From Pirellulales bacterium (GTDB lineage: Bacteria; Planctomycetota; Planctomycetia; Pirellulales; JAICIG01), in NCBI GenBank assembly GCA_035547915.1, contig DASZTS010000072.1, positions 72,023 to 136,022 on the forward strand: a stretch of DNA of 64,000 nucleotides. The letters run 5' to 3'. Both the position numbers and the translations under genes were made by a program. This document shows, piece by piece, positions 1-64,000 of the stretch. Under the pieces are notes generated by a model, which was not told the DNA's origin, searched no databases, and saw nothing but the letters and a program-made list of their open reading frames with translations. Each line of letters begins with the position of its first letter. The stretch's first letter is position 1.

Positions 1-2233
1 CTTTGACGAAGTTTTTCTCCAGTTTTTCGATCGGTTTGTCGGCCGGCAGATAGCCCTCGCGCTGCATCTGCTCGATCGTGGCGAACGCCAGGTAAGGATT
101 GATCGCTCCCGCACCGTAGCCGGTGAGCAGGGCGAAATGTTGCACCTCGCGGGCGTCCCCCGTCTCCACGATCAGGCCGCAGTGTGTGCGGGTCTCTTCG
201 CGAATCAGATGGTGGTGGATACCGCTTGTGGCCAGCAGGGCGGGAATCGGCACCATGTTCGCATTGACGCCGCGATCGGACAGGATGAGCAGCGTTACGC
301 CGGCGGCGATGGCTTGCGAGGCCTCTTGGCGCAGCTCCTGCATCCGCCGCTCGACGCCGGCCGCGCCTTGCTCGCGGGGGAAGAGCAACGAAAGGGTGTG
401 GGCTGTGAAACCGTGCTGGTCGAGCCCCTTAATCGCGGCCAACTCGGCATTGGTCAGGATCGGCTGGTCGAGCCGCAACAGGCGGCACTGTTCGGGCATC
501 TCGGTCAGCAGGTTGCCTTCCGAGCCGATCGTCGTGACCAGCGAGGTGACGATCTCCTCGCGGATGGCGTCGAGCGGCGGGTTGGTCACCTGCGCGAAGA
601 GCTGCTTGAAATAGTTGTAGAGCGGCTGCGGCCGGTCGGAGAGTACGGCCAGCGGCGTGTCGTTGCCCATCGAGCCGATGGGCTCCTGGCCGTCGAGGGC
701 CATCGGTCCCAGCAAGATCCGCAAATCCTCCAGCGTGTAGCCGAAGGCCCGCTGCAAGGACAACAGCGACTCGGCCGGGTGACCGTTCGTCAAGTTACCG
801 TTCGCCTCGCCGTTGGTCGAACTGCCGTTGCGCTTGGGCGTCTTGGGCAGCGTGTCGAGCGTGAGCTGGTGTTGGCGGATCCATTGACGATAGGGATGCT
901 GCGAGGCCAACTCGTGCTTGATCTCCTCGTCGCTGATGATGCGGCCTTGCGCCGTATCGACCAGGAACATGCGGCCTGGCCGCAGGCGCCCCTTGGACTC
1001 GATCTCGGACGGTTCGATATCGAGCACGCCCGCCTCGGAGGCCATGATGACCATGCCGCTCTTGGTGACCCAGTAGCGGCTGGGACGCAGCCCGTTGCGA
1101 TCGAGCACGGCGCCGATCGAAGTGCCGTCGGTGAAGGCCATCGAGGCCGGCCCGTCCCACGGCTCCATCAGGCAGGCCTGATATTCGTAATAGGCCTTCT
1201 TCTCGTCCGACATGCTCTCGTGGTTGGCCCACGGCTCGGGAATGAGCATCGACATGGCCTGCGGCAGCGAGCGCCCTGTGAGCACGAGCAACTCCAACAC
1301 GTTGTCGAAGATGGCCGAGTCGCTGGCGTCGGGCGTGCAGATCGGCAAGATCTTTTTGAGATCTTGGCCGTACTTTTCGCTGGCCAACATGCTGCGCCGG
1401 GCGTGCATCCAGTTGACGTTGCCGCGCAGGGTGTTGATTTCGCCGTTGTGCGCCAGGAAGCGGAACGGCTGGGCGAGGTCCCACGTGGGAAAGGTATTGG
1501 TGCTGTAGCGCTGATGGACCAGCGCCAGCGCCGATACATACCGCTCGTCGGCGAGGTCGCCGTAGAACGGCTCGACCTGGTCGGCCAGCATCAGCCCCTT
1601 GTAGACGATGACCCGCGACGACAGGGTCGGCACGTAGCAGTATTTCTTCTGCGAGAGGCCGCTGTTGCGTACGGCCGATTCGAGCTGCTTGCGGATGACA
1701 TACAACTTCCATTCGAGCATGTCGGCGGGCGTATGCTTGCCGCGCCCGATGAATACCTGCCGGATGAGCGGCTCGACGTCTCGCGCCACATAACCGATAT
1801 GGGCGTTGTCGATCGGCACGTTGCGCCAACCGAGCAGCTCCTGCCCTTCCGCGGCGACGATCTCGCCCAGCTTCTGTTCGCACCAGGCACGCTGCGAGGC
1901 ATCGGGGGGGAGAAACACCGTACCCACGCCGTAGTCGCCCTGTGCCGGCAGGGTAAAGCCGACCTGCCGGCATTTGGCGGCAAAGAAGTCGTGCGGTATC
2001 TGCGTGAGTACGCCCGCGCCGTCGCCCGTGAGCGGATCGCAGCCGCAGGCGCCGCGATGGGTCAGATTGACGAGGATCTGTAACCCCGAGCGGACGATCT
2101 CGTGGGACTTTTCCCCGCGCATATTGACCACGAAGCCCACGCCGCAGGCGTCATGTTCGTTCGCCGGATCGTAGAGCCCTTCGCGCGCGGGCAGGCCGGG
2201 GGAGTGGAATCGGTCTTGGTTCTGGTGCGACAT
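1..2233 (-). CDS. gltB: Glutamate synthase large subunit, N-terminal ~744 codons (3' end leaves the window)
   Basis: Absent from the ORF track because there is no stop inside the window. Hand translation from the ATG at 2233 gives MSHQNQDRFHSPGLPAREGLYDPANEHDACGVGFVVNMRGEKSHEIV, with the Ntn-amidotransferase Cys in ACGVGF. Near 120-300 the same strand reads ILSDRGVNANMVPIPALLATSGIHHHLIREETR..ETGDAREVQHFALLTGYGAGAINPYLA, a typical GltB central domain. Confidence 0.9.
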   Translation of the reverse strand, partial: MSHQNQDRFHSPGLPAREGLYDPANEHDACGVGFVVNMRGEKSHEIVRSGLQILVNLTHRGACGCDPLTGDGAGVLTQIPHDFFAAKCRQVGFTLPAQGDYGVGTVFLPPDASQRAWCEQKLGEIVAAEGQELLGWRNVPIDNAHIGYVARDVEPLIRQVFIGRGKHTPADMLEWKLYVIRKQLESAVRNSGLSQKKYCYVPTLSSRVIVYKGLMLADQVEPFYGDLADERYVSALALVHQRYSTNTFPTWDLAQPFRFLAHNGEINTLRGNVNWMHARRSMLASEKYGQDLKKILPICTPDASDSAIFDNVLELLVLTGRSLPQAMSMLIPEPWANHESMSDEKKAYYEYQACLMEPWDGPASMAFTDGTSIGAVLDRNGLRPSRYWVTKSGMVIMASEAGVLDIEPSEIESKGRLRPGRMFLVDTAQGRIISDEEIKHELASQHPYRQWIRQHQLTLDTLPKTPKRNGSSTNGEANGNLTNGHPAESLLSLQRAFGYTLEDLRILLGPMALDGQEPIGSMGNDTPLAVLSDRPQPLYNYFKQLFAQVTNPPLDAIREEIVTSLVTTIGSEGNLLTEMPEQCRLLRLDQPILTNAELAAIKGLDQHGFTAHTLSLLFPREQGAAGVERRMQELRQEASQAIAAGVTLLILSDRGVNANMVPIPALLATSGIHHHLIREETRTHCGLIVETGDAREVQHFALLTGYGAGAINPYLAFATIEQMQREGYLPADKPIEKLEKNFVK

Positions 2234-2236
2234 AAC

Positions 2237-3412
2237 TTATCTCCGTCGATTTCCGCTGACGAGCTCAGGCCTTTCGTCGGCCTCGACGCTCGTCGTTCCG
2301 CTCGGGCGGTTGGTACCGGCATGACCGTTCTCGCTCCGTCCTCCGCCGGCGGGCTGGCCGCCGACAAGATTGGTGCCCATGTGATGGCTTCCATGCCCAT
2401 TACCGCCGTGCATACTGCCGCCGTTGGTATTGCTACCGTTGATACTGCCCACGGGGATCGGCTCGGCCGCGATGCCGTCGCCGCCACCGTTCAGGTGAAG
2501 TGTGGTCGATTCGAGCGCCGTGGTTCGCGCCTGGCGCCTTAGGAGGTCGATGAAACGCATGGCCGCGGTGCTCAACTCTTTGCCGCGGCGATGGATGATC
2601 CCCAGCGGGCGCACCAGCTCCTCGTTGGCCAGCGGCACGGCGACGAGGGTGCCCGCCGCGACTTCGCGGACCACGGTTGGTTCGGGCAGGAGGCCCAGGC
2701 CGGCGTCGATTTCGATGGCCCGTTTGATCGTCTCGATGTTGTCGAACTCCATCACCACCTCGACATGCGCGCCGTGCAATTCGAGCGCGCGGTCGATTTC
2801 GCGGCGAATCGTCAGATTGCTGTCGAAGCCGATCATTTTCGTGCCGTGGAGCTCGTGCAGGCTGATGTGGCAACGTGCGGCCAGCGGATGGGTCGGAGCG
2901 CAGGCCAACACCATCGGCTCCTCGCGCCAATCGAGCGCCTCGATGGTCCGCGACGATTTCGGGTAGCTGACCAATCCCAGATCGGCCACGTCGTCTTCCA
3001 CCGCCTGGTGGACGCGGTCGGGGTGCAAATATTCGAGCCGCACGTTGGCTTTCGGGTGCTGGCTGAGGAACTGCTGTAGGCAGTGGTTCATGTTGTGCAA
3101 GCCGACCGAATAGATCGACGCCACGCGCACGCGGCCCGCCACCTCTTCGTGTAGACGGCGGACGCGATCTTCGACGGCGAAGTAGCGGTCGACCACCTCG
3201 CGGCAACCTTCGTAGTAGACCTCGCCCTCGGGAGTGAGGACGAACGGCCGCTTGGAGCGGTCGATGAGCTTAACTCCAAGTCCTTCTTCCAATTGCTGCA
3301 CGAGCTGACTGGCCCCTGACTGCGAAATCTCGTTCTCGTCCGCTGCCCGCGAGAAGCTCCGCTGTCGCACGACATCGCAGAAAACTTTCAGACCCTTAAG
3401 CTGTACCGCCAT
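2237..3412 (-). CDS. LysR-family transcriptional regulator with a ~90-aa Gly/Asn/His-rich C-terminal tail
   Basis: ORF 2237..3427. The first track codon is TTG and the ATG at 3412 gives MAVQLKGLKVFCDVVRQRSFSRAADENEISQSGASQLVQQLEEGLGVKLIDRSKRP (LysR wHTH) followed by a LysR substrate-binding region. The tail reads NGGGDGI..GSNTNGGSMHGGNGHGSHHMG. The stop lies 3 nt upstream of the gltB ATG on the same strand. Confidence 0.85.
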   Translation of the reverse strand: MAVQLKGLKVFCDVVRQRSFSRAADENEISQSGASQLVQQLEEGLGVKLIDRSKRPFVLTPEGEVYYEGCREVVDRYFAVEDRVRRLHEEVAGRVRVASIYSVGLHNMNHCLQQFLSQHPKANVRLEYLHPDRVHQAVEDDVADLGLVSYPKSSRTIEALDWREEPMVLACAPTHPLAARCHISLHELHGTKMIGFDSNLTIRREIDRALELHGAHVEVVMEFDNIETIKRAIEIDAGLGLLPEPTVVREVAAGTLVAVPLANEELVRPLGIIHRRGKELSTAAMRFIDLLRRQARTTALESTTLHLNGGGDGIAAEPIPVGSINGSNTNGGSMHGGNGHGSHHMGTNLVGGQPAGGGRSENGHAGTNRPSGTTSVEADERPELVSGNRRR

Positions 3413-3461
3413 GTACGAAATAACCAATGCAAATGAAGCGCGAAGATAGTATTCGGATGGG

Positions 3462-3513
3462 AGATACCAGCGTATTAGCTCAGATACCGATCGTCAAGAA
3501 GTTTGTGTATTAG
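3462..3513. promoter_or_regulatory. Interleaved direct repeats (AGATACC x2, GTATTAG x2) in the divergent LysR / membrane-protein intergenic region
   Basis: AGATACC occurs at 3462-3468 and 3482-3488. GTATTAG occurs at 3472-3478 and 3507-3513. The surrounding stretch is locally AT-richer and lies between two divergent starts. Function is not demonstrated. Confidence 0.2.
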
Positions 3514-3718
3514 AAATCCGCATAGTCCCCGTCTTTCATGAAGCCCCCAAAATGGTTAGTTTCGTGCGGCTGGTGAGCCTTCCTTTGTGGAAAGCCCGGC
3601 GGCGCGGTTCTCGACGGTGTAATATGTTGCGACGTGGAGGCCGGATGGTAGGATGAGGCGCGGCTGGCGTTGCCGCCGGCAGGGTGCCGAGCTGGCGGGC
3701 GCTTCGAGGCTGGTCAGT

Positions 3719-4582
3719 ATGCCTGACGGGGATAATCCATTCCAATCGCCAGGTCGGCCCGCCGACGTCTCTGCACCGGTAGGGCCATCCCCCCGTGACG
3801 GGTCACGATTGGGTGCCATCCTCGGCCGCGCATTCAACAGCTACTTCCGGCAATGGGGAGAGTGGCCTGTGCCGGTCTTGCTGTGCGGCCTGATCTCGAT
3901 CGGCTGCTATCTGGCCTGTCTATTTCCGTTTCTGCTCGCGAAGGGGCCTCTGTCGTGCGCGCTCTTCGCCTGTGCGTTACGGAATCTGCGCGGCTGGCCG
4001 GTAGACAATTCGTCGCTCGGCCGCGGCTGGCAGGTACTGGGGCCGGCGATGAGCAGCGGCATCTGCCTGTTCCTCCTCCAGGTCGTCCCAATGATCGTCT
4101 TCGGCGTCGTGATTTTCGGCGCGATGGTGATCTTAGGGGTCAGCGTCGGGCCCCCGCAGCCCGGGGCGAGGCCCGACGACGCACACGTGCTGACGTTCAT
4201 GTTCGGCATGATGGCCGTACAGATCGTCCTCGTCAGTTTTCTTGCGATCTGGGGTCTCGTCTTCGTCACGCGAACGATGTTCGTCATGCCTCTGGTCGCC
4301 GACCGGGGCTGCGGCTTCACGGCCGCCTGGCACGCCAGTTGGGAAGCGACCCGGCAGCGATTCTGGGAGCGATTGCTGCTGGTCGTGCTGGCGGGCATCC
4401 TCGGAGGCGTAGGCGCCTATGTCTGCTACGTCGGCATCATCTTCTCGCTGCCGCTCTACTACATGATCATCGCGGCGGCCTACGAAGACGAGTTCGGCAT
4501 CGCCTTCGACGGATGGGCTCCGCCGGACGCCATCGGGCCGGCCCTCGCTGAGTCGCCATTTGCCCCTAGCGCCGTCAGGTAG
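3719..4582 (+). CDS. Hypothetical polytopic membrane protein
   Basis: ORF 3653..4582; the internal ATG at 3719 gives MPDGDNPFQSPGRP. Several hydrophobic segments follow (VPVLLCGLISIGCYLACLFPFLL, ICLFLLQVVPMIVFGVVIFGAMVIL, LLLVVLAGILGGVGAYVCYVGIIF). I recognise no family. Confidence 0.7.
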   Translation: MPDGDNPFQSPGRPADVSAPVGPSPRDGSRLGAILGRAFNSYFRQWGEWPVPVLLCGLISIGCYLACLFPFLLAKGPLSCALFACALRNLRGWPVDNSSLGRGWQVLGPAMSSGICLFLLQVVPMIVFGVVIFGAMVILGVSVGPPQPGARPDDAHVLTFMFGMMAVQIVLVSFLAIWGLVFVTRTMFVMPLVADRGCGFTAAWHASWEATRQRFWERLLLVVLAGILGGVGAYVCYVGIIFSLPLYYMIIAAAYEDEFGIAFDGWAPPDAIGPALAESPFAPSAVR

Positions 4583-4615
4583 AGCCATTCTGAGAACCGG
4601 CATCGTGTGTTAGGG

Positions 4616-4708
4616 CAACCGACGAAACCGGATCACGCTTTGGAAAATTCGGCGTTTCACGGCCGATCTTCGCCCACGGTTTTAGGCTTTCAGCTATGTC
4701 AGCCGCGC
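4616..4708 (+). repeat. Intergenic ~95-bp repeat, copy A (most diverged)
   Basis: aaccgacgaaaccggatcacgctttggaaaattcggcgtttcacggccgatcttcgcccacgg..tgtcagccgcg aligns by eye with copies at ~34357-34452 and ~54230-54324, all in the same orientation on the + strand. Confidence 0.6.
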
Positions 4709-4935
4709 TGAGCGCGCCCGCCGGCCCGCTCTTTCCGCGAGAGGCTTTGGCGTCGGCGCGGCCATTGGATGAGGTCCTCTGACCGTCGCGGCGGAGCGCG
4801 ATTCTCTCGAACTTTTAACGAAGGCGCCTCCCTATAATAGAGGTAGCGAGCGGGGGCTTGCTCCATGTCTGTACGAGAGCCGCGTGCCAGGTGGTTCTCG
4901 AATAGACGCAGAAAACTTTGCGGGAGGTCGATGTT

Positions 4936-6456
4936 ATGTTTCACAAATCTTGGATGCGCTGCGGGGGCTTGGCCGCAGCCCTGCTCGCCGCGGTGATGGT
5001 CGGGAACGCAGATGGGCACGGTGGTGGTGGACATGGGGGTGGCGGACACGGCGGTGGCGGGCATGGCGGAGGACACGGGGGCGGCTTCCATGGAGGCGGG
5101 TTTCACGGGGGTGGCTTCCATGGTGGTGGGTATCACGGCGGTGGTTTCGGAGGCGGATACAGGGGCATGGCCGGCGGGGCCGGAATGTATCACGGCGGCG
5201 GGGCGATCCCCCGGATGGGAGGCGCGTACGGCGGTGCCCGCATGGGCAACATGGGCGGTGCTCGTGCCTATGCAGGCGGTACGGCCGGGCGTGGAATGTC
5301 GGGCTATCGGGGCGTCGGCGGACAAGGGAGCTTCGCGTCGCGACATTTCGTGGGCGGCACCGGCGGCTTGGCGGGTGCCGGCCGAGGAATGGCTGGTGGG
5401 ATGCATTCGGGCATGGCCGGCCGGACATCGAGCACCTTTCTGAATAGGCACTCACTGACGGGGTTCGGCGGAACGGCGGGACGCGGCAACATCGGCCTCT
5501 CCAGGGGCTTCGCCGGCGGACACAACAACTTCAGCTATAACCGCATCTACAACAATTTCGGCGGCCGCGGATATGGTTTGGGCTACGGCGGTTTGGGCTA
5601 CGGTGGCCGATATGGGTACGGTCTCGGTTACGGTGGCTACGGCCTGGGCGGCTACGGCGGTTACGGATTAGGGGGATATGGACTCGGCTACGGCTTTCCG
5701 TTCCTCGGCTTCGGTTATGGTTTGGGTCTGGGGTACGGCCTCGGCTACGGCGGTTATGGCGGGTACGGGTATGGTGGCTATGGCGGGTATGGTGGCTATG
5801 GCGGGTATGGAGGCTATGGAGGTTACGGCGGTTACGGTTACCCGTATTACGGCTATGGCTATGGCTACCCGAGCTATGGCTACGGTGGCTATGGCTATGC
5901 TTCGCAACCGGTGGCCACGGCCATCGTTCCCGGACAATCGGCGGCGGCCACGCCTTCGTCGGGCGATTATGCGGCGTTGGGCGAACAGGATTTCAAGGCC
6001 GCTCGATACACCGATGCGATTCGCGATTGGCAGCACGCGATGGTCGACGATCCCCAAAACGGCGGCCTGATGATGTTGTTGGGGCAGGCGTATTTCGCGG
6101 CCGGCCGCTTCGACGAGGCGGCGGGCGCCGTACAACAGGCCATGATGTCGTTGCGCCAGAGTCAGTGGGGCACGGTGATCGCCAACAACGGCGAACTCTA
6201 CCGTTCGCCGCAGGACTACACCAACCAGTTGCGTACGCTGGAAGCGGCCCGCAAGGACCACGATTCGCCGGCCGTGCGGTTCCTGCTCGGTTACCATTAC
6301 GGCTACCTCGGCTATCCCCAGCAGGCGGTGCGCGAGCTGGACCGGGTGTTGCAGATGAACCCGCAGGACCGGTTGGCGAAGGATCTGCGCGACCTGTTTT
6401 CCGGCAAACCGCCGGTGGCCAAGCCGTCGGCCGTCGTGCCGGGGCCGGCCCTGTAA
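4936..6456 (+). CDS. Secreted Gly/His/Tyr low-complexity protein with a TPR-like C-terminal domain
   Basis: ORF 4918..6456. The ATG at 4936 is preceded by GGGAGG 8 nt upstream. A signal-like WMRCGGLAAALLAAVMVGNADG is followed by (GGGH/GGGF-H)n, then a very long GYG/GLGYG tract, then a helical C-terminus (GEQDFKAARYTDAIRDWQHAMVDDPQNGGLMMLLGQAYFAAGRFDEAAGAV..LLGYHYGYLGYPQQAVRELDRVLQMNPQD). Confidence 0.8.
   Translation: MFHKSWMRCGGLAAALLAAVMVGNADGHGGGGHGGGGHGGGGHGGGHGGGFHGGGFHGGGFHGGGYHGGGFGGGYRGMAGGAGMYHGGGAIPRMGGAYGGARMGNMGGARAYAGGTAGRGMSGYRGVGGQGSFASRHFVGGTGGLAGAGRGMAGGMHSGMAGRTSSTFLNRHSLTGFGGTAGRGNIGLSRGFAGGHNNFSYNRIYNNFGGRGYGLGYGGLGYGGRYGYGLGYGGYGLGGYGGYGLGGYGLGYGFPFLGFGYGLGLGYGLGYGGYGGYGYGGYGGYGGYGGYGGYGGYGGYGYPYYGYGYGYPSYGYGGYGYASQPVATAIVPGQSAAATPSSGDYAALGEQDFKAARYTDAIRDWQHAMVDDPQNGGLMMLLGQAYFAAGRFDEAAGAVQQAMMSLRQSQWGTVIANNGELYRSPQDYTNQLRTLEAARKDHDSPAVRFLLGYHYGYLGYPQQAVRELDRVLQMNPQDRLAKDLRDLFSGKPPVAKPSAVVPGPAL
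5017..5170 (+). repeat. Coding tandem repeat: (Gly3-4-His / Gly3-Phe-His) units
   Basis: Translates to HGGGGHGGGGHGGGGHGGGHGGGFHGGGFHGGGFHGGGYHGGGFGGGYRG. Confidence 0.9.
5560..5900 (+). repeat. Coding tandem repeat: Gly-Tyr(-Leu) microsatellite-like tract
   Basis: Translates to GRGYGLGYGGLGYGGRYGYGLGYGGYGLGGYGGYGLGGYGLGYGF..GYGGYGGYGYGGYGGYGGYGGYGGYGGYGGYGYPYYGYGYGYPSYGYGGYGYAS. The DNA is iterated ggctatggN / ggttacggN units. Confidence 0.9.
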
Positions 6457-6523
6457 GCCGGCCTTGATTGGACGGGGCGGCAGGTGTTAGCGTGGGGAGT
6501 TTCACCGTAACTCGAGACTCAAC

Positions 6524-8299
6524 ATGCCCCTGATCGTCCAGAAATTCGGCGGCACGAGCGTGGCCGATAGCAAGAAGATCTTGGCCGCGGCCCGCAAGGC
6601 CATTCGTGCCCAGCAGGAAGGCAACCAGGTGGTGGTCGTCGTCAGCGCGATGGGCCACAACACCGACTTGCTGATCGACCTGGCGAAGGAGATTACCGAA
6701 ACGCCTCCCGCCCGTGAGATGGACATGCTCCTCTCGACGGGCGAGCAGGTGAGCGTGGCGCTGATGGCCATGGCCATCGAATCGCTCGGTCACCAGGCGA
6801 TCAGCATGACCGGCGCGCAGATCGGCATCAAGACCGACAGTACGCACACCAAGGCCCGCATCCATTCGATCTCGACCGACCGCATGCGCCGCGCCCTCGA
6901 CAGCGGCAAGATCGTGATCGCCGCCGGGTTCCAAGGGGTCGACGAGGATTGGAACATCACCACGCTGGGCCGCGGCGGCAGCGACACCACGGCCGTCGCC
7001 CTGGCCGCCGTGCTGGGCGCCGACGCCTGCGAGATCTACACCGACGTCGACGGCGTCTATACCACCGACCCGCGCGTGCTGCCCGAGGCCCGCCGCGTGA
7101 AGCAGGTGAGCTACGACGAGATGCTCGAACTGGCCAGCCTGGGTGCGGGGGTGATGCACAGCCGGTCGATCGAATTCGCCAAGAAATTCTCGGTGCCGAT
7201 CCACGTGCGGAGCAGCTTCTCCGACATCCCGGGCACGATGATCGTGGCCGATCCCGAGGCGCCGGGCCAGGCGGTGGGCGGGGCGACGCTCGTGAAGAAC
7301 GAGGCCCGCGTGTCGATCCTGGGCGTGCCCGACCGGCCGGGCACCAGCCATGCGATCTTTTCGAAGATCGCCGCCAAGAATATCTCGGTCGACATGATCG
7401 TGCAGAACGTCGGCAGCGACGCCCGCGCCGACATCTCCTTCACGGTCCTTCGCGACGACCTGCCCGCCACGTTAAAGGCCGTGGCCGCGGCGGCCAAGGA
7501 ACTCGGTGCCGAAGGTTGCACGCACGACGAGAACGTGTCGAAGGCGTCGGTGGTGGGGCTCGGCATGGCTACGCAGACGGGCGTGGCCCAGAAGATGTTC
7601 CGTGCGCTGGCCGATTCGAAGATCAACATCGCCATGATCTCCACCAGCGAGATCAAGATCTCGGTCCTGGTGGCGCGCGACGACGGCTTGCCCGCCTTGC
7701 GTACCGTGCACGGGGCGTTTCAGCTCGACAAGGAGCCGCCCGGCGCCCACCAGTCGCCGCACGAGGCGCACCGTCATCGCAACGGCGATGCCACCGACAT
7801 CGTGGCCCGCTTGCAGGGCATGGAACACCTGACGATCACCGACATCCGGCTCGACGAAACGCAGGGCCGTGTGACGATCTCGGGCGTGCCCGACTCGCCG
7901 GGCATCGCGGCGTCCGTGTTCGAGCACGTGGCGTCGGCCGGCATCTTCGTCGATATGATCGTGCAGAGCTTCGGGCGCGGCGGCCGGGCCAATCTCAGCT
8001 TCACCGTGCCGCAGGCGTCGTTCGACAAGGCCGTGGCGTCGACCAAGGAAGTGGGGCAGCGGCTGGGGTGCGGCCCGGTGAGCGGCTCGGCCCGTGTGGC
8101 CAAGCTCTCGGTGTCCGGCATCGGCATGCGTAGCCACACGGGCGTGGCGATCCGCATGTTCAAGGCCCTCTCGGAGGCCGGCATCAACCTGGAGATGATC
8201 AACACGAGCGAAGTGCGCGTGAATGTGGTCGTCGACGGGGCCGCCGGCCACGAGGCGCTCAAGCGGCTGCAAAACGCCTTCGCCGATGTGCAAAGATGA
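6524..8299 (+). CDS. lysC: Aspartate kinase with an extended (about 4 ACT-like) regulatory region
   Basis: Starts MPLIVQKFGGTSVADSKKILAAARKAI..VVVVSAMGHNTDLLIDLA and contains TLGRGGSDTTAVALAAVLGADACEIYTDVDGVYTTDPR. At 591 aa it has two successive regulatory halves (ARVSILGVPDRPGTSHAIFSKIA.. and GRVTISGVPDSPGIAASVFEHVA..). Confidence 0.9.
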   Translation: MPLIVQKFGGTSVADSKKILAAARKAIRAQQEGNQVVVVVSAMGHNTDLLIDLAKEITETPPAREMDMLLSTGEQVSVALMAMAIESLGHQAISMTGAQIGIKTDSTHTKARIHSISTDRMRRALDSGKIVIAAGFQGVDEDWNITTLGRGGSDTTAVALAAVLGADACEIYTDVDGVYTTDPRVLPEARRVKQVSYDEMLELASLGAGVMHSRSIEFAKKFSVPIHVRSSFSDIPGTMIVADPEAPGQAVGGATLVKNEARVSILGVPDRPGTSHAIFSKIAAKNISVDMIVQNVGSDARADISFTVLRDDLPATLKAVAAAAKELGAEGCTHDENVSKASVVGLGMATQTGVAQKMFRALADSKINIAMISTSEIKISVLVARDDGLPALRTVHGAFQLDKEPPGAHQSPHEAHRHRNGDATDIVARLQGMEHLTITDIRLDETQGRVTISGVPDSPGIAASVFEHVASAGIFVDMIVQSFGRGGRANLSFTVPQASFDKAVASTKEVGQRLGCGPVSGSARVAKLSVSGIGMRSHTGVAIRMFKALSEAGINLEMINTSEVRVNVVVDGAAGHEALKRLQNAFADVQR

Positions 8300-8364
8300 G
8301 GCACCGAGGTGAAGTGCAGCCGTCACGGGCTGGACTCTCGCCCGCCGCCCGCAAGAATTGTGAC

Positions 8365-8763
8365 ATGCGATACTTGGTGACGGCACGCGTGAAGGAGGGG
8401 CGGGAGCAGGCCCTGCGTCGGGCGATCGCCGAGCGGACGCTCGGCCGGGGCTCGGTGGCGGGAGACGAATACCTGCGCAACATGGCCGAGGCGCGTTGGT
8501 TTGACGACGGAGCGGTCAAATGGGTGGAAGTCTGCTTCTGCGACGTGCCGCTCGACGAAGAACGGCCCTATTGGGAAGAATTCTTTGATTTGATGCGCGT
8601 GCAGGACGCACACGGCCGCCACCGCTGTCGTGATCTCGACGGCAGCGAGCCCTGGGCCTGCTGCGATTGCGACTGCACCGCCCGGCTCGAAGCGCGTCTT
8701 TGCAGCACCGGCCGGCCCTTTCCCGAAGTACTCGACGGCGGCGTTCCGACCCAGCCGTCGTAG
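8365..8763 (+). CDS. Hypothetical small protein with a Cys-rich C-terminus
   Basis: ORF 8296..8763; the ATG at 8365 gives MRYLVTARVKEGREQALRRAIAERTLGRGSVAGDEYLRNMAEARWF. The C-terminus carries CFCD..HRCRDLDGSEPWACCDCDCTARLEARLC. I recognise no family. Confidence 0.55.
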   Translation: MRYLVTARVKEGREQALRRAIAERTLGRGSVAGDEYLRNMAEARWFDDGAVKWVEVCFCDVPLDEERPYWEEFFDLMRVQDAHGRHRCRDLDGSEPWACCDCDCTARLEARLCSTGRPFPEVLDGGVPTQPS

Positions 8764-8883
8764 ATTCCGCATGTTTCGAGCGCGAGCTTGGCCTTCGCGC
8801 AATCGGCACCCGCCGCTACAGTACCCGGCCCGTCATGGCTGGCCACGGGTGGCCGCCGGCGGCCGAGATCCTGGAGTCGTGCG

Positions 8884-9108
8884 ATGAAGCGTATTTGCAC
8901 CGCATTGGTTTGCTTGGTGGTCGGTGTGGCGGCCCTCGGCCATTTCTTGGGCTGGTACAAGGTGACCAGCGAAAAGGAAGGCTCCGTGCTCGACATTCAC
9001 ATCTCGGTGGATGAGGGCAAGATCCACGAAGACGAAGGCAAGGCCGAGCGGCAATTGGAGCGTTACGGCCAGCAATTCAAAGAGCACGAAATGAACGGCC
9101 ACCGCTAA
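8884..9108 (+). CDS. Hypothetical small single-pass membrane protein
   Basis: The ATG at 8884 inside ORF 8788..9108 gives MKRICTALVCLVVGVAALGHFLGWYKV, followed by a charged tail. Confidence 0.45.
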   Translation: MKRICTALVCLVVGVAALGHFLGWYKVTSEKEGSVLDIHISVDEGKIHEDEGKAERQLERYGQQFKEHEMNGHR

Positions 9109-9182
9109 CAAGCGTTGGTCGGCTTGCTCCGGTCAACCCGTCTCGTATTCGATCCGCGCCGTCGCGCAAGACCGCGCGCGAT

Positions 9183-9587
9183 TCAACCGCCCAGCACGTC
9201 GTTGAGCACTTCCTCCGAGACGTAGATCGGCAGGGGTGGGTCGCACGTCACCGCCACGGCGATGGCGTCCGACGGCCGCGCGTCGATCTCGATCAGCTCT
9301 CCGTCGTGTTTGATCCGCAACCGCGCGTAATAGGTGTGTTCCTTCAGGTCGCTGATCACGACGCTCTGAAACTCGCCCCCCAGGTTGTCGGCCACGCTCA
9401 CCAGCAGGTCGTGCGTCAGCGGACGCGGCGACATGAATCCCTTCACCCGGCGATCGATGCTCGTTGCCTCGAAGATGCCGATCAGTATCGGAAACGAACG
9501 ATCGCCGTCAACCTCCTTGAGATAGATGATTTGCTGATCGTTGATTTCACTGATGATGATCCGCGACAACTCCATCTGCACGGGCAT
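9183..9587 (-). CDS. Bifunctional nuclease (BFN/DUF151) family protein
   Basis: Contains FPILIGIFEATSIDRRVKGFMSPRPLTHDLLVSVADNLGGEFQSVVISDLKEHTYYARLRI..IDARPSDAIAVAV, matching the family pattern (PI.IG..EA..I, RPLTHDL, DARPSDAIA). Confidence 0.8.
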   Translation of the reverse strand: MPVQMELSRIIISEINDQQIIYLKEVDGDRSFPILIGIFEATSIDRRVKGFMSPRPLTHDLLVSVADNLGGEFQSVVISDLKEHTYYARLRIKHDGELIEIDARPSDAIAVAVTCDPPLPIYVSEEVLNDVLGG

Positions 9588-9686
9588 GATGCCGACCCTG
9601 CGCGTTGTATTCGTTCGTAAAGCCTGATTATAGGTTGCCGCGCCGGCGAACTGCTAGTGGCGGAAAGGGCGAGCGCCGATCGTCGT

Positions 9687-11075
9687 TCAATCCTCGTTCT
9701 GTAGCGTGAGCAACAGGTGCTTGACGTCGGTCATGGCGATCGTGTCGCGTTCGATCGCGCGATTCGATGCGATGAAGACCGGCCCTTCGGCCGTCTCGCG
9801 ACCGGCGGCGGGCAAGCGCCCGTGGCTCCCCTTCACGACGCTCGCATCGAGCCCGATCACGTCCATGTAATAACGGAAGCCGAGCGCCTTGCGCGCCAGT
9901 CGCCGCGCCACGCGCAACTTCGGGAAGCGCAACTGCGGATCGACGAGGAGCTCGGCCGGATCGTAGCCCGGCTTGCGATGGATGTCGACCGTGCGGGCGT
10001 AATCGGGTGCGAGCTGGTCGTCGAGCCAGAAATAATATGTGAACCAGGCGCCGGGCGCGGCCACGGCCACCAGCTCGCCGGCGCGGGGATGATCGAGGCC
10101 ATGCTCGGCCTGCCCCTGCCGGTCGAGCACCCTCTCGATCCCCTCCGTTCGCCGCAGCAAGGCCGCGACTTCGGCCCGGTCGCGCTCGTCACGCACATAC
10201 GCGTGGGCCACCTGATGATCGGCCACGGCAAACGCCCGCGAGGCGCCGCAATCGAGCGTCTCCCAGCCGAGCGGCTCGCGGCGGATTTCGAGAAAACCTC
10301 CGTCGCGCAACACGCGGTTGATGTGCACCGGCCGGTCCACGGCAGTGATCGCGTATTCGGAGAGAACCACGATCTCGGAGCCCTGCTGCCGGGCGGCGTC
10401 GATGACCTTGCCCGCCTCGGCATCGACGGCCCGCAAGTCGGCGGCGACGCGCGGATCGTCCGGCCCGAACCGCTGCAAATCGTAGTCGAGGTGCGGCAGG
10501 TAGACGAGCGTGAGCGTCGGCCGGTAATCGGCCATCACGGTCAAGGCGGCGTCGGCGATCCAGCGCGTGCTGCGGATGTCGGCCGTCGGACCCCAGAAGT
10601 GAAACAGGGGAAACGTGCCGAGCCGCTCTTGCAGGCGGTCGCGCAGCTCGGGGGGCTGGCTGTGGCAATCGGGCAACTTGCGGCCGTCGGCCGGATAGCT
10701 GGGCCGAGGCGTGACGGCCCATTCCACGTCGGCGTACATGTTGAACCACCAGAACAGCTTGGCGGTGGTGTAGGCCGCATCGCGCTGCCGTCCTGCCTGA
10801 TAGATCCGTTCGCCCTCGACGAGATGGTTCGATTGCCGCCAGAAGAGCACCTCGGCGAGATCTCGGAAATACCAGCCATTGCCCACGACGCCGTGCTCGT
10901 GCGGCAAAAGGCCGGTGAGCAGCGTAGCCTGCGCCGAACAGGTGACGGCCGGCAACACCGTGCCCATCGGCCGGGCAAAGCCCTCCTGTGCCAGGCGCGT
11001 GATGTGGGGTGTATGGGGGCCGAGATGGTCGTGCGTCAGGCCGACGACATCGAGGACGACGAGGGGTTTGGTCAT
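9687..11075 (-). CDS. Alkaline-phosphatase-superfamily nucleotide pyrophosphatase/phosphodiesterase-like protein
   Basis: Starts MTKPLVVLDVVGLTHDHLG and contains VLPAVTCSAQATLLTGLLPHEHGVVGNGWY (nucleophile Thr/Ser region), YLPHLDYDLQRFGP and GSHGRLP. Confidence 0.75.
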   Translation of the reverse strand: MTKPLVVLDVVGLTHDHLGPHTPHITRLAQEGFARPMGTVLPAVTCSAQATLLTGLLPHEHGVVGNGWYFRDLAEVLFWRQSNHLVEGERIYQAGRQRDAAYTTAKLFWWFNMYADVEWAVTPRPSYPADGRKLPDCHSQPPELRDRLQERLGTFPLFHFWGPTADIRSTRWIADAALTVMADYRPTLTLVYLPHLDYDLQRFGPDDPRVAADLRAVDAEAGKVIDAARQQGSEIVVLSEYAITAVDRPVHINRVLRDGGFLEIRREPLGWETLDCGASRAFAVADHQVAHAYVRDERDRAEVAALLRRTEGIERVLDRQGQAEHGLDHPRAGELVAVAAPGAWFTYYFWLDDQLAPDYARTVDIHRKPGYDPAELLVDPQLRFPKLRVARRLARKALGFRYYMDVIGLDASVVKGSHGRLPAAGRETAEGPVFIASNRAIERDTIAMTDVKHLLLTLQNED

Positions 11076-11265
11076 GCGGTCTCACGCGAAGCCCGGCGCA
11101 GCGAGCGCGAATCGAATCCTTTGCAGCAAGGCCAGTCTGGGTCAGCGCCGCCGCCGCGTCAATCGACGTGGCAGAACGAGCTGCCGACGCGCCGATCGTG
11201 CCTCCAAGCCAAGCCAGGGTCCCTGTTATAATCCGCGAACCAGAACCCAGCGGAACGAGGACTTC

Positions 11266-12855
<1,590 letters not shown>

Positions 12856-12955
12856 CACGAATTTTGCCCAAACGCCGAACCCGATGCGGGCCCATGATAG
12901 GGCGAGACGCAGAGACGCCTCACTCTGTACAGTAGGCTCTCTTGTGGCAGACTGC

Positions 12956-14650
12956 CTACGCCGTGCGCTGGTCGGGATACTTCACGCGGCCGTGGTAGAC
13001 GGCGGTGAGCGATTTGACCAGGCTGTCTTCGATCTTGCGGAGCTGTTCGAGCGTCAGTCCGCATTCGTCGAACTGCCCGTCGAGCAGTTTTTTCATGGCG
13101 ATCTCTTCCACCAGGCTCTCGATGCGGGACGGGGTCGGTTCGACGAGCACGCGGCTGGCGCTCTCGACCGTGTCGGCCATCATCAGCACGGCCGCTTCGA
13201 CGGTCTGTGGCTTGGGGCCCGGATAGCGGAACGAACTTTCCTGGACGTCGCCGGAGTCGGGATCGGTCGCCGATTGCTGGCTGGCGCGGCGGAAGAAGTA
13301 TTCGACCAGCGTAGTGCCGTGGTGCTGTTCGATCAGGTCGATGATCGGCTGCGGTAGCCGGTGCTGGCGGGCCAGATCGGCGCCGTCCTTGATGTGGGCG
13401 ATGATGATCAGTGTGCTCATGGCGGGCACGAGCGAGTCGTGCCGGCTCTCTTCCAGCCCCTGGTTTTCCACGAAATAGTGGGGCTTGAGCATCTTGCCGA
13501 TATCGTGGAAGTAGGCGCCCACGCGCACCAGCAATCCTCGCGCGCCGATGCTCTCGGCCGCGGCCTCGGCAATCGAAGCCACGTTGATCGAGTGGTTGTA
13601 CGTGCCGGGGGCCCGCCGCACCAGCTCTTGTAAGAGAGGATGGGCCACGTCGCCCAGTTCGAGCAGGCTGATCTCGGTGAGCACGCCGAACAAACCCTCG
13701 ACGAACGGCAACAGGCCGGTGATCAAGAACCCGGCGAGCAGCGTCCATACGCCGTTCTGGCCTGCCAGGTTGAACAGCGGCCGGGCCGCCGGTTGGCCGT
13801 CGAGCATGCCGGCCGCCACGGTCAGCACCGGAGCGATGCTGCCCGAGATCAAGCCGACCCAGATCAGTTTGCGGCGGCTGCGGATGCGGCCCAATTGCAC
13901 GATGGCCGAGGTGATGATGCCCAGCAAGAGAACCATGTGGACCAGGCCGGCGCCGTCGGCCAACACGAACATCAACGTCAACGCCGACGACAGCACGAGC
14001 GCCAACTCGCGGCCGTAGGTGATGCCGATCGTCATGCCGAACAGCAGCAGAGGGATGATTTCCGCCCGCCACGGGTCGCCCGCGGTCCAGCGAGCGAGCA
14101 GGATTGCGACGCACGACGAGACCAAGACCAACGATAGTTGGTACAGGTCGTTGATCATCCGGCGGTCGCGCAGGTAGACGTAGTAGCCTGCCAGACCCAA
14201 CAGCCCGACAATCAGGGCGAACAGGGCCACGCCGCGCTCGCTGCTGGCGACGTTGCTGAACTTTTGTGCGATGTAGGTCTTGTGTTCCAGTTCGAGCAAC
14301 GCGACGGTCTTCGGCTGCAACGGTTCGCCGGCCAGCGCCAGGGCCTCACCCGGTTCGTAGCGGAGAAACTGCTCCGTCTCGGTGGCAATCGCCCGTGGAT
14401 CGGGAACCGAAAAACCGACCCGCGCCGTGATGTTTCGCTGCGGAACGTAGCCCGCATGATAGGGAAACGGCGGCAGCCAGCCGAGCGCCACGGTCCAGAT
14501 CGCCACGGCCGCGGCAAAGGCGAGGGCGAACCGCACCAACACGTCGCCGCGGCGCAGCGACGAGAGCACTTTCGCCAACCGGCCAGGAGCCAGTTCGAAC
14601 GACGATACCCGGCCGACGCGCGGGCGTTTGCGAATCGTGGTGCTATTCAT
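12956..14650 (-). CDS. 7TM-receptor HD/HDIG phosphohydrolase (PgpH/YqfF-like)
   Basis: A multi-TM core is followed by HSINVASIAEAAA..YFHDIGKMLKPHYFVENQ..IIAHIKDGADLARQHRLPQPIIDLIEQHHGTTLVEYFF. Its start overlaps the phoH stop by 4 nt. Confidence 0.85.
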   Translation of the reverse strand: MNSTTIRKRPRVGRVSSFELAPGRLAKVLSSLRRGDVLVRFALAFAAAVAIWTVALGWLPPFPYHAGYVPQRNITARVGFSVPDPRAIATETEQFLRYEPGEALALAGEPLQPKTVALLELEHKTYIAQKFSNVASSERGVALFALIVGLLGLAGYYVYLRDRRMINDLYQLSLVLVSSCVAILLARWTAGDPWRAEIIPLLLFGMTIGITYGRELALVLSSALTLMFVLADGAGLVHMVLLLGIITSAIVQLGRIRSRRKLIWVGLISGSIAPVLTVAAGMLDGQPAARPLFNLAGQNGVWTLLAGFLITGLLPFVEGLFGVLTEISLLELGDVAHPLLQELVRRAPGTYNHSINVASIAEAAAESIGARGLLVRVGAYFHDIGKMLKPHYFVENQGLEESRHDSLVPAMSTLIIIAHIKDGADLARQHRLPQPIIDLIEQHHGTTLVEYFFRRASQQSATDPDSGDVQESSFRYPGPKPQTVEAAVLMMADTVESASRVLVEPTPSRIESLVEEIAMKKLLDGQFDECGLTLEQLRKIEDSLVKSLTAVYHGRVKYPDQRTA

Positions 14651-15603
14651 CCGTTCGCCCGCCGGCGGGCCGGTTCTTCTTCGTAGGCTCGAACGATCTC
14701 GCGAACCAGGCGGTGACGCACGATGTCGGCGTTGCCCAGCCGCACCTGCGTCAGGCCCTCGATACCCTTCAATCGCCGTACCGCATCGATCAGGCCGCTT
14801 TGCGTATGGTTCGGCAGGTCGACTTGCGTGGCATCTCCCGAAACCACGATCTTCGAGTTGCGGCCCATGCGTGTCAAAAACATCTTCATCTGCGAAATCG
14901 TCGTGTTCTGGGCCTCGTCGAGGATGATGAATGCCTCGTTGAGTGTCCGCCCGCGCATGTAGGCCAGCGGAATCACTTCGATCAGGTCCTGCTCGGTGTA
15001 GCGCTTGATCTGGTCGTAATCCATCATCTCGCGCAGGGCGTCGAGCAGGGGGCGCAGGTAGGGGTTGATCTTGGCCTGCAAATCACCCGGCAGATAACCC
15101 AAACTCTCGCCGGCTTCGACCGCCGGCCGCACGAGCACGATCTTGCGGATCCGCTCCTGTTTGAGGGCGGCCACGGCCATCGCTACCGCCAAGTAGGTCT
15201 TACCAGTTCCCGCCGGTCCGACACAAAACACCAAGTCATAATTCTGGATGGCCCGCAGATAGTCGGCCTGTCCGGGAGTGCGGGCCTGAATCTTTCGTCC
15301 GGCCTGGAAGACCTCGATGGGCGGCACGTCGGGCGCGGTGCGTTCGCCGGTGGCGGCGGCCAGGGCACGGGCCACATCGTCGGAGGCGACTTCGCCCTGC
15401 CGCACCGCAAGCGCCTGGAGCTGCTCCAGCACTCCCGTGGCCTTACTGACCGCTTCTTCCGACCCTTCCACGCGAATCTGGTCGCTGCGGGTCGAAATGC
15501 GCACCCCGAGCGCATCGCGGATTTGCTTGAGGTGCTGATCGCGAGGCCCAAAGAGCGTCAAAAGCGCTTTGGAATCGACTACCGCAATGCTGGCTTCGGT
15601 CAT
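14647..15603 (-). CDS. phoH: PhoH-like ATPase
   Basis: ORF 14647..15678; the ATG at 15603 gives MTEASIAVVD. It contains FCVGPAGTGKTYLAVAMAVAAL (Walker A), FIILDEAQNTT and IVVSGDATQVDLP. Confidence 0.9.
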   Translation of the reverse strand: MTEASIAVVDSKALLTLFGPRDQHLKQIRDALGVRISTRSDQIRVEGSEEAVSKATGVLEQLQALAVRQGEVASDDVARALAAATGERTAPDVPPIEVFQAGRKIQARTPGQADYLRAIQNYDLVFCVGPAGTGKTYLAVAMAVAALKQERIRKIVLVRPAVEAGESLGYLPGDLQAKINPYLRPLLDALREMMDYDQIKRYTEQDLIEVIPLAYMRGRTLNEAFIILDEAQNTTISQMKMFLTRMGRNSKIVVSGDATQVDLPNHTQSGLIDAVRRLKGIEGLTQVRLGNADIVRHRLVREIVRAYEEEPARRRANG

Positions 15604-16181
15604 TAGGCGAGCGGCGGCATTGGACGGGCCACCGCTGATAGTACGCTGCCGACAACGCAGTCGGACGCATAGCGACATTCTACCTCAGCCGGCCAGCAGC
15701 CGACTAGCGGGAACCTGTGTTGCATCGCAACTCATTTGCGACAAGCGACTTGCGTTCATGATGGGATCTCAGAACCGGTCGGCAAGCTGCAATGGTCGGT
15801 TCCGGCGGGCCCGATTCGGTCGGTTCGCCGAACACGGCGACGGTAACGATCGGCGAAGTTGCAAGGCGGAGGGCCGGAGACGTTTTCACTTCCGCTGAAG
15901 CCCGACAGCTCAGCCGCGACGGCAGACATCGCCCGGGTCGAGAGATGACGGCAGTGGGCGCGCGGTGCCGGCTTGGCGACGTTCTCTTGAACTGGTCGCA
16001 CGACGATCAGCCGGATTCGCGATCGCCCACGTGTGATCCGACGAGTTTCGACTCGATTTGCCAAACGACTGCCAGCTCTCCCTAGATTACCCTACCCGCC
16101 AAGCTGGCATACTAGTTGCGAACACGGCCCGCCAATCGCGCCTCGCCCGTCGTCCTCAATTCTCTCAGCAGGAGCAAGCCC

Positions 16182-19100
16182 ATGTCGCGGATTAACTTCT
16201 CACTCCGCTCGTCGCGTCTCTCCCACAGCACCCAGCGAGGGCTGGCAGAGCGGTCGTGTGGGATAGAGACACTCGAAGATCGCTACCTGCTCACCGGTTA
16301 TATGCAAATGAACCTGGTCTCCGACCAGCCCGGCGGGGCACTCATCCAAGACCCGAAGCTGGTCGCGCCTTGGGGCATTTCTGTGGCGCCGGACGGCAAC
16401 TTCTATGTGGCGGATAGCGGTTCGAGCATGGCCACGATCTATGCGGGCGACGTCGGTGGCACACCGTTCAGCAAAGACTCACTCGCGGTAAGCCTTCCGG
16501 GCGGTCTGCCGACCGGCGAAGTCGCCAACGGCGCCGGGGGCTTCGATGTGACCGGCCCGGACGGCTCGACCGGTTCCTCGCAGGTCATTTTCGACTCGGC
16601 CAACGGCAACCTGGACGGCTACAGCCCGGGTGTTCCCGCCAGCAGCACGACCTCGACGCTCGCCCAATTGGCCGCCCAGGTCGACGGCGCGGTGTATACC
16701 GGTCTGGCGATCGGTTCGGTCGGGGGCACGACATATCTGTTCGCCGCCGACTTCCAGAACGGCACCGTCGACGTGTTCGACACGAACTTCAATCTGGTGA
16801 CGTCGCTGGCGGCAAACGCCCACCCAGGCTATTCGCCGTTCGGCGTCCAGGTGATCAACGGCGAGCTCTATGTCACGTACGCCAAATACTCGACCACGAG
16901 CGTGAACACCGGCGACAACGACCAGGACGACGGCGATCAGAACGATCAGGGCGAACAGAGCGACGCCAAAGGCGGGAATGGGAACGGAAATGGAAATGGG
17001 CAGGGCAACGGCAACGGGCAAGGAAACGACAACGGCAACGGAAATGGCAATGGCGCTAACGGCCATCATGGACACAAAGGGGGGAACGAGGACAACGATT
17101 CCGACGACGGCGAGAACAACGGCGCCGGTCCCAGCGGCGTGCGGCTACTGGTGGCAACAGGTGGATTCGTCGACGCCTATTCCCTGAGCGGACTGCTTCC
17201 CGGCAGCGCGCTGCCGACAGCGACTTGGTCGGCCGGCACCTCACTCAACGCTCCCTGGGGAGTCGCATTGGCTCCGGCCGGTTTCGGAGATTTCGGCGGA
17301 GACCTGCTGGTGGGCAACTTCGGCGACGGGCATATCACGGCTCTCAACCCGACGACCGGCGCCCTGGTCACGACGGCGACGACCACCACCGGGCAGCTCA
17401 CGAATCCGAACGGCACGCCGATCGTCGTCGACCACCTTCTCGGCCTGACGTTCGGCAACGGCACCACGGCCGGCAACAGCGACACGCTCTACTTCACGTC
17501 GGCCCCCGCCGGTAGCGCGAGTACCCCTACGTCGAGCAATCCTTCGCTGATCGTGCTCGACGGATCGAGTCCCGGCGCGCTGACGGTGGTCGGCAACGCC
17601 AATGTGGCCGTCTCGGGCGGTGGTACGCTGGCGGTCGATAGCAGCAGTTCCTCGGCAATCACGGCCAGCGGCAACGCCCAGGTCGCGGCCGGCACCATCG
17701 ACGTGGTCGGCTCGACGAGCACCAACGGCAACGCGAACATCAGCGGCACGGTCGACACCGGCGCGGCGCCCATTGCCGACCCGTTCGCTTCCCTGCCGGT
17801 GCCATCGACGGCCGGCCTTCAGCCATTCCAGGCCGTGCACATCAGCGATCACAGCCACGTCACCTTGCAGCCGGGCGTCTACACGGGAGGCATCGACGTC
17901 TCCGGGCAAGCGTCGGTCTTTCTCATGCCGGGAATGTACATCCTCCAAGGAGGCGGGCTCACTATTTCCGGCGGTGCGACGGTCGTGGGCAACAACGTGA
18001 CGATCTTCAACAGTCCGGTCAACGCCAACGAGGGGATCAATGTCACCGGACAGGGGAGCCTCTCTCTTTCCGGATCCACGAGCGGCACCTATAAGGGAAT
18101 CGCCCTCTTCCAGGCGCCCGGGGCCGGTTCGCCCATCACGGTCGATGGCCAAGGATCGATCACGGTGCAAGGGATCGTCTACGCTCCTGCCGCGACGGCA
18201 GAGATCTCGGGCAACGGGCAGCTCACGGTGCTGAACGATCTCGACGACGGCATCCAGGCACAGCTTGTCGTGTTCGACCTGAACGTCGTCGGCAACGGCA
18301 CAGTGGCCGTCAGCGGCACGGGTAGCCAGGGAGTCGTGGGTATCCACGGACTACTCGGCAGCCTGCAACCGGCCACCAGCGCGAACCCACTGGTGATCAC
18401 CGGCGGGGTGATTCAGGCCACCGAGGGAACGACGTTCACGGGGGCGGTCGCTGCCTTGGGGGCCGCGGCGGCCGGCGCGGTCGCGGGCAACTTCACGGCC
18501 ACCATCGACTGGGGTGATGGTACCAGCTCGACCGGCACAGTGGCCGCCACCGGCAACGGCGGCTTCCTGGTGCTCGGCAACCATGATTACGCTGAGGAAG
18601 GGACCGACACGATCACGGTCACCGTTTCCGATAACAGCAGCCATACGGTCAGCTCCACCGCAAGCGCGCAAGTGGCCGACGCACCGCTCGTGGCCACATC
18701 GATCAACATACCCGTGCAGTCGAGCCTGACGGTCAGCAACCTACAGGTCGCCTCCGTGACCGATACGGGTGGCGCGGAAGCCGCGGGTAACTACACGGCC
18801 ACGATCGACTGGGGCGACGGCACGGCGACTTCGACGGGCACCGTGAGTGTCAGCGGCCACACGCTCAATATCGCCGGCAGCCATACGTATGCGATGGCGG
18901 GCCGCTATGGTGTCACGGTCACCGTCACGGACGAGGGAGGCGCCTCGACGGTCGTGCATTCGGTCCTTGTGGCTGGCAACCCCACGCCCAACAATCTGTT
19001 CGTGTCCAGCGCGTTTGAGGACGTGTTGGAGAGGCAGGTCGATCAGCCCACCTTGCAGTATTTCCTCAACTTGCTCGAGGGGGGCGCGTCGCGCGGCGCC

Positions 19101-19610
19101 GTCGCCCTCGCGCTCACGCATAGCCCCGAGTTTCTGCAGGACCTGATCACGGAAGCCTACGAACATTTTTTGGGCCGCGATCCCGATGCTTCTGGCCTGG
19201 CCTTCTGGCTGAGCGCGATGCAAGGTGGGCTCACGCTCGAGCAGCTCGAAGCCGATTTCATCGGCGCGCCGGAGTATTTTTCGCACAGCGGCGGCACCGA
19301 CCAGTTGTTCGTCGACCACATGTACTTCGACTTGCTGGGCCGCGCGCCCGACACGGCAGGTGAGCTATTCTGGGTGAACGCTCTGACCGGTGGTGAAGGC
19401 CGCGGCCTGGTTGCCCTGGGCTTCGCCGACAGTGCGGAGCACGAGGGGATCATCGTACGTGACGACTACTTGACGTATCTCAATCGGGCACCGGCGACGA
19501 GTGAACTGAACTATTGGGTCGATCAATTCGAGAACGGCGTGAACAACGAGAACGTCGTGGCCGGCTTCATCGCCTCGCCCGAGTTTTTTGAGTCTCACAC
19601 CGACGATTGA
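16182..19610 (+). CDS. Large secreted multidomain protein: beta-propeller-like N-domain, beta-helix-like middle, two xIDWGDGT modules, three DUF4214-like C-terminal repeats
   Basis: ORF 16116..19610; the ATG at 16182 is preceded by GGAG. The N-terminus carries ETLEDRYLLTG. YMQMNLVSDQPGGALIQDPKLVAPWGISVAPDGNFYVADSGS resembles what I recall as the TIGR03118 family. The middle has VTLQPGVYTGGIDVSG..PGMYILQGGGLTISGGATVVGNNVTIFNS. TATIDWGDGT occurs twice. The C-terminus has FVSSAFEDVLERQVDQPTLQYFLNLLEGG..SPEF type repeats. Confidence 0.8.
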   Translation: MSRINFSLRSSRLSHSTQRGLAERSCGIETLEDRYLLTGYMQMNLVSDQPGGALIQDPKLVAPWGISVAPDGNFYVADSGSSMATIYAGDVGGTPFSKDSLAVSLPGGLPTGEVANGAGGFDVTGPDGSTGSSQVIFDSANGNLDGYSPGVPASSTTSTLAQLAAQVDGAVYTGLAIGSVGGTTYLFAADFQNGTVDVFDTNFNLVTSLAANAHPGYSPFGVQVINGELYVTYAKYSTTSVNTGDNDQDDGDQNDQGEQSDAKGGNGNGNGNGQGNGNGQGNDNGNGNGNGANGHHGHKGGNEDNDSDDGENNGAGPSGVRLLVATGGFVDAYSLSGLLPGSALPTATWSAGTSLNAPWGVALAPAGFGDFGGDLLVGNFGDGHITALNPTTGALVTTATTTTGQLTNPNGTPIVVDHLLGLTFGNGTTAGNSDTLYFTSAPAGSASTPTSSNPSLIVLDGSSPGALTVVGNANVAVSGGGTLAVDSSSSSAITASGNAQVAAGTIDVVGSTSTNGNANISGTVDTGAAPIADPFASLPVPSTAGLQPFQAVHISDHSHVTLQPGVYTGGIDVSGQASVFLMPGMYILQGGGLTISGGATVVGNNVTIFNSPVNANEGINVTGQGSLSLSGSTSGTYKGIALFQAPGAGSPITVDGQGSITVQGIVYAPAATAEISGNGQLTVLNDLDDGIQAQLVVFDLNVVGNGTVAVSGTGSQGVVGIHGLLGSLQPATSANPLVITGGVIQATEGTTFTGAVAALGAAAAGAVAGNFTATIDWGDGTSSTGTVAATGNGGFLVLGNHDYAEEGTDTITVTVSDNSSHTVSSTASAQVADAPLVATSINIPVQSSLTVSNLQVASVTDTGGAEAAGNYTATIDWGDGTATSTGTVSVSGHTLNIAGSHTYAMAGRYGVTVTVTDEGGASTVVHSVLVAGNPTPNNLFVSSAFEDVLERQVDQPTLQYFLNLLEGGASRGAVALALTHSPEFLQDLITEAYEHFLGRDPDASGLAFWLSAMQGGLTLEQLEADFIGAPEYFSHSGGTDQLFVDHMYFDLLGRAPDTAGELFWVNALTGGEGRGLVALGFADSAEHEGIIVRDDYLTYLNRAPATSELNYWVDQFENGVNNENVVAGFIASPEFFESHTDD
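16971..17062 (+). repeat. Coding Asn-Gly dipeptide repeat inside the N-terminal domain
   Basis: Translates to GGNGNGNGNGQGNGNGQGNDNGNGNGNGANG, flanked by D/N/G/H-rich sequence (DNDQDDGDQNDQGEQSD..HHGHKGGNEDNDSDDGENNG). Confidence 0.9.
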
Positions 19611-19659
19611 CGCGGTGAGCGGAGGTCTGGCCGCCGGTCGAGGTTTTTCGGGTCGGAGA

Positions 19660-19688
19660 CGGTACGCGTCAGGGGGCTGACCGTACCG
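19660..19688. terminator. GC-rich hairpin between convergent genes (candidate bidirectional terminator, no U-tract)
   Basis: cggtacg(c)gtcag-GGGG-ctgaccgtaccg gives 12 bp with one bulge and a 4-nt loop. It lies between the + gene stop (19610) and overlaps the stop codon of the - gene (19669). Confidence 0.35.
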
Positions 19689-20646
19689 CGCTCTGGCTGC
19701 GAAAGAACTCGATGCTCCGTCGGATCGCATCGGGCACCGAAGAGAAGTGGTCGCCCGGTACCAAGACCGCCTCGACGTCGATGCCGCTTCCGCGGGCCAG
19801 GTTGGCCGTCTGCGCGGTCGAGGCAGCGGCCCAGCCTTCGGCGGCGCCGTAGTAGAGCCGCGCGGGACATTTGAAGCTCGCGCCATAGACCGAAGGCGAA
19901 CGAATCTGGAGTTCGCGTATGTCGGACGTGTCGAACACGGAGAGATGCGGTAAGTCACGGACCAGTTGCCCGGCGTCGGGCGAACCCGAAAAAGCGGCGG
20001 CCGCCCGGAACTTGTCCGACGCCATCGCCGCGAGCATCGCCAGTGTGCCTCCCGCGCTGTGCCCGGCCACATAGACCCGGTCGGCATCCACGTAGGACAG
20101 ATTCCGCAGGGCGTCCGCCGCGCCCAGCACATCTTCGACCTCGTCGAAGAAGAGTGTGAAATTCCCCGGCTGGCCGTTCTCGCCGCGCAATACGGGCTCC
20201 ATCACCACGTAACCCGCGTCGCGGTAGGGCTGGGCCATCTCCAGATCGCCGTCACCGAACGCGAAGCCGCCGTGCAGGAACAGCACGGCAGGTCGCTTTT
20301 GGCCGTCCGCCGGCGGAGGATCGACATAGGCCGTCAGGCTCAAATCGCCGGAGCGATAACTGACCGGCTCGGCGCCGTGCACTTGAAAGTTCGGAGCGGC
20401 GGGCTGCGGCGATGGGCCAGTCCGCCGCAACTTGGTACTGAAACTACGCCGTGCGACGGCGTAATCTTCGGCTTGCGGCGTAAGCGGGGGCGAGACCGCG
20501 TGGGGAGAGACCGTGACGTTGGCCCGGGAAGCGATCCCGAGAAAGGCCATGGCCCCTACGCCGCAGAGGCACATCATCAATAAGCCGGCGCCGACCACGA
20601 CGCCGATGATTATCAGCGCGACATTCGTCTGTTTCTTCTCGGACAT
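19669..20646 (-). CDS. Membrane-anchored alpha/beta hydrolase (dienelactone hydrolase / prolyl oligopeptidase-like)
   Basis: ORF 19669..20655 begins with GTG; the ATG at 20646 gives MSEKKQTNVALIIIGVVVGAGLLMMCLCGVGAMAFLG (TM anchor). It contains PAVLFLHGGFAFGDG and the nucleophile elbow VAGHSAGG. Confidence 0.8.
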   Translation of the reverse strand: MSEKKQTNVALIIIGVVVGAGLLMMCLCGVGAMAFLGIASRANVTVSPHAVSPPLTPQAEDYAVARRSFSTKLRRTGPSPQPAAPNFQVHGAEPVSYRSGDLSLTAYVDPPPADGQKRPAVLFLHGGFAFGDGDLEMAQPYRDAGYVVMEPVLRGENGQPGNFTLFFDEVEDVLGAADALRNLSYVDADRVYVAGHSAGGTLAMLAAMASDKFRAAAAFSGSPDAGQLVRDLPHLSVFDTSDIRELQIRSPSVYGASFKCPARLYYGAAEGWAAASTAQTANLARGSGIDVEAVLVPGDHFSSVPDAIRRSIEFFRSQSAVRSAP

Positions 20647-20705
20647 GGCATCCACCCGCTCAGGTACGCCGGGCGTTCGGCCATCCCTGGCTACCTCTGC
20701 GCGCC

Positions 20706-22016
20706 TTATAGGTAGCAGTTGATCAGGTTTTCGAGCATCTCCTGCCGGCCGCTCTTATTGGGCGCGATCTCGCCCTTGTCGAGCATATACTTTTCCAGCG
20801 AAGCAAAGCCGTGCTTGCCCGCCTCGATCTCGGCGCCCACGCCCGTATTCCACGAACCGTATCGCTCTTTGAGCAGCTTGTCGAGCTGGCCGTCGCTACG
20901 GATGGCGGCTGCGATCTTCAGGCCACGAGCGAAGGCGTCCATGCCACCGATGTGGGCGTAGAACAGGTCGATCGGCTCGAAACTCTCGCGCCGCACCTTG
21001 GCGTCGAAGTTCACACCGCCAGGTGCCAACCCGCCATACTTCAAGATCGACAGCATGCACTGGGTCGTCAGATAAATGTCGGTGGGGAACTGGTCGGTGT
21101 CCCAGCCGAGCAGCAAGTCGCCGGTGTTGGCGTCGATTGAACCCAAGAAGCCTTGATGGCCGGCATATTCCAGCTCGTGCTGCATGGTGTGTCCGGCCAA
21201 CGTGGCATGGTTGGTCTCGATGTTCAGCTTGACGTGGTCTGCCAGGTCGTACGCGCGCAAAAAGTTGATGCAGGCCGCCGCATCGAAGTCGTACTGGTGC
21301 TTGGTCGGCTCCTTCGGCTTCGGCTCGAACAGGAATTGCCCCTTGAAGCCGATCTGCTTGGCATAGTCGACGGCCATGTGCATGAAGCGGGCCAGGTGGT
21401 CGAGCTCGCGCTTCATGTCGGTGTTCAACAGGTTTTGATAACCCTCGCGGCCGCCCCAGAAGACATAATTATCACCGCCCAGTTCCTTGGTGACTTCGAT
21501 TGCCTTCTTGACTTGCGCCGCGGCGTAGGCGAAGGCGTCGGCATGGCAGCTTGTCGCCGCACCGTGCATATACCGCGGATTGCTGAACAGGTTGGCCGTA
21601 CCCCACAGCAGTTTGATGCCGGTGCGCTGCTGTTCCTCCTTGAGCACTTTGACCACGGCATCGAGGTTCTTGTTCGACTCGGCCAGCGTTTTGCCTTCGG
21701 GCGCGACGTCGCGATCGTGGAAACAGTAGAAGCCGACCCCCAGCTTCTCCATGAATTCGAAGGCTACGCGGGCGCGACTCTCGGCATTTTGCACCGAGTC
21801 GCTGGCGGCCTCCCAGGGCCGCAACATGGTGCCGGGGCCGAACGGATCACTTCCCGTGCCGCGGAACGTGTGCCAGTAGGCCACACTGAAGCGGAAGTGG
21901 TCTTTCATGGGCTTCCCTTCCACCACCTCGTCGGCGTCGTAGTGATGGAAGGCGAGCGGGTTCTTGCTCTTTGGCCCGTCAAAGGGGATCTTATTCACTT
22001 CGGCAAAAGCGGGCAT
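20706..22016 (-). CDS. xylA: Xylose isomerase
   Basis: Contains [75 protein letters not shown] and GSIDANTGD. Confidence 0.93.
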
Positions 22017-22092
22017 GTGTTCTTCTCCACGGAAGGATCGCGAATCGCCCTATGGTGCCAGATCGGTACACGCGAGGCAACTGTCGGACTCC

Positions 22093-23691
22093 ATGCTCAA
22101 TCGTCTTTTCCAGGCCATAACGCTCGTCGCCCTCGGTGCGACGTTGGTTTCCGCCGCCGAACCCGATTGGGAACAGGTCGGCCGACGGCTGAACGACGGT
22201 GTGCTCCGCTGGGGCGGCGACGCCGAGGGGGGCGCGCCGTTCCAGTTGCGCGACCCCGCCGATCCGGGCCGGGTCATCGGCTTCGAGGTCGAATTGGCCG
22301 ATGCCCTGGCCGCGGCGCTCGCCGACCGGTTGGGCCGGCCGCTCAAGGCCGAATTCGAGCAGTACGAGTGGGTGAGCCTGCCGCTCGGCCTGGCAAAGGG
22401 CGATTTTGATTTGATTCTCAGCGGCTTCGAGATCACCGAAGACTCCCGTGGTGAGGTTCTCTTTTCGCGTCCCTATTATGCCTACGCCGAACAGCTCGTG
22501 GTGCGCCGCGACGAACACCGCATCGGCTCGCTCGACGACTGCCGCGGCCGGCTCGTGGGTACGCTGGCCGGCAGCGCCGCCGACCGCCTGCTGCGCCAGC
22601 ATGGCATTGTGCCGGTGGCCTTCGACGGACAGGTCGAACCGTACCTCGACCTCGAATTGGGTCGGCTCGATGCCGTGCTGCTTGATACGCCGATCGTTGC
22701 CTATTACGCCGAGGTCAACCCTAAGCTGAAGCTCGTTGGAGACCGCATCGGACCGGGTGACTATGGGGTGGCCGCGCGCCCGGCCGACCGGCAGCTCATC
22801 GTCGCCATCGATGCGGCACTAGGCGACCTGATGACGACGGGCCGGCTGCGGCAGATCCTCAAACGCTGGCATCTGTGGAACGCCGATCAGGCTAAGCTGG
22901 CGCGCGGTGCAAACCGGGCTGCGGAATTGAACGGACTCGGCTTCGATGCCTCCGGAACGCCGCACGACCACGAGGACGAACCGATCGAAACGGTCGATCG
23001 CAACATCATGGCCTCCTCGGCGCAGCGGTGGACGATCGATGCCTACGGCCCGCTCCTATTGCGCGCGGCCGGTATGACCGTGCTTCTGACCGCGGCTAGC
23101 ATGGCACTGGCCATGCTGCTGGGCCTGGTGGTGGCGATCGTACGGCTCTACGCCCCGCAGCCCTTTCAGTGGCTGGCCTTGAGTTACGTCGAGTTCTTTC
23201 GCGGCATCCCCTTGTTGCTGGTATTATTCTTCCTCTATTTCGGCGCGGCCCCGTATCTGGCCGACGTCGGTCTGCGACTGCGCCCGGAAGCCGTGGCCAT
23301 TCTGGGTTTCGGGCTGAACTACGCGGCCTACGAGTCGGAGATCTATCGCAGCGCCATTCTCTCGGTGCCGCGGCGGCAATGGGAGGCGGCCCAGGCGCTC
23401 GGCATGCCGGACGTGCTCTGTTTTCGCCGCATCATCTTGCCGCAGGCGATCCGCACGGCGTTGGGGCCGATGACGAACGATTTCGTGGCCCTCTTCAAGG
23501 ACACCAGCCTGGTCAGCGTGATCGCCGTGCGCGAGCTGACCAAGGAGTATTTGATTCTGTCGCGCTCCAGCCTCAAATTCGTCGAGCTGGGCGTATTGAC
23601 CGCCGTCCTCTACCTGGCCATGTCGGTGCCGCTGGGGTATCTCTCGCGCTACCTCGAACGTCGCTGGTCGGGGGGCGAGCGGCGAGGTTAG
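22093..23691 (+). CDS. Amino-acid ABC transporter, fused periplasmic substrate-binding domain and permease
   Basis: The ATG at 22093 inside ORF 21964..23691 gives MLNRLFQAITLVALGATLVSAA (signal). The binding-protein part includes FEVELADALA..DLILSGFEITEDSR..VGTLAGSAAD. The C-terminal permease carries VEFFRGIPLLLVLFFLYFG..EAAQALGM..ILPQAIR (EAA loop). No ATPase gene is adjacent. Confidence 0.8.
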   Translation: MLNRLFQAITLVALGATLVSAAEPDWEQVGRRLNDGVLRWGGDAEGGAPFQLRDPADPGRVIGFEVELADALAAALADRLGRPLKAEFEQYEWVSLPLGLAKGDFDLILSGFEITEDSRGEVLFSRPYYAYAEQLVVRRDEHRIGSLDDCRGRLVGTLAGSAADRLLRQHGIVPVAFDGQVEPYLDLELGRLDAVLLDTPIVAYYAEVNPKLKLVGDRIGPGDYGVAARPADRQLIVAIDAALGDLMTTGRLRQILKRWHLWNADQAKLARGANRAAELNGLGFDASGTPHDHEDEPIETVDRNIMASSAQRWTIDAYGPLLLRAAGMTVLLTAASMALAMLLGLVVAIVRLYAPQPFQWLALSYVEFFRGIPLLLVLFFLYFGAAPYLADVGLRLRPEAVAILGFGLNYAAYESEIYRSAILSVPRRQWEAAQALGMPDVLCFRRIILPQAIRTALGPMTNDFVALFKDTSLVSVIAVRELTKEYLILSRSSLKFVELGVLTAVLYLAMSVPLGYLSRYLERRWSGGERRG

Positions 23692-23737
23692 CACCAGCAT
23701 CACCCGCCCCGACTGCTCGTCAGCGCCCCGCGAAGCG

Positions 23738-25108
23738 TCACTCCGCTCCCGCCTGCGCGCGGGCCTCGCGCACGATGAGCCCCTCGACTTCCGGCGCCCA
23801 GACGGTGGGCAAGCCGTAGTAGACCATCGCGCCGCCTCCCTCGTAGCCGCCCTCCGCCAGCACTCGCCGCGAAGGGATGTAGGCCATCACGTCGTTCGCG
23901 TAACCGGCCACCCAGGTACGCTTGCCAGCGAGCTCGGCCTTGAGCCGCAGTGCATAATCGACCACGACTTCGCCGCCGAGCGCCAGCCAACGCACGTCGC
24001 GGCCGAGCCACCAGCACTGTATGGGATAGGGATACGTTGGGCTGAGTGGTTGGCCGGCATCGACGCGCGCGAGCAACAGCCGGCCGCGTTGGGCTTCGTA
24101 TTTGTTCGTCGACTCGGATTGCTGTAGCAAGGATTCGCGCGTCGGCAACGGACCGAACGGCAACTCGATCTCGCGGTAAGTTGCCGCCAGGTTTCCTTCG
24201 ACGGGCGCCGTCACGCCGGCCAGCACGCGATCGACGGACTGCGCGAGGTGGTTCCCGTATTGCTCGGCCAGTTCGACCCGGCGTCGCGGCACGGGATTCT
24301 GGTCAGCGCCGCAGCCGGCCCAGAACAGGGCGGTCATCCCCGGGTGCGATTCTTCCAGCGCCCGTTGTGCATATCCCGGATAGTCGCCCGACCACTGATA
24401 GAAGTCGAGCACCGTGGCATGGCAGGCATAGCCGAAGGCGACCGCCACCAGTTCCCTCTTTGCGTCGCGCACGGCCAGCACGGGCACGTCGTAGTCGACC
24501 GGCCCCACCAGTCCGCCCGCCTGGCGGCGCTGGGGAACGTCGGCCTCTTTGTTATTGCGACGATTGACGGCGAACGTCGCTTGCCCGCTCCCCCAAGCGA
24601 GCGCGCACGGCGCCAAATGATCGATGGCCTCACCCACGAGCTTGACCACCGTCTGTTCCAATTGCTCCGCATACTCGTCGACCCATTGCAACTGCTGCTG
24701 GTCGAGGAAGTACATCGCGCTCAGGTTGCGACCCACGACCGGACCGCAATGCGTGTGGGAAACAGCCAGCATGACTTGGGCGCGGTCGAGACCATATTTT
24801 TCCCGCAAAGCTCCGCAGATGCGGACGGACGAATCGCGCGCGATGCCGACCAGATCGAGCGTGACGAGCACCACCCGCTTGCCGCGCGCGTCTTCGAGCA
24901 CGAGCACCTTGGCCCACAGATCGAGGCTCGTACCTTCGGCGGGCCGATCGCGGGCGCCGTAGCCCGACATCCACATCGACCGCTCTGGCGTGATCTTGGT
25001 TCGTGCCGTTCCGGCCCGCCAACCATCCGCGGCGGCGGTGTGCACGGCGACGAGGAGCGCGAAAGTGGCGATGCAGAACCGGACGGCACCGGCCGCGTTT
25101 GGCTGCAT
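23738..25108 (-). CDS. Secreted neutral/alkaline-ceramidase-N-terminal-like hydrolase family protein
   Basis: Signal peptide, then AGTARTKITPERSMWMSGYGARDRPAEGTSLDLWAKVLVLEDARGKRVVLVTLDLVGI..AVSHTHCGP. The family assignment is from memory of similar planctomycete annotations. Confidence 0.6.
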   Translation of the reverse strand: MQPNAAGAVRFCIATFALLVAVHTAAADGWRAGTARTKITPERSMWMSGYGARDRPAEGTSLDLWAKVLVLEDARGKRVVLVTLDLVGIARDSSVRICGALREKYGLDRAQVMLAVSHTHCGPVVGRNLSAMYFLDQQQLQWVDEYAEQLEQTVVKLVGEAIDHLAPCALAWGSGQATFAVNRRNNKEADVPQRRQAGGLVGPVDYDVPVLAVRDAKRELVAVAFGYACHATVLDFYQWSGDYPGYAQRALEESHPGMTALFWAGCGADQNPVPRRRVELAEQYGNHLAQSVDRVLAGVTAPVEGNLAATYREIELPFGPLPTRESLLQQSESTNKYEAQRGRLLLARVDAGQPLSPTYPYPIQCWWLGRDVRWLALGGEVVVDYALRLKAELAGKRTWVAGYANDVMAYIPSRRVLAEGGYEGGGAMVYYGLPTVWAPEVEGLIVREARAQAGAE

Positions 25109-25123
25109 GTCAACGCTTTCTGT

Positions 25124-28100
25124 TCAAGGGACGCTCAACAGATAGGCGATCAAATCGGCCATTTCCTGCTTGGTGAGCTGCTTCTCCAAGCCGTCTGGCA
25201 TGAGCGACTGACCCGTGCTACGAAGTTCTTCGATGTTCACGCGCAGGACCGTGTCGCCGGCCCCTTCCGCGCGGCGCAACGTGACACTGGTGGCCGTCTC
25301 GGCGCCGATCATACCCGTCAGCGACCGGCCGTCATCGGTGACGAGCACGTAGTTCACGAACTGCGGGTTCACTTCGCGGCTCGGATCGAGCAGGTTCACC
25401 AGGATGGCATCGGCCCCGCGGCTTTTGACCGTGGCCAGATTCGGACCGGTCTCTTGCCCCACTCCTTCCACCCGGTGACAGGCGGCGCACACCTTTTTGA
25501 AGGCCGCTTTGCCGCGCGGGGCGTCGCCGGGCAGTGTCAGAACGTCGCGATACGCTTCGACCACGTCCTGTCGGCGGCCGATCGCCAGCGACGCAAACAA
25601 CTTCTCGGCCCGGCTGCGGATCGCCGCGTCACCCTGGGAGGAAAGCAGCTTGAGCCGCGCCGCATCGAGGTCACTCGCCCCGATTTCGCTCTGCTCCACT
25701 GCGTCGAAGAGGGCCGCGATCCAGATCGGCCGCGAGAAGAGCAGATCGGATGCTGCGCTGCGCACCGCCGGACCGAGACCCGGCCAGGCGGTCAGCACGA
25801 TGCTCGCCACGGCCGCGTCGTCGAACCGGCCCAGCGTGCGCAGTGCCGCGCGCTGCACGTCCTGCGGCTGCCGCTCGTTGACGAGACCGCGCAAGCATTC
25901 TTCGACGTCAGCGAAGGGAGCCAGCCCCAATGTGTCGATGGCGGCGACGCGGCGGTTGACCGGCTCGCTGTCGCTGGCCGCGGTCGTGCGGGCGGAGGCG
26001 ATCAGGCCCTCGACCAGGTGCCGGGCCGCCGCTGCTCGGTCGCCCGCCAAGGCCGATTCCAAATTGGCGCCGCGCTGGGCCAATCCCGCGGCGAGGCCCC
26101 GCACGAGAACGGCTGCCGTAACCGCATCGCTCCGGGCGAGCCGCTCGATCGTGCTCAGCGTCGAGTCCGAATCGGCCGGCTGATTCGCCAGGCCGATCTG
26201 CCGGGCGAGCGATGCGAGCAAAATATTCCCCGCGTCGCTCTGGCGGAACTCGGCACTGTCTGCGAGCCGATCGAGCACCTGCGCCGCGCCGGCGGCCAGA
26301 GAACTCTGTATGGCCAGCCTCATCCAAGGGTCGCCCGCATCCCGCCGCGCGAGAGCGATCAGAGCCGGCAACCGCTCGGGCCCGCGCATCTCGCCGAGCG
26401 AAAAGGCGACCTGATATCGCACCGACAAGTCGTCGTCGGCGACCATCGCCAGCAGCTTCTTGCCCAGCTCGGCGGAACCGTCCAAAAACGGCTCCGACAA
26501 TGTGACGGCATGCCGGCGGACGCCCGGATGTTCATCGGCCAACCCGTGAAGTAAGTCTTTTTCCGCGAGTGCCCCCAGTCCCGACAAGGCATAGAGGGCG
26601 TGCAGGCGGGCGAACGCCTCAGGCGATTCCGTGAGCAACCGCTTCAACAGCGGCACGGCCGCCGCGTCTCGCCGCTCGAAAAGCAACCGTGCCGCCGTGT
26701 CGCGATGCCAACTATTGGCGTGGCCGAGCAGGGCCACCAACTCGGGCGTCGTGGCCCGCCGCAACGCGGGCGCCGGACGGCCTTTCCAACCATCGGGCGC
26801 GATGCGGTAGATGCGTCCGCGATCACGGCCGCTCGTCAGGTCGAGGTGCCGCTTGATCATCGGGGGCAGGCTGGCCGGATGCTCGATCACCTCGCGGTAC
26901 ACATCGAGGATATAGAGCGTGCCATCGGGTACGTTCAAGAACTGGGCCGGACGGAACCAGATATCGCGTGAGCTGACGAACTCCGAATTCTCGTCGACGC
27001 GGCGGCCGACGAATTCGAGCGGCTCCTTGTCGTCGGGCTCGAGCCGTTTGCGATGCACCAGATTGCTCCCTACGTCGCCGACGATGGCCCACTCTTGCGA
27101 GGTCGGCCAGGCGTCTCCCTTGTAGATCGTCACACCGGTGGCACCCGTGAAGTAACCCGCCGCGCGGCCGCCTCCTTCAATGATCCCGGGAGCCGCGCCC
27201 GACACACGCAGGCGCGTGCGCACGATCCGCCACGGCTCGACCGGACTGGTACGGAACACCTCGGCTTGCGGCCCGTCGGCCGCGATACTCCGCCGCGGCC
27301 CCGGTGCGGTGAGATACGGATTGCGTGCGATGTATCGATCCTCGTACATCACCTGTTGCAGATGGTCGCTGTTGGAGCAGACGAACTTTCGCCCCCAGGC
27401 GTCGAAGCTCATGCCGTGCTGGGCGCCGCCGCTGGTCGCCGAAAGCTCGAGCGTGCGCGGGTCGAACGCGAAATCGCGACCGTTCAGGTTCTTAGGTTCC
27501 GATTTCGATCGGATATCGGTCTCTTGGTCGTCAACACGTTGAACGTTGCCGCCGCCGGTGCTGGTCGCACCGTGGATGCGGTTGTCGAGCCCCCAGCAAA
27601 AGGAATTCAGCAACCCTTGCACGTTCGTTTTGCTGAAACCGGTGAACACGGTCCGCCGCACATCGGCCCGGCCGTCGCCGTCGGTGTCCTTGCAATAGAG
27701 GATGTCGGGAGCGTCGCCGATGAAGACGCCGCCGTCGTAGCAGGCGATGGCCGTCGGCCACGAAAGGTGCTCGACGAACGGCATGCTCTTGTCGAACCGG
27801 CCGTCGCCGTCGGTGTCGGTGAGCAACCGCACGCGGCTGAGCAGTTCGTCGGCCTGTTCGGAGTAGCCACGCATCTCGACCACGTACAGCCGACCGTCTT
27901 CATCGAAGGCGGCGGCCACCGGGTCGTTGACGAGCGGTTCGGCGGCCACCATTTCGAGCCGATAGCCGGGCTGCACCGTGAACGTGCCGCCGGTGTCCGC
28001 CGGCTCGACGGGCGGGATGCGCGGCAGTTCGGCGCCGAAATCGGCGTCCGCGGTCGGCTGTGCCGAGGCATGGGGCGAGCCGGCATGAATCAGACAGCCG

Positions 28101-28192
28101 ACCAGGCAACAAAAGTAAATCCACGGCGAGACGCGCAGGATGCCGTCGCGCGTCTCACGGCCCGAAGAAGCTGGCGCACATCGAATGCTCAT
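25124..28192 (-). CDS. PVC-type membrane-bound-dehydrogenase-like / HEAT-repeat / heme-binding (CxxCH) protein
   Basis: The N-terminal region reads MVAAEPLVNDPVAAAFDEDGRLYVVEMRGY..DTDGDGRFD. Long HEAT-like helical repeats follow. The C-terminus carries KKVCAACHRVEGVGQETGPNL..SLMP, a cytochrome c motif. Its start overlaps the anti-sigma stop by 4 nt according to the ORF track. Confidence 0.85.
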   Translation of the reverse strand: MSIRCAPASSGRETRDGILRVSPWIYFCCLVGCLIHAGSPHASAQPTADADFGAELPRIPPVEPADTGGTFTVQPGYRLEMVAAEPLVNDPVAAAFDEDGRLYVVEMRGYSEQADELLSRVRLLTDTDGDGRFDKSMPFVEHLSWPTAIACYDGGVFIGDAPDILYCKDTDGDGRADVRRTVFTGFSKTNVQGLLNSFCWGLDNRIHGATSTGGGNVQRVDDQETDIRSKSEPKNLNGRDFAFDPRTLELSATSGGAQHGMSFDAWGRKFVCSNSDHLQQVMYEDRYIARNPYLTAPGPRRSIAADGPQAEVFRTSPVEPWRIVRTRLRVSGAAPGIIEGGGRAAGYFTGATGVTIYKGDAWPTSQEWAIVGDVGSNLVHRKRLEPDDKEPLEFVGRRVDENSEFVSSRDIWFRPAQFLNVPDGTLYILDVYREVIEHPASLPPMIKRHLDLTSGRDRGRIYRIAPDGWKGRPAPALRRATTPELVALLGHANSWHRDTAARLLFERRDAAAVPLLKRLLTESPEAFARLHALYALSGLGALAEKDLLHGLADEHPGVRRHAVTLSEPFLDGSAELGKKLLAMVADDDLSVRYQVAFSLGEMRGPERLPALIALARRDAGDPWMRLAIQSSLAAGAAQVLDRLADSAEFRQSDAGNILLASLARQIGLANQPADSDSTLSTIERLARSDAVTAAVLVRGLAAGLAQRGANLESALAGDRAAAARHLVEGLIASARTTAASDSEPVNRRVAAIDTLGLAPFADVEECLRGLVNERQPQDVQRAALRTLGRFDDAAVASIVLTAWPGLGPAVRSAASDLLFSRPIWIAALFDAVEQSEIGASDLDAARLKLLSSQGDAAIRSRAEKLFASLAIGRRQDVVEAYRDVLTLPGDAPRGKAAFKKVCAACHRVEGVGQETGPNLATVKSRGADAILVNLLDPSREVNPQFVNYVLVTDDGRSLTGMIGAETATSVTLRRAEGAGDTVLRVNIEELRSTGQSLMPDGLEKQLTKQEMADLIAYLLSVP

Positions 28193-29529
28193 TCACGTCG
28201 GTCCTCGGTGGTGCTGCGGGGGGAGGCGGGCGTGCGCTGGCTCTGATGATAACGTAACCGCAACTGTCTTTGCATCTGGTCGGCCGGCAGGTTGAGCAAT
28301 TGGGCCCGTTGCGCCGGATCGAGCTGGGTTTCGAAGAATCTCTTTAATTCTTCGTCGGTGACCTCCGGCAGCGAAATCTGCACGCCGCGCGCAGCGGGTG
28401 AGAACAACTGCCCGAGCCAGGTCTGCAACAGTCGGCGGCGTTCTTCGAGCGTCTCGGCCTTGTCGAGTTGCTGCTGCCCACGCGGCGAGAGCCGTGCATG
28501 CAACGCGGCGCCGCGCTCGCCTCCCAGCAACGCTGCCAGGCCCGCCAAAGAGGGCCGCCCGCCCGGATTGCCCGGTGCCCGGCGCAATTCATTGAGCGTG
28601 TACCCCAGGATTTCACGCCGCACGGGCTCAGGCTGCCCCGCCAATCGTTGCTCGATCTGCCGGCGCCGCGCCGCGGGAAACCGCGCCAGCAGTTGCGCCT
28701 CGATCCAGTCGACGAAGACCTGCGCGTCGGTGGCGCTCAGTCGCCGCGCTTCATCTTCGCGCAGACGGCGGATGCGCGCCAAACGTTGCTCCCCTTCGAG
28801 CGCCATCAACTCGGCGCGTTCCACGCCCTGACGTTGCTCGAGCCAGCGCTCGAAGCGGGCGAGCACCGCCGTCAGTTGGGCCGATTGTTTGTCGGCGCGG
28901 ACGTCCGCCGATAGTTTTCGCAGACGGTCTTGCTCTTCGACCGGCAGGTGCACGAACCGCTCGTATTCACGGTGCAGCCCCTGCTTCTCGTCGGCGGTCA
29001 GGGACTGCAAACGGGCGTCATCGTCGAGGGAGTTGCTCGGCGCCGCATCGCCCGGCGAATCTTCGACAAACAAGCCGGCCTGCCACAGTTGCCGCGCGAA
29101 GTCGAGCGATGGGGTCTGGCGATATGCCTCCAGGTTCTCGACGATCGACAGGTCGCGCAGTAGCCGATCGTTGGCATCGGGCCAGAGGCGGGCGCCGCAG
29201 AACCCGACCGCGGCGGCCGCCGCCAGCGCGATCGTCACGAACGTCCAGCGGCTGTGATGGCCGGCGCGGGCCGATTGCATTTCCTCGGCGAGCGCCATAG
29301 CCGCCATTTCTACGGTCGAGCGTGTGAAGGACGGATCGACCTCGGCCCGCGGCAGACGGTCGAGCAGATCCCAGGTGCGATCGAACTCGCGCATTTCGCG
29401 TTCGACGCGCGGATCGCGGGCCAGCCGTTCTTCGACCTGCCGGGCCGACGCGCCATCCAACTCGCCGTCGAGATAGGCGACGAGCCTCTCACGCCATTCA
29501 GGCGATTCGGGTTCCAGCGGTTCGTTCAT
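28189..29529 (-). CDS. Anti-sigma factor-like membrane protein with a long helical periplasmic domain
   Basis: MNEPLEPESPEWRERLVAYLDGELDGASARQVEERLARDPRVEREMREFDRTWDLLDRLP is a typical anti-sigma N-terminus. It has a single TM (WTFVTIALAAAAAVGFCGARLW) and a 4-nt overlap with the ECF sigma gene upstream. Confidence 0.75.
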   Translation of the reverse strand: MNEPLEPESPEWRERLVAYLDGELDGASARQVEERLARDPRVEREMREFDRTWDLLDRLPRAEVDPSFTRSTVEMAAMALAEEMQSARAGHHSRWTFVTIALAAAAAVGFCGARLWPDANDRLLRDLSIVENLEAYRQTPSLDFARQLWQAGLFVEDSPGDAAPSNSLDDDARLQSLTADEKQGLHREYERFVHLPVEEQDRLRKLSADVRADKQSAQLTAVLARFERWLEQRQGVERAELMALEGEQRLARIRRLREDEARRLSATDAQVFVDWIEAQLLARFPAARRRQIEQRLAGQPEPVRREILGYTLNELRRAPGNPGGRPSLAGLAALLGGERGAALHARLSPRGQQQLDKAETLEERRRLLQTWLGQLFSPAARGVQISLPEVTDEELKRFFETQLDPAQRAQLLNLPADQMQRQLRLRYHQSQRTPASPRSTTEDRRE

Positions 29530-30287
29530 GGCAACTCGTCGGCCTCCCGCGCGAGGGGGCGTTCGCCGCGCTCCAGGTAGGGCGCCAGCGCCTCACGCAG
29601 GTTTTCTCGCGCCCTCGACAAGAGCGACTTGATGGCTTGGGGGGTCAGGTCCATCGTGGCGGCGATGTCGGCATAGCTCATCTGTTCGAACTTGTTGAGT
29701 AGCACGGCCAACCGCTGCCGCTCGCTGAGCGAGTCGAGCGCGGCCTGCACCACGGCGCACAGCTCGGCCTTGTCGAGTTGCCTGGCGGGCATCAGGCCGC
29801 TCGCGGCGAGCGCTAATTCATCGATGGTCATACCGTTGCTGCCCCCCGGGTGCCGCGGCGCGACCTGCACTTCGCGCCGCATTGAGCGCGACCGCAGGGC
29901 GTTCGAAGCCACATTATTGGCGATGGTGAACAGCCAGGTCGAGAATTTAGATGCCGGCTGATATCGCTCGCGGGCCCGATAGACCCGCAAGAAGACTTCC
30001 TGTGCCAGGTCCTCGGCCTGCCCACGCTTGCCGACCAGGTGCTCCAACACGGTCACCAGGCGATTCTGATAACGGAGCATCAGTTCCTCGAAGGCGGCGG
30101 CGTTCCCTTCGCGGACCGCCAGCATGAGCCGGACATCGGGGTCGGCCAGGGGGTTGATGCAGGCCGACGAATCGGCGGCCGCGGCGCCTTCCACCATCGT
30201 TGTCGACGATCTTCGAGAGTCTTTCGCGCGACCGCGCCCCAAGGCCGCGTCCATCCTCTCCAGCCTAAGCGATGGGCGCCCAGGCAT
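29526..30287 (-). CDS. ECF-type RNA polymerase sigma-70 factor
   Basis: Contains LMLAVREGNAAAFEELMLRYQNRLVTVLEHLVGKRGQAEDLAQEVFLRVYRAR (region 2) and SERQRLAVLLNKFEQMSYADIAATMDLTPQAIKSLLSRAR (region 4). The start is uncertain (ATG at 30287, 30254 or 30197). Confidence 0.88.
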   Translation of the reverse strand: MPGRPSLRLERMDAALGRGRAKDSRRSSTTMVEGAAAADSSACINPLADPDVRLMLAVREGNAAAFEELMLRYQNRLVTVLEHLVGKRGQAEDLAQEVFLRVYRARERYQPASKFSTWLFTIANNVASNALRSRSMRREVQVAPRHPGGSNGMTIDELALAASGLMPARQLDKAELCAVVQAALDSLSERQRLAVLLNKFEQMSYADIAATMDLTPQAIKSLLSRARENLREALAPYLERGERPLAREADELP

Positions 30288-30296
30288 CCAGCGCCG

Positions 30297-31145
30297 TCAC
30301 GGCTCGACGGCCTCCTCGACCGGCGAGAGGAACAGCCAGTAGCCGCGCGTCGCGCCGTGGTTCACCGCATTTGCGCGCTCGCATTTCCAAACTTCCTGCC
30401 CGTCGAGCTCGACGTGGGCTTCCGCGTGGCTGGAACGCACGAGCGCATAGTGCCAGCGGGCCTCTTTGAGCGAGGGGCCGATCGCCTCGATCAATAACAC
30501 CGTCTCCGGGTTGGTGCCGTGCGCAATGACGAACGCGGCGCCGTCCTGGATGTTCGCCGTCGGATCGCTGTAACGGAGCACCGGCCGCACGAGCACGCGC
30601 AGTTCGAAACGGGAATTGTCGGGATCCCAGAATTCGTGAGCCGCGAACCGGCGAGAAAGATCCTTGATCTGCCGCAGCCGCGAGGTCGGCCTTTCGTCGG
30701 GAGTTGGCGCGTCGGGTATCGCGCGCGGTTCGACCGGTGTCGGTGGCGGCTGCCAGAGCCCCACTTCGGGAATGATGAGCTTGACGCGCTGCGCGGTCGT
30801 CAGCGTCGCCGATTGCACCCAGGTCGCCGCTTCGGGGGAGCCGCGGAACAACTCCAAGAAAGCCACCGGTCGCCCCGTTTTGCCCCAGGCCCAAAACGTC
30901 CCGTCGCTGTTGATGCGCGCCGGATCGGCGTACGACAGCAAGGGCCGTTCGACCGGATCGATCCGCTGGCCGTCGGCGTTGCGCAATTCCAATCGCTGCA
31001 TGTGCTCGAGTGCCGCCCGCAAGGCCGACTTGTCCTGGGCGGGCGGTTGCTCGGTATCGTCTTGGGCTCGCACGGGCAGCCCGGACAGGATGGCGCAGGC
31101 CGCCAGCACCGGCGCGAACGGACCGAACCGATCGACTCTCATCAC
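30297..31145 (-). CDS. Unrecognised secreted protein family, member 1 of 5
   Basis: Signal-like FGPFAPVLAACAILSGLPVRAQ, with GGAG upstream of the GTG/ATG at 31145/31142. Shared family motifs: RLRQIKDLSRRF, FELRVLVRPVLRYSDP, DGAAFVIAHGTNPETVLLIEA and RWHYALVR..DGQEVW. Confidence 0.8.
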   Translation of the reverse strand: MMRVDRFGPFAPVLAACAILSGLPVRAQDDTEQPPAQDKSALRAALEHMQRLELRNADGQRIDPVERPLLSYADPARINSDGTFWAWGKTGRPVAFLELFRGSPEAATWVQSATLTTAQRVKLIIPEVGLWQPPPTPVEPRAIPDAPTPDERPTSRLRQIKDLSRRFAAHEFWDPDNSRFELRVLVRPVLRYSDPTANIQDGAAFVIAHGTNPETVLLIEAIGPSLKEARWHYALVRSSHAEAHVELDGQEVWKCERANAVNHGATRGYWLFLSPVEEAVEP

Positions 31146-31169
31146 CTTCTCCTCTCGTACTCTTTAGCG

Positions 31170-33764
31170 TCAGGCCAGGCCCAAGCCGCGCCGCCAACAC
31201 CATTCGAGCGTGAGCAACCCGAGCAGCAGGCCGAGCACCCAGGCGTTGCTCCAGAGCGGCACGCGGCGGACGATCGGCGGGCCGACGTCGGCCGGCACCT
31301 CATTGAGCAATTGCGCCAGATCGTCGGCCGAGCGCAGCACCCGGCCCCCCGAACCGGTCGCCAACCGGGCCAGCAGTTCGTGGTTGGGGAAGGGGTTCTG
31401 CTGCTCGAACGGATCGTGCAATACCTGGATGTCGAGCGAGGTGCTGTCGATCTGCGTCAGGTCTTCGTAGGCCGTCAGCTCCACACGCAACGACTGACTC
31501 GAGGTGCCACTGGAGAGCACGTCGGCCAACGGCAACTGGATGGCGTGGTTCATGGCGTTCGCGCCGCCCAAGGGGAGATCGAATTCCTCGCCCCACACGA
31601 TGAACGGTTCTTCCTCGCCGCTGGTGCGCGGCATACCGCTCGGCCAGCGCAAGGGCGATGTATCGGGTTCGATCTCTCCGGGCCCGACATGCGGTTCGAC
31701 CATCGCGGCGACGCGATAGTTCTTGGTTGGCGCCGCGCTTTCGTCGTAGGTCGCCGCGGCGATGGCAATCGTTTCGCCGGGCCGGTAGAAACGTTTGTCG
31801 GCCGAGGCCACCAGCCGACGCCGGCCGATGGCCGAATTCTCCGTCAGCCAATAGACCAGGTTGCGGCAGAACTTGGCATAGTAGCGATTGTCTCCCTGCC
31901 CCCAACGCTGCACCAGATCGTCGGCGAAGGGGGACGTGATCGGAAAGGCCAGTGCGGCGGTGCGACCGCGGCCGTAACGGCCCACGACGATGGCCGGCAC
32001 GGCGCCGGCCGATTGGGCCGGTTCCACAGCAACCGCCCGCGGAGCCTCGGAAACCAACCCCCGCAACACGCCCGACAGTCCATTCGGCGTCTCGCGGCGA
32101 GCCACTGGCGCGGCCGAGACGGTCGCCGTGGCCAACACCGTGGCCAGATTGGCCCGGGCTCCTGACCAGCGATTGAGGCCGCTCACGGCCGGGATCGTGG
32201 CCACGACCTGGCGGTTCTGCTTGGCGTCGGCCAACAGGGTCCAGACCGGGTGCGGCGTGGCCGGCAAGTCTACTTCCAGCCGCATGCTCTCGCCCGGCGA
32301 CCAGTCGAGCGCGCCGGAAGCGAGTTCGACGGGGAGCATCGGGCCGATGCGGCTCTCGCTCCAGCCGCCCGAGGCAAAGCTATTCTCGCCGCCGATCATG
32401 CACAGGCCGCCGCCTCGCTGCCCGATCCAGGGCTCGATCCAGTCCATCTGCTGATCGGTGAACGACTCGGCGGCAACGTTGCTGAGCACGATGGCGTCGT
32501 AGGCCGCGAGTTCGGCCACCGTGGAGGGGAAGCCATGGGCATTGTTGAGATCGCCTTGCTCGGAGATGCGCATCAGCCCGCCCAGGCCGTTCGGCCTGAC
32601 GAGCACCACACACTCGATGTCTTCGTCTTCGGTCAGCGCCTGCTTGAAATCGGTGAACGGACCGCGGAGCTGCACGCGCTGGTTGACGAACGTCTGAGTC
32701 AGCGGCTGCGGGCTGCCTTCGACATACAACACGCGAATCTTGGTGCGGTCGATCGCCATTTCGGTATCGACCTGGTTGTTGCGGTCGGAGATCTCGTTGG
32801 CCAGCGGCGGGATGACGACGCGCAGCTTCCGCGTCGAAAGATCGGTGCGGAAGGAGAGGCTCACCGATTGAAAACCGGATTGCAACGTGATCGGCAGGCT
32901 GGCCAGTTGCCGGTCGGCTCGTCCGCGGTCGCCGAGTTCCAAGAGTTGCACCTCGCTCCGCTTGCCGTCGAAGCCGAAGCTACGCAAGAACACCTGCACT
33001 TCGACTTCGGTGAACTTGCGGGCTCGCTGCGGGGCGACGACCGCCGCCACCGCCACGTCGCCACCCTTGCTGACGTCGCCCACGGGCACGACGTGGATGG
33101 GCGTCTTCAAGCGGGCGAACTCGGCGGCCAATTGATCGACGCCGACCTCGTCGTGCGATCGGCCGTCGGAAAAGACCACGATGCCCAGCGGGGGCACGCG
33201 CCCGAAGCGGCTCGAGATCTGTCGCAGGGCCGACAAGAGACGAGTATCGCCATCGGTGGGAGACGGTGGCGCGGGCTGGTCTGAGTCCTCCGCCGGGTCT
33301 GCTCCCTGAGCATTCAGTTCCGGCAGGTTCTGGATCGCGGCCAGCCGCTGACCGAAGCGAAACGGTTTGGGTACCGCCGGCGACGACTCGGCCAGCCGGC
33401 GCGCGGCGGCGATCATCTCCAACGATTCGTCCCAGCGGCGCAGCGGGCTTCCCATTTGCATGCTGGCCGACGTATCGAGCAGGTAAAAGATCTCCGGCCG
33501 CTCCACCGGACCCCGCAGTTCGTCGACGCGGACTGGATTGAGGAGCACGACCGCGACGACCAGCAAGATCGCTCCGCGCAACGTCCACAAGCTCCAGCGC
33601 TGCGACACGGCATTGGCCGGGCCGAGCAGCTTTCGCAGCAAGAGCACGACCAAGGGCGCTCCGACTGCCACGCCTACCAAGGCACTGGCTGACAACGGCA
33701 GGTCGAATTCGGTGAACGATGCGGCGAAGACCATGTAATCGGGCCCCAATCCACGGATCAGCAC
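31170..33764 (-). CDS. Membrane vWA-like / class-I-amidotransferase-like (Bat-type) protein
   Basis: N-terminal TMs are followed by IFYLLDTSASMQ (DxSxS MIDAS-like) and GIVVFSDGRSHD. A later IRVLYVEGSP..YDAIVLSNV..GGGLCMIGGENSF region and a C-terminal TM (WVLGLLLGLLTLEWCW) follow. The start is GTG 33764 or ATG 33734. Confidence 0.8.
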   Translation of the reverse strand: MLIRGLGPDYMVFAASFTEFDLPLSASALVGVAVGAPLVVLLLRKLLGPANAVSQRWSLWTLRGAILLVVAVVLLNPVRVDELRGPVERPEIFYLLDTSASMQMGSPLRRWDESLEMIAAARRLAESSPAVPKPFRFGQRLAAIQNLPELNAQGADPAEDSDQPAPPSPTDGDTRLLSALRQISSRFGRVPPLGIVVFSDGRSHDEVGVDQLAAEFARLKTPIHVVPVGDVSKGGDVAVAAVVAPQRARKFTEVEVQVFLRSFGFDGKRSEVQLLELGDRGRADRQLASLPITLQSGFQSVSLSFRTDLSTRKLRVVIPPLANEISDRNNQVDTEMAIDRTKIRVLYVEGSPQPLTQTFVNQRVQLRGPFTDFKQALTEDEDIECVVLVRPNGLGGLMRISEQGDLNNAHGFPSTVAELAAYDAIVLSNVAAESFTDQQMDWIEPWIGQRGGGLCMIGGENSFASGGWSESRIGPMLPVELASGALDWSPGESMRLEVDLPATPHPVWTLLADAKQNRQVVATIPAVSGLNRWSGARANLATVLATATVSAAPVARRETPNGLSGVLRGLVSEAPRAVAVEPAQSAGAVPAIVVGRYGRGRTAALAFPITSPFADDLVQRWGQGDNRYYAKFCRNLVYWLTENSAIGRRRLVASADKRFYRPGETIAIAAATYDESAAPTKNYRVAAMVEPHVGPGEIEPDTSPLRWPSGMPRTSGEEEPFIVWGEEFDLPLGGANAMNHAIQLPLADVLSSGTSSQSLRVELTAYEDLTQIDSTSLDIQVLHDPFEQQNPFPNHELLARLATGSGGRVLRSADDLAQLLNEVPADVGPPIVRRVPLWSNAWVLGLLLGLLTLEWCWRRGLGLA

Positions 33765-33921
33765 GCGACGAACGGCTCAGGCTGACGTCGTTCGCACAGC
33801 CATTGTTAGCACGCCCTGCGCCGGCGAGTGTGAGCAATGGCGACGCTCGCATCCTCTCCGGCGGTCGGCTGTGAGCGGCCAAAGCCGCACCGCATGCGCA
33901 GCCGGTCGACCGGTTTTGGCG

Positions 33922-33949
33922 ATTTTAGACAATATGTCTGAAATGTCAA
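33922..33949 (-). promoter_or_regulatory. Sigma-70-like promoter with embedded inverted repeat (copy P1)
   Basis: The minus strand reads TTGACA-tttc-AGACA-tat-TGTCT-AAAAT. This gives -35 TTGACA, 16-nt spacing and -10 TAAAAT, with the IR AGACA-N3-TGTCT between them. It lies ~160-190 nt upstream of the 33764/33734 start. Confidence 0.55.
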
Positions 33950-34356
33950 GCGACGCAGGACGTAGCCGCATTGGGCTGCCCGCCAAAGGCGATGACGAGG
34001 GCGATCTTAGAGACGCGCGGGAGCCGCCTTGTGTTTTCGCGCCGGGCCAGTCAGTTCGCACCAACCGCCCGTCACCGTGGCGTGACGGATGGCCTGGTCT
34101 TCCGACGCCTTCGGCGTGAGTGAGCAACAGTACGAGAGATAGGGTGCCGACACAACGATCGTTGCGACGAGCCACATGCGGGCCTCGTCGAGGATTTCGC
34201 CCATGCAAACCGTCCGTTACTCGTGTTACGCCCGCCTGATACGAAGCGCACGAGCAACACCGCCGCACGCACGCGCCCTCCGGCGCGATTCTTCGCCCCC
34301 CGGCCCACTAGCCTCGTGGAGAGGTTATTGTCCTACGGGGCTGCTTAGTCTTAGAG

Positions 34357-34452
34357 CGACCGATAAAACCAGATCGCCCTCCGAAAAAATCGGCGTTTCA
34401 CGGCCGATTTTTCGCCTACGGCGCTCCGACTTCCGAGTGTTGTCAGCCGCTC
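34357..34452 (+). repeat. Intergenic ~95-bp repeat, copy B, with a palindromic A5-stem-T5 hairpin
   Basis: gaccgataaaaccagatcgccctccgaaaaaatcggcgtttcacggccgatttttcgcctacggcgctccgacttccgagtgttgtcagccgctc. The core hairpin AAAAATCGGC-gtttcacg-GCCGATTTTT (34385-34412) resembles a terminator in both orientations. Confidence 0.7.
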
Positions 34453-34571
34453 TTACCAGACTGACATAACGACTGCCAGTAGACAATGCCTGCCGCGCGC
34501 TCCTAACCAACTTGTCATCTGGCAAGAGTTTGCGCCGACCGTGGCGGTCATCTGGCTGGCTTGCCGCTCTG

Positions 34572-34626
34572 GGGGCGAGGAATCGCCCCTTTCCGTCCGC
34601 GAGGTGCCGCTTTAGCGCGGCGGCAC
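34572..34626 (-). terminator. Two consecutive GC-rich hairpins just downstream of the family member 2 stop
   Basis: GTGCCGC-N9-GCGGCAC (34604-34626) and GGGGCGA-ggaa-TCGCCCC (34572-34589) begin 10 nt after the TAG at 34636-34638 on the minus strand. There is no clear U-tract. Confidence 0.35.
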
Positions 34627-34635
34627 TTCGCTCGC

Positions 34636-35511
34636 CTACGGCGTCGGCACGTCCGCTTCCTTCTTCGCCGGAATCGAGCGGGCGAAAGCGGTGGTGTAGA
34701 TGCCCGTGGCGAGCTTACCGGCCGGCTCTTGGTGCGGCTCGGCGTGCCAAACCTCGCGATCTTCGTGCTTCAGCCAGACCTCGCGGTTGGTGAAGAGTAC
34801 GGGTGCATAATGCCAAGCCGGCTCGCGACCGTCGCGGCGGCACTCGAGCAGCAAGATGAGTTCCGGGTCGGTTCCCTTGGTCCAAACGTAGCAAAAGAGC
34901 GCGCCGTCCAGCACGTCCCCGTCTTCCTTGCCAAAACGGATCAGGGGCTGCGGCAGCAGACGCAACTCCCAGCGGCCGTCGGCTTCCATCTGCGCCGTAA
35001 AACTTCGCGCGATCTTGCGCATCTGCACCAATCGGCCGCTCGCACTGCCCGCCGGCGGCGGTACGTCGGCCAGCAGCTCACGTTCGAGCTTCGTGGCGGG
35101 CTCCCAACGGCGGCCGTCCTGTACGTCTGCCCCCGCGATCGGCTTGTCGGACAGCAGGTGGAACTCGTGGTACACGTACCGCAACGAATCGAAGGGCCCC
35201 GATAGGATGCAACCGATCACGGCGGGCGTCTCGCCATCCGACCAGACAAAGACATCGCCCGACCAATCGTCGTCGTTCGTCCAACGCATAATCGGCTTCT
35301 TCGCCAGCTTGAGCGGCGTGCCGTCTGCCCGCGAGAAGTGGCACTTCTCGGCATCCTCGCGGTAGGCCTCTCGCAGATAATCGGCCGTGCGCGGCGGCGC
35401 CGGTTCGGCGGCGCGCGTAATAGCAGCGAAGGTCAGTAGGCAAACGACGATTGCTACGCGCCGCAGGATTTTGCATCCCACTTTCAAGCAGGACATTCCA
35501 ATATCCGACAT
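34636..35511 (-). CDS. Unrecognised secreted protein family, member 2 of 5
   Basis: The ATG overlaps the upstream stop by 1 nt (TGATG). Signal-like ILRRVAIVVCLLTFAAITRAAEP. Family motifs: PIMRWTNDDDWSGDVFVW, YHEFHLLSD, RLVQMRKIARSF, WELRLLPQPLIRF, DGALFCYVWTKGTDPELILLLEC and AWHYAPV..DREVWH. Confidence 0.85.
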   Translation of the reverse strand: MSDIGMSCLKVGCKILRRVAIVVCLLTFAAITRAAEPAPPRTADYLREAYREDAEKCHFSRADGTPLKLAKKPIMRWTNDDDWSGDVFVWSDGETPAVIGCILSGPFDSLRYVYHEFHLLSDKPIAGADVQDGRRWEPATKLERELLADVPPPAGSASGRLVQMRKIARSFTAQMEADGRWELRLLPQPLIRFGKEDGDVLDGALFCYVWTKGTDPELILLLECRRDGREPAWHYAPVLFTNREVWLKHEDREVWHAEPHQEPAGKLATGIYTTAFARSIPAKKEADVPTP

Positions 35512-38500
35512 CAGTTTGCCGGCCCCGATTTCTCCGACCGCTCGGTGGCCAGTACCCGGTAGTACCGGTCTACGAGTTCCTGGTACTGAGGCGGGATCGG
35601 CTCATCGCCGCCCGCGCTCAAATCGCCCAGCATCAATTCCTGCATCCGTGCCCGCAGCGACGCCGACAGCCGCGTGATCAGGGTGCGATACCGGGAAGGC
35701 GCCACATAGTATCCGCCGGGTGTCCGTTCCCACGTCCATGAACCGCGGCGCGTGGGCGACCAGCCGTTTTTCCGCATTTCTTCAATAAAGTCCTTGCGCA
35801 AGTCATCATCAACGCCCACCTCATCGATGCGTTCCAATAGGGTGTCGGCATCGACGTGCCAACCGGTGACGAGCGGATCGGTGTCGAGTTCGTCCAGCCG
35901 GTCATCCAGGCCGGCAAGATCTTTTTCGAGATTGGCCAACTGGTCGACTTGGGGGGCGACGATCGCACGGCGTAGCGCGCCCAATTGCTCGGCGGCCGCC
36001 TCCATCCGCTCGGCGCCGTCGCCGACCGCCGTCTTGGCATCCGCGAGTTTCCCATCGCGCACTTGATCGGGCAGCGCGGCCAACCGCTCCGCCAACGCTT
36101 TCAGGGCCAGTTTCTGCACGAGTTCTTCGACCTTCTTGGCCGAGGCCTGGTCCTCTGGGTCGTCTGCTTTCGCCGCCGCGGCGAGCACGTCGGACAGCGT
36201 TTTCGCCTTGTCGGCAATGCGCTCGGCCGCGCTGCCGAGACCGCCGCTGCCGGAGCCCGACGGATCGGCCGATTGATCTCGGCCGGTGCCTGGCGCCGGT
36301 GGCCGGTCGGGTTGTGGTTCGCCGTCGCCACCGGCTTCTCCCGCGTTGGCGAGTCGGTCGCGGAAATCCTGTTGCTGTTGGGCCAGGTCGGCGGCCATCT
36401 GTTGGGCGGCCGCGATACGGTCGGCCTGCTCCTTGGCCAGCAGCGCCGCCACCTGCTCGACCAACTCGCGGAACGTTTTCTGGGCATCGCCGGCCGGCCG
36501 TTTGGCGTCGTCGGGCTTGCCCTGGCCGAGCGCTTCGGCCGCTTCTTCCGCCGCCTTCGCCGCCGCCGCCATCCGCTCCTTGGCCAGGTCGGTGGCGTTC
36601 TTCAGCTTCGCCAGGGCCTTCTCGAGTTCGCGCGCTTCGATAGCGATATCGAGTTGGCGGTCTTCCAGCTCTTGTTTGGCGTGCTCACCGGCCATGCGCT
36701 CGTTGCCGGCATCTTCGTCTCGCCCAGGCTTGTCTGCCGGATTCTCCCCGGAGCCCGCGCCATCGGGTTTCGATTCATCCGGCTTCGCTTCGTTCGGCTT
36801 TCCGGTCTTGTCCTCGGGCGATGGGGAATCGCCGGGCGCCGTCGGATCGGCGCTTGCGGCCTGCCGCTGTGAACTAGGATCGTCGGATGAGCCCGTGTTT
36901 TCTGGCGAGTCGGCCGCCTCGCTGCCGCCCAGCGAAGCGTAGACCAACTCTTCCTGGTCGGCCAATTCCTCCAGCCGCTCGACGATCTGCCGCGCTTCTT
37001 CTTCGTCGGTCTTCGGCCGGCGCAGTTTTTGGCGTTGCAGCCGATCGAACGCTCGCAGTTCGGCCAACTGGGCGCGATTGGGATTCTTCAAGATGGCGAC
37101 GCGGATGCGGTCGCGACCTTCGATCAGGTCCTTCAGCGCGTCGCGCATCTGCAAGGTGGCCGTGTCGTATTTGCCGGCTGAGAGCGAGTCCGTGGCCGAC
37201 AACATGGCCGCCTCGGCCTGATAGAGCAATTCGGTTTCGTCGACGCCGCGGGCTTCGAGGCCTTCGGCCAGTTCGCGCGTGGACTTCGCCAACTCGGCCT
37301 CGAACTTCGTGAGTGCATCGACCGCCGCCAGGTCGGCCTGCCCGGTATGTTCGAACGTCCGCGAGAGGCGGATGCCCCGGTTCAACGCATACCGTTGGCG
37401 CGCGATCAACTCCTCAAGCGTCTTTAGCTGGGGACCCTGATTCATGCCCGCGGCCGCATCGGGATCGAGGAGTCGATATTGCCGCTTGAAAGGACGGATA
37501 TCGATGAAGCGCAAGTCGGTCTCGCTGCGTTGGGGCGCATTGGGGCGAATATCTTCGGCGAAGGCGTAATACATGACGCTGTCTTGTTGCGTCAGGGCGA
37601 AGTGCTCGAGCGGGAGCACCTTTTCGAGCGTCGTGCGCGTCTGCGGCGAGAGCGTGCCCGTCTCCTGCAACTCCTGCGCGGCCGCCGCGAAATCTTCGGC
37701 CAGCAGCGGATACTCTTCCTCGTTGTTGACCTCGAACATGATTCCGGCCCGCGACAACCCAAAATCGTCGCTGGCGCGGACCTTCATCAGTATCTCGGCC
37801 AACGTGTGGACTTCGAGTGCCTCGGCCGGGCTTTCGAACCAGACCTGCGGTGCCTCGTCTTGACGGGCACGCAGCCGGTGCTTGTTGTCGGCCAACTCCA
37901 TACCATCGGACGACGACGCCACGACGGAGAACGTCTTGTCGCTGGTGACTTCGAACTCCGTGGAGAGCTCCTTGCCATCGATGGCGAGCGTCAGGCGTTC
38001 TGCCGGCAACGCTTCGCCGCGCCGCCGGTTCATCTCTTCCATTTCCAGATAGGCGCTCGCCGGTTGTTGATCGAGCTCGACCGAGAGCTTGACGTGCGAC
38101 CCGACGAGTGCGGTGAGATCGCCGTCCTCGACGACCGATTCGCTCAGGCCCGTATAGGCCGGCGGTTGAATGACGGCCCGCATCTTGGCGATCTTCAGCG
38201 GATAGCGCACCCGCACGTGATAGATGTCGCTGGCGGCCGAACCGGCAGCGACGCGATAGGCGAACGGATGTCGCAGACGGGCAAGCGGCACATGGAAGGC
38301 CAGACGCCGCAAGCCGGCATCCTCGCCCGACGATGCGGGTAGGATCTCTTCCCGCCATTCGCTCGCTTCCTCGTCCAGCCGGCGGGTGGCGAAAGAAACC
38401 GTGTCGCCGATGCGGCCTTCGACCACCACCTCGACATCCAGCGATTCGCCTTCCTTGACCGCCGTGTCGCCGGGCGTGACCGTCAACCGCGTGTAGGGTT

Positions 38501-39062
38501 CGTCCCCGAGCAGCGCCCGTTGCGCGGCGATCCGCCATTGCCAATCGAAGGCCGAAGCGCCGGCCAGCACCAGGCCCACTCCGGCTGCAAGCAGCGAGGC
38601 CAGGGCCAGTGATTTCCAGGGCACGACCGCGTCGAGCGGCAGTGGCTGCGCGCGGCGGACGGTATCGTCCTCCAACGCGGTCACGAGCGAGCCGGCCGCG
38701 CCGGACGCTTCGATCTGTCCCTCCGACAATTCACCGAATTGCACCGTCGTGCGAATACGCTGCCCCAGTTGCGGGAAGACTCGCTCGATGGCGCTGGCCG
38801 TGGCGTTGCGTTGCCAACGGCGCAGAGCACGGGCGGCCAAGTAGACCGCCACGCCGAGCGCGCCGACAACAATCCCTAGCGCGGCCAGGGCTCGGTAGGT
38901 AAGGCTCAACTCGCAGGCGTAGTCGACCGCGGCCAACGCGGCGATGCCGGCCAGCACGGTCAACAGAGCCCAGCACGATGCCTGCCAGAATTGCACGCGC
39001 CGCGCCTGCCGCCAGATTTGGTCGAATCGACGAATGAAGCCGGACGTTCTTACGGTCGACAT
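35511..39062 (-). CDS. DUF4175-like large membrane / coiled-coil protein of the Bat-like module
   Basis: ORF 35511..39128 starts with TTG. The ATG at 39062 is preceded by GGAG 7 nt upstream and gives MSTVRTSGFIRRFDQIWRQARRVQFWQASCWALLTVLAGIAALAAV (2 TM). A beta-rich middle is followed by acidic/Lys-rich disordered and coiled-coil regions. The C-terminal motif is PIPPQYQELVDRYYRVLA. Confidence 0.75.
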   Translation of the reverse strand: MSTVRTSGFIRRFDQIWRQARRVQFWQASCWALLTVLAGIAALAAVDYACELSLTYRALAALGIVVGALGVAVYLAARALRRWQRNATASAIERVFPQLGQRIRTTVQFGELSEGQIEASGAAGSLVTALEDDTVRRAQPLPLDAVVPWKSLALASLLAAGVGLVLAGASAFDWQWRIAAQRALLGDEPYTRLTVTPGDTAVKEGESLDVEVVVEGRIGDTVSFATRRLDEEASEWREEILPASSGEDAGLRRLAFHVPLARLRHPFAYRVAAGSAASDIYHVRVRYPLKIAKMRAVIQPPAYTGLSESVVEDGDLTALVGSHVKLSVELDQQPASAYLEMEEMNRRRGEALPAERLTLAIDGKELSTEFEVTSDKTFSVVASSSDGMELADNKHRLRARQDEAPQVWFESPAEALEVHTLAEILMKVRASDDFGLSRAGIMFEVNNEEEYPLLAEDFAAAAQELQETGTLSPQTRTTLEKVLPLEHFALTQQDSVMYYAFAEDIRPNAPQRSETDLRFIDIRPFKRQYRLLDPDAAAGMNQGPQLKTLEELIARQRYALNRGIRLSRTFEHTGQADLAAVDALTKFEAELAKSTRELAEGLEARGVDETELLYQAEAAMLSATDSLSAGKYDTATLQMRDALKDLIEGRDRIRVAILKNPNRAQLAELRAFDRLQRQKLRRPKTDEEEARQIVERLEELADQEELVYASLGGSEAADSPENTGSSDDPSSQRQAASADPTAPGDSPSPEDKTGKPNEAKPDESKPDGAGSGENPADKPGRDEDAGNERMAGEHAKQELEDRQLDIAIEARELEKALAKLKNATDLAKERMAAAAKAAEEAAEALGQGKPDDAKRPAGDAQKTFRELVEQVAALLAKEQADRIAAAQQMAADLAQQQQDFRDRLANAGEAGGDGEPQPDRPPAPGTGRDQSADPSGSGSGGLGSAAERIADKAKTLSDVLAAAAKADDPEDQASAKKVEELVQKLALKALAERLAALPDQVRDGKLADAKTAVGDGAERMEAAAEQLGALRRAIVAPQVDQLANLEKDLAGLDDRLDELDTDPLVTGWHVDADTLLERIDEVGVDDDLRKDFIEEMRKNGWSPTRRGSWTWERTPGGYYVAPSRYRTLITRLSASLRARMQELMLGDLSAGGDEPIPPQYQELVDRYYRVLATERSEKSGPAN

Positions 39063-39143
39063 GACGGGCTCCGGACGTGTTAGGGATGATTCATGACGTT
39101 GGATTTGCCAGGGCACGGCCCTGTGCAATGAATAGAAATTCTC

Positions 39144-41204
39144 TCACGCCGCCGTTCGATTGGCGACCAGGCCCTCGAGTAGCAGAGCGGCGAGCACGAT
39201 CAGGGCCACCCAGTGCCACACTTCGCTTTCGATCATTTCGTTGCCCAGGCCGGCTTGCACGGCTGCCGCAGGCCGCGGTGCCTGGGTCGCATTGGCCTCC
39301 TTGAGGCCGAAGCGGTTCAAAAACTCTTCCGTCGGGCAACGCTCGGTTTCGCTTTCGCGCGGGCTGCTATTCACCACCAGTGAAAAGCCATCGCCCGCGA
39401 TGATGCCGGGAGCTGCGTCGACGGCGGCCTGGCCTTCGAGCACCACGCCGCGCACACGACCGCCGGCCGTCAGGCCCGTCTCATATCCGAGCAGTTGGTA
39501 GACGAGGGGCAAATAGAGCCGGCTGCGCGGCCAATCGCTCCACTCGCGGTCGCCGCTCGAGGTGAACCAGACGGTCGTGCCCTTGCCGAGTTTCCGCTCG
39601 ACGAGCGCGGGTCGGCCGTCGCGGAACGAGGCCAACACCTGGGCGTCCGCGGCGGGAGTTAGTTTGACGCAGGCCGAGAACGATAAACGGCGCAGGTCGC
39701 CCAACTGCGGGTCGCTGAAGGCGGCGAAGATCGGGTGCTTCACGTCCCACGTCTGTAACCGCAATGGCAGATCGGTCGTGGCTTCGATTCCGGTCAGGTC
39801 GCCGGGCGCCAGCCCCGCCTGTTTCAGGGCCGCCGTCCGTTCGGGCGTGACGTTCTCGCCGCAAAACACCACCAGCCCACCGCCGCCCTGTACAAATTGC
39901 GCCAATCGCTTCGCGTCGCGGGCTTCGAGGCCGCCGACATCGGCCAGCACGATGCAATCGAACCGGTCGAACTTGGCGGGCAGGTCGTCGGCAGAGGTTT
40001 GTGTCGGCTCGAAGGCCGTGGTCGGATCGAGCTCGCCGGGAGGCGCCAGCCTCAACGAAGCCTCCAGGAAATACGTGGCGGCCAGCCGGGGCGATGCAGC
40101 CGACCGCCCGTCCACGAGCAAGACCTGGTATGGTTTGGCGGCGAGCACTTCGACGTGACGATCGTTGTCGAGTGGCAGGTCGTCTTCGACCTCGACCAGC
40201 GCCTTCCCCTGCCAGGCGCCTTCGGCCAGCGGCGGCAGATCGAATCGCACCGACTCCGACGCGCCCGGGTCGATCTTCACCCGCTCGCGCAACTCGAGTT
40301 TTCGTTCCCCGGCGGCCAGCCGCAGCACCACCGACAGTTCTTCGGTACCGAACGGTCCGCCGTTGTGGACCGTGGCCTGTACCGAAGCCGGCTCGCCGGG
40401 ACGCACCCAGACACGATCGGCGCGGGCCTCGGTGACCGCGACGTTGTTCACGGCCGAGCGCCCCAGGTCGTGCAACGTCGTCACCACGTCGTCTTGCAGC
40501 GAGTCGACCTCGCTCCAGGCCAGCCCGCTGCGTTGCAGATCGGTGAAGATGTGTAGCTTTCGCGCTCCGGAGGGCGCCTTGGCCAGAACGTCGCGAGCCC
40601 AATCCATGGCTGCGCCGTAATCGGTGCCACCGAAGCAAGACGGCGGAGCCGCGAGAGCTGCCAGAAGCTCGGCGGTGGAGGCAGGCTCGGCGGTTTCCGG
40701 ACGAGGGGCCGGGGCGGCGTTCGGTGCGGGCGCACCACTGCGACGGTCGAACGCCGCGTTCGGTTCTCCTTGCGAGCCGAGCGGATGGACCGTGTGGTCG
40801 AAGAAGGCGATCTCGAAGCGGGCGTTGTCCGCCGCCCGCCCGACGAGCTCGCGCGTTTCGGTCACGGCTCGATCGACGAGGCGCACACCGTCTTGCTTGA
40901 GTTCCATCGTGGCCGAGCGGTCGATGAGGACGGCGATCGTCTCTTTGCCGCCTGCGGCATGAAACGCCCGCCAATACGGCCGCGCAAACAGCACGGCCAG
41001 CAATGCGACACAGGCGACGCGCAGGGCCAACAACAGCCAACGCATGACGCGCCGCCGGCTCGAGCTACGCTCAAGCACGACGCGCAGGAACCGCAACGTT
41101 CCCAGGTCGGCCCGCCGCGTCTTCTGGCGGAATACCAAGTGGATCACGATCGGGATCGCGATCGCCGCCAAAGCACTCAGGAATCCGAGCTGGATGAACG
41201 ACAT
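39144..41204 (-). CDS. BatA-type (aerotolerance-regulator N-terminal double-TM) vWA-like membrane protein
   Basis: MSFIQLGFLSALAAIAIPIVIHLVFRQKTRR..WLLLALRVACVALLAVLFARPYW is the N-terminal double TM. It also has IAVLIDRSATME, DDLPLDNDRH, a GGGLVVFCGENV segment and a C-terminal TM (WHWVALIVLAALLLEGLV). Confidence 0.8.
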   Translation of the reverse strand: MSFIQLGFLSALAAIAIPIVIHLVFRQKTRRADLGTLRFLRVVLERSSSRRRVMRWLLLALRVACVALLAVLFARPYWRAFHAAGGKETIAVLIDRSATMELKQDGVRLVDRAVTETRELVGRAADNARFEIAFFDHTVHPLGSQGEPNAAFDRRSGAPAPNAAPAPRPETAEPASTAELLAALAAPPSCFGGTDYGAAMDWARDVLAKAPSGARKLHIFTDLQRSGLAWSEVDSLQDDVVTTLHDLGRSAVNNVAVTEARADRVWVRPGEPASVQATVHNGGPFGTEELSVVLRLAAGERKLELRERVKIDPGASESVRFDLPPLAEGAWQGKALVEVEDDLPLDNDRHVEVLAAKPYQVLLVDGRSAASPRLAATYFLEASLRLAPPGELDPTTAFEPTQTSADDLPAKFDRFDCIVLADVGGLEARDAKRLAQFVQGGGGLVVFCGENVTPERTAALKQAGLAPGDLTGIEATTDLPLRLQTWDVKHPIFAAFSDPQLGDLRRLSFSACVKLTPAADAQVLASFRDGRPALVERKLGKGTTVWFTSSGDREWSDWPRSRLYLPLVYQLLGYETGLTAGGRVRGVVLEGQAAVDAAPGIIAGDGFSLVVNSSPRESETERCPTEEFLNRFGLKEANATQAPRPAAAVQAGLGNEMIESEVWHWVALIVLAALLLEGLVANRTAA

Positions 41205-41235
41205 GGAATTCTGGATGAATCGGTAAACGAATAAA

Positions 41236-42162
41236 CTAGCCGGCCTTCGAGCGGCGGACGAGGTAATCGAGCAGGGCCTGGTCGAGCGGTTCGTCCGTGA
41301 CGAGTTCCACGCGGTCGATGGCCCGGTTGCGGCACTCCAATTCGAGTTGCTCCCGCCACTCGTTCACCGCGTGCAGGTAATCGTCGCGCACACTCTCTGC
41401 CTGCGTCATCAGCACCTCTCCCGTCTCCAGGTCGTGGAAGCGGTAGTGCCCCTCGAGCGGCAGGTACCGTTCCCAGGGATCCCAGAGGTGGAACACGATC
41501 ACTTCGTGGTTGCGGAAGCGGAGCCGCTCGATGGCCTTCATCAGCGCGTCGAGATCGTCGAACAGATCACTCAGGATGACCACGATACCCCGGTGGTTGC
41601 ATAGTTCAGCCGCCTGTTGAAACGCGCGGCCGCTCTCGGCGGTGGGGCGAGCGGGGGTGCCTTCGATGACCCGCAGTATCTCCTGCAATTGATGCGTGCG
41701 GGCCTTGGGCGGCAGGTGGGCCACCACTTCGTCGGCCAGCAACACCAACCCCACGGCGTCGTGCTGTTTGAGCGCCAGATGGGCCAGCGCGGCGGCGAGC
41801 GCGGCGCCGTATTCGAGCTTGCTGATTCCCTTATTGCGGCAGTCCATCGACCCGCTGATGTCGAGCAGCAGGTAGAGGTTCATGTTCGTTTCGGCGTCGA
41901 ACTGCTTGACGTACAGGCGGCCCTGCCGCGCGAACAGCTTCCAGTTGACGTGCCGCAGATCGTCTCCCTGCGCATACTCGCGGTGCGAGGCGAACTCGAC
42001 GCTGAAACCGACGAACGGGCTGCGGTGCAGTCCGTGCATAAACCCTTCGACGATCCCCTTCGAGCGCAGCTCCAGGTTGTCGAGCCGCGAGAAGAAGGCC
42101 GGATCGACCAATTCTCGGCCGTCAGGTCGTCGCGAGTCAGGTTCTCGTGCGGTCGTGGGCAT
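41236..42162 (-). CDS. DUF58 family protein (vWA-like)
   Basis: GLHRSPFVGFSVEFASHREYAQGDDLRHVNWKLFARQGRLYVKQFDAETNMNLYLLLDISGSMD is the canonical DUF58 core. Its ATG lies 4 nt after the upstream gene stop. Confidence 0.9.
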   Translation of the reverse strand: MPTTAREPDSRRPDGRELVDPAFFSRLDNLELRSKGIVEGFMHGLHRSPFVGFSVEFASHREYAQGDDLRHVNWKLFARQGRLYVKQFDAETNMNLYLLLDISGSMDCRNKGISKLEYGAALAAALAHLALKQHDAVGLVLLADEVVAHLPPKARTHQLQEILRVIEGTPARPTAESGRAFQQAAELCNHRGIVVILSDLFDDLDALMKAIERLRFRNHEVIVFHLWDPWERYLPLEGHYRFHDLETGEVLMTQAESVRDDYLHAVNEWREQLELECRNRAIDRVELVTDEPLDQALLDYLVRRSKAG

Positions 42163-42166
42163 GGCT

Positions 42167-43138
42167 TCAGTTTGTCTTGGCGGGCGCTGCGGATGGCTTG
42201 GAATCGACGCCGAGACCCTCGTCGTCCAATTCTTCGCGCGGCGCGTAAAAGACGGTCCAAGTCGGAAACTCGTGAGCCGGAGGCAGGCAGAACTCGGCTT
42301 CCCACACCACGGTCTCGCGATACTTGAGCGTTACACCGCAAGTGGTCATACGGCCGACGGAATAATGCCAGATTAACTTGCCGTCGGCGGTGCGGGGTTC
42401 CAGCAGGATCAACACATCGGGATTCGTGCCGCTGGTAGTGAGTCCGAAGACGGCGCCCTGGAAGTCTTTCGTCCCAGGATCGGCATACTCGAAAATCGGC
42501 GCCGGAAGCAGGCGCATTTCTTCAGTCGTGTTCGGTCCGATGTCGGTCAGAATGCGCGCCGAGAAGTCGCGCACCAACTTGCGCGCCTCAAGCTTCCGCA
42601 TCGTGCTTGTCGCCGGTACCTTCGGAGCGTCGGAAAGGGGTTGAAAAACGACACCCGGCGAAGAGGAGCGGAATTCGCGACTATCGTCCCATTGAACCGT
42701 CAGCAGATCCTCGGCAACCGAAGTAAAGAGGGTGGCCCATTGGGGGCGTCCTCGCGCCATCGCTTCAATCTTCTGGAAACCGACAGGCCGGCCACGATCG
42801 GTCCAGACCCACATGGTGGCATCGAGGAAGCGCCGCGGCTGGTCGTCGTACCGGAAGACAGGCGAATCGACGAGATCTGGCAGACGATCGCTGTTTTGAT
42901 AGCGTACCACCGTCGCCTCGGCCAGTTGCCTCATTTGGCCAAGGAGTTGTCCTCGGCGCCGCTCGCGTTGTTCGTCCGAAGTTTCCGCGGGCCGCGCTGC
43001 GTCCACGGTCGATGCGGCCATTCCCGCAGCAAAAATGCCGAGCGCGAAAACCTTTCCGATCGTCGTACTATGAAATCCGACGGCCGAAGCGCGCCGGTCC
43101 TCGCTCACGAAACGTGCTTGTGCTCGCCCCGCGTTCAT
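42167..43138 (-). CDS. Unrecognised secreted protein family, member 3 of 5 (between MoxR and DUF58)
   Basis: The ATG overlaps the MoxR stop (ATGA). Hydrophobic segment IGKVFALGIFAAGMAASTVDAA. Family motifs: SPVFRYDDQP..ATMWVWTDRGRPVGF, RKLEARKLVRDF, EMRLLPAPIFEYADP, QGAVFGLTTSGTNPDVLILLEP and IWHYSVGR..RETVVWE. Confidence 0.85.
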   Translation of the reverse strand: MNAGRAQARFVSEDRRASAVGFHSTTIGKVFALGIFAAGMAASTVDAARPAETSDEQRERRRGQLLGQMRQLAEATVVRYQNSDRLPDLVDSPVFRYDDQPRRFLDATMWVWTDRGRPVGFQKIEAMARGRPQWATLFTSVAEDLLTVQWDDSREFRSSSPGVVFQPLSDAPKVPATSTMRKLEARKLVRDFSARILTDIGPNTTEEMRLLPAPIFEYADPGTKDFQGAVFGLTTSGTNPDVLILLEPRTADGKLIWHYSVGRMTTCGVTLKYRETVVWEAEFCLPPAHEFPTWTVFYAPREELDDEGLGVDSKPSAAPAKTN

Positions 43139-44214
43139 GCCTTCTCCTCGACCGGCACGGCCTTCAACAGCCGCTCGACCAGCCCATCGGCATCGAGATT
43201 ATCGGCCCGGGCGTGGAAGTTGAGCACGAGCCGGTGCCGTAGCACGGGTGCGGCCATGGCTTGAATATCCGCGAAGTCGACATGGTACTTGCCCGACAGG
43301 ATGGCTCGCCCCTTGGCGCCCAGCACCAAGAATTGCGAGGCGCGAGGGCTAGCGCCGTACGCCAGGTATTTATGGATGGCGGCCAGTCCCGGCGAGCCCG
43401 CCGAGGCGCCAGGAGCACCGTCGGGCCGCGTGGCCGCCACCAGCCGGGCCGTGTAACGTACCACGCCGTCGGCAATGGGCACGCCCCGCACCAGCTCTTG
43501 TAGCCGCAGCACCTCCTCGGCCGCCAACACCTTGTCGGCTTGCATCGCCAGAGTGCTCGTCGTCCCCTTGATGATCTGCACCTCTTCGTCGACCGTCGGG
43601 TACTTGACCTTGAGGTTGAACATGAAGCGGTCCAACTGTGCCTCGGGGAGCGGATAGGTCCCCTCCATCTCGATCGGATTCTGTGTGGCCACCACGAAGA
43701 ACGGCGGCTTGAGCCGATAGGTCTCGCGGCCGACCGAAACCTCACCTTCTTGCATGGCTTGGAGCAGGGCCGCCTGCGTCTTAGGCGGCGTGCGGTTGAT
43801 TTCGTCGGCCAGCAGAAAGTTCGTGAACACCGGACCGGGCACGAACGAGACCCGATGCTTGCCCGTCGCCTGGTCTTCTTCCATCACGTCGGTGCCCGTG
43901 ATATCCGCGGGCATCAGGTCGGGCGTGAACTGCACGCGGCGGAACTCCATGTCGAGCGTCCGCGCCAGGGTGCGGGCCATGAGCGTCTTGCCCAAACCCG
44001 GTACGCCGTGCAGCAGCACGTGCCCGCGGCAGAGCAGGCCGATCAACAGCGAGTCGATGATCTCGTGTTGGCCGATCACGACCTTGCCCATCTCTTGCTT
44101 CACGCGATCGCGCGCTTCGCGCAGGCGGGCGATGACGGCCAGATCGTCGGCGCCGTTTTCCGACGGGGTGGCGGGTAGCTTGACCGTGCTCATAAATGCT
44201 CCGCGTTCGCTCAT
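43135..44214 (-). CDS. moxR: MoxR-family AAA+ ATPase
   Basis: Contains VIGQHEIIDSLLIGLLCRGHVLLHGVPGLGKTLMARTLARTL (Walker A), LLADEINRTPPKTQAALLQAMQE and VVATQNPIEMEGTYPLPEAQLDRF. GGAG lies 6 nt upstream of the ATG at 44214. Confidence 0.93.
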   Translation of the reverse strand: MSERGAFMSTVKLPATPSENGADDLAVIARLREARDRVKQEMGKVVIGQHEIIDSLLIGLLCRGHVLLHGVPGLGKTLMARTLARTLDMEFRRVQFTPDLMPADITGTDVMEEDQATGKHRVSFVPGPVFTNFLLADEINRTPPKTQAALLQAMQEGEVSVGRETYRLKPPFFVVATQNPIEMEGTYPLPEAQLDRFMFNLKVKYPTVDEEVQIIKGTTSTLAMQADKVLAAEEVLRLQELVRGVPIADGVVRYTARLVAATRPDGAPGASAGSPGLAAIHKYLAYGASPRASQFLVLGAKGRAILSGKYHVDFADIQAMAAPVLRHRLVLNFHARADNLDADGLVERLLKAVPVEEKA

Positions 44215-44364
44215 GGGTGCTCCGGATTCGTCGTCGTTCTCACGCGTGGTAGGTATAGGTTGATTCGACGCAAGATAGGGAGAGAGGGGAGAAGGAGCGG
44301 GGGGAATTGGTCGTCGTCTCCCTCCGCCGTTCTCCCCCCTCAGGAGCGTCTTGCAGCGCGCGCG

Positions 44365-46008
44365 TCATCGGGCCTTCTCCGCTTCCTTGGGATCGACCAG
44401 GCCGTCGGCGTCGCGATCGAGCCGGTGAAACACTTCGCGCGGACCCAGAAACTCGTTCCAAGTCAGGTCGCCGTCGTTGTTGCGATCCATTCGTTGAAAC
44501 CAGATCGGGCCGGTCTGCCGCCGTTGCTGGAAGGCCGGCGTCTGGGCGGTGAGCTGTTCGCTGGGACCGAAGAGCTGGTAGCTGCCGCGCACGAATTCGA
44601 TGTGAAAATGACGGACCGGCTCCTTCTCGCCGATGCCGGGGCGGCGGTCGCGATCGAGCTGGGCGAGAGCCGACGGCGCATGGCGCAGTTCGCGCACCGA
44701 GACGCGCCCGTCGGCGTTGGCATCGAGCGCCATGAAGAACCCATAGCCCGTGTCGTACACGTTCACGCGGCAGGTCGTGGCCGCGGGTTCGCTGCGCGCG
44801 GCCACGTATTGCTTCATCTCGTCGGCAAACACCTTGTCGTCGCCGTCGGCATCCATCAGCTCGAACAGCCCGCGCTCGAAGCGGATGCGCTCGGCCGTTT
44901 CGTCCCGCTCGAGGTAACCGTTGGCGTCCACGTCGAGCAGATTGAATTGCCGCATGGCGTTTTCGACCGCCGAGGCGATCGGATCGAGATTGCGATGCGA
45001 GAAGGTGACCACGGCGGCGGAAAATGCCACCTTGGCATAGTCGGCCCGCTCCGACCCATCGAGCCGTTGGCCGGTGGTCGCCAGCACGCCGATCGTGCCG
45101 CCCCCCGCCTCGCTCGGCTTCAGGTCGGCCGACAGATCGATATCGGGCACCGCCCCGCCGATGGCCGCCAACTCCTGCGCGTTCAGCTTCTGGTTCTTGT
45201 CCTGATCGAGAGCGGCCACCCGGTCGGCAGACCAATTCAGTTCGGCCGCGCTCAGCGCGAGATCACGATTACGATCGTACTTGGCCAACAACCGCCGTGC
45301 GAGCAGCGGCTCGCGGGCGTCACGCACGATGTCTGCCACCGTGGCCGTCGGGGGCGGCGTCCGCATCGCGAGGCCGACGAGCATCTGGTTCGGATCGGGC
45401 TGGGTCGCGGGAAAGAACTCTTCGAAACTGACGCATTCGTCACCGTCGTCGTCCTTCAACAAGACGAGATCGGACGAGGCGTCGAGTTCTTTCTGGTCGA
45501 GCAGGCCGTTGGTGTCCGTGTCGAGCAGCTTGAACACCTCCAGGTCGTTCTTCGACGAACTGAGGTCCTGTCGGTAAGCAACCGGTTCGCCGCCCAATCG
45601 TTCGACGGTGCGATCGACGTCGCGCGATGAAAGAATGGCCGGCCCTCCCAGACCTTGCAAGAATTTCTCTGCGCCCGGACGGCTCTTCACCCGCAAGATG
45701 GGCGACTTACCGGCTTCTTCCCGCGACAGCTTGCCGTCGTGGTTCGCGTCGAGTGAGGCGATCAGCCGGTCCACATATTGCCGCCGTGCTTCGGCCAACG
45801 AGACGCTCGCCAGCGAAACGTGTACCCGCAGGTGCAGTGGCCCACCGTCGAGCAACAGCAGCACGTCGCGACGGTCTCCCGCATCGGCAGGATCTGCCAC
45901 GGCTGCGGGCCGGCCGCGCGCAGCGTCCACGTTCGCCTTGGCCACCGCCGTGGGAGGGCCGTCGGCCGCGAGGACGCCGAGTGCGAGGATCAAGGAAGGT
46001 GAGATCAC
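44365..46008 (-). CDS. Secreted EF-hand repeat protein (about 10 DxDxDG-type Ca-binding loops)
   Basis: Loops include DANHDGKLSREE, DTDTNGLLDQKE, DDDGDECVSFEE, DQDKNQKLNAQE, DVDANGYLERDE, DADGDDKVFADE, DANADGRVSVRE, DRNNDGDLTWNE and DRDADGLVDPKE. GTG start, 19 nt after the DUF1501 stop. Confidence 0.8.
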   Translation of the reverse strand: MISPSLILALGVLAADGPPTAVAKANVDAARGRPAAVADPADAGDRRDVLLLLDGGPLHLRVHVSLASVSLAEARRQYVDRLIASLDANHDGKLSREEAGKSPILRVKSRPGAEKFLQGLGGPAILSSRDVDRTVERLGGEPVAYRQDLSSSKNDLEVFKLLDTDTNGLLDQKELDASSDLVLLKDDDGDECVSFEEFFPATQPDPNQMLVGLAMRTPPPTATVADIVRDAREPLLARRLLAKYDRNRDLALSAAELNWSADRVAALDQDKNQKLNAQELAAIGGAVPDIDLSADLKPSEAGGGTIGVLATTGQRLDGSERADYAKVAFSAAVVTFSHRNLDPIASAVENAMRQFNLLDVDANGYLERDETAERIRFERGLFELMDADGDDKVFADEMKQYVAARSEPAATTCRVNVYDTGYGFFMALDANADGRVSVRELRHAPSALAQLDRDRRPGIGEKEPVRHFHIEFVRGSYQLFGPSEQLTAQTPAFQQRRQTGPIWFQRMDRNNDGDLTWNEFLGPREVFHRLDRDADGLVDPKEAEKAR

Positions 46009-46027
46009 GTATCTGCCGGCGGCACCC

Positions 46028-47410
46028 CTAACCTACAAGCTCCTTGAGCGGCATCCCGCCACGGTCGACGAGCGGAATGGGCCGCCCCTCAGGCGAAATG
46101 TTCTCTTTCGTATAGTCGACGCCGAGCGCCGTGCAGATCGTGGCGTACAGGTCGGCGACCGTTGCGGGACGATCGGCCACTTCCATGCCGTCGGGGCTGG
46201 TCTTGCCGAGTACCTGGCCGCCACGAATGCCGGCCCCGCCGAGGACCACACTCCACGCGATCGGAAAATGGTCGCGGCCGCCGTTGGGGTTGATCTTGGG
46301 CGTGCGGCCGAATTCTCCCATCCACACCACCAACGTCGATTCGAGCAATCCCCGCTCGCGCAGATCGGTGAGAAGCGTGGACCAAGCCGGATCGAGAACC
46401 TGCGAGAGGGCTTTGACCTGGGTGAAATTGTCGGCGTGCGTGTCCCACCCGGCCACGTTACCCGGCGCGCCGGCCAGCGCCACTTCGACGAACGCTACCC
46501 CGCGCTCCACCAGCCGGCGTGCGAGCAAGCATCCCTGGCCGAAACGGTTGCGCCCGTAGGCATCGCGCAGCTCGGTCGGTTCCTCGTCGAGCTGAAACGC
46601 CTTGCGCCCTTGTGACTCGACCATGCGGATCGCCTTGGCGTAGCTCGCGCGGTGCGCCTTGACGGCATCGGCCTTGTCAGACTTGTCGAATTCGCGCTCC
46701 ATGAACCGCAGGATGTCGAACTGTTGCTGGAGCGTCTGGTCCCCCCGATCGCCCGGCGGAGCCAAGTCCTCGAGCGCCAGATTGGCCCGTGTGTTGGGGT
46801 CGTCGCTCGCGCCCGAGACGGTGAGCGGCGCGTAGTTCGGCCCCAGGAAGCCGGCGTCGACCATGCGAAACGGTGACAGGCTGATGAAATTGGGGAGATC
46901 GCTCTCGTCGTTCCCCAATTCCTTGGCCATGAGCGAACCGAGCGAAGGATAGCGCACGCCGGCCTGCCGCGCCGGATAACCGGTCATCATGAGCTGCGTG
47001 GCCAGGCCGTGCTCGCCCTCCTTCGTCGACAGGCTGCGGATCACGGCCAGATCCTTCATCTGCCGAGCGACACCGGGGAGATGCTGGCTGATCTTCACGC
47101 CTTGCGCCGCGGTGGCGATCTCTTCGAACGGGCCGCCGTTGGCGTGGCCGCGCTTCAAATCGAACGTGTCGGTCTGACTCGGACCACCGCTCATCCAGAG
47201 CAGGATGCACGACTTGCCCTGCTTAGCCGCCTGCTGGCCGGCTGCGGCGGCCAGACGGGGCAGCCAACTGCTGAATGAGACGCCCAGTGTGCCGGCCAAT
47301 CCCCAGCGGAGCCACTCGCGACGCGAAAACGGCGCCGAAAAGGCTCCTCGATCGGCATAGCCGTCGGGATGGCAGAGCGGAACGCATAGGCGTGAGGTTG
47401 GCTTGGTCAT
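46028..47410 (-). CDS. DUF1501 family protein (sulfatase-like, Tat-type signal)
   Basis: Contains FSRREWLRWGLAGTLGV, CILLWMSGGPSQTDTFDLK, WDTHADNF, VVWMGEFGRTPKIN and GGRDHF. Confidence 0.88.
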   Translation of the reverse strand: MTKPTSRLCVPLCHPDGYADRGAFSAPFSRREWLRWGLAGTLGVSFSSWLPRLAAAAGQQAAKQGKSCILLWMSGGPSQTDTFDLKRGHANGGPFEEIATAAQGVKISQHLPGVARQMKDLAVIRSLSTKEGEHGLATQLMMTGYPARQAGVRYPSLGSLMAKELGNDESDLPNFISLSPFRMVDAGFLGPNYAPLTVSGASDDPNTRANLALEDLAPPGDRGDQTLQQQFDILRFMEREFDKSDKADAVKAHRASYAKAIRMVESQGRKAFQLDEEPTELRDAYGRNRFGQGCLLARRLVERGVAFVEVALAGAPGNVAGWDTHADNFTQVKALSQVLDPAWSTLLTDLRERGLLESTLVVWMGEFGRTPKINPNGGRDHFPIAWSVVLGGAGIRGGQVLGKTSPDGMEVADRPATVADLYATICTALGVDYTKENISPEGRPIPLVDRGGMPLKELVG

Positions 47411-47443
47411 CGTCTTACTCCTTTGCCTGGTGGGAGGCGCGTG

Positions 47444-49099
47444 TCACCGACTAAGGACAAACTCGGGGCTGTTGATGAGTCCCCATAGAATCTGTGCGTA
47501 GGCCTGCTTCTGTGCCGCTTCGCCCGACTGTTGCCGGACGTGATTCAACAGGTAGGTCATTTCGTCTTCCGTCGGCCGCCGCGTGAGCGCGGCCAGATAG
47601 AGCGTGGCGATTTTTTCTTCGGTCGATAGGAACGGCGCTTCGACCACGGCCCGCAGCGTGCGGCTCGACTCCAGGTTGGTCGCATCGGCGGTCAGCTTGC
47701 CGTTCATCAGCATCAACGCCTGCGGAATGCCGCCCTTGTAATCGACGGGCGTCTCGGGGGCCGACTCGTTCAGGCGGGCCACGAACTGCGCCCGTTCGCC
47801 GTTGAAACGCGGGCCGTTGTCGGCCTTGGCGATGGGCAGTCCGAGCGCTTGTTCCAGCGAATCGAACACCTGCTCGGGCAACAACGTTTTCAGCGGACGA
47901 TGAGTAAACTGCTCCTCGTCGGCCGACTCCGGACGGCAGGCCTGCTGATAGGTGCGGCTCTGGCAGATGCCCATCGTCAGCCAGCGCAGATCGTAGCCCG
48001 ACTGGACGAACAGTTTCGCCAGGTCGTCGAGCACGCGACGTTCGCCCATCGGCACGCGATCGAGGTCGTCGACCGAACCGGCCAGGCCTCGCCCGCACAG
48101 ATATTGCCACACGCGGTTGACCGCCGTCGCGGCAAAATTCGGATTCTCGGGCGAGGTCATCCAGTCGGCGAGCAGTTCGCGCTGCGACTTGCCGGCGGGG
48201 ATTTCTTTGAGCGGGCTGTCCGACCAGAGAAGCTTGGCCGTGTAGGTCAGCCCCAGGTTGCTGTCGGCCACGATCGTCGGCGCGGGGCGAGCCTCGGCCG
48301 GTGTCGCGCCCTCGGCGGTGAGCAAGGCCGCCACGCCCCAGAAGTCACCCCGCTTCCATTCGGTGAAGGGATGGTCGTGGCACTGGGCGCAGTTCAGCCG
48401 CACGCCCAAGAAGACCCGCACGTAGGCGCTGGCCAGGTTCTCGGGAACCGGGCCCACCGCCTGCTGGAAGATAGCGGCGGCCGCGTCGGGATCGGCGTTG
48501 CTCTGATTCGTCGGCACGATGCCGAGCGCCGGCTGCGGCGGCGAAACGAGCACCAATTTGCGGGCTACCTGGTCGTACGGAGTATTGGCGACGAACTGCT
48601 GAGCCAGCCACGGCTCGAGCTGCACAGCCATGCCGGCACCCGGCGCGCTGGCCGGCACCATCATCCGCCGCCAGACGCGCGACAGGTTGTCTGCCGTGTG
48701 CTGCGCGAAGCGATCGGGACGCTCGTTGGCATTCACGAGCCGCTCGACATGATTCTGCCGCTTGAGCGTGCTCTGGTCGGCCACGAAGTCGCGCACCTGG
48801 GCGACCGTCGGAATCCGCCCCAGCAGGTCGAGCGACAACCGACGCAGAAAGGTCGCATCGTCGACGAGAGACGCCGGCCGCTCACCCGACGCCGCGTACT
48901 CTTGCGCGAAGCGAGCGTCGATCCACTCGGCCAGTTCCTGCGAAGAGATCTTTTTCACCGGTCCGCGCGGCTGCTCCGCCGGTACGCTGGGTCGGACGCC
49001 CCCCGGAGCGGCCGGCGTGTCCGCTTGGGCCACACACACCGCACCCAGCCCTAGAACGATCGCGACTGCGAACAATTGGGAACGGGCCATCGAGCTCAC
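47444..49099 (-). CDS. DUF1549/DUF1553 (PSD1-like) protein
   Basis: Contains DDATFLRRLSLDLLGRIPTVAQVRDF, LNCAQCHDHPFTEWKRGDFWG, NRVWQYLCGRGL, and the C-terminus LWGLINSPEFVLSR. It is the usual partner of DUF1501. Confidence 0.88.
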   Translation of the reverse strand: MSSMARSQLFAVAIVLGLGAVCVAQADTPAAPGGVRPSVPAEQPRGPVKKISSQELAEWIDARFAQEYAASGERPASLVDDATFLRRLSLDLLGRIPTVAQVRDFVADQSTLKRQNHVERLVNANERPDRFAQHTADNLSRVWRRMMVPASAPGAGMAVQLEPWLAQQFVANTPYDQVARKLVLVSPPQPALGIVPTNQSNADPDAAAAIFQQAVGPVPENLASAYVRVFLGVRLNCAQCHDHPFTEWKRGDFWGVAALLTAEGATPAEARPAPTIVADSNLGLTYTAKLLWSDSPLKEIPAGKSQRELLADWMTSPENPNFAATAVNRVWQYLCGRGLAGSVDDLDRVPMGERRVLDDLAKLFVQSGYDLRWLTMGICQSRTYQQACRPESADEEQFTHRPLKTLLPEQVFDSLEQALGLPIAKADNGPRFNGERAQFVARLNESAPETPVDYKGGIPQALMLMNGKLTADATNLESSRTLRAVVEAPFLSTEEKIATLYLAALTRRPTEDEMTYLLNHVRQQSGEAAQKQAYAQILWGLINSPEFVLSR

Positions 49100-49179
49100 C
49101 TTCGAGCGTACGGGCGGCGAGCGGATCGGCTCAATCGCCCACGGGCAAATGCACTCTACTTCTTGTCATCGCTGGCCGC

Positions 49180-49208
49180 ATGTTAAGACATTTTGTCTGT
49201 AGTGTCAA
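49180..49208 (-). promoter_or_regulatory. Sigma-70-like promoter with embedded inverted repeat (copy P3)
   Basis: The minus strand reads TTGACA-ctac-AGACA-aaa-TGTCT-TAACAT, with the same -35 and the same 4-nt spacer to the IR as P1. It lies ~80 nt upstream of the 49099 start and ~25 nt downstream of the family member 4 stop. Confidence 0.5.
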
Positions 49209-49231
49209 GAGGCGGCTCTCAAAACTTTTTC

Positions 49232-50095
49232 TTACTCCGCCTTGGGCTTTTCCCGGATCTCGGCGACGAGCCAGGTGTAAGGCTCACGCGGAGTCGACGC
49301 ATCACCGGGGCCGACCGTCCAGATTTCGCGGTCGCGATAACGTACGGCCAACTTGTAGTCCGAAAACCGCCCCAGGCAGTATTGCCATTTGTATTCTCCG
49401 TCGACGCGGCGGGCCTCGATCAGAATGAGTACTTCGGGATCGGTTCCCTGGGTGAGCGTGAAGAGGGCGCCGTCGAGCACCTCTTCGGTCTCGTCCAATG
49501 CGTAGCGGTAGAGAGGATTGGACAACAACCGCAACTCCCAACGCCCTCCGTCGGGACCGATGCTATTGCCGGTGAACCCGCCAGCCAGCGTCTTGATCTG
49601 CCGCAGCCGCTGCGCCGCCCCGGTGGCCGGTTCCGGTGCGTCGGGCAGCGCAGCGCGTTCGACCCCTTTGGCCGGCGACCAGACGGTGCGGTCACGCCAC
49701 ACCGCCTCGAGCGGGCCGTCGGTGAAGGAGTGGAACTCGTGTTGCACCACGCGCATACCGTCTGATTGCGGCCAGGCGAAAATCGTTCCGACCACGGCGA
49801 CGCGGCCCCGATCGAGCCACACGTAGACCGCCCCATCGTCACCGCCGCGCACGGGCTGCGTCCAACGAAAAACGGGCGGCAGATGCAACGTATAGGGATG
49901 GTCCGACTTGCCCGGCGACGCAATCCGATAGTCGGCGGCCATTTCCTTGAAGATCGGTTGCCAACCCGAGTTCTTGATGCCCGGCGAGTCGTCCGCCTTC
50001 TGCGCCACCTGGCCGGACTCTTCGCCGCTTGCGACGGGCAGCCACGCGAGCAAGCCGAGCAGGACGGGTAATAAGGACCAATGGTTGATGTGCAT
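49232..50095 (-). CDS. Unrecognised secreted protein family, member 4 of 5
   Basis: ORF 49232..50149; the ATG at 50095 gives MHINHWSLLPVLLGLLAWLPVASGEE (signal). Family motifs: PPVFRWTQPVRGGDDGAVYVWLDRGRVAVVGTIF, QHEFHSFTDGPL, RLRQIKTLAGGF, WELRLLSNPLYRY, DGALFTLTQGTDPEVLILIEA and KWQYCLGR..DREIWT. Confidence 0.85.
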   Translation of the reverse strand: MHINHWSLLPVLLGLLAWLPVASGEESGQVAQKADDSPGIKNSGWQPIFKEMAADYRIASPGKSDHPYTLHLPPVFRWTQPVRGGDDGAVYVWLDRGRVAVVGTIFAWPQSDGMRVVQHEFHSFTDGPLEAVWRDRTVWSPAKGVERAALPDAPEPATGAAQRLRQIKTLAGGFTGNSIGPDGGRWELRLLSNPLYRYALDETEEVLDGALFTLTQGTDPEVLILIEARRVDGEYKWQYCLGRFSDYKLAVRYRDREIWTVGPGDASTPREPYTWLVAEIREKPKAE

Positions 50096-50203
50096 AATCT
50101 TGCCTTTCGAAGGGGTGATCGGCGCCGACGCTGGGTGCCTGTCAAACACTGCGGCGCTTTGCGCCCGAAAATGACGAGGCCATTTGTAAATGGTGGCGGC
50201 TGC

Positions 50204-51070
50204 CTATTCTTCGATCTTCGTGGTCACGGTGTGGTAGGTCGCATACACGCTTTCCTGGTATTTCGTGGTCCCGATGTCGAGTGTGCTGATGTCGTCGGGC
50301 ATCGGCTCCGCGTGCCAGACTTCGCGCCCCTGGTAGGCGACGCGCAGGTCGACGAAATGGTAACGCGCGAGCGCATAGCGCCACGCACGCCCGTCCAGGT
50401 CCGCCTCCAACATCAAAATGACTTCGGGGTCGGTGCCGAGAGAGAAGCTGAAGAGAGCGCCGTCGATCTTCTTGTCGTTCGATTCGTAGTGCAGCAGGGG
50501 CTGCGGCAGCAGCCGCAATTCGTCTTTCTTGCCATGAGCCTCTTCGATCTTGGCCGAAAACCAGCGGGCCACCGTTTTCATCTGCGACAAGCGCGCGCGG
50601 GGCGTGGCCGGCACCGCCGGATCGTCGGGAACGGGTTCGAAGGTCACGCCTGCTTTACGCGGCGCCCACACCCGACGCCCCTGGTAGACCGCCGTGATCG
50701 GCCCTGCGGCCAGCGAGTGATACTCGTGCTTGCGATAGATCGTGTTTTGCAGCCGATAGGTGAAGATCGACCCGATCACCTGCGGACGGCCGTCGAGCAA
50801 CCACACGAACACCGCACCGTCTTCGCCCGTGCGCGCCGGGTTGCCCCAGTGCAAGAGGGGCTCCTCGGCCAGTGCAAATGCTCGCCCGGGATGCGCGTCG
50901 AGCCGCATCACATATTGCTTCGCGTCGGCCTTGAACTCGTCGATGGCGGTGGTCGATCCAGCCGCCGGCTTCGCTTTCTCCTCCTTCGCCGCGGCCCCGG
51001 CGGTCGGAGCCGCTGAAACCGTCTGGCCGGCCAAGATCGTCGCGACGGCAACACGTGCTAGCAGTAACAT
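50204..51070 (-). CDS. Unrecognised secreted protein family, member 5 of 5
   Basis: Signal-like MLLLARVAVATILAGQTVSAAP. Family motifs: EPLLHWGNPARTGEDGAVFVWLLDGRPQVIGSIF, HEYHSLAAGPI, RLSQMKTVARWF, ELRLLPQPLLHY, DGALFSFSLGTDPEVILMLEA and AWRYALAR..GREVWH. Confidence 0.85.
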   Translation of the reverse strand: MLLLARVAVATILAGQTVSAAPTAGAAAKEEKAKPAAGSTTAIDEFKADAKQYVMRLDAHPGRAFALAEEPLLHWGNPARTGEDGAVFVWLLDGRPQVIGSIFTYRLQNTIYRKHEYHSLAAGPITAVYQGRRVWAPRKAGVTFEPVPDDPAVPATPRARLSQMKTVARWFSAKIEEAHGKKDELRLLPQPLLHYESNDKKIDGALFSFSLGTDPEVILMLEADLDGRAWRYALARYHFVDLRVAYQGREVWHAEPMPDDISTLDIGTTKYQESVYATYHTVTTKIEE

Positions 51071-51117
51071 GGTCGGGCTCGCAGGGCGAAGTGAAGGGCT
51101 GTCGGGCCGGCGATCTT

Positions 51118-51147
51118 AATTTAGACACAGTGTCTTTATCTTTGCAA
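51118..51147 (-). promoter_or_regulatory. Sigma-70-like promoter with embedded inverted repeat (copy P2)
   Basis: The minus strand reads TTGCAA-agataa-AGACA-ctg-TGTCT-AAATT. This gives -35 TTGCAA, 18-nt spacing and -10 TAAATT. The IR is a perfect AGACAC-a-GTGTCT. It lies ~48 nt upstream of the ATG at 51070. Confidence 0.5.
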
Positions 51148-51205
51148 GCCCCGGTCCCATCTGAGAGCGGTGCGAAGGACCGTGTTAGCTGGAAAGAGAT
51201 GCCGC

Positions 51206-54200
51206 CTAAGGAAGCGGCGCTGCCGCGCCTGCGGCGCCGGCCGGGCCGGGCGCGGCATCTGCCATCGGTTTGAAGAGCGTTTCCAGTTGGGTTTCCATGG
51301 CTTTACCGCCGCCGATAAACACGCGCAGCACACGCCCGTCGGCGCCGATGACCACCGTGTAGGGAATGGCCGTTGCGCCGTAGCGGGCGGCGACCGAGCC
51401 GTCGCGGTCGAGCGCCGTCGCGACGTCGAGCCCGAGGCGCTTGAGGGCCTCTCGCGCCTCGTCGGACGACTGCCGCAGGTTGACCGTAACAAGCTTGACT
51501 TCGCTCTGCGGGAGTCGGTCAACGGTGCGGACAAGTTTGGGGAGTCCGGCGACACACGGCGCGCACCACGAAGCCCAGAAGTCGAGCACCACGCCCCGGC
51601 CCCGCTGTTGCGACAGGCGGAACTTGCTGCCGTCCAGCAGATCGAGTTCGAAATCGGGTGCGAGCTGCCCCACCAACGGAGAGGCGGCGCCCGCGTCGGC
51701 CGGCTGGCCGTTCTCCTGGAAGGCCAGCGGATCGGGCGCCGGCGTCAGCAGCCAGTCGTGGTAGGCGAGTTGCGTCGAGGCCTGGAGCGCCCGTTCGCCG
51801 AGCAGCAACGTGTTCAGGCGGTCGAGCGGCAGATTGCAATCACCGAGTACCTCGTTTACGCCGGCGATCACGAATTCGTCGATCTCCCGGACGGCGAACG
51901 TCAGTCGCGTACCGTCGCTCGTGACCGCGTAGGCACGGTTGTTCGGCGGCACACGTTTCTCGACATCTTGTTCAGCAGTACCTTGTTCAGCGGTGGCTCG
52001 GTCGGCGGTGGCTCGGTCGGCAGCCTCGCCGGGAACCTGCGGGTGTAGCCAGATGATGGCCGCGATCCGTTCACGTGGGAATTGGCGCTCGGCCTCTCCG
52101 AGCGCGAACCGGAGGGTCTCGTCCGATAGTTCGAGTAAGCGGCCGCGCAGGCAGTCGCCATTGGCGGCGCACAGCACATGCGTCGGCGGGTCGTCGCGAT
52201 TGAGTCGCGGTAACGTGAGCAGCCGCGAGATCTTCTCGCGGTCGAGCGCCACGTGATTCGGAGCCGCGCCTGCTTGCGGATTCTGAGGATGCTCTTGCAC
52301 AGGCCGGCTCCAAGCCACCCTGCTCAGATTGATCGCCTTGACGCTGCCGTGCGCGATCCGCTTCTCGGCCGATGCCGTGCGGCAGGTGACGCCGCGGTCG
52401 TCGATGTGCGTCACGTGGCACCGGAAGGTGTCGCCGGTGGCCAGGTAAATCGTATCGTGTTCGCTCGCGGGGCCGTTCCCGTGCTCGACGGTCGCATTCG
52501 GGCCCGGCCTTTCGACACCCTGCGGCTGCGGTACCGGGCGGGTGAGGGCGCGGTTGAATATCGGTTCCTTGGCGTCGGTGCCTAAGTTCCCGGCGCCGCG
52601 CGTCGAGCCGAAACGGGCCAGCGATTGGGCCGTGATGGTGGCCGAGACGTCGTCGCGCAGTGGGCTCGCGACGCCCGAGCCCGAGGGGAGCCAGCTCACG
52701 GCGTTCTGTCCCGGTTCGGCCCGACCCGGTGACAACCGGCCGTGCAGCCGGCAACCATCACAACGCAGCAGCAGCGGGCGGCTGGGAAGATCGGCCGGGG
52801 CTTCGTAAGAAAAGACCAGGTTGGCCAGGGCGACCACCGGCACACTCGGGCTGGCCAGCGGCGCCGAGTTGATCGCCCGGCTATCGATCGCCAGCCGTTC
52901 GCCGTCGATGCCGGCGAACCAACCGCTCAAGCGCGTGCCGTCGACACACGATACACGCAGGGGCGTGGTCTCCGCTTCCGCCGCGGGATTACCGAAGAAG
53001 ACTCGCGACACCTGCTCGTCGCTGCACGAGACCGGGCCCTGTTCGGTCGTGATCATAAACTCTCGTCGGTCCGCGTCGTAACCGGCGATCGCGCCACGCA
53101 CGACCGCGCCGTCGACGCGGTGCAATTCGGGTTGCGTTGCCGCCGGAGAGAGCGGACCACTTCCACTACAGATGCGTAGCCGCTCCAAGCACAAACCGCC
53201 CCGCTTGTGCTCGAGCAGCACACCGGGCAAGACGCGCGGAGCATCGACCTTCACCTGCACGGTCGCCAGCGACACGCCGGCGGGCGAGAAGACCTCGGCG
53301 CGCTGCTCCGATTGGTCGAGCACCACGCGCAGATGAACATGGTCGCGGTCGGAGCCGGCCGACAGCGTCATGACCCGCGCCACGTCAATGTCGTGTTCGG
53401 TTTCGTACACCGCGATCACGTCCTGATCGACCACTTCCAGCCGAAAACCGCCCGGCCGAGCTCCCGGAGCGTCGCCCACGCCGAGCGACAGGCGAAACAC
53501 GGGAGGGAAGAGGGACGAGACGTCGAATTCGATGAACGCCCGAGGTGGCAGTTCGATCTTGCGATAGATCGATGCTCCATCCTTATCGGTCGAAAGCTGA
53601 TTCTCTTGATCTTGCCAGCTCGCCTGGCCGGGCGACACCTGCCATTCCACGAGGCCGTTGGGGCCGAGATAGACCAGCCCGTCCGACTTGCAGCGCTCAA
53701 GGCAGCGGACGCCCGTGCATCTGACGCGCACTTCGCCGGCCAACGACGATCGAAACAGCACGTGATCGTTGCCGATCGACAGGATCTCACCGTACAACAC
53801 GTCGCCGTTCGTCAACTCCAGCCGGTAGTCGTGCTCGCGCCAGCCGGGGGCCGCCTCGGAGACCGGAAAACGCACACGCGTCACCGCGCACAGGTCGAAC
53901 GCGAACGGACGGATGAAATCGGCCGACTGCCAGCCAAACTTGTCGGCTTGATCGACTTCCACCGGCGTGCCGGCCAGCCAATCGTCCCCCTGCAAAGACA
54001 GGATGGGAACGTCCGAAGGGGGAGCCGGTTCTTCGGCGGCGGCCGGCATCACCCTCGCGCGGCCGCTAGTACCCAGATCGTTGATGACGCCGATCGACGG
54101 CTGCCCCACCCGTTGCCTTTGCGCGGTAGCAACCGTCGGTGAGGCCACCAGCACGACCAACGCGGCAAGTGCCGCAACCTGGCGTGAAGACGGCGCGCTC

Positions 54201-54211
54201 GGCCGAAACAC
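51206..54211 (-). CDS. Large secreted protein with a C-terminal TlpA/redoxin-like thioredoxin domain (WCAPC)
   Basis: Track ORF 51206..54682 has an implausible N-terminus that reads through the upstream gene and repeat C. The GTG at ~54211 gives (M)FRPSAPSSRQVAALAALVVLVASPTVATAQ (signal). The C-terminus reads LAPDFELDLLDGSKFRLSQQRGRGVVLDFWASWCAPCVAGLPKL..AIPYTVVIGADGRV. The ~800 aa N-terminal part is unrecognised. The start position is a guess. Confidence 0.7.
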   Translation of the reverse strand: MFRPSAPSSRQVAALAALVVLVASPTVATAQRQRVGQPSIGVINDLGTSGRARVMPAAAEEPAPPSDVPILSLQGDDWLAGTPVEVDQADKFGWQSADFIRPFAFDLCAVTRVRFPVSEAAPGWREHDYRLELTNGDVLYGEILSIGNDHVLFRSSLAGEVRVRCTGVRCLERCKSDGLVYLGPNGLVEWQVSPGQASWQDQENQLSTDKDGASIYRKIELPPRAFIEFDVSSLFPPVFRLSLGVGDAPGARPGGFRLEVVDQDVIAVYETEHDIDVARVMTLSAGSDRDHVHLRVVLDQSEQRAEVFSPAGVSLATVQVKVDAPRVLPGVLLEHKRGGLCLERLRICSGSGPLSPAATQPELHRVDGAVVRGAIAGYDADRREFMITTEQGPVSCSDEQVSRVFFGNPAAEAETTPLRVSCVDGTRLSGWFAGIDGERLAIDSRAINSAPLASPSVPVVALANLVFSYEAPADLPSRPLLLRCDGCRLHGRLSPGRAEPGQNAVSWLPSGSGVASPLRDDVSATITAQSLARFGSTRGAGNLGTDAKEPIFNRALTRPVPQPQGVERPGPNATVEHGNGPASEHDTIYLATGDTFRCHVTHIDDRGVTCRTASAEKRIAHGSVKAINLSRVAWSRPVQEHPQNPQAGAAPNHVALDREKISRLLTLPRLNRDDPPTHVLCAANGDCLRGRLLELSDETLRFALGEAERQFPRERIAAIIWLHPQVPGEAADRATADRATAEQGTAEQDVEKRVPPNNRAYAVTSDGTRLTFAVREIDEFVIAGVNEVLGDCNLPLDRLNTLLLGERALQASTQLAYHDWLLTPAPDPLAFQENGQPADAGAASPLVGQLAPDFELDLLDGSKFRLSQQRGRGVVLDFWASWCAPCVAGLPKLVRTVDRLPQSEVKLVTVNLRQSSDEAREALKRLGLDVATALDRDGSVAARYGATAIPYTVVIGADGRVLRVFIGGGKAMETQLETLFKPMADAAPGPAGAAGAAAPLP

Positions 54212-54229
54212 GCTCGAGCTGCTTGAAGA

Positions 54230-54324
54230 AACCGACGAAACTGGACCGAGCTCCGAAAAAATTGGGGTTTCACCGCCGATTTTTCGTCCACGGCGCTCCG
54301 ACTTCCGGGTTTTGTCAGCCGTTC
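54230..54324 (+). repeat. Intergenic ~95-bp repeat, copy C
   Basis: aaccgacgaaactggaccgagctccgaaaaaattggggtttcaccgccgatttttcgtccacggcgctccgacttccgggttttgtcagccgttc. The hairpin is kept with a G-U-compatible change (AAAAATTGG/CCGATTTTT). It fills the gap between the 54330 stop and the ~54211 start. Confidence 0.7.
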
Positions 54325-54329
54325 TCGGG

Positions 54330-55394
54330 TTAACGTTCATAAATCGGCAAAAAGCGGTAGTTGACGGCGAGTACCAGGAGCGACATCGAGGTGCCATAAG
54401 CGGGGCCGAAGGGGGATGTGAAGCTGCCGTCGGGCTGCTGGCCCGCAACCAGCCGTCGGATCTGGCCATTATTCCAACGTTCCCACGCGTCGAGATCGCC
54501 CTGGTAGAGGGCTTGGGCCTGATAATAGAAGGTGTATTCGTCGTTGTGGTTCCGGCCCTGCCCCCGCTCGTGCCTGAGGAAATCGAGGGTGGCCTTGTAT
54601 TCCGTGAGATCTTTGCGGCGGGCGACGGCAAAGACGAGCGTGGCGATCGACGACCGGGCCGCCGAGTCGCCCGGCGCACCACCGATGCCCGAATATCCGA
54701 CGCTGCCGTCGGCCCCGGTCGACTGCCGGTAATAGGCCAGCGCCCGCTCGATCGCCTGGTCGGGCACCTCGATGCCCGCGTTGCGCGCGGCGAGCAGCCC
54801 CACGAGCACTGCGCCGCTCACCGATGTGTCGGCGTCGCGCGCATTGGGGGAATACCTCCATCCGCCGAACGGATTCTGCTTCTGCGATGTCAGCGCGCAC
54901 CGAACCGCCAGCTCGAGCGCTTGACCCACGGATCGCCCGGCCGCCGGCCGGGCTGCGGCGGCGGCGGTACGGCCCGCATCCCAGAGATGATCGTCGTCGA
55001 CCGTCCCGTATGCCTCAGCGAGCGCCAACATGGCGAAGCCGTGGTGATACATATTGCCCGGTCCGATGCAGCCGTTCACCGCGTCTTGTGCCGAGATGAT
55101 GCTGCGCAGCGCCGCGCGCACGTGCGAGGCATAGGGTCCGAAATTGGGATCTTCTCCCGAGGCCAGGAGCGTCATCAGGCAGAGTCCGCTGACGCCGGGA
55201 CCGCTGTGCGCATCGGTCCCCCAGTCGCCACCCGGTCCCTGCGAGGTCGCCAAGTATTTCAAGCCGCGCTCGTAGATGGTGCGCACTTCGTGCGGCACGG
55301 CACTTCCTTGCCGCAATTCGGGCAGTTGGGCCCGCGCTGTGGCGGCCAGGGTGAGTAGCAAGAACCCGCTAAGAAGGCTACGTTTCGTCGGCAT
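54330..55394 (-). CDS. Secreted prenyltransferase/squalene-oxidase-repeat (terpenoid-cyclase-fold) protein
   Basis: ORF 54330..55448; the ATG at 55394 gives MPTKRSLLSGFLLLTLAATARAQ (signal). It contains YERGLKYLATSQGPGGDWG, GLCLMTLLASGEDP, MYHHGFAMLALAEAYG, QKQNPFGGWRY and AGQQPDGSF. Confidence 0.7.
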   Translation of the reverse strand: MPTKRSLLSGFLLLTLAATARAQLPELRQGSAVPHEVRTIYERGLKYLATSQGPGGDWGTDAHSGPGVSGLCLMTLLASGEDPNFGPYASHVRAALRSIISAQDAVNGCIGPGNMYHHGFAMLALAEAYGTVDDDHLWDAGRTAAAAARPAAGRSVGQALELAVRCALTSQKQNPFGGWRYSPNARDADTSVSGAVLVGLLAARNAGIEVPDQAIERALAYYRQSTGADGSVGYSGIGGAPGDSAARSSIATLVFAVARRKDLTEYKATLDFLRHERGQGRNHNDEYTFYYQAQALYQGDLDAWERWNNGQIRRLVAGQQPDGSFTSPFGPAYGTSMSLLVLAVNYRFLPIYER

Positions 55395-55504
55395 AGGCCG
55401 CGTGTTGCCGAAGCAGAACCTCGCTGCGCACACATACCGATTTTGCATCGTCTATCTACCCCTGAGCGATTGCCGAAAGACTCGTTCGTCGCATGGCATA
55501 ACCT

Positions 55505-57190
55505 CTAAAACATGCCGCCGCCGGCCGCTGGAACGGGAGCTTGTGGTCGCGTATCGACTTGCCGAATCTCTTCGATCAGTAGTGCCTGCCGGCTGCCGAT
55601 CGCCGGCCATTGCTCCTCATACAAATAGGGGTGCCACCACTCGTCGGGCAATGTGGCGATGCGCCGCACCGACTCGATGCGCCAGTCGCCCTCTGCGGCG
55701 TCGCCACCTTCTACCAAGCGGTTGTTCAGAGCCGTCGAAAGATCGACGCACTGTTGCGAAGTCAGCGCGGCAGCGCGCTCGAAGCCGACGACGACCGCAT
55801 CGACCAGGGACCGTCGCTGCAATTCGCGACGCTCGCGCTCGGCGATCATTAACCGTCGCTTCTGGTCGTCGCATAGTCGTCCCTGGAGGGTCTTTTGAAG
55901 ACTCGAAGTCGCAGTGCCAAAAATATCCCGCCCCGTTCGCCCGATGCCTCCGGTCGCATTCACCTTCTGCACGACAATCTTTTCACCTTCGGCCAGGTTC
56001 TGCGGCAGCGCGGCGCGTTGTTCCATCAGTTGGCCGATATCGAGTTTGCCCGCCAGCAACAACTTTTCACGTTGCGCGTCGGTAAGGCCGCAGGCGGCGT
56101 GGACATCGTCGATGCGAAGTTGCAAATGCTCCATTAAGAGCCGCCGCAGGTCTTCTATTGCCGGGCCGCGGCGCACGATCCGCCTTTCCACCCGTGCCAT
56201 CTGCTGAATCGGCGCGGCTTGGTTCGCGCCCTGGACCGCGACCGGCACCATCACCGCCTTCTGGACAAAAACCACCTCGTGGTGTCCATCCATCATCTGC
56301 CTGTAAGCGCCCGATTGACGCGCGGTCAGAGCGGCGTCCAAGATCGCGGTGGGGACCTCACGGAGATACGCTTCATCGCCCGTGAGCCAAAAGAGTTGTT
56401 CTGTCGGATCGACCGCCGGATGCGCTCCATCGTTGAGCGGCAAGGGATCGTCTATCAGCTTCTCGCCCAGGTCCCTTCGCTGATCGTCGGACAGCAACAG
56501 CACTTCGTCGACCAAGGCGACCTGGATCTGTGCACGTGCGCGCTTACGGAAGGCCTCTAGTCGCCGTTGCTCGACATCGTATTTGCGCCAAGCATCGGGC
56601 CAGGTACCTTGTACGATCTTGGCGAGCTCCCGGCGAACGGTCCTGCTGGGTGCGGCCGCGCCATCCTGACCGAAATCGTTGGGCACGGCCGCGAGCTTTC
56701 CCCCGGCGACCACCACATTAAAGCCATTGGCCACCGGCACGGCCGCCCCTCGGATGGCAACAACTCTCCGTTTTAGGCCATTGTTGGCAACTTGCCGCCG
56801 AAGCTGTACCGCGAATTCTTCGCCCAGCGCGTCGATCGCGGCGCGACCGTCCTGTTCCAACGAAGCCACCTGTTGATGGTCGAGTTCGCAGACGTTTTGC
56901 AGAAACCGAAGTTCCAGGGGCAGGCACTCGCGCAACGGGTGCGTGTACTGCTTGCCCACGTCGGCCCATTGCTCGTCCGTCAAATTGGCGTCAACTCCGA
57001 TTCGGATCGCGCCGACCACTTGTGCCCAACCTGCACCGGCCATCACCAGCCAGAGGAGACCCGCGAGGACCAGCCGATTCCTCAGCCGCGGCGCCACCTC
57101 GGCCAAGCCGCGGGTAGGACCGCGCGACGGCCACCGCATACGGACGGGCCATCGGCAGATCGTTGAAGTGCGAAGGATGGCGCTCGTCAC
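55505..57190 (-). CDS. Hypothetical helical protein with an N-terminal TM/signal
   Basis: 561-aa ORF. The GTG at 57190 overlaps the upstream stop (GTGA); an alternative ATG lies at 57139. Hydrophobic LVLAGLLWLVMAGAGWAQ. I recognise no family. Confidence 0.6.
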   Translation of the reverse strand: MTSAILRTSTICRWPVRMRWPSRGPTRGLAEVAPRLRNRLVLAGLLWLVMAGAGWAQVVGAIRIGVDANLTDEQWADVGKQYTHPLRECLPLELRFLQNVCELDHQQVASLEQDGRAAIDALGEEFAVQLRRQVANNGLKRRVVAIRGAAVPVANGFNVVVAGGKLAAVPNDFGQDGAAAPSRTVRRELAKIVQGTWPDAWRKYDVEQRRLEAFRKRARAQIQVALVDEVLLLSDDQRRDLGEKLIDDPLPLNDGAHPAVDPTEQLFWLTGDEAYLREVPTAILDAALTARQSGAYRQMMDGHHEVVFVQKAVMVPVAVQGANQAAPIQQMARVERRIVRRGPAIEDLRRLLMEHLQLRIDDVHAACGLTDAQREKLLLAGKLDIGQLMEQRAALPQNLAEGEKIVVQKVNATGGIGRTGRDIFGTATSSLQKTLQGRLCDDQKRRLMIAERERRELQRRSLVDAVVVGFERAAALTSQQCVDLSTALNNRLVEGGDAAEGDWRIESVRRIATLPDEWWHPYLYEEQWPAIGSRQALLIEEIRQVDTRPQAPVPAAGGGMF

Positions 57191-57777
57191 TGCCGTCCCT
57201 TCTCGAGCCTGTTGAAATACTCGTCCAATCCCGCTCGGAATTCTTCGGGCAGCGTGCGATCGGCCACGCCGGAAGCTTGCGGTACGTCACGCTCGTCGGG
57301 CCGCGCCTTGTCGTTGGCACCGCTGCCCAGGAGGGCCAGCGCAGGTTGCTCGGGTTCGTCGTTTGCGCTTCCCCCGCCCGGCGTGCTTCCGCCACCGCCA
57401 CCGCCCGACTTGGGATTGCACCGCTTGGCCTGCAACAACAACTCGATTATCTCCGATTCGGCAGCGATGGCGGGTGGCCCCGTGTCGGGCTGCTGGAGAA
57501 TGGCCACGACTTCGCCCATGATACGGCTCACCGTGGTCAGCAGCCGCGTCTCATAGGCAAAATTGCTGGCCGCGTCGGGCAACTCACCGACGCGCTGCAC
57601 CGTCGCATCGACGCGCTTGCGGAGCTCTTCCTGCGTCGTGGCCAGTTTCGCGGCGTCGGCCGCGTACTTTTCGGCGGCCAGCGCCGGTCGCGACTGCTCG
57701 GCCACACGCGTCTCTTCACGCAGGGCAATCTCGGCTTCCAGGATCTGCATCACTTCCAACACGACCGATGGCGGCAA
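57187..57777 (-). CDS. C-terminal portion of the second DUF4175-like protein (in frame with 57802..60483 across a UGA)
   Basis: The track ORF begins with TTG. It ends with LPEEFRAGLDEYFNRLEKGRQ, the same type of C-terminal motif as the 35511..39062 protein (PIPPQYQELVDRYYRVLA). No SD is seen before the TTG. Confidence 0.6.
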   Translation of the reverse strand: MPPSVVLEVMQILEAEIALREETRVAEQSRPALAAEKYAADAAKLATTQEELRKRVDATVQRVGELPDAASNFAYETRLLTTVSRIMGEVVAILQQPDTGPPAIAAESEIIELLLQAKRCNPKSGGGGGGSTPGGGSANDEPEQPALALLGSGANDKARPDERDVPQASGVADRTLPEEFRAGLDEYFNRLEKGRQ

Positions 57778-57804
57778 ACTGCCGGCTGATTTGCCGCCCG
57801 GTCA
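57770..57804 (-). other. In-frame UGA followed 3 nt later by a perfect 9-bp hairpin (recoding candidate or nonsense lesion)
   Basis: The minus strand reads ..GGU ACG UGA CCG GGC GGC AAA UCA GCC GGC AGU UUG CCG CCA... The stem is GGCGGCAAA / UUUGCCGCC with an 11-nt loop UCAGCCGGCAG. The downstream ORF is in the same frame, 8 codons later. Confidence 0.5.
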
Positions 57805-60483
57805 CGTACCGCCCGACGCGGGATCGACCAGATCTTCGGCCCAGCGGTCGAGCGTGTCGGACCAGAACTCGCACTGGGCGATCGAGAGGCCCGTTTCGCG
57901 CGGCAGGTCGTCGCTGACCTGTCGCAGCCGGCCCACGACTTCGACTTTTTGCATCTCGTCGAGCACGTTCTTGAACACCGTCATCCGGCGGCGCTCGTAG
58001 TAGGCCTTCATGTCGTCGACGATGGTGCCGACGTTTTCTGCCAGTTTCGCCTGACTCTCGGAAAGTTTCGGCAACAGCTCGCGGGTCTCGCCCGAGGCGC
58101 GGTGCGCCGGCAGGCCGAAGTCGCCTGTGACCTGCTCGGTCAGGTCCTTGGCCATGTGCAGCTCTCTTCGGGACGCCGCCTTGAGCCGCTTGAGGAACGT
58201 GCTCCCTTCGAGATTGGCCAGCACGCGATTCAACTCGTCGGCCACCTTGGCGAACTCGGCGAGCAGGTCTTCCTGCTCTTTGACCGCTTCGTCGACTTTG
58301 TCGGAGACCGGGCACGAGCCGCCCCTCGACTTACCGCCGGCCAGAGTCGTCACGGGTAAGGAGAGTCGCGGCGAACCACCGCTCGGCGGCGGCGAGTCGT
58401 CCGGGTTTTCATCGTTTTTGTCCTTGGGCTGCTGCGAGCTTTCCACGTCGGCGATCGACGGTACCGGCGGCTTGGGAGGCTGGCCCTTCTGCGGGTCGCC
58501 GCCCGGCTTGCTCGACGCATTGCGAACCTGGCCGACTTGCGGCCGAGGCACCTGATCCCCCGGCGACGGTTCACCCGGTGTCTTCGCCTCTGACTTAGGC
58601 GCCGACGAAGCGTCGGCCAATAGGTTAGCAACCGAGGGCATGCGGGCCGCCGAGATGTCTTTGAGGATCTGGAGCATGGCGGCCCATTTCTCCAGGTGCC
58701 CGACGCCGAATTCGGGATTGCGGGCCGCCTCGGTCACCAGCGACTCGCCATCGGAGACGAGCCGCGACAACCGGCCGCCGTTGGCCCGCTCGGCCGACGC
58801 CTGGTGCTCGATACGCTTGCGTGTCTCGGGCCGGTCAAGCTCGTCGGCCGGCAGCTCGCGCAGCTCCTTGTTCGCCTCATAGAGCTGCAACTCGCGATCG
58901 CGCACTTCGAGCGAACGGTGGTGCCAACGGTCGAGTTGCTCGGCTAGCCAGGCGGCGTGTTCGTCGGCATTGAGCACGACGAGCAGATGCGGCGGAGAAT
59001 AGACCCGCCCGCGGCCCGGCAGATAGTCTTCCACATAGACGCGCAGTTCGATCGCTTGCGGCTCGATGCCCAGCGATTTGGCGCAGAATACGCCGGCCGC
59101 TTCGAACAGCTCGCGATCGCAGCCGCCGGCCGCCAGCATGCGATCTCCTTCGGCGGGAGTCCGCCCCGGTCGATCTTCATCGGGTAGGCCACGCCATTCG
59201 ATCCCGACTCGCTGCACGCCAAAATCGTCTTGCGCCATGACCACGAAACTTAGCTGCTCGCTTTCGAGCACCACCTTCTGCCGCGGCAAATTTTGGCAGG
59301 CGACGGTGGGCGGATCGTCCTCGCGCGCTTCGATCGACAACACGAACGGCGCCAACCCCGCCAAGCCGTCGCCATCCTGCCAGCCCAACTCGAGCTCCTG
59401 CGATTCGGCGATCTCCAGCGCAGGCACGGCCAAGGTCGCTCCCTGCGGCGATACACGCTTGCCATTTACGGTGCTTTTGACCAGCTCCCGGTTGGCCGTC
59501 GCCGTCACACCCACCGTGCTGCCGGTCACTACCGACAGGGCGCCGCCGCGAACGTCTTTCTTGGTTTCGCCGGGCCGACCCAGATAGGCGGGCAACGTCA
59601 CCTGCGCCTCGACGAGTGTCAGCTCGGGGCGCAACGTCGGTTCGACGCGCACACGGTGCGCGGCGTCGCCCACGCGCAGCGTGAGCCAACCGGCCGCGAT
59701 CTGCGGCGGCACCTCGAACTCGTAGCCGTTCTCGGCCAGAGCTGCCGTCATCGAATCCTGCTCGCCATAGCGGATGCTTGCTTCCGCGGGCCGCCAACGC
59801 GACGTTTCGGCGAGTTCGACGCGGAACACGAACGGCTCGCCGTGTGGCACGACCAACCGCTCGGGCAGCGGCTCGACGGCGGCGAACGTGTAGCGCGGCG
59901 TGGCGCGCCAGGGAGCGAGCAACCGCAGCCAGGCGTTGCCCGCGGCAGCGGGCGCCACCACGGCCAACACCAGCGCGGCCGTCGCCGGCACCGCCAAGGC
60001 CCAAGCCCATTGGCGATGCCGCGGTTTCGGTACAGCATTGCTAAAATCGTGGCGAGACGCCTGCTGCGCGACCTGCGTGATGGCCGCCTCGCACAAGGCA
60101 CGAGAACGGACCTGTTCTGCCGCGTTGTCGACCAGTTCGATGATGCCCAGCAACTGATCGCCGACGTCGGGGTATTTGCGAGTCAACAAGCGGGCCAGTT
60201 GCGGGAGCTGTCGTCGCCGCCAGATCCAGCGATAGGCATAGAGCGGCACGATGCCTGCCACGAACAGCGCCGCCAGCAATACGGTCAGTCGGACGGCCGC
60301 CGGCGTATCGGCCAACCGGTCAAGTGTAAAGACAGCCAGCCAGGCGGCGAGCAAGCCGAACGCCGCCACGGCCAACGCCTCGGCCGTCTTGATCGACCAG
60401 ACCCGGCGGCGAAAGGCGAGCAATTGCAGCCGCAGACTGTCGGGCAGTTGGGGACCGTTTTGCACGACGTGAGTGATAGACAT
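57802..60483 (-). CDS. Second DUF4175-like large membrane protein, N-terminal 893 codons up to an in-frame UGA
   Basis: The ATG at 60483 gives MSITHVVQNG..WSIKTAEALAVAAFGLLAAWLAVFTL..LTVLLAALFVAGIVPLYAY (2 TM). A beta-rich middle, a Pro/Lys/Ser disordered region and helical segments follow. The overall layout matches 35511..39062. Confidence 0.75.
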   Translation of the reverse strand: MSITHVVQNGPQLPDSLRLQLLAFRRRVWSIKTAEALAVAAFGLLAAWLAVFTLDRLADTPAAVRLTVLLAALFVAGIVPLYAYRWIWRRRQLPQLARLLTRKYPDVGDQLLGIIELVDNAAEQVRSRALCEAAITQVAQQASRHDFSNAVPKPRHRQWAWALAVPATAALVLAVVAPAAAGNAWLRLLAPWRATPRYTFAAVEPLPERLVVPHGEPFVFRVELAETSRWRPAEASIRYGEQDSMTAALAENGYEFEVPPQIAAGWLTLRVGDAAHRVRVEPTLRPELTLVEAQVTLPAYLGRPGETKKDVRGGALSVVTGSTVGVTATANRELVKSTVNGKRVSPQGATLAVPALEIAESQELELGWQDGDGLAGLAPFVLSIEAREDDPPTVACQNLPRQKVVLESEQLSFVVMAQDDFGVQRVGIEWRGLPDEDRPGRTPAEGDRMLAAGGCDRELFEAAGVFCAKSLGIEPQAIELRVYVEDYLPGRGRVYSPPHLLVVLNADEHAAWLAEQLDRWHHRSLEVRDRELQLYEANKELRELPADELDRPETRKRIEHQASAERANGGRLSRLVSDGESLVTEAARNPEFGVGHLEKWAAMLQILKDISAARMPSVANLLADASSAPKSEAKTPGEPSPGDQVPRPQVGQVRNASSKPGGDPQKGQPPKPPVPSIADVESSQQPKDKNDENPDDSPPPSGGSPRLSLPVTTLAGGKSRGGSCPVSDKVDEAVKEQEDLLAEFAKVADELNRVLANLEGSTFLKRLKAASRRELHMAKDLTEQVTGDFGLPAHRASGETRELLPKLSESQAKLAENVGTIVDDMKAYYERRRMTVFKNVLDEMQKVEVVGRLRQVSDDLPRETGLSIAQCEFWSDTLDRWAEDLVDPASGGT

Positions 60484-60554
60484 ATAGATATGGACGGATA
60501 GGGAGATGTGAAGTTACACAACTTCCAACACTTACCTCGCCACTCATCGACCCG

Positions 60555-62753
60555 TTACACCAGTCCCGCCACCTTTCGAAATATCCAAAACAGACTCATC
60601 AACCCGACGACCATCGAAGCCAGCACGGGACTGCTCCACAGTTGTAGACGACGTGATTCGACGGGCGGTTCCTCTTGCGCGGCGAGCGAGCGAATCGCGC
60701 CGTTGAGGTCGCCGGGCTGAACCATCTTGCCGCCGGTGACGCGAGCGATCTCTTCGAGCACTTCCGGGCGGGCTGGATGGCCGACGCGTTCCACGGCCGC
60801 GCCTTGGACGAAGAACGTACTGTCGAGCGCGGCGCCGGAGCGTTTGGCGCCGAGCGAAATCTGATGTTGGCCCGCTTCGACCGGCGTGAACTGGGCCGAA
60901 AAAAGGCCCCACTCGTCGCCTTCATGCGCGAAGCGCACCGAGTCGACCTTGCCGGAAGGCGACGTGATCTTGGCCGTCACATCGTCGTCTTCGACCGGCT
61001 CGCCGCTGGCCGTCATAACGTTGGCGTGCAACGTGAGCACGTTGCGCACGCCGGGCTGGTCTGGCTGAAAGTAGAGCCGCACGGTCTTACCCTTCGCCAT
61101 GTTCCGCTGATACGCCATCCAGCGTACCACTTGTCCCCAAAAGCGGTAGTGGTATTTATCCTCGACACCTTTCCGCCACCGCCAGGCACCGTCGGTGCCC
61201 ATGAACAACACCTTGCCGGTGCCGTAGGTGCGCGTGACCAGCAGCGGTATGCGTCCAAATTCGTTCGTGGCTGATTTGTGGACGCACAGCACTTCCGTCG
61301 CCGCCTTGGCCCGTGTGACGGCCGCATACCACTGAAAGCCGGGCAAGTCTTCCCAGATTGCCGAGTTTTCGTCTTGGGTGTCAGCCAGTTTCGTCAGCAG
61401 ACTGCGACGTCCCGCCTCGGTCAGCTCGAAGTGGTCGGCCGTCTGCGAGCCCCATCCGTTCGGTTGCACCAGATCGAGCACCACCGGATACAAGTCGCTC
61501 AACTCGGTCTCGAGCAGCGTGACCTGCCTTCCCTGCCAGCCGGGCATGAATACCAACCCGCTGGCCTGCTGGCCCACCAGCCCCTTGAGGAGCCGGCACT
61601 GTTCGGCCGTGAGTTGGCCATCCGTCGTGCCCACGTCGCCCAAGAACACGACATCGTAGGCGGCCAACTCTTCCAACCGATCGGGAAACTGCGCGATATA
61701 GTCCTTGTTACCGCCACCGACCTTGCTCAGGCCCGGATGGAACAACAAGCACGACAACTCGATGCCCGGATCGCGCGACAAGGCGTTGCGGAGGTAGCGA
61801 TATTCCCAGCGCGGATACGATTCGACGACGAGCACCCGCAACCGTTCATCGCGCACGGCGATCGGGGCCGACAGGGCGTTGTTGTCTTGCAAGACTTCAT
61901 CGCGATGCGCGGGCACTTCCAGCGACAACCGATAGTCGCCCGCCAGAGCCGGCTTCCAGTTTATCCAGTCGTTTGTGCGCCCCATCGCCGCGATGCGGAC
62001 CTCCTTGGTCAGTTTCTCGCCCGACGAGGTTTCGAGCTTGACGATGGCCACGTGGTCGCGTGGCAACCAGCTATCGATCGAAAAGGCGATGCGCACCGAT
62101 TTACCGACCACGCCGAAAGTCGGCAAATCGAGGCCCACTAGTTCCACGTCGGGCAGGCGCGCCGGGCTCCCCATCGCCACGACCTGCACGGGAATATTCT
62201 TCAGGCGCAACCGGCCGGCGGCTTCGACCGGTGGGTGGCCTTCGTTCCAATCTCCGTCACTCACTAACACGATGCCGCGCAGAGTCGAGTGGTTCTCCAA
62301 GGCCGCGACGAGTGCGGCATTGAGATCGGTGCCGTGCCCGGCGCGCGGCTCGGCGAATGATTGCTCGACGATCTCCCACTTCTGCGCGGCCGAGGGCCTG
62401 GGCAGCGCGGCGATGATCGCCGCGGCCGATTCGGCGCGCGTGCGCGGCGGTGTGCCCGGCCGGCGTCGATCGAGATCGTCGCGCGTTTGCATGCTCTGCG
62501 AGGCATCGCGGAGCACGAGCACCACCGGCTTGCGATCGGGCCGGAACTGTTCGACCCACTCCGGCTGGTTCAACAGCGCGGCGATGATGATCACGATCGC
62601 CAGCCGCACCAACTCGAGCACGCCGATCGAACGGCGGTAGCCACTGCGCCGCCAGGCGACATAGCCCAGTGCGCTCGTGGCGATCACGACCAATACCGAG
62701 AGGACCAGCGACCAGCCCGTCGGAAACACCGTCAGAAAGCGGTGGTCGGTCAT
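60555..62753 (-). CDS. Membrane vWA-like / class-I-amidotransferase-like (Bat-type) protein, second copy
   Basis: ORF 60555..62774 starts with TTG; the ATG at 62753 gives MTDHRFLTVFPTGWSLVLSVLVVIATSALGYVAW. It contains VVLVLRDASQSMQ (DxSxS), GIVLVSDGDWNEG, LRVLVVESYPRWEYRYLRNAL..YDVVFLGDVG and a C-terminal TM. Confidence 0.8.
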   Translation of the reverse strand: MTDHRFLTVFPTGWSLVLSVLVVIATSALGYVAWRRSGYRRSIGVLELVRLAIVIIIAALLNQPEWVEQFRPDRKPVVLVLRDASQSMQTRDDLDRRRPGTPPRTRAESAAAIIAALPRPSAAQKWEIVEQSFAEPRAGHGTDLNAALVAALENHSTLRGIVLVSDGDWNEGHPPVEAAGRLRLKNIPVQVVAMGSPARLPDVELVGLDLPTFGVVGKSVRIAFSIDSWLPRDHVAIVKLETSSGEKLTKEVRIAAMGRTNDWINWKPALAGDYRLSLEVPAHRDEVLQDNNALSAPIAVRDERLRVLVVESYPRWEYRYLRNALSRDPGIELSCLLFHPGLSKVGGGNKDYIAQFPDRLEELAAYDVVFLGDVGTTDGQLTAEQCRLLKGLVGQQASGLVFMPGWQGRQVTLLETELSDLYPVVLDLVQPNGWGSQTADHFELTEAGRRSLLTKLADTQDENSAIWEDLPGFQWYAAVTRAKAATEVLCVHKSATNEFGRIPLLVTRTYGTGKVLFMGTDGAWRWRKGVEDKYHYRFWGQVVRWMAYQRNMAKGKTVRLYFQPDQPGVRNVLTLHANVMTASGEPVEDDDVTAKITSPSGKVDSVRFAHEGDEWGLFSAQFTPVEAGQHQISLGAKRSGAALDSTFFVQGAAVERVGHPARPEVLEEIARVTGGKMVQPGDLNGAIRSLAAQEEPPVESRRLQLWSSPVLASMVVGLMSLFWIFRKVAGLV

Positions 62754-62788
62754 GGTTGCTGTTACCTGTCGCAAAAGCCCTTACATTC

Positions 62789-62820
62789 CTCTCCCTCAGG
62801 CTGCACTTTCTGGGAGAGGT
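62789..62820 (-). promoter_or_regulatory. Intercistronic hairpin between BatA-like-2 and vWA-like-2
   Basis: CCTCTCCC(t)CAG-gctgcacttt-CTGGGAGAGG gives about 11 bp with one bulge. It is centred in the 125-nt gap between the 62880 stop and the 62753 start. Its role (attenuator, processing site or nothing) is unknown. Confidence 0.2.
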
Positions 62821-62879
62821 TAGGTGAAGGCGGAACGAATCATCGCAATCCCACTCCCCACCGATTCCCTATATCGCTC

Positions 62880-64000
62880 CTACCGTCCGAATGCAAACCC
62901 GCGGCTCCGCTCCCGTGCATTCTCGGCCGCGGGGCGCGGCAGACAGAGAACGGCTTCGGCGAGCAGTACGATCAGCATCGCGATCAAGCACGGCCGCCAC
63001 AGCTCTTCGACGAGCGAGCGATCGCGCGAGGCGACCTGATCGATGCGCGTGAAATCGAGACCTTCGAACAACTGGGAGACCTTCTCGTCCACGAGCATGC
63101 CGGCGGTGTCTTCTTCCTCCGGGCGGTTCACGGCCAGTAGCAAGTCGCCGTCCAGATAGGCCCCGGCCTGGAGCGCGTATTCGCTCGACAGGGCCGAGTC
63201 GCTACCGGCCAGTTTCTGCCACTTGGCCGCTCGTTCTTCACGGCCGTCGGCCGTGAAACCTGCGGCCACGAGCTGTCGTGCGTGACCCAATGCCGCGGAG
63301 CCGGCGGCGAGCGCACGTTGGATGGCCACATACAACACCACGCCCTCGTTCCCCAGATTCGAGTCTTGCGGCGCCGGCGTCGTAGCCCAGAAATAAACGC
63401 CGCCGTGGGCCATCTCGGCCCGCGCAACGATCGGATCGCCTCCCTTCAACGTGGCCAGCGGCGTCGCCTCGCCGACCAAGGAGCAGATGTTCTTGAGGTC
63501 GAGCTTGCCGACCGGCAGCGGCATGCCGCTTTGTGTGTCGGCCAGCAGACCCTCGTCTCCGCGCCAACGATCGATCACCGCGCCGTCCGGCACCGGCGAC
63601 CACGACTTCCACCGCAAGCCGAAGGCCGGCTCGTCGCTGATCTGCCGCGGCGGAAAAAAGATCACTTCGCCGCCGCGATCAACAAGCTCTGTTAGTTGTC
63701 GCGCCACCTGCCCTTCCGGCAGCGGCGCCTGCCAGAGCACGAGCGCCGCCTTGGCCCACTCCACGTCACCCGACTGCTGTAGCGAAACGACATCGGCTGT
63801 GCGCGGCTCGTTGGGATCGGGGCCGATCGACGCCATGAGTTGCAGAGGCTCGGCCACTTCGCGTTCGTCCGACACCACTACCGTGTGTGGCGACTGCGAG
63901 GCGTCGAAGGTGAAATAGAACTCGTTGTCGGCCAGGTTCGCATCGGCGGGAATCGACACGCGGCCCCAGCCGCGTAGGTGCCGGCCATCGAGCCCGATGC
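62880..64000 (-). CDS. BatA-type vWA-like membrane protein, second copy, C-terminal part (5' end outside the window)
   Basis: The track starts at the GTG at 63959, but the frame stays open to 64000 (..IGLDGRHLRGWGRVSIPADANLADNEFYF). It parallels 39144..41204 (DDLPLDNDRH region, GGEVIFFPP vs GGGLVVFCG) and has a C-terminal TM (LIAMLIVLLAEAVLCL). Confidence 0.7.
   Translation of the reverse strand, partial: IGLDGRHLRGWGRVSIPADANLADNEFYFTFDASQSPHTVVVSDEREVAEPLQLMASIGPDPNEPRTADVVSLQQSGDVEWAKAALVLWQAPLPEGQVARQLTELVDRGGEVIFFPPRQISDEPAFGLRWKSWSPVPDGAVIDRWRGDEGLLADTQSGMPLPVGKLDLKNICSLVGEATPLATLKGGDPIVARAEMAHGGVYFWATTPAPQDSNLGNEGVVLYVAIQRALAAGSAALGHARQLVAAGFTADGREERAAKWQKLAGSDSALSSEYALQAGAYLDGDLLLAVNRPEEEDTAGMLVDEKVSQLFEGLDFTRIDQVASRDRSLVEELWRPCLIAMLIVLLAEAVLCLPRPAAENARERSRGFAFGR

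Follow-up and report, generated by a model that had tools for sequence, protein, structure and literature searches.

An in-frame UGA at the site of an invariant cysteine points to a probable selenoprotein family of DUF4175-like architecture in Planctomycetota

A minus-strand gene (60483..57187) in the 64-kb stretch of Pirellulales DNA analysed here, called the window below, holds a single in-frame TGA, at 57804-57802, and the question is whether translation ends there. An ORF of 893 codons runs from an ATG to this TGA (60483..57802) and an ORF of 196 codons, from a TTG at 57777 to 57187, lies in the identical frame. Only eight sense codons, PGGKSAGS, separate the UGA from the TTG, a layout that a sequence-only reading had described and that translation of the window bears out; the junction reads ..DPASGGT-UGA-PGGKSAGSLPPS.. 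and the current annotation gives two ORFs, of 893 aa and 196 aa. Translation through the UGA yields 1098 codons up to a terminal TGA at 57189-57187. The earlier estimate that the intact unit has about 1098 codons holds as well, since Cys-bearing orthologs are single polypeptides of about 1090 aa. We consider 60483..57187 to be probably a single gene that encodes a selenoprotein some 1098 residues long, in which UGA would be read as selenocysteine (Sec), and put the probability of this reading at roughly 0.85. The features concerned are:

57187..60483, minus strand: predicted complete selenoprotein gene, 1098 codons plus terminal TGA (full-length orthologs have 1082-1100 aa)
57802..57804, minus strand: in-frame UGA, predicted selenocysteine codon (TGA in 69/69 unique stop-bearing orthologs, Cys otherwise)
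57778..57801, minus strand: linker codons PGGKSAGS from UGA to TTG, amino acids shared with Cys forms

Cysteine codons are one substitution away from TGA, and a single window cannot discriminate a recoded codon from a recent nonsense mutation (TGY to TGA), a pseudogene, or a sequencing or assembly error. Stops at the identical codon were found in 74 other loci, of which 43 come from 80 metagenome contigs and 31 from 80 species-representative genomes. With this layout repeated in 74 independently assembled loci, the junction is far more than a chance feature. One carrier of the TGA form is a 3.5-Mb contig (CAWIAD010000001.1). All close relatives break off at the identical residue, ...DPASGGT, and the protein collection has none of them at full length. 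These independently assembled loci share the TGA even though synonymous sites are near saturation (pS 0.62), and purifying selection persists downstream of it. An inactivating event or artefact, in any of these forms, is thus excluded for practical purposes.

Regarding the identity of the codon, 69 of 69 unique sequences have TGA as the internal stop. The stops at which these genes end are TGA in 38, TAG in 16 and TAA in 15, and background usage after long ORFs is TGA 263, TAG 100 and TAA 83. This bears on the possibility of gene fission, i.e. two polypeptides, the first ending at the UGA and the second started at the conserved TTG 57777 by termination-reinitiation or coupling. If the internal codon were a true stop, it should vary between TGA, TAA and TAG in the way seen at the ends of these genes, and it does not. 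Gene callers and public annotations do give two ORFs, as fission would have it. Every ortholog that lacks the TGA carries Cys there, encoded by TGC or TGT and displaced by one residue in the QAKS subtype; Cys-form junctions read ..DPACCGS-C-PGGKTPASLPPS.., ..GGK-C-PGCKSRGSLPPS.. and similar. The ortholog alignment that had been proposed as a check therefore contains Cys or TGA only, and no non-Cys sense codon was found in it. The aligned cysteine (C887 of ortholog P0012) is the sole invariant Cys in about 1090 residues of a 76-ortholog alignment. Going by this alignment, Sec would take the place of the family's one invariant cysteine; fission would have to place its break exactly there.

Cys aligned with UGA is the standard signature of Sec. 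Programmed UGA readthrough, stimulated by a hairpin and inserting Trp (by near-cognate tRNA) or Cys without Sec machinery, would account for in-frame conservation and downstream structure equally well, as these suit any recoding. However, the aligned residue is Cys, and never Trp, in every non-UGA ortholog retrieved, and Cys can be obtained by plain TGC or TGT, as related lineages repeatedly do. Moreover, the loop around the site has no Cys at all in 28 of 30 unique TGA forms, while 41 of 49 Cys-form loops hold 2-4 Cys. Loss of helper cysteines once Sec takes over is a pattern known from other selenoprotein families. That neighbouring Cys residues are lost only in UGA forms makes sense if the inserted residue is chemically unlike Cys, which argues against readthrough of this kind.

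If the UGA is recoded, codons on both of its sides should be under selection in one frame, as is expected of a selenoprotein gene, and this is what we find. Among 68 unique TGA forms, the codons upstream of the TGA have pS 0.62 and pN 0.17, and the 60 codons downstream have pS 0.62 and pN 0.22; the eight linker codons have pN 0.14 and pS 0.26. At codons +1 (Pro), +2 (Gly) and +4 (Lys) the third base varies and the amino acid is kept, with the exception of one Pro-to-Arg change at +1. Linker amino acids agree with those of the Cys forms, PG[GSC]KSx[GSA]S. The linker and the 196-codon tail are, by these substitution patterns, under purifying selection in frame. PGGKSAGS is judged to be translated in this frame as part of the protein because its amino acids are kept with almost only third-base changes and match the Cys-form protein. 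The same match tells against fission.

Two overlapping hairpins can form just downstream of the UGA:

57772..57784, minus strand: conserved SECIS-like core hairpin of 13 nt, 5-bp stem CGGCA/UGCCG, triloop GUU
57770..57798, minus strand: 9-bp hairpin GGCGGCAAA/UUUGCCGCC, an alternative clade-specific extension whose 3' arm is common with the core hairpin

The 9-bp hairpin, GGCGGCAAA and UUUGCCGCC around an 11-nt loop, begins 3 nt past the TGA and is the perfect hairpin that the sequence-only reading had put forward as a possible SECIS. It is present and stable in the window: alone it has -14.6 kcal/mol, and the 45 nt from the UGA fold with an MFE of -23.9 kcal/mol (z = -3.75, with 0 of 200 dinucleotide shuffles as stable). 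Over a wider stretch of 91 nt the fold does not stand out (z = -1.39). Only 20 of 41 TGA forms keep pairs 10-32 and 11-31, and the hairpin is restricted to a sub-clade with Gly-Gly-Lys codons. About half of the TGA forms cannot form it in full, so it is not the element that is conserved.

The conserved element is the core hairpin, CGGCA-GUU-UGCCG (57784-57772), which is the RNAalifold consensus fold of 41 unique TGA forms. It starts 17 nt past the TGA; the distance from UGA to loop is 22 nt, and, numbering from the U of UGA as 1, the G and U of the loop fall on +26 and +27. The complete 5-bp stem can form in 52 of 52 unique TGA forms but in just 4 of 74 Cys forms; the loop sequence in those 52 is GUU in 49, GUC in 2 and UGU in 1. 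The codons GGC-AGT-TTG-CCG are fixed in 42/42, 41/42, 40/42 and 42/42 TGA forms, respectively. At the same positions the Cys forms use Ser AGC 24 and AGT 6, Leu CTG 15 and TTG 7, and Pro CCG 15, CCC 9 and CCT 6, and synonymous codon entropy is about 0 bits in TGA forms versus 0.8-2.0 bits in Cys forms. Codon +6 encodes A, R, S or C, yet it ends in C in all sequences but one, which has U and thereby a G.U pair. Substitutions are confined to the loop (GUC, UGU) or to G.U wobble. No compensatory covariation was seen among the 41 unique TGA forms (RNAalifold), the stem being invariant; the local fold in many TGA forms is no stabler than that of shuffled sequence (z about 0.1-0.2), and Rfam gave no match. 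In bSECISearch geometry the loop lies about 16-37 nt from the UGA, is 3-14 nt in size and has an apical G, usually GU. A stem-loop shortly 3' of the UGA with a GU loop, as here, is thus SECIS-like in position and sequence.

The fixed bases could also be explained by fission, in which the nucleotides around the TTG would serve initiation: the TTG is kept in 40 of 42 TGA forms, the nucleotides just upstream of it are fixed as well, and it could act as a start. However, the fixed bases map to the stem pairs and loop, including the third base of the amino-acid-variable codon +6, and there is no Shine-Dalgarno-like sequence. In two TGA forms the TTG is changed to CTG; the hairpin is preserved and the usable start is lost. 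With the conserved linker and the invariable TGA, these two forms make fission unlikely, and the option of two genuine genes raised earlier is disfavoured. Selenocysteine, the explanation that had been listed first, is on the other hand supported by the UGA/Cys pairing in orthologs, by the constancy of the TGA and by a hairpin specific to TGA forms.

Regarding the Sec machinery, searches of the 64-kb window and of 1.5 Mb of related loci turned up no tRNA-Sec, and tblastn with E. coli SelA, SelB and SelD gave no match in the same sequences. Readthrough without such machinery would agree with this. The position of the hairpin and its G-U loop are nevertheless as expected for a SelB-binding SECIS, and we regard readthrough of that kind as quite improbable. 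Complete selA/B/C/D sets, together with UGA/Cys selenoprotein candidates, are documented in Planctomycetes (PMC4807772).

Under the selenocysteine reading, UGA 57804-57802 would be decoded by Sec-tRNA(Sec) delivered by the elongation factor SelB. SelB would be recruited by the small mRNA hairpin within the coding sequence, with the core at 57784-57772, and in the lineage of the window the longer 57798-57770 helix could replace or extend it. The ribosome would then go on in frame via PGGKSAGSLPPS... to the true stop at 57189-57187.

The relation of the protein to the DUF4175 family is partial. Two parts of the sequence are relevant here:

59017..60396, minus strand: N-terminal half, aa 30-489, with hydrophobic helices and then beta-sandwich domains, the DUF4175-homologous part
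57205..57252, minus strand: C-terminal motif LPEEFRAGLDEYFNRL, downstream of the UGA, with columns (nearly) invariant in 76 Cys-form orthologs

Comparison of the ortholog profile with the DUF4175 paralog in the window by hhalign gave 96% probability and E 2e-9, over residues 30-489 only, and Foldseek matches for this half are arrays of Ig/macroglobulin domains. The paralog (35511-39128) matches the DUF4175 HMM with 61.7 bits against a cutoff of 27.3, and UniRef names ortholog P0034 a 'DUF4175 family protein'; Pfam DUF4175 (PF13779) matched neither ORF piece nor the full-length ortholog P0016. The downstream piece had been said to carry a C-terminal motif whose counterpart ends the paralog, and the two do align, LPEEFRAGLDEYFNRL with IPPQYQELVDRYYRVL at the end of that single polypeptide. 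The Sec/Cys-bearing C-terminal region has no detectable similarity to the paralog. In the AF2 model of the Cys-form ortholog P0012, from which the secondary structure was taken, the site Cys is on a loop that joins two long helices in the C-terminal helical region. A thioredoxin-fold selenoprotein of CxxC/UxxC type was considered and rejected, the site being in a helical-region loop that lacks Cys in nearly all TGA forms; the thioredoxin fold here belongs to the product of another gene nearby. The Sec/Cys-bearing part of the protein would be extracytoplasmic and its selenol or thiol may be a redox-active or nucleophilic centre. It is probable that the UGA marks a redox-active residue of a DUF4175-like envelope protein.

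The gene neighbourhood is conserved in part:

62880..63959, minus strand: second upstream neighbour, 359 aa, syntenic in 51 loci
60555..62774, minus strand: upstream neighbour, 739 aa, directly upstream of the target in 59 fetched loci
55505..57190, minus strand: downstream gene, 561 aa, poorly conserved, homolog in only 8 loci
54330..55448, minus strand: DUF6288-like downstream neighbour, 372 aa (Pfam PF19805, E 1.6e-6), syntenic in 56 loci
51206..54682, minus strand: 1158-aa protein with a C-terminal Redoxin/AhpC-TSA thioredoxin-fold domain, syntenic in 46 loci

The 739-aa protein has only a sub-threshold GATase1-like match in Pfam, and the 359-aa protein has no Pfam or NCBIfam match. The GTG start of the 561-aa gene overlaps the terminal TGA of the target (GTGA). 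The 1158-aa protein matches Redoxin (1e-20) and AhpC-TSA (1e-19) in Pfam and has the active site WCAPC, with CAPC at residue 1040; in the fetched loci this active site is CxxC in 37 of 37. This TlpA-like neighbour is a candidate redox partner that may service the selenol or thiol.

The proposed family would be a new one that uses a type of recoding already known. It appears widespread in Planctomycetota, and annotation pipelines split its gene in two. Our literature search found no report of the family and no paper joining DUF4175 and selenocysteine. DUF4175 (PF13779) proteins of MoxR-DUF58-BatA-type clusters, such as the paralog in the window, are homologous to the target in the N-terminal half, and share with it N-terminal hydrophobic helices, a long extramembrane part and the tail ...P..[FY]...[LV]..Y[FY]..L. 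Unlike them, the target falls below the Pfam threshold and lies in a different conserved cluster without MoxR or DUF58.

In E. coli fdhF (formate dehydrogenase H), as in the target, an in-frame UGA is followed by a small in-coding hairpin with a G-U apical loop. The fdhF mini-SECIS is UGCA-GGUC-UGCA, with loop G and U at +23 and +24. The apical sequence of the target, GCA-GUU-UGC, resembles it, with a loop G and U that are displaced from the UGA by one more codon. The differences are that the target belongs to an unrelated protein family, neither a molybdopterin nor a thioredoxin-fold enzyme, and that its conserved stem, for which a SECIS role is predicted, has only 5-6 bp with a triloop and no evident bulged U. 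SelB/SECIS-dependent selenoprotein genes have Cys homologs in other organisms, as the target has.

Families have been discovered from Cys/TGA homology (Zhang and Gladyshev approach; deep-Sep, PMC12013277) by a TGA/Cys pair with conserved flanks, TGA homologs in several organisms and a SECIS-like structure downstream, and the target presents all of these. It is absent from the nine new selenoprotein families listed in PMC12013277. Selenoprotein candidates were previously listed for the Porphyra-associated planctomycete strains P1 and P2 (Table S9 of PMC4807772), which gives no family-level description, distribution or SECIS consensus for them. For one P1 'hypothetical' candidate a SECIS was predicted, and its Cys homolog is in Rhodopirellula sallentina (PMC4807772); it is listed under IMG identifiers only and may or may not belong to the present family. 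The P1 and P2 candidates come from the same phylum as the target and, like it, consist of two adjacent annotated ORFs with Cys in the nearest homolog.

The single in-frame UGA of the DUF4175-like target gene is best explained by selenocysteine (Sec) insertion dependent on SelB and a SECIS element, a reading to which we assign a probability of about 0.85. The UGA at 57804–57802 would then be decoded as selenocysteine and the gene would read through as 1098 codons. The GC content of the window is 65%, and the frame is laid out as follows.

60483–57187, minus strand: target reading frame, from ATG 60483 to the terminal TGA at 57189–57187, interrupted by a single TGA at 57804–57802

Translation of the minus strand bears out the split frame described in the sequence-only reading. 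There are 893 codons before the internal TGA and eight sense codons (PGGKSAGS) after it, followed by TTG 57777, from which ORF finders call a 196-codon ORF. The C-terminal motif LPEEFRAGLDEYFNRL does align, as had been claimed, to the C-terminus of the single-polypeptide paralog at 35511–39128. At 57187–57190 the sequence GTGA places the GTG start of the next gene over the terminal TGA of the target, which suggests translational coupling of the two; this downstream gene, coding for 561 aa, shows little conservation, homologs being present in 8 loci only.

Two kinds of relatives were obtained in a homology search with the read-through protein. The twelve closest (64–80% identity, Pirellulales MAGs, 887–943 aa) all end exactly at ...WAEDLVDPASGGT, and the distant orthologs, at ≤62% identity (Isosphaeraceae, Singulisphaera, Aquisphaera and others), each form one polypeptide of 1082–1100 aa. 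Selenocysteine had been among the options raised from the sequence, and the ortholog alignment agrees with it: the distant orthologs have Cys at the UGA position, for example ..GGK-C-PGCKSRGSLPPS.. and ..PACCGS-C-PGGKTPASLPPS.. This aligned residue, C887 in the ortholog P0012, is the only invariant cysteine over ~1090 residues in 76 aligned full-length orthologs. None of the close relatives with TGA at this position (TGA forms) is stored full-length in the protein collection, and where annotation is visible the public record has two genes, each called 'hypothetical protein', of ~890 and ~196 aa. The split recurs in many genomes and metagenomes of Planctomycetota.

At the DNA level we examined three close-relative contigs, 80 metagenome loci and a further 80 from species-representative genomes. 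A stop occupies the aligned codon position in 43/80 metagenome loci and in 31/80 species-representative genomes; all remaining loci carry TGC or TGT (Cys forms), save one unclassified species-representative locus (L114), a tblastn match to the query with no recognisable junction motif in any frame. TGA forms make up ~40–55% of the orthologs retrieved. The internal stop is TGA in 69/69 unique sequences. Terminal stops of the same 69 genes are TGA in 38, TAG in 16 and TAA in 15, and the background usage over the long ORFs of this DNA is TGA 263, TAG 100 and TAA 83. Stop codons therefore turn over freely here, and the internal one is held as UGA. Taken together, the recurrence and the codon control exclude an assembly artefact as well as the sequencing error and the recent nonsense mutation that the sequence-only reading had listed, and with TGA present in so many loci of both collections we regard a pseudogene or artefact as extremely improbable. 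The target gene is also carried by L099, L103, L145 and L158, MAGs labelled Deltaproteobacteria, Alphaproteobacteria, 'beta proteobacterium' and Candidatus Kuenenia stuttgartiensis. In these the gene lies in the conserved neighbourhood otherwise found in bins labelled Planctomycetota, and the bins are probably mislabelled or contaminated.

Regarding translation across the UGA, pS in 68 unique TGA forms is 0.62 on both sides, near saturation, and pN is low (0.17 upstream, 0.22 downstream). The eight codons between UGA and TTG are kept as protein, PG[GSA]KSxGS in TGA forms matching PG[CGS]KSx[GSA]S in Cys forms. Counted from the UGA, the third base varies at codon +1 (Pro, with four different codons), codon +2 (Gly) and codon +4 (Lys) and the amino acid is kept, the sole exception being one Pro-to-Arg change at +1. 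Such conservation of the linker requires in-frame translation through the UGA, which counts against two separately initiated genes. A true gene split, with the second product made by reinitiation at the TTG, is improbable on these grounds and also since two TTG-to-CTG variants would lose the putative start codon yet retain the hairpin. Readthrough of the UGA by some means other than Sec insertion seems to us slightly less probable again.

Sec insertion would need an RNA signal after the UGA. The hairpin noticed earlier exists at 57798–57770 (GGCGGCAAA, 11-nt loop, UUUGCCGCC), and the 45 nt from the UGA fold with −23.9 kcal/mol, better than 200/200 dinucleotide shuffles (z = −3.75); the wider 91-nt stretch is unexceptional in folding (z = −1.39). 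Although its 9-bp helix is present in the window, it is complete in only 20/41 TGA forms. A single consensus element emerges from RNAalifold on the 41 unique TGA forms: the stem CGGCA/UGCCG, of 5 bp, closed by the triloop GUU.

57784–57772, minus strand: core hairpin, starting 17 nt after the UGA

The 9-bp helix has its 3' arm in common with the core element and is a lineage-specific alternative or extension rather than the conserved signal. All five core pairs are found in 52/52 unique TGA forms versus only 4/74 Cys forms, and changes in the core hairpin are limited to the loop (GUC twice, UGU once) or to a G·U wobble. Codon +6 ends in C throughout (in U once) and this base pairs with G33, while the amino acid encoded is Ala, Arg, Ser or Cys. 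Codons +7 to +10 are fixed in TGA forms (GGC 42/42, AGT 41/42, TTG 40/42, CCG 42/42), whereas Cys forms use mixed codons for the same residues (Ser AGC 24, AGT 6; Leu CTG 15, TTG 7, others; Pro CCG 15, CCC 9, CCT 6). Synonymous codon entropy at codons +5 to +10 is ~0 bits in TGA forms, as compared to 1–2 bits in their flanks; for Cys forms these six codons give 0.5–2.0 bits. Because the stem is invariant, there is no measurable compensatory covariation in it among TGA forms, and for many of them shuffled sequences reach the stability of the local fold (z about 0.1–0.2). The RNA evidence is therefore the synonymous-site constraint specific to TGA forms and not thermodynamics. Further downstream, the Glu codons +16, +22 and +24 (about 57756–57730 in the window) nearly always read GAA in TGA forms (0.16–0.45 bits of entropy) and are more mixed in Cys forms (0.75–0.98 bits); either a codon bias of the lineage or an additional RNA constraint might account for this.

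The loop around the aligned residue lacks any cysteine in 28/30 unique TGA forms. In Cys forms it has two to four cysteines (CxxC, CCxxCxxC) in 41/49 cases and the aligned Cys alone in 8/49. These counts indicate that one nucleophile is the essential feature and that, with Sec in place, the further cysteines can be dispensed with. The CCxxCxxC arrangement (PACCGACPGCKS) occurs in many Cys forms in the loop before SLPPS (e.g. L019, L028, L054) and, as a pattern, looks like a metal-binding or multi-disulfide motif. A Cys-form sub-type, ..ACSGTCQAKS.., has a one-residue deletion. In a rough neighbour-joining tree of the C-terminal region TGA and Cys forms are interleaved with ~17 parsimony changes, which suggests repeated TGA/Cys interconversion, the tree being too crude for counting events. 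Cys-form genes with ..AGAGK-C-PGCKS.. (L097/L098, also P0012 and P0013) nest within the otherwise all-TGA Pirellulales clade nearest the window, and they look like a Sec-to-Cys reversion in which a CxxC partner was also gained.

Pfam/NCBIfam searches returned no significant family for the target, either of its pieces, a full-length ortholog, the 739-aa and 359-aa upstream neighbours or the adjoining downstream gene. An ortholog profile is homologous to the bona fide DUF4175 paralog in the window over residues 30–489 only (hhalign 96%, E 2e-9). The AlphaFold2 model of the Cys-form ortholog P0012 (mean pLDDT 76.5) has the following parts.

To about residue 188: N-terminal hydrophobic and helical segments
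Residues 208–502: beta-sandwich array
Residues 504–629: long helices
Residues 625–718: disordered Pro-rich linker
Residues 720–1011: helical region
Residues 1013–1070: disordered Gly-rich stretch
Residues 1072–1086: terminal helix

The Sec/Cys site lies in a loop of the model (880–897) between two helices. Foldseek against the PDB found only generic Ig/macroglobulin-domain arrays for residues ~200–500 and no matches for the Sec-bearing helical region. The way charges are distributed around three hydrophobic helices leads us to infer that everything after about residue 180, Sec included, is extracytoplasmic.

Across the phylum the gene order is conserved: genes for the 359-aa and then the 739-aa protein are followed by the target, one or more variable genes, a DUF6288-like gene and finally the gene for a giant redoxin protein, the last two being located in the window as follows.

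54330–55448, minus strand: DUF6288-like gene, usually preceding the giant redoxin gene
51206–54682, minus strand: giant 1158-aa protein, whose sole recognisable domain is a C-terminal TlpA/Redoxin (Redoxin/AhpC-TSA) thioredoxin fold

The redoxin active site is WCAPC at residue 1040 of the 1158-aa protein. Its gene is kept a few kb downstream of the target in 46 related Planctomycetota loci, and the redoxin active sites are CxxC in 37/37 cases, none with Sec. Given this association and the Sec/Cys as the only invariant thiol, we propose a putative envelope redox role for the target. In the closest relative with a long contig (L001) a 290-aa gene with a SecDF_P1_head match (9097–9969) separates the target from the 739-aa neighbour; the window has no such gene at this position. 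The distant paralog belongs to a canonical MoxR cluster at 35511–44214.

43135–44214, minus strand: MoxR (AAA_3)
42167–43138, minus strand: unknown gene
41236–42162, minus strand: DUF58/VWA gene
39144–41204, minus strand: BatA_N/VWA gene
35511–39128, minus strand: DUF4175 gene, the distant paralog of the target

Unlike the target, this paralog has no equivalent of the Cys/Sec loop.

Complete Sec machineries are on record for Planctomycetes, as are UGA/Cys candidates whose genes were annotated in split form (PMC4807772), and the 'hypothetical' P1 candidate of that study might belong to the family of the target. An ARAGORN search of the window and of 164 sequences totalling 1.6 Mb was negative for tRNA-Sec, Rfam at gathering thresholds gave no matches in the window, and tblastn with E. 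coli SelA, SelB and SelD found none of them in any fetched sequence (window plus ~1.5 Mb). Screens of the window and the fetched loci for further selenoprotein genes gave no candidates: GC3 at single-TGA junctions does not discriminate in 65% GC DNA, the SECIS core motif had two chance matches elsewhere (the one in L136 in another frame of an ordinary ORF), and a structural screen, for an in-frame TGA combined with a G[U/G]Y hairpin of 5 bp, yielded nothing but artefacts that were out of frame.

Sec is almost always a catalytic or redox-active residue. Its position at the only invariant Cys of a ~1100-aa protein, by a thioredoxin-fold neighbour, provides a concrete residue for an uncharacterised conserved operon and a testable hypothesis of envelope thiol/selenol redox chemistry. 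It is possible, though we would not call it probable, that this is a hitherto undescribed, phylum-wide selenoprotein family. A giant membrane-anchored protein would then have one Sec, in a loop that is exposed and probably periplasmic, in place of a two-to-four-Cys cluster (CCxxCxxC). This Sec would form a selenium-dependent envelope redox relay with the neighbouring giant TlpA-like redoxin, and the unusually small, invariant 13-nt SECIS would define the motif that Planctomycetota SelB recognises. Gene models of many Planctomycetota MAGs are put right once the Sec codon is recognised. The result is of relevance to both selenium biology and Planctomycetota cell-envelope biology.

The recoding mechanism is of a known kind; the family appears to be new, and it is systematically mis-annotated. 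In our literature search no paper presented this family as selenoproteins or linked DUF4175, itself essentially uncharacterised, to selenocysteine. To our knowledge SelB–SECIS recognition is unstudied in Planctomycetota; CGGCA-GUU-UGCCG is a clean, minimal candidate SECIS that could help to find more selenoprotein genes in this phylum. The mini-SECIS of E. coli fdhF has the apical part UGCA-GGUC-UGCA with essential G and U at +23 and +24, counting the U of UGA as +1; the target has GGCA-GUU-UGCC as its apical part, and its G and U lie at +26 and +27.
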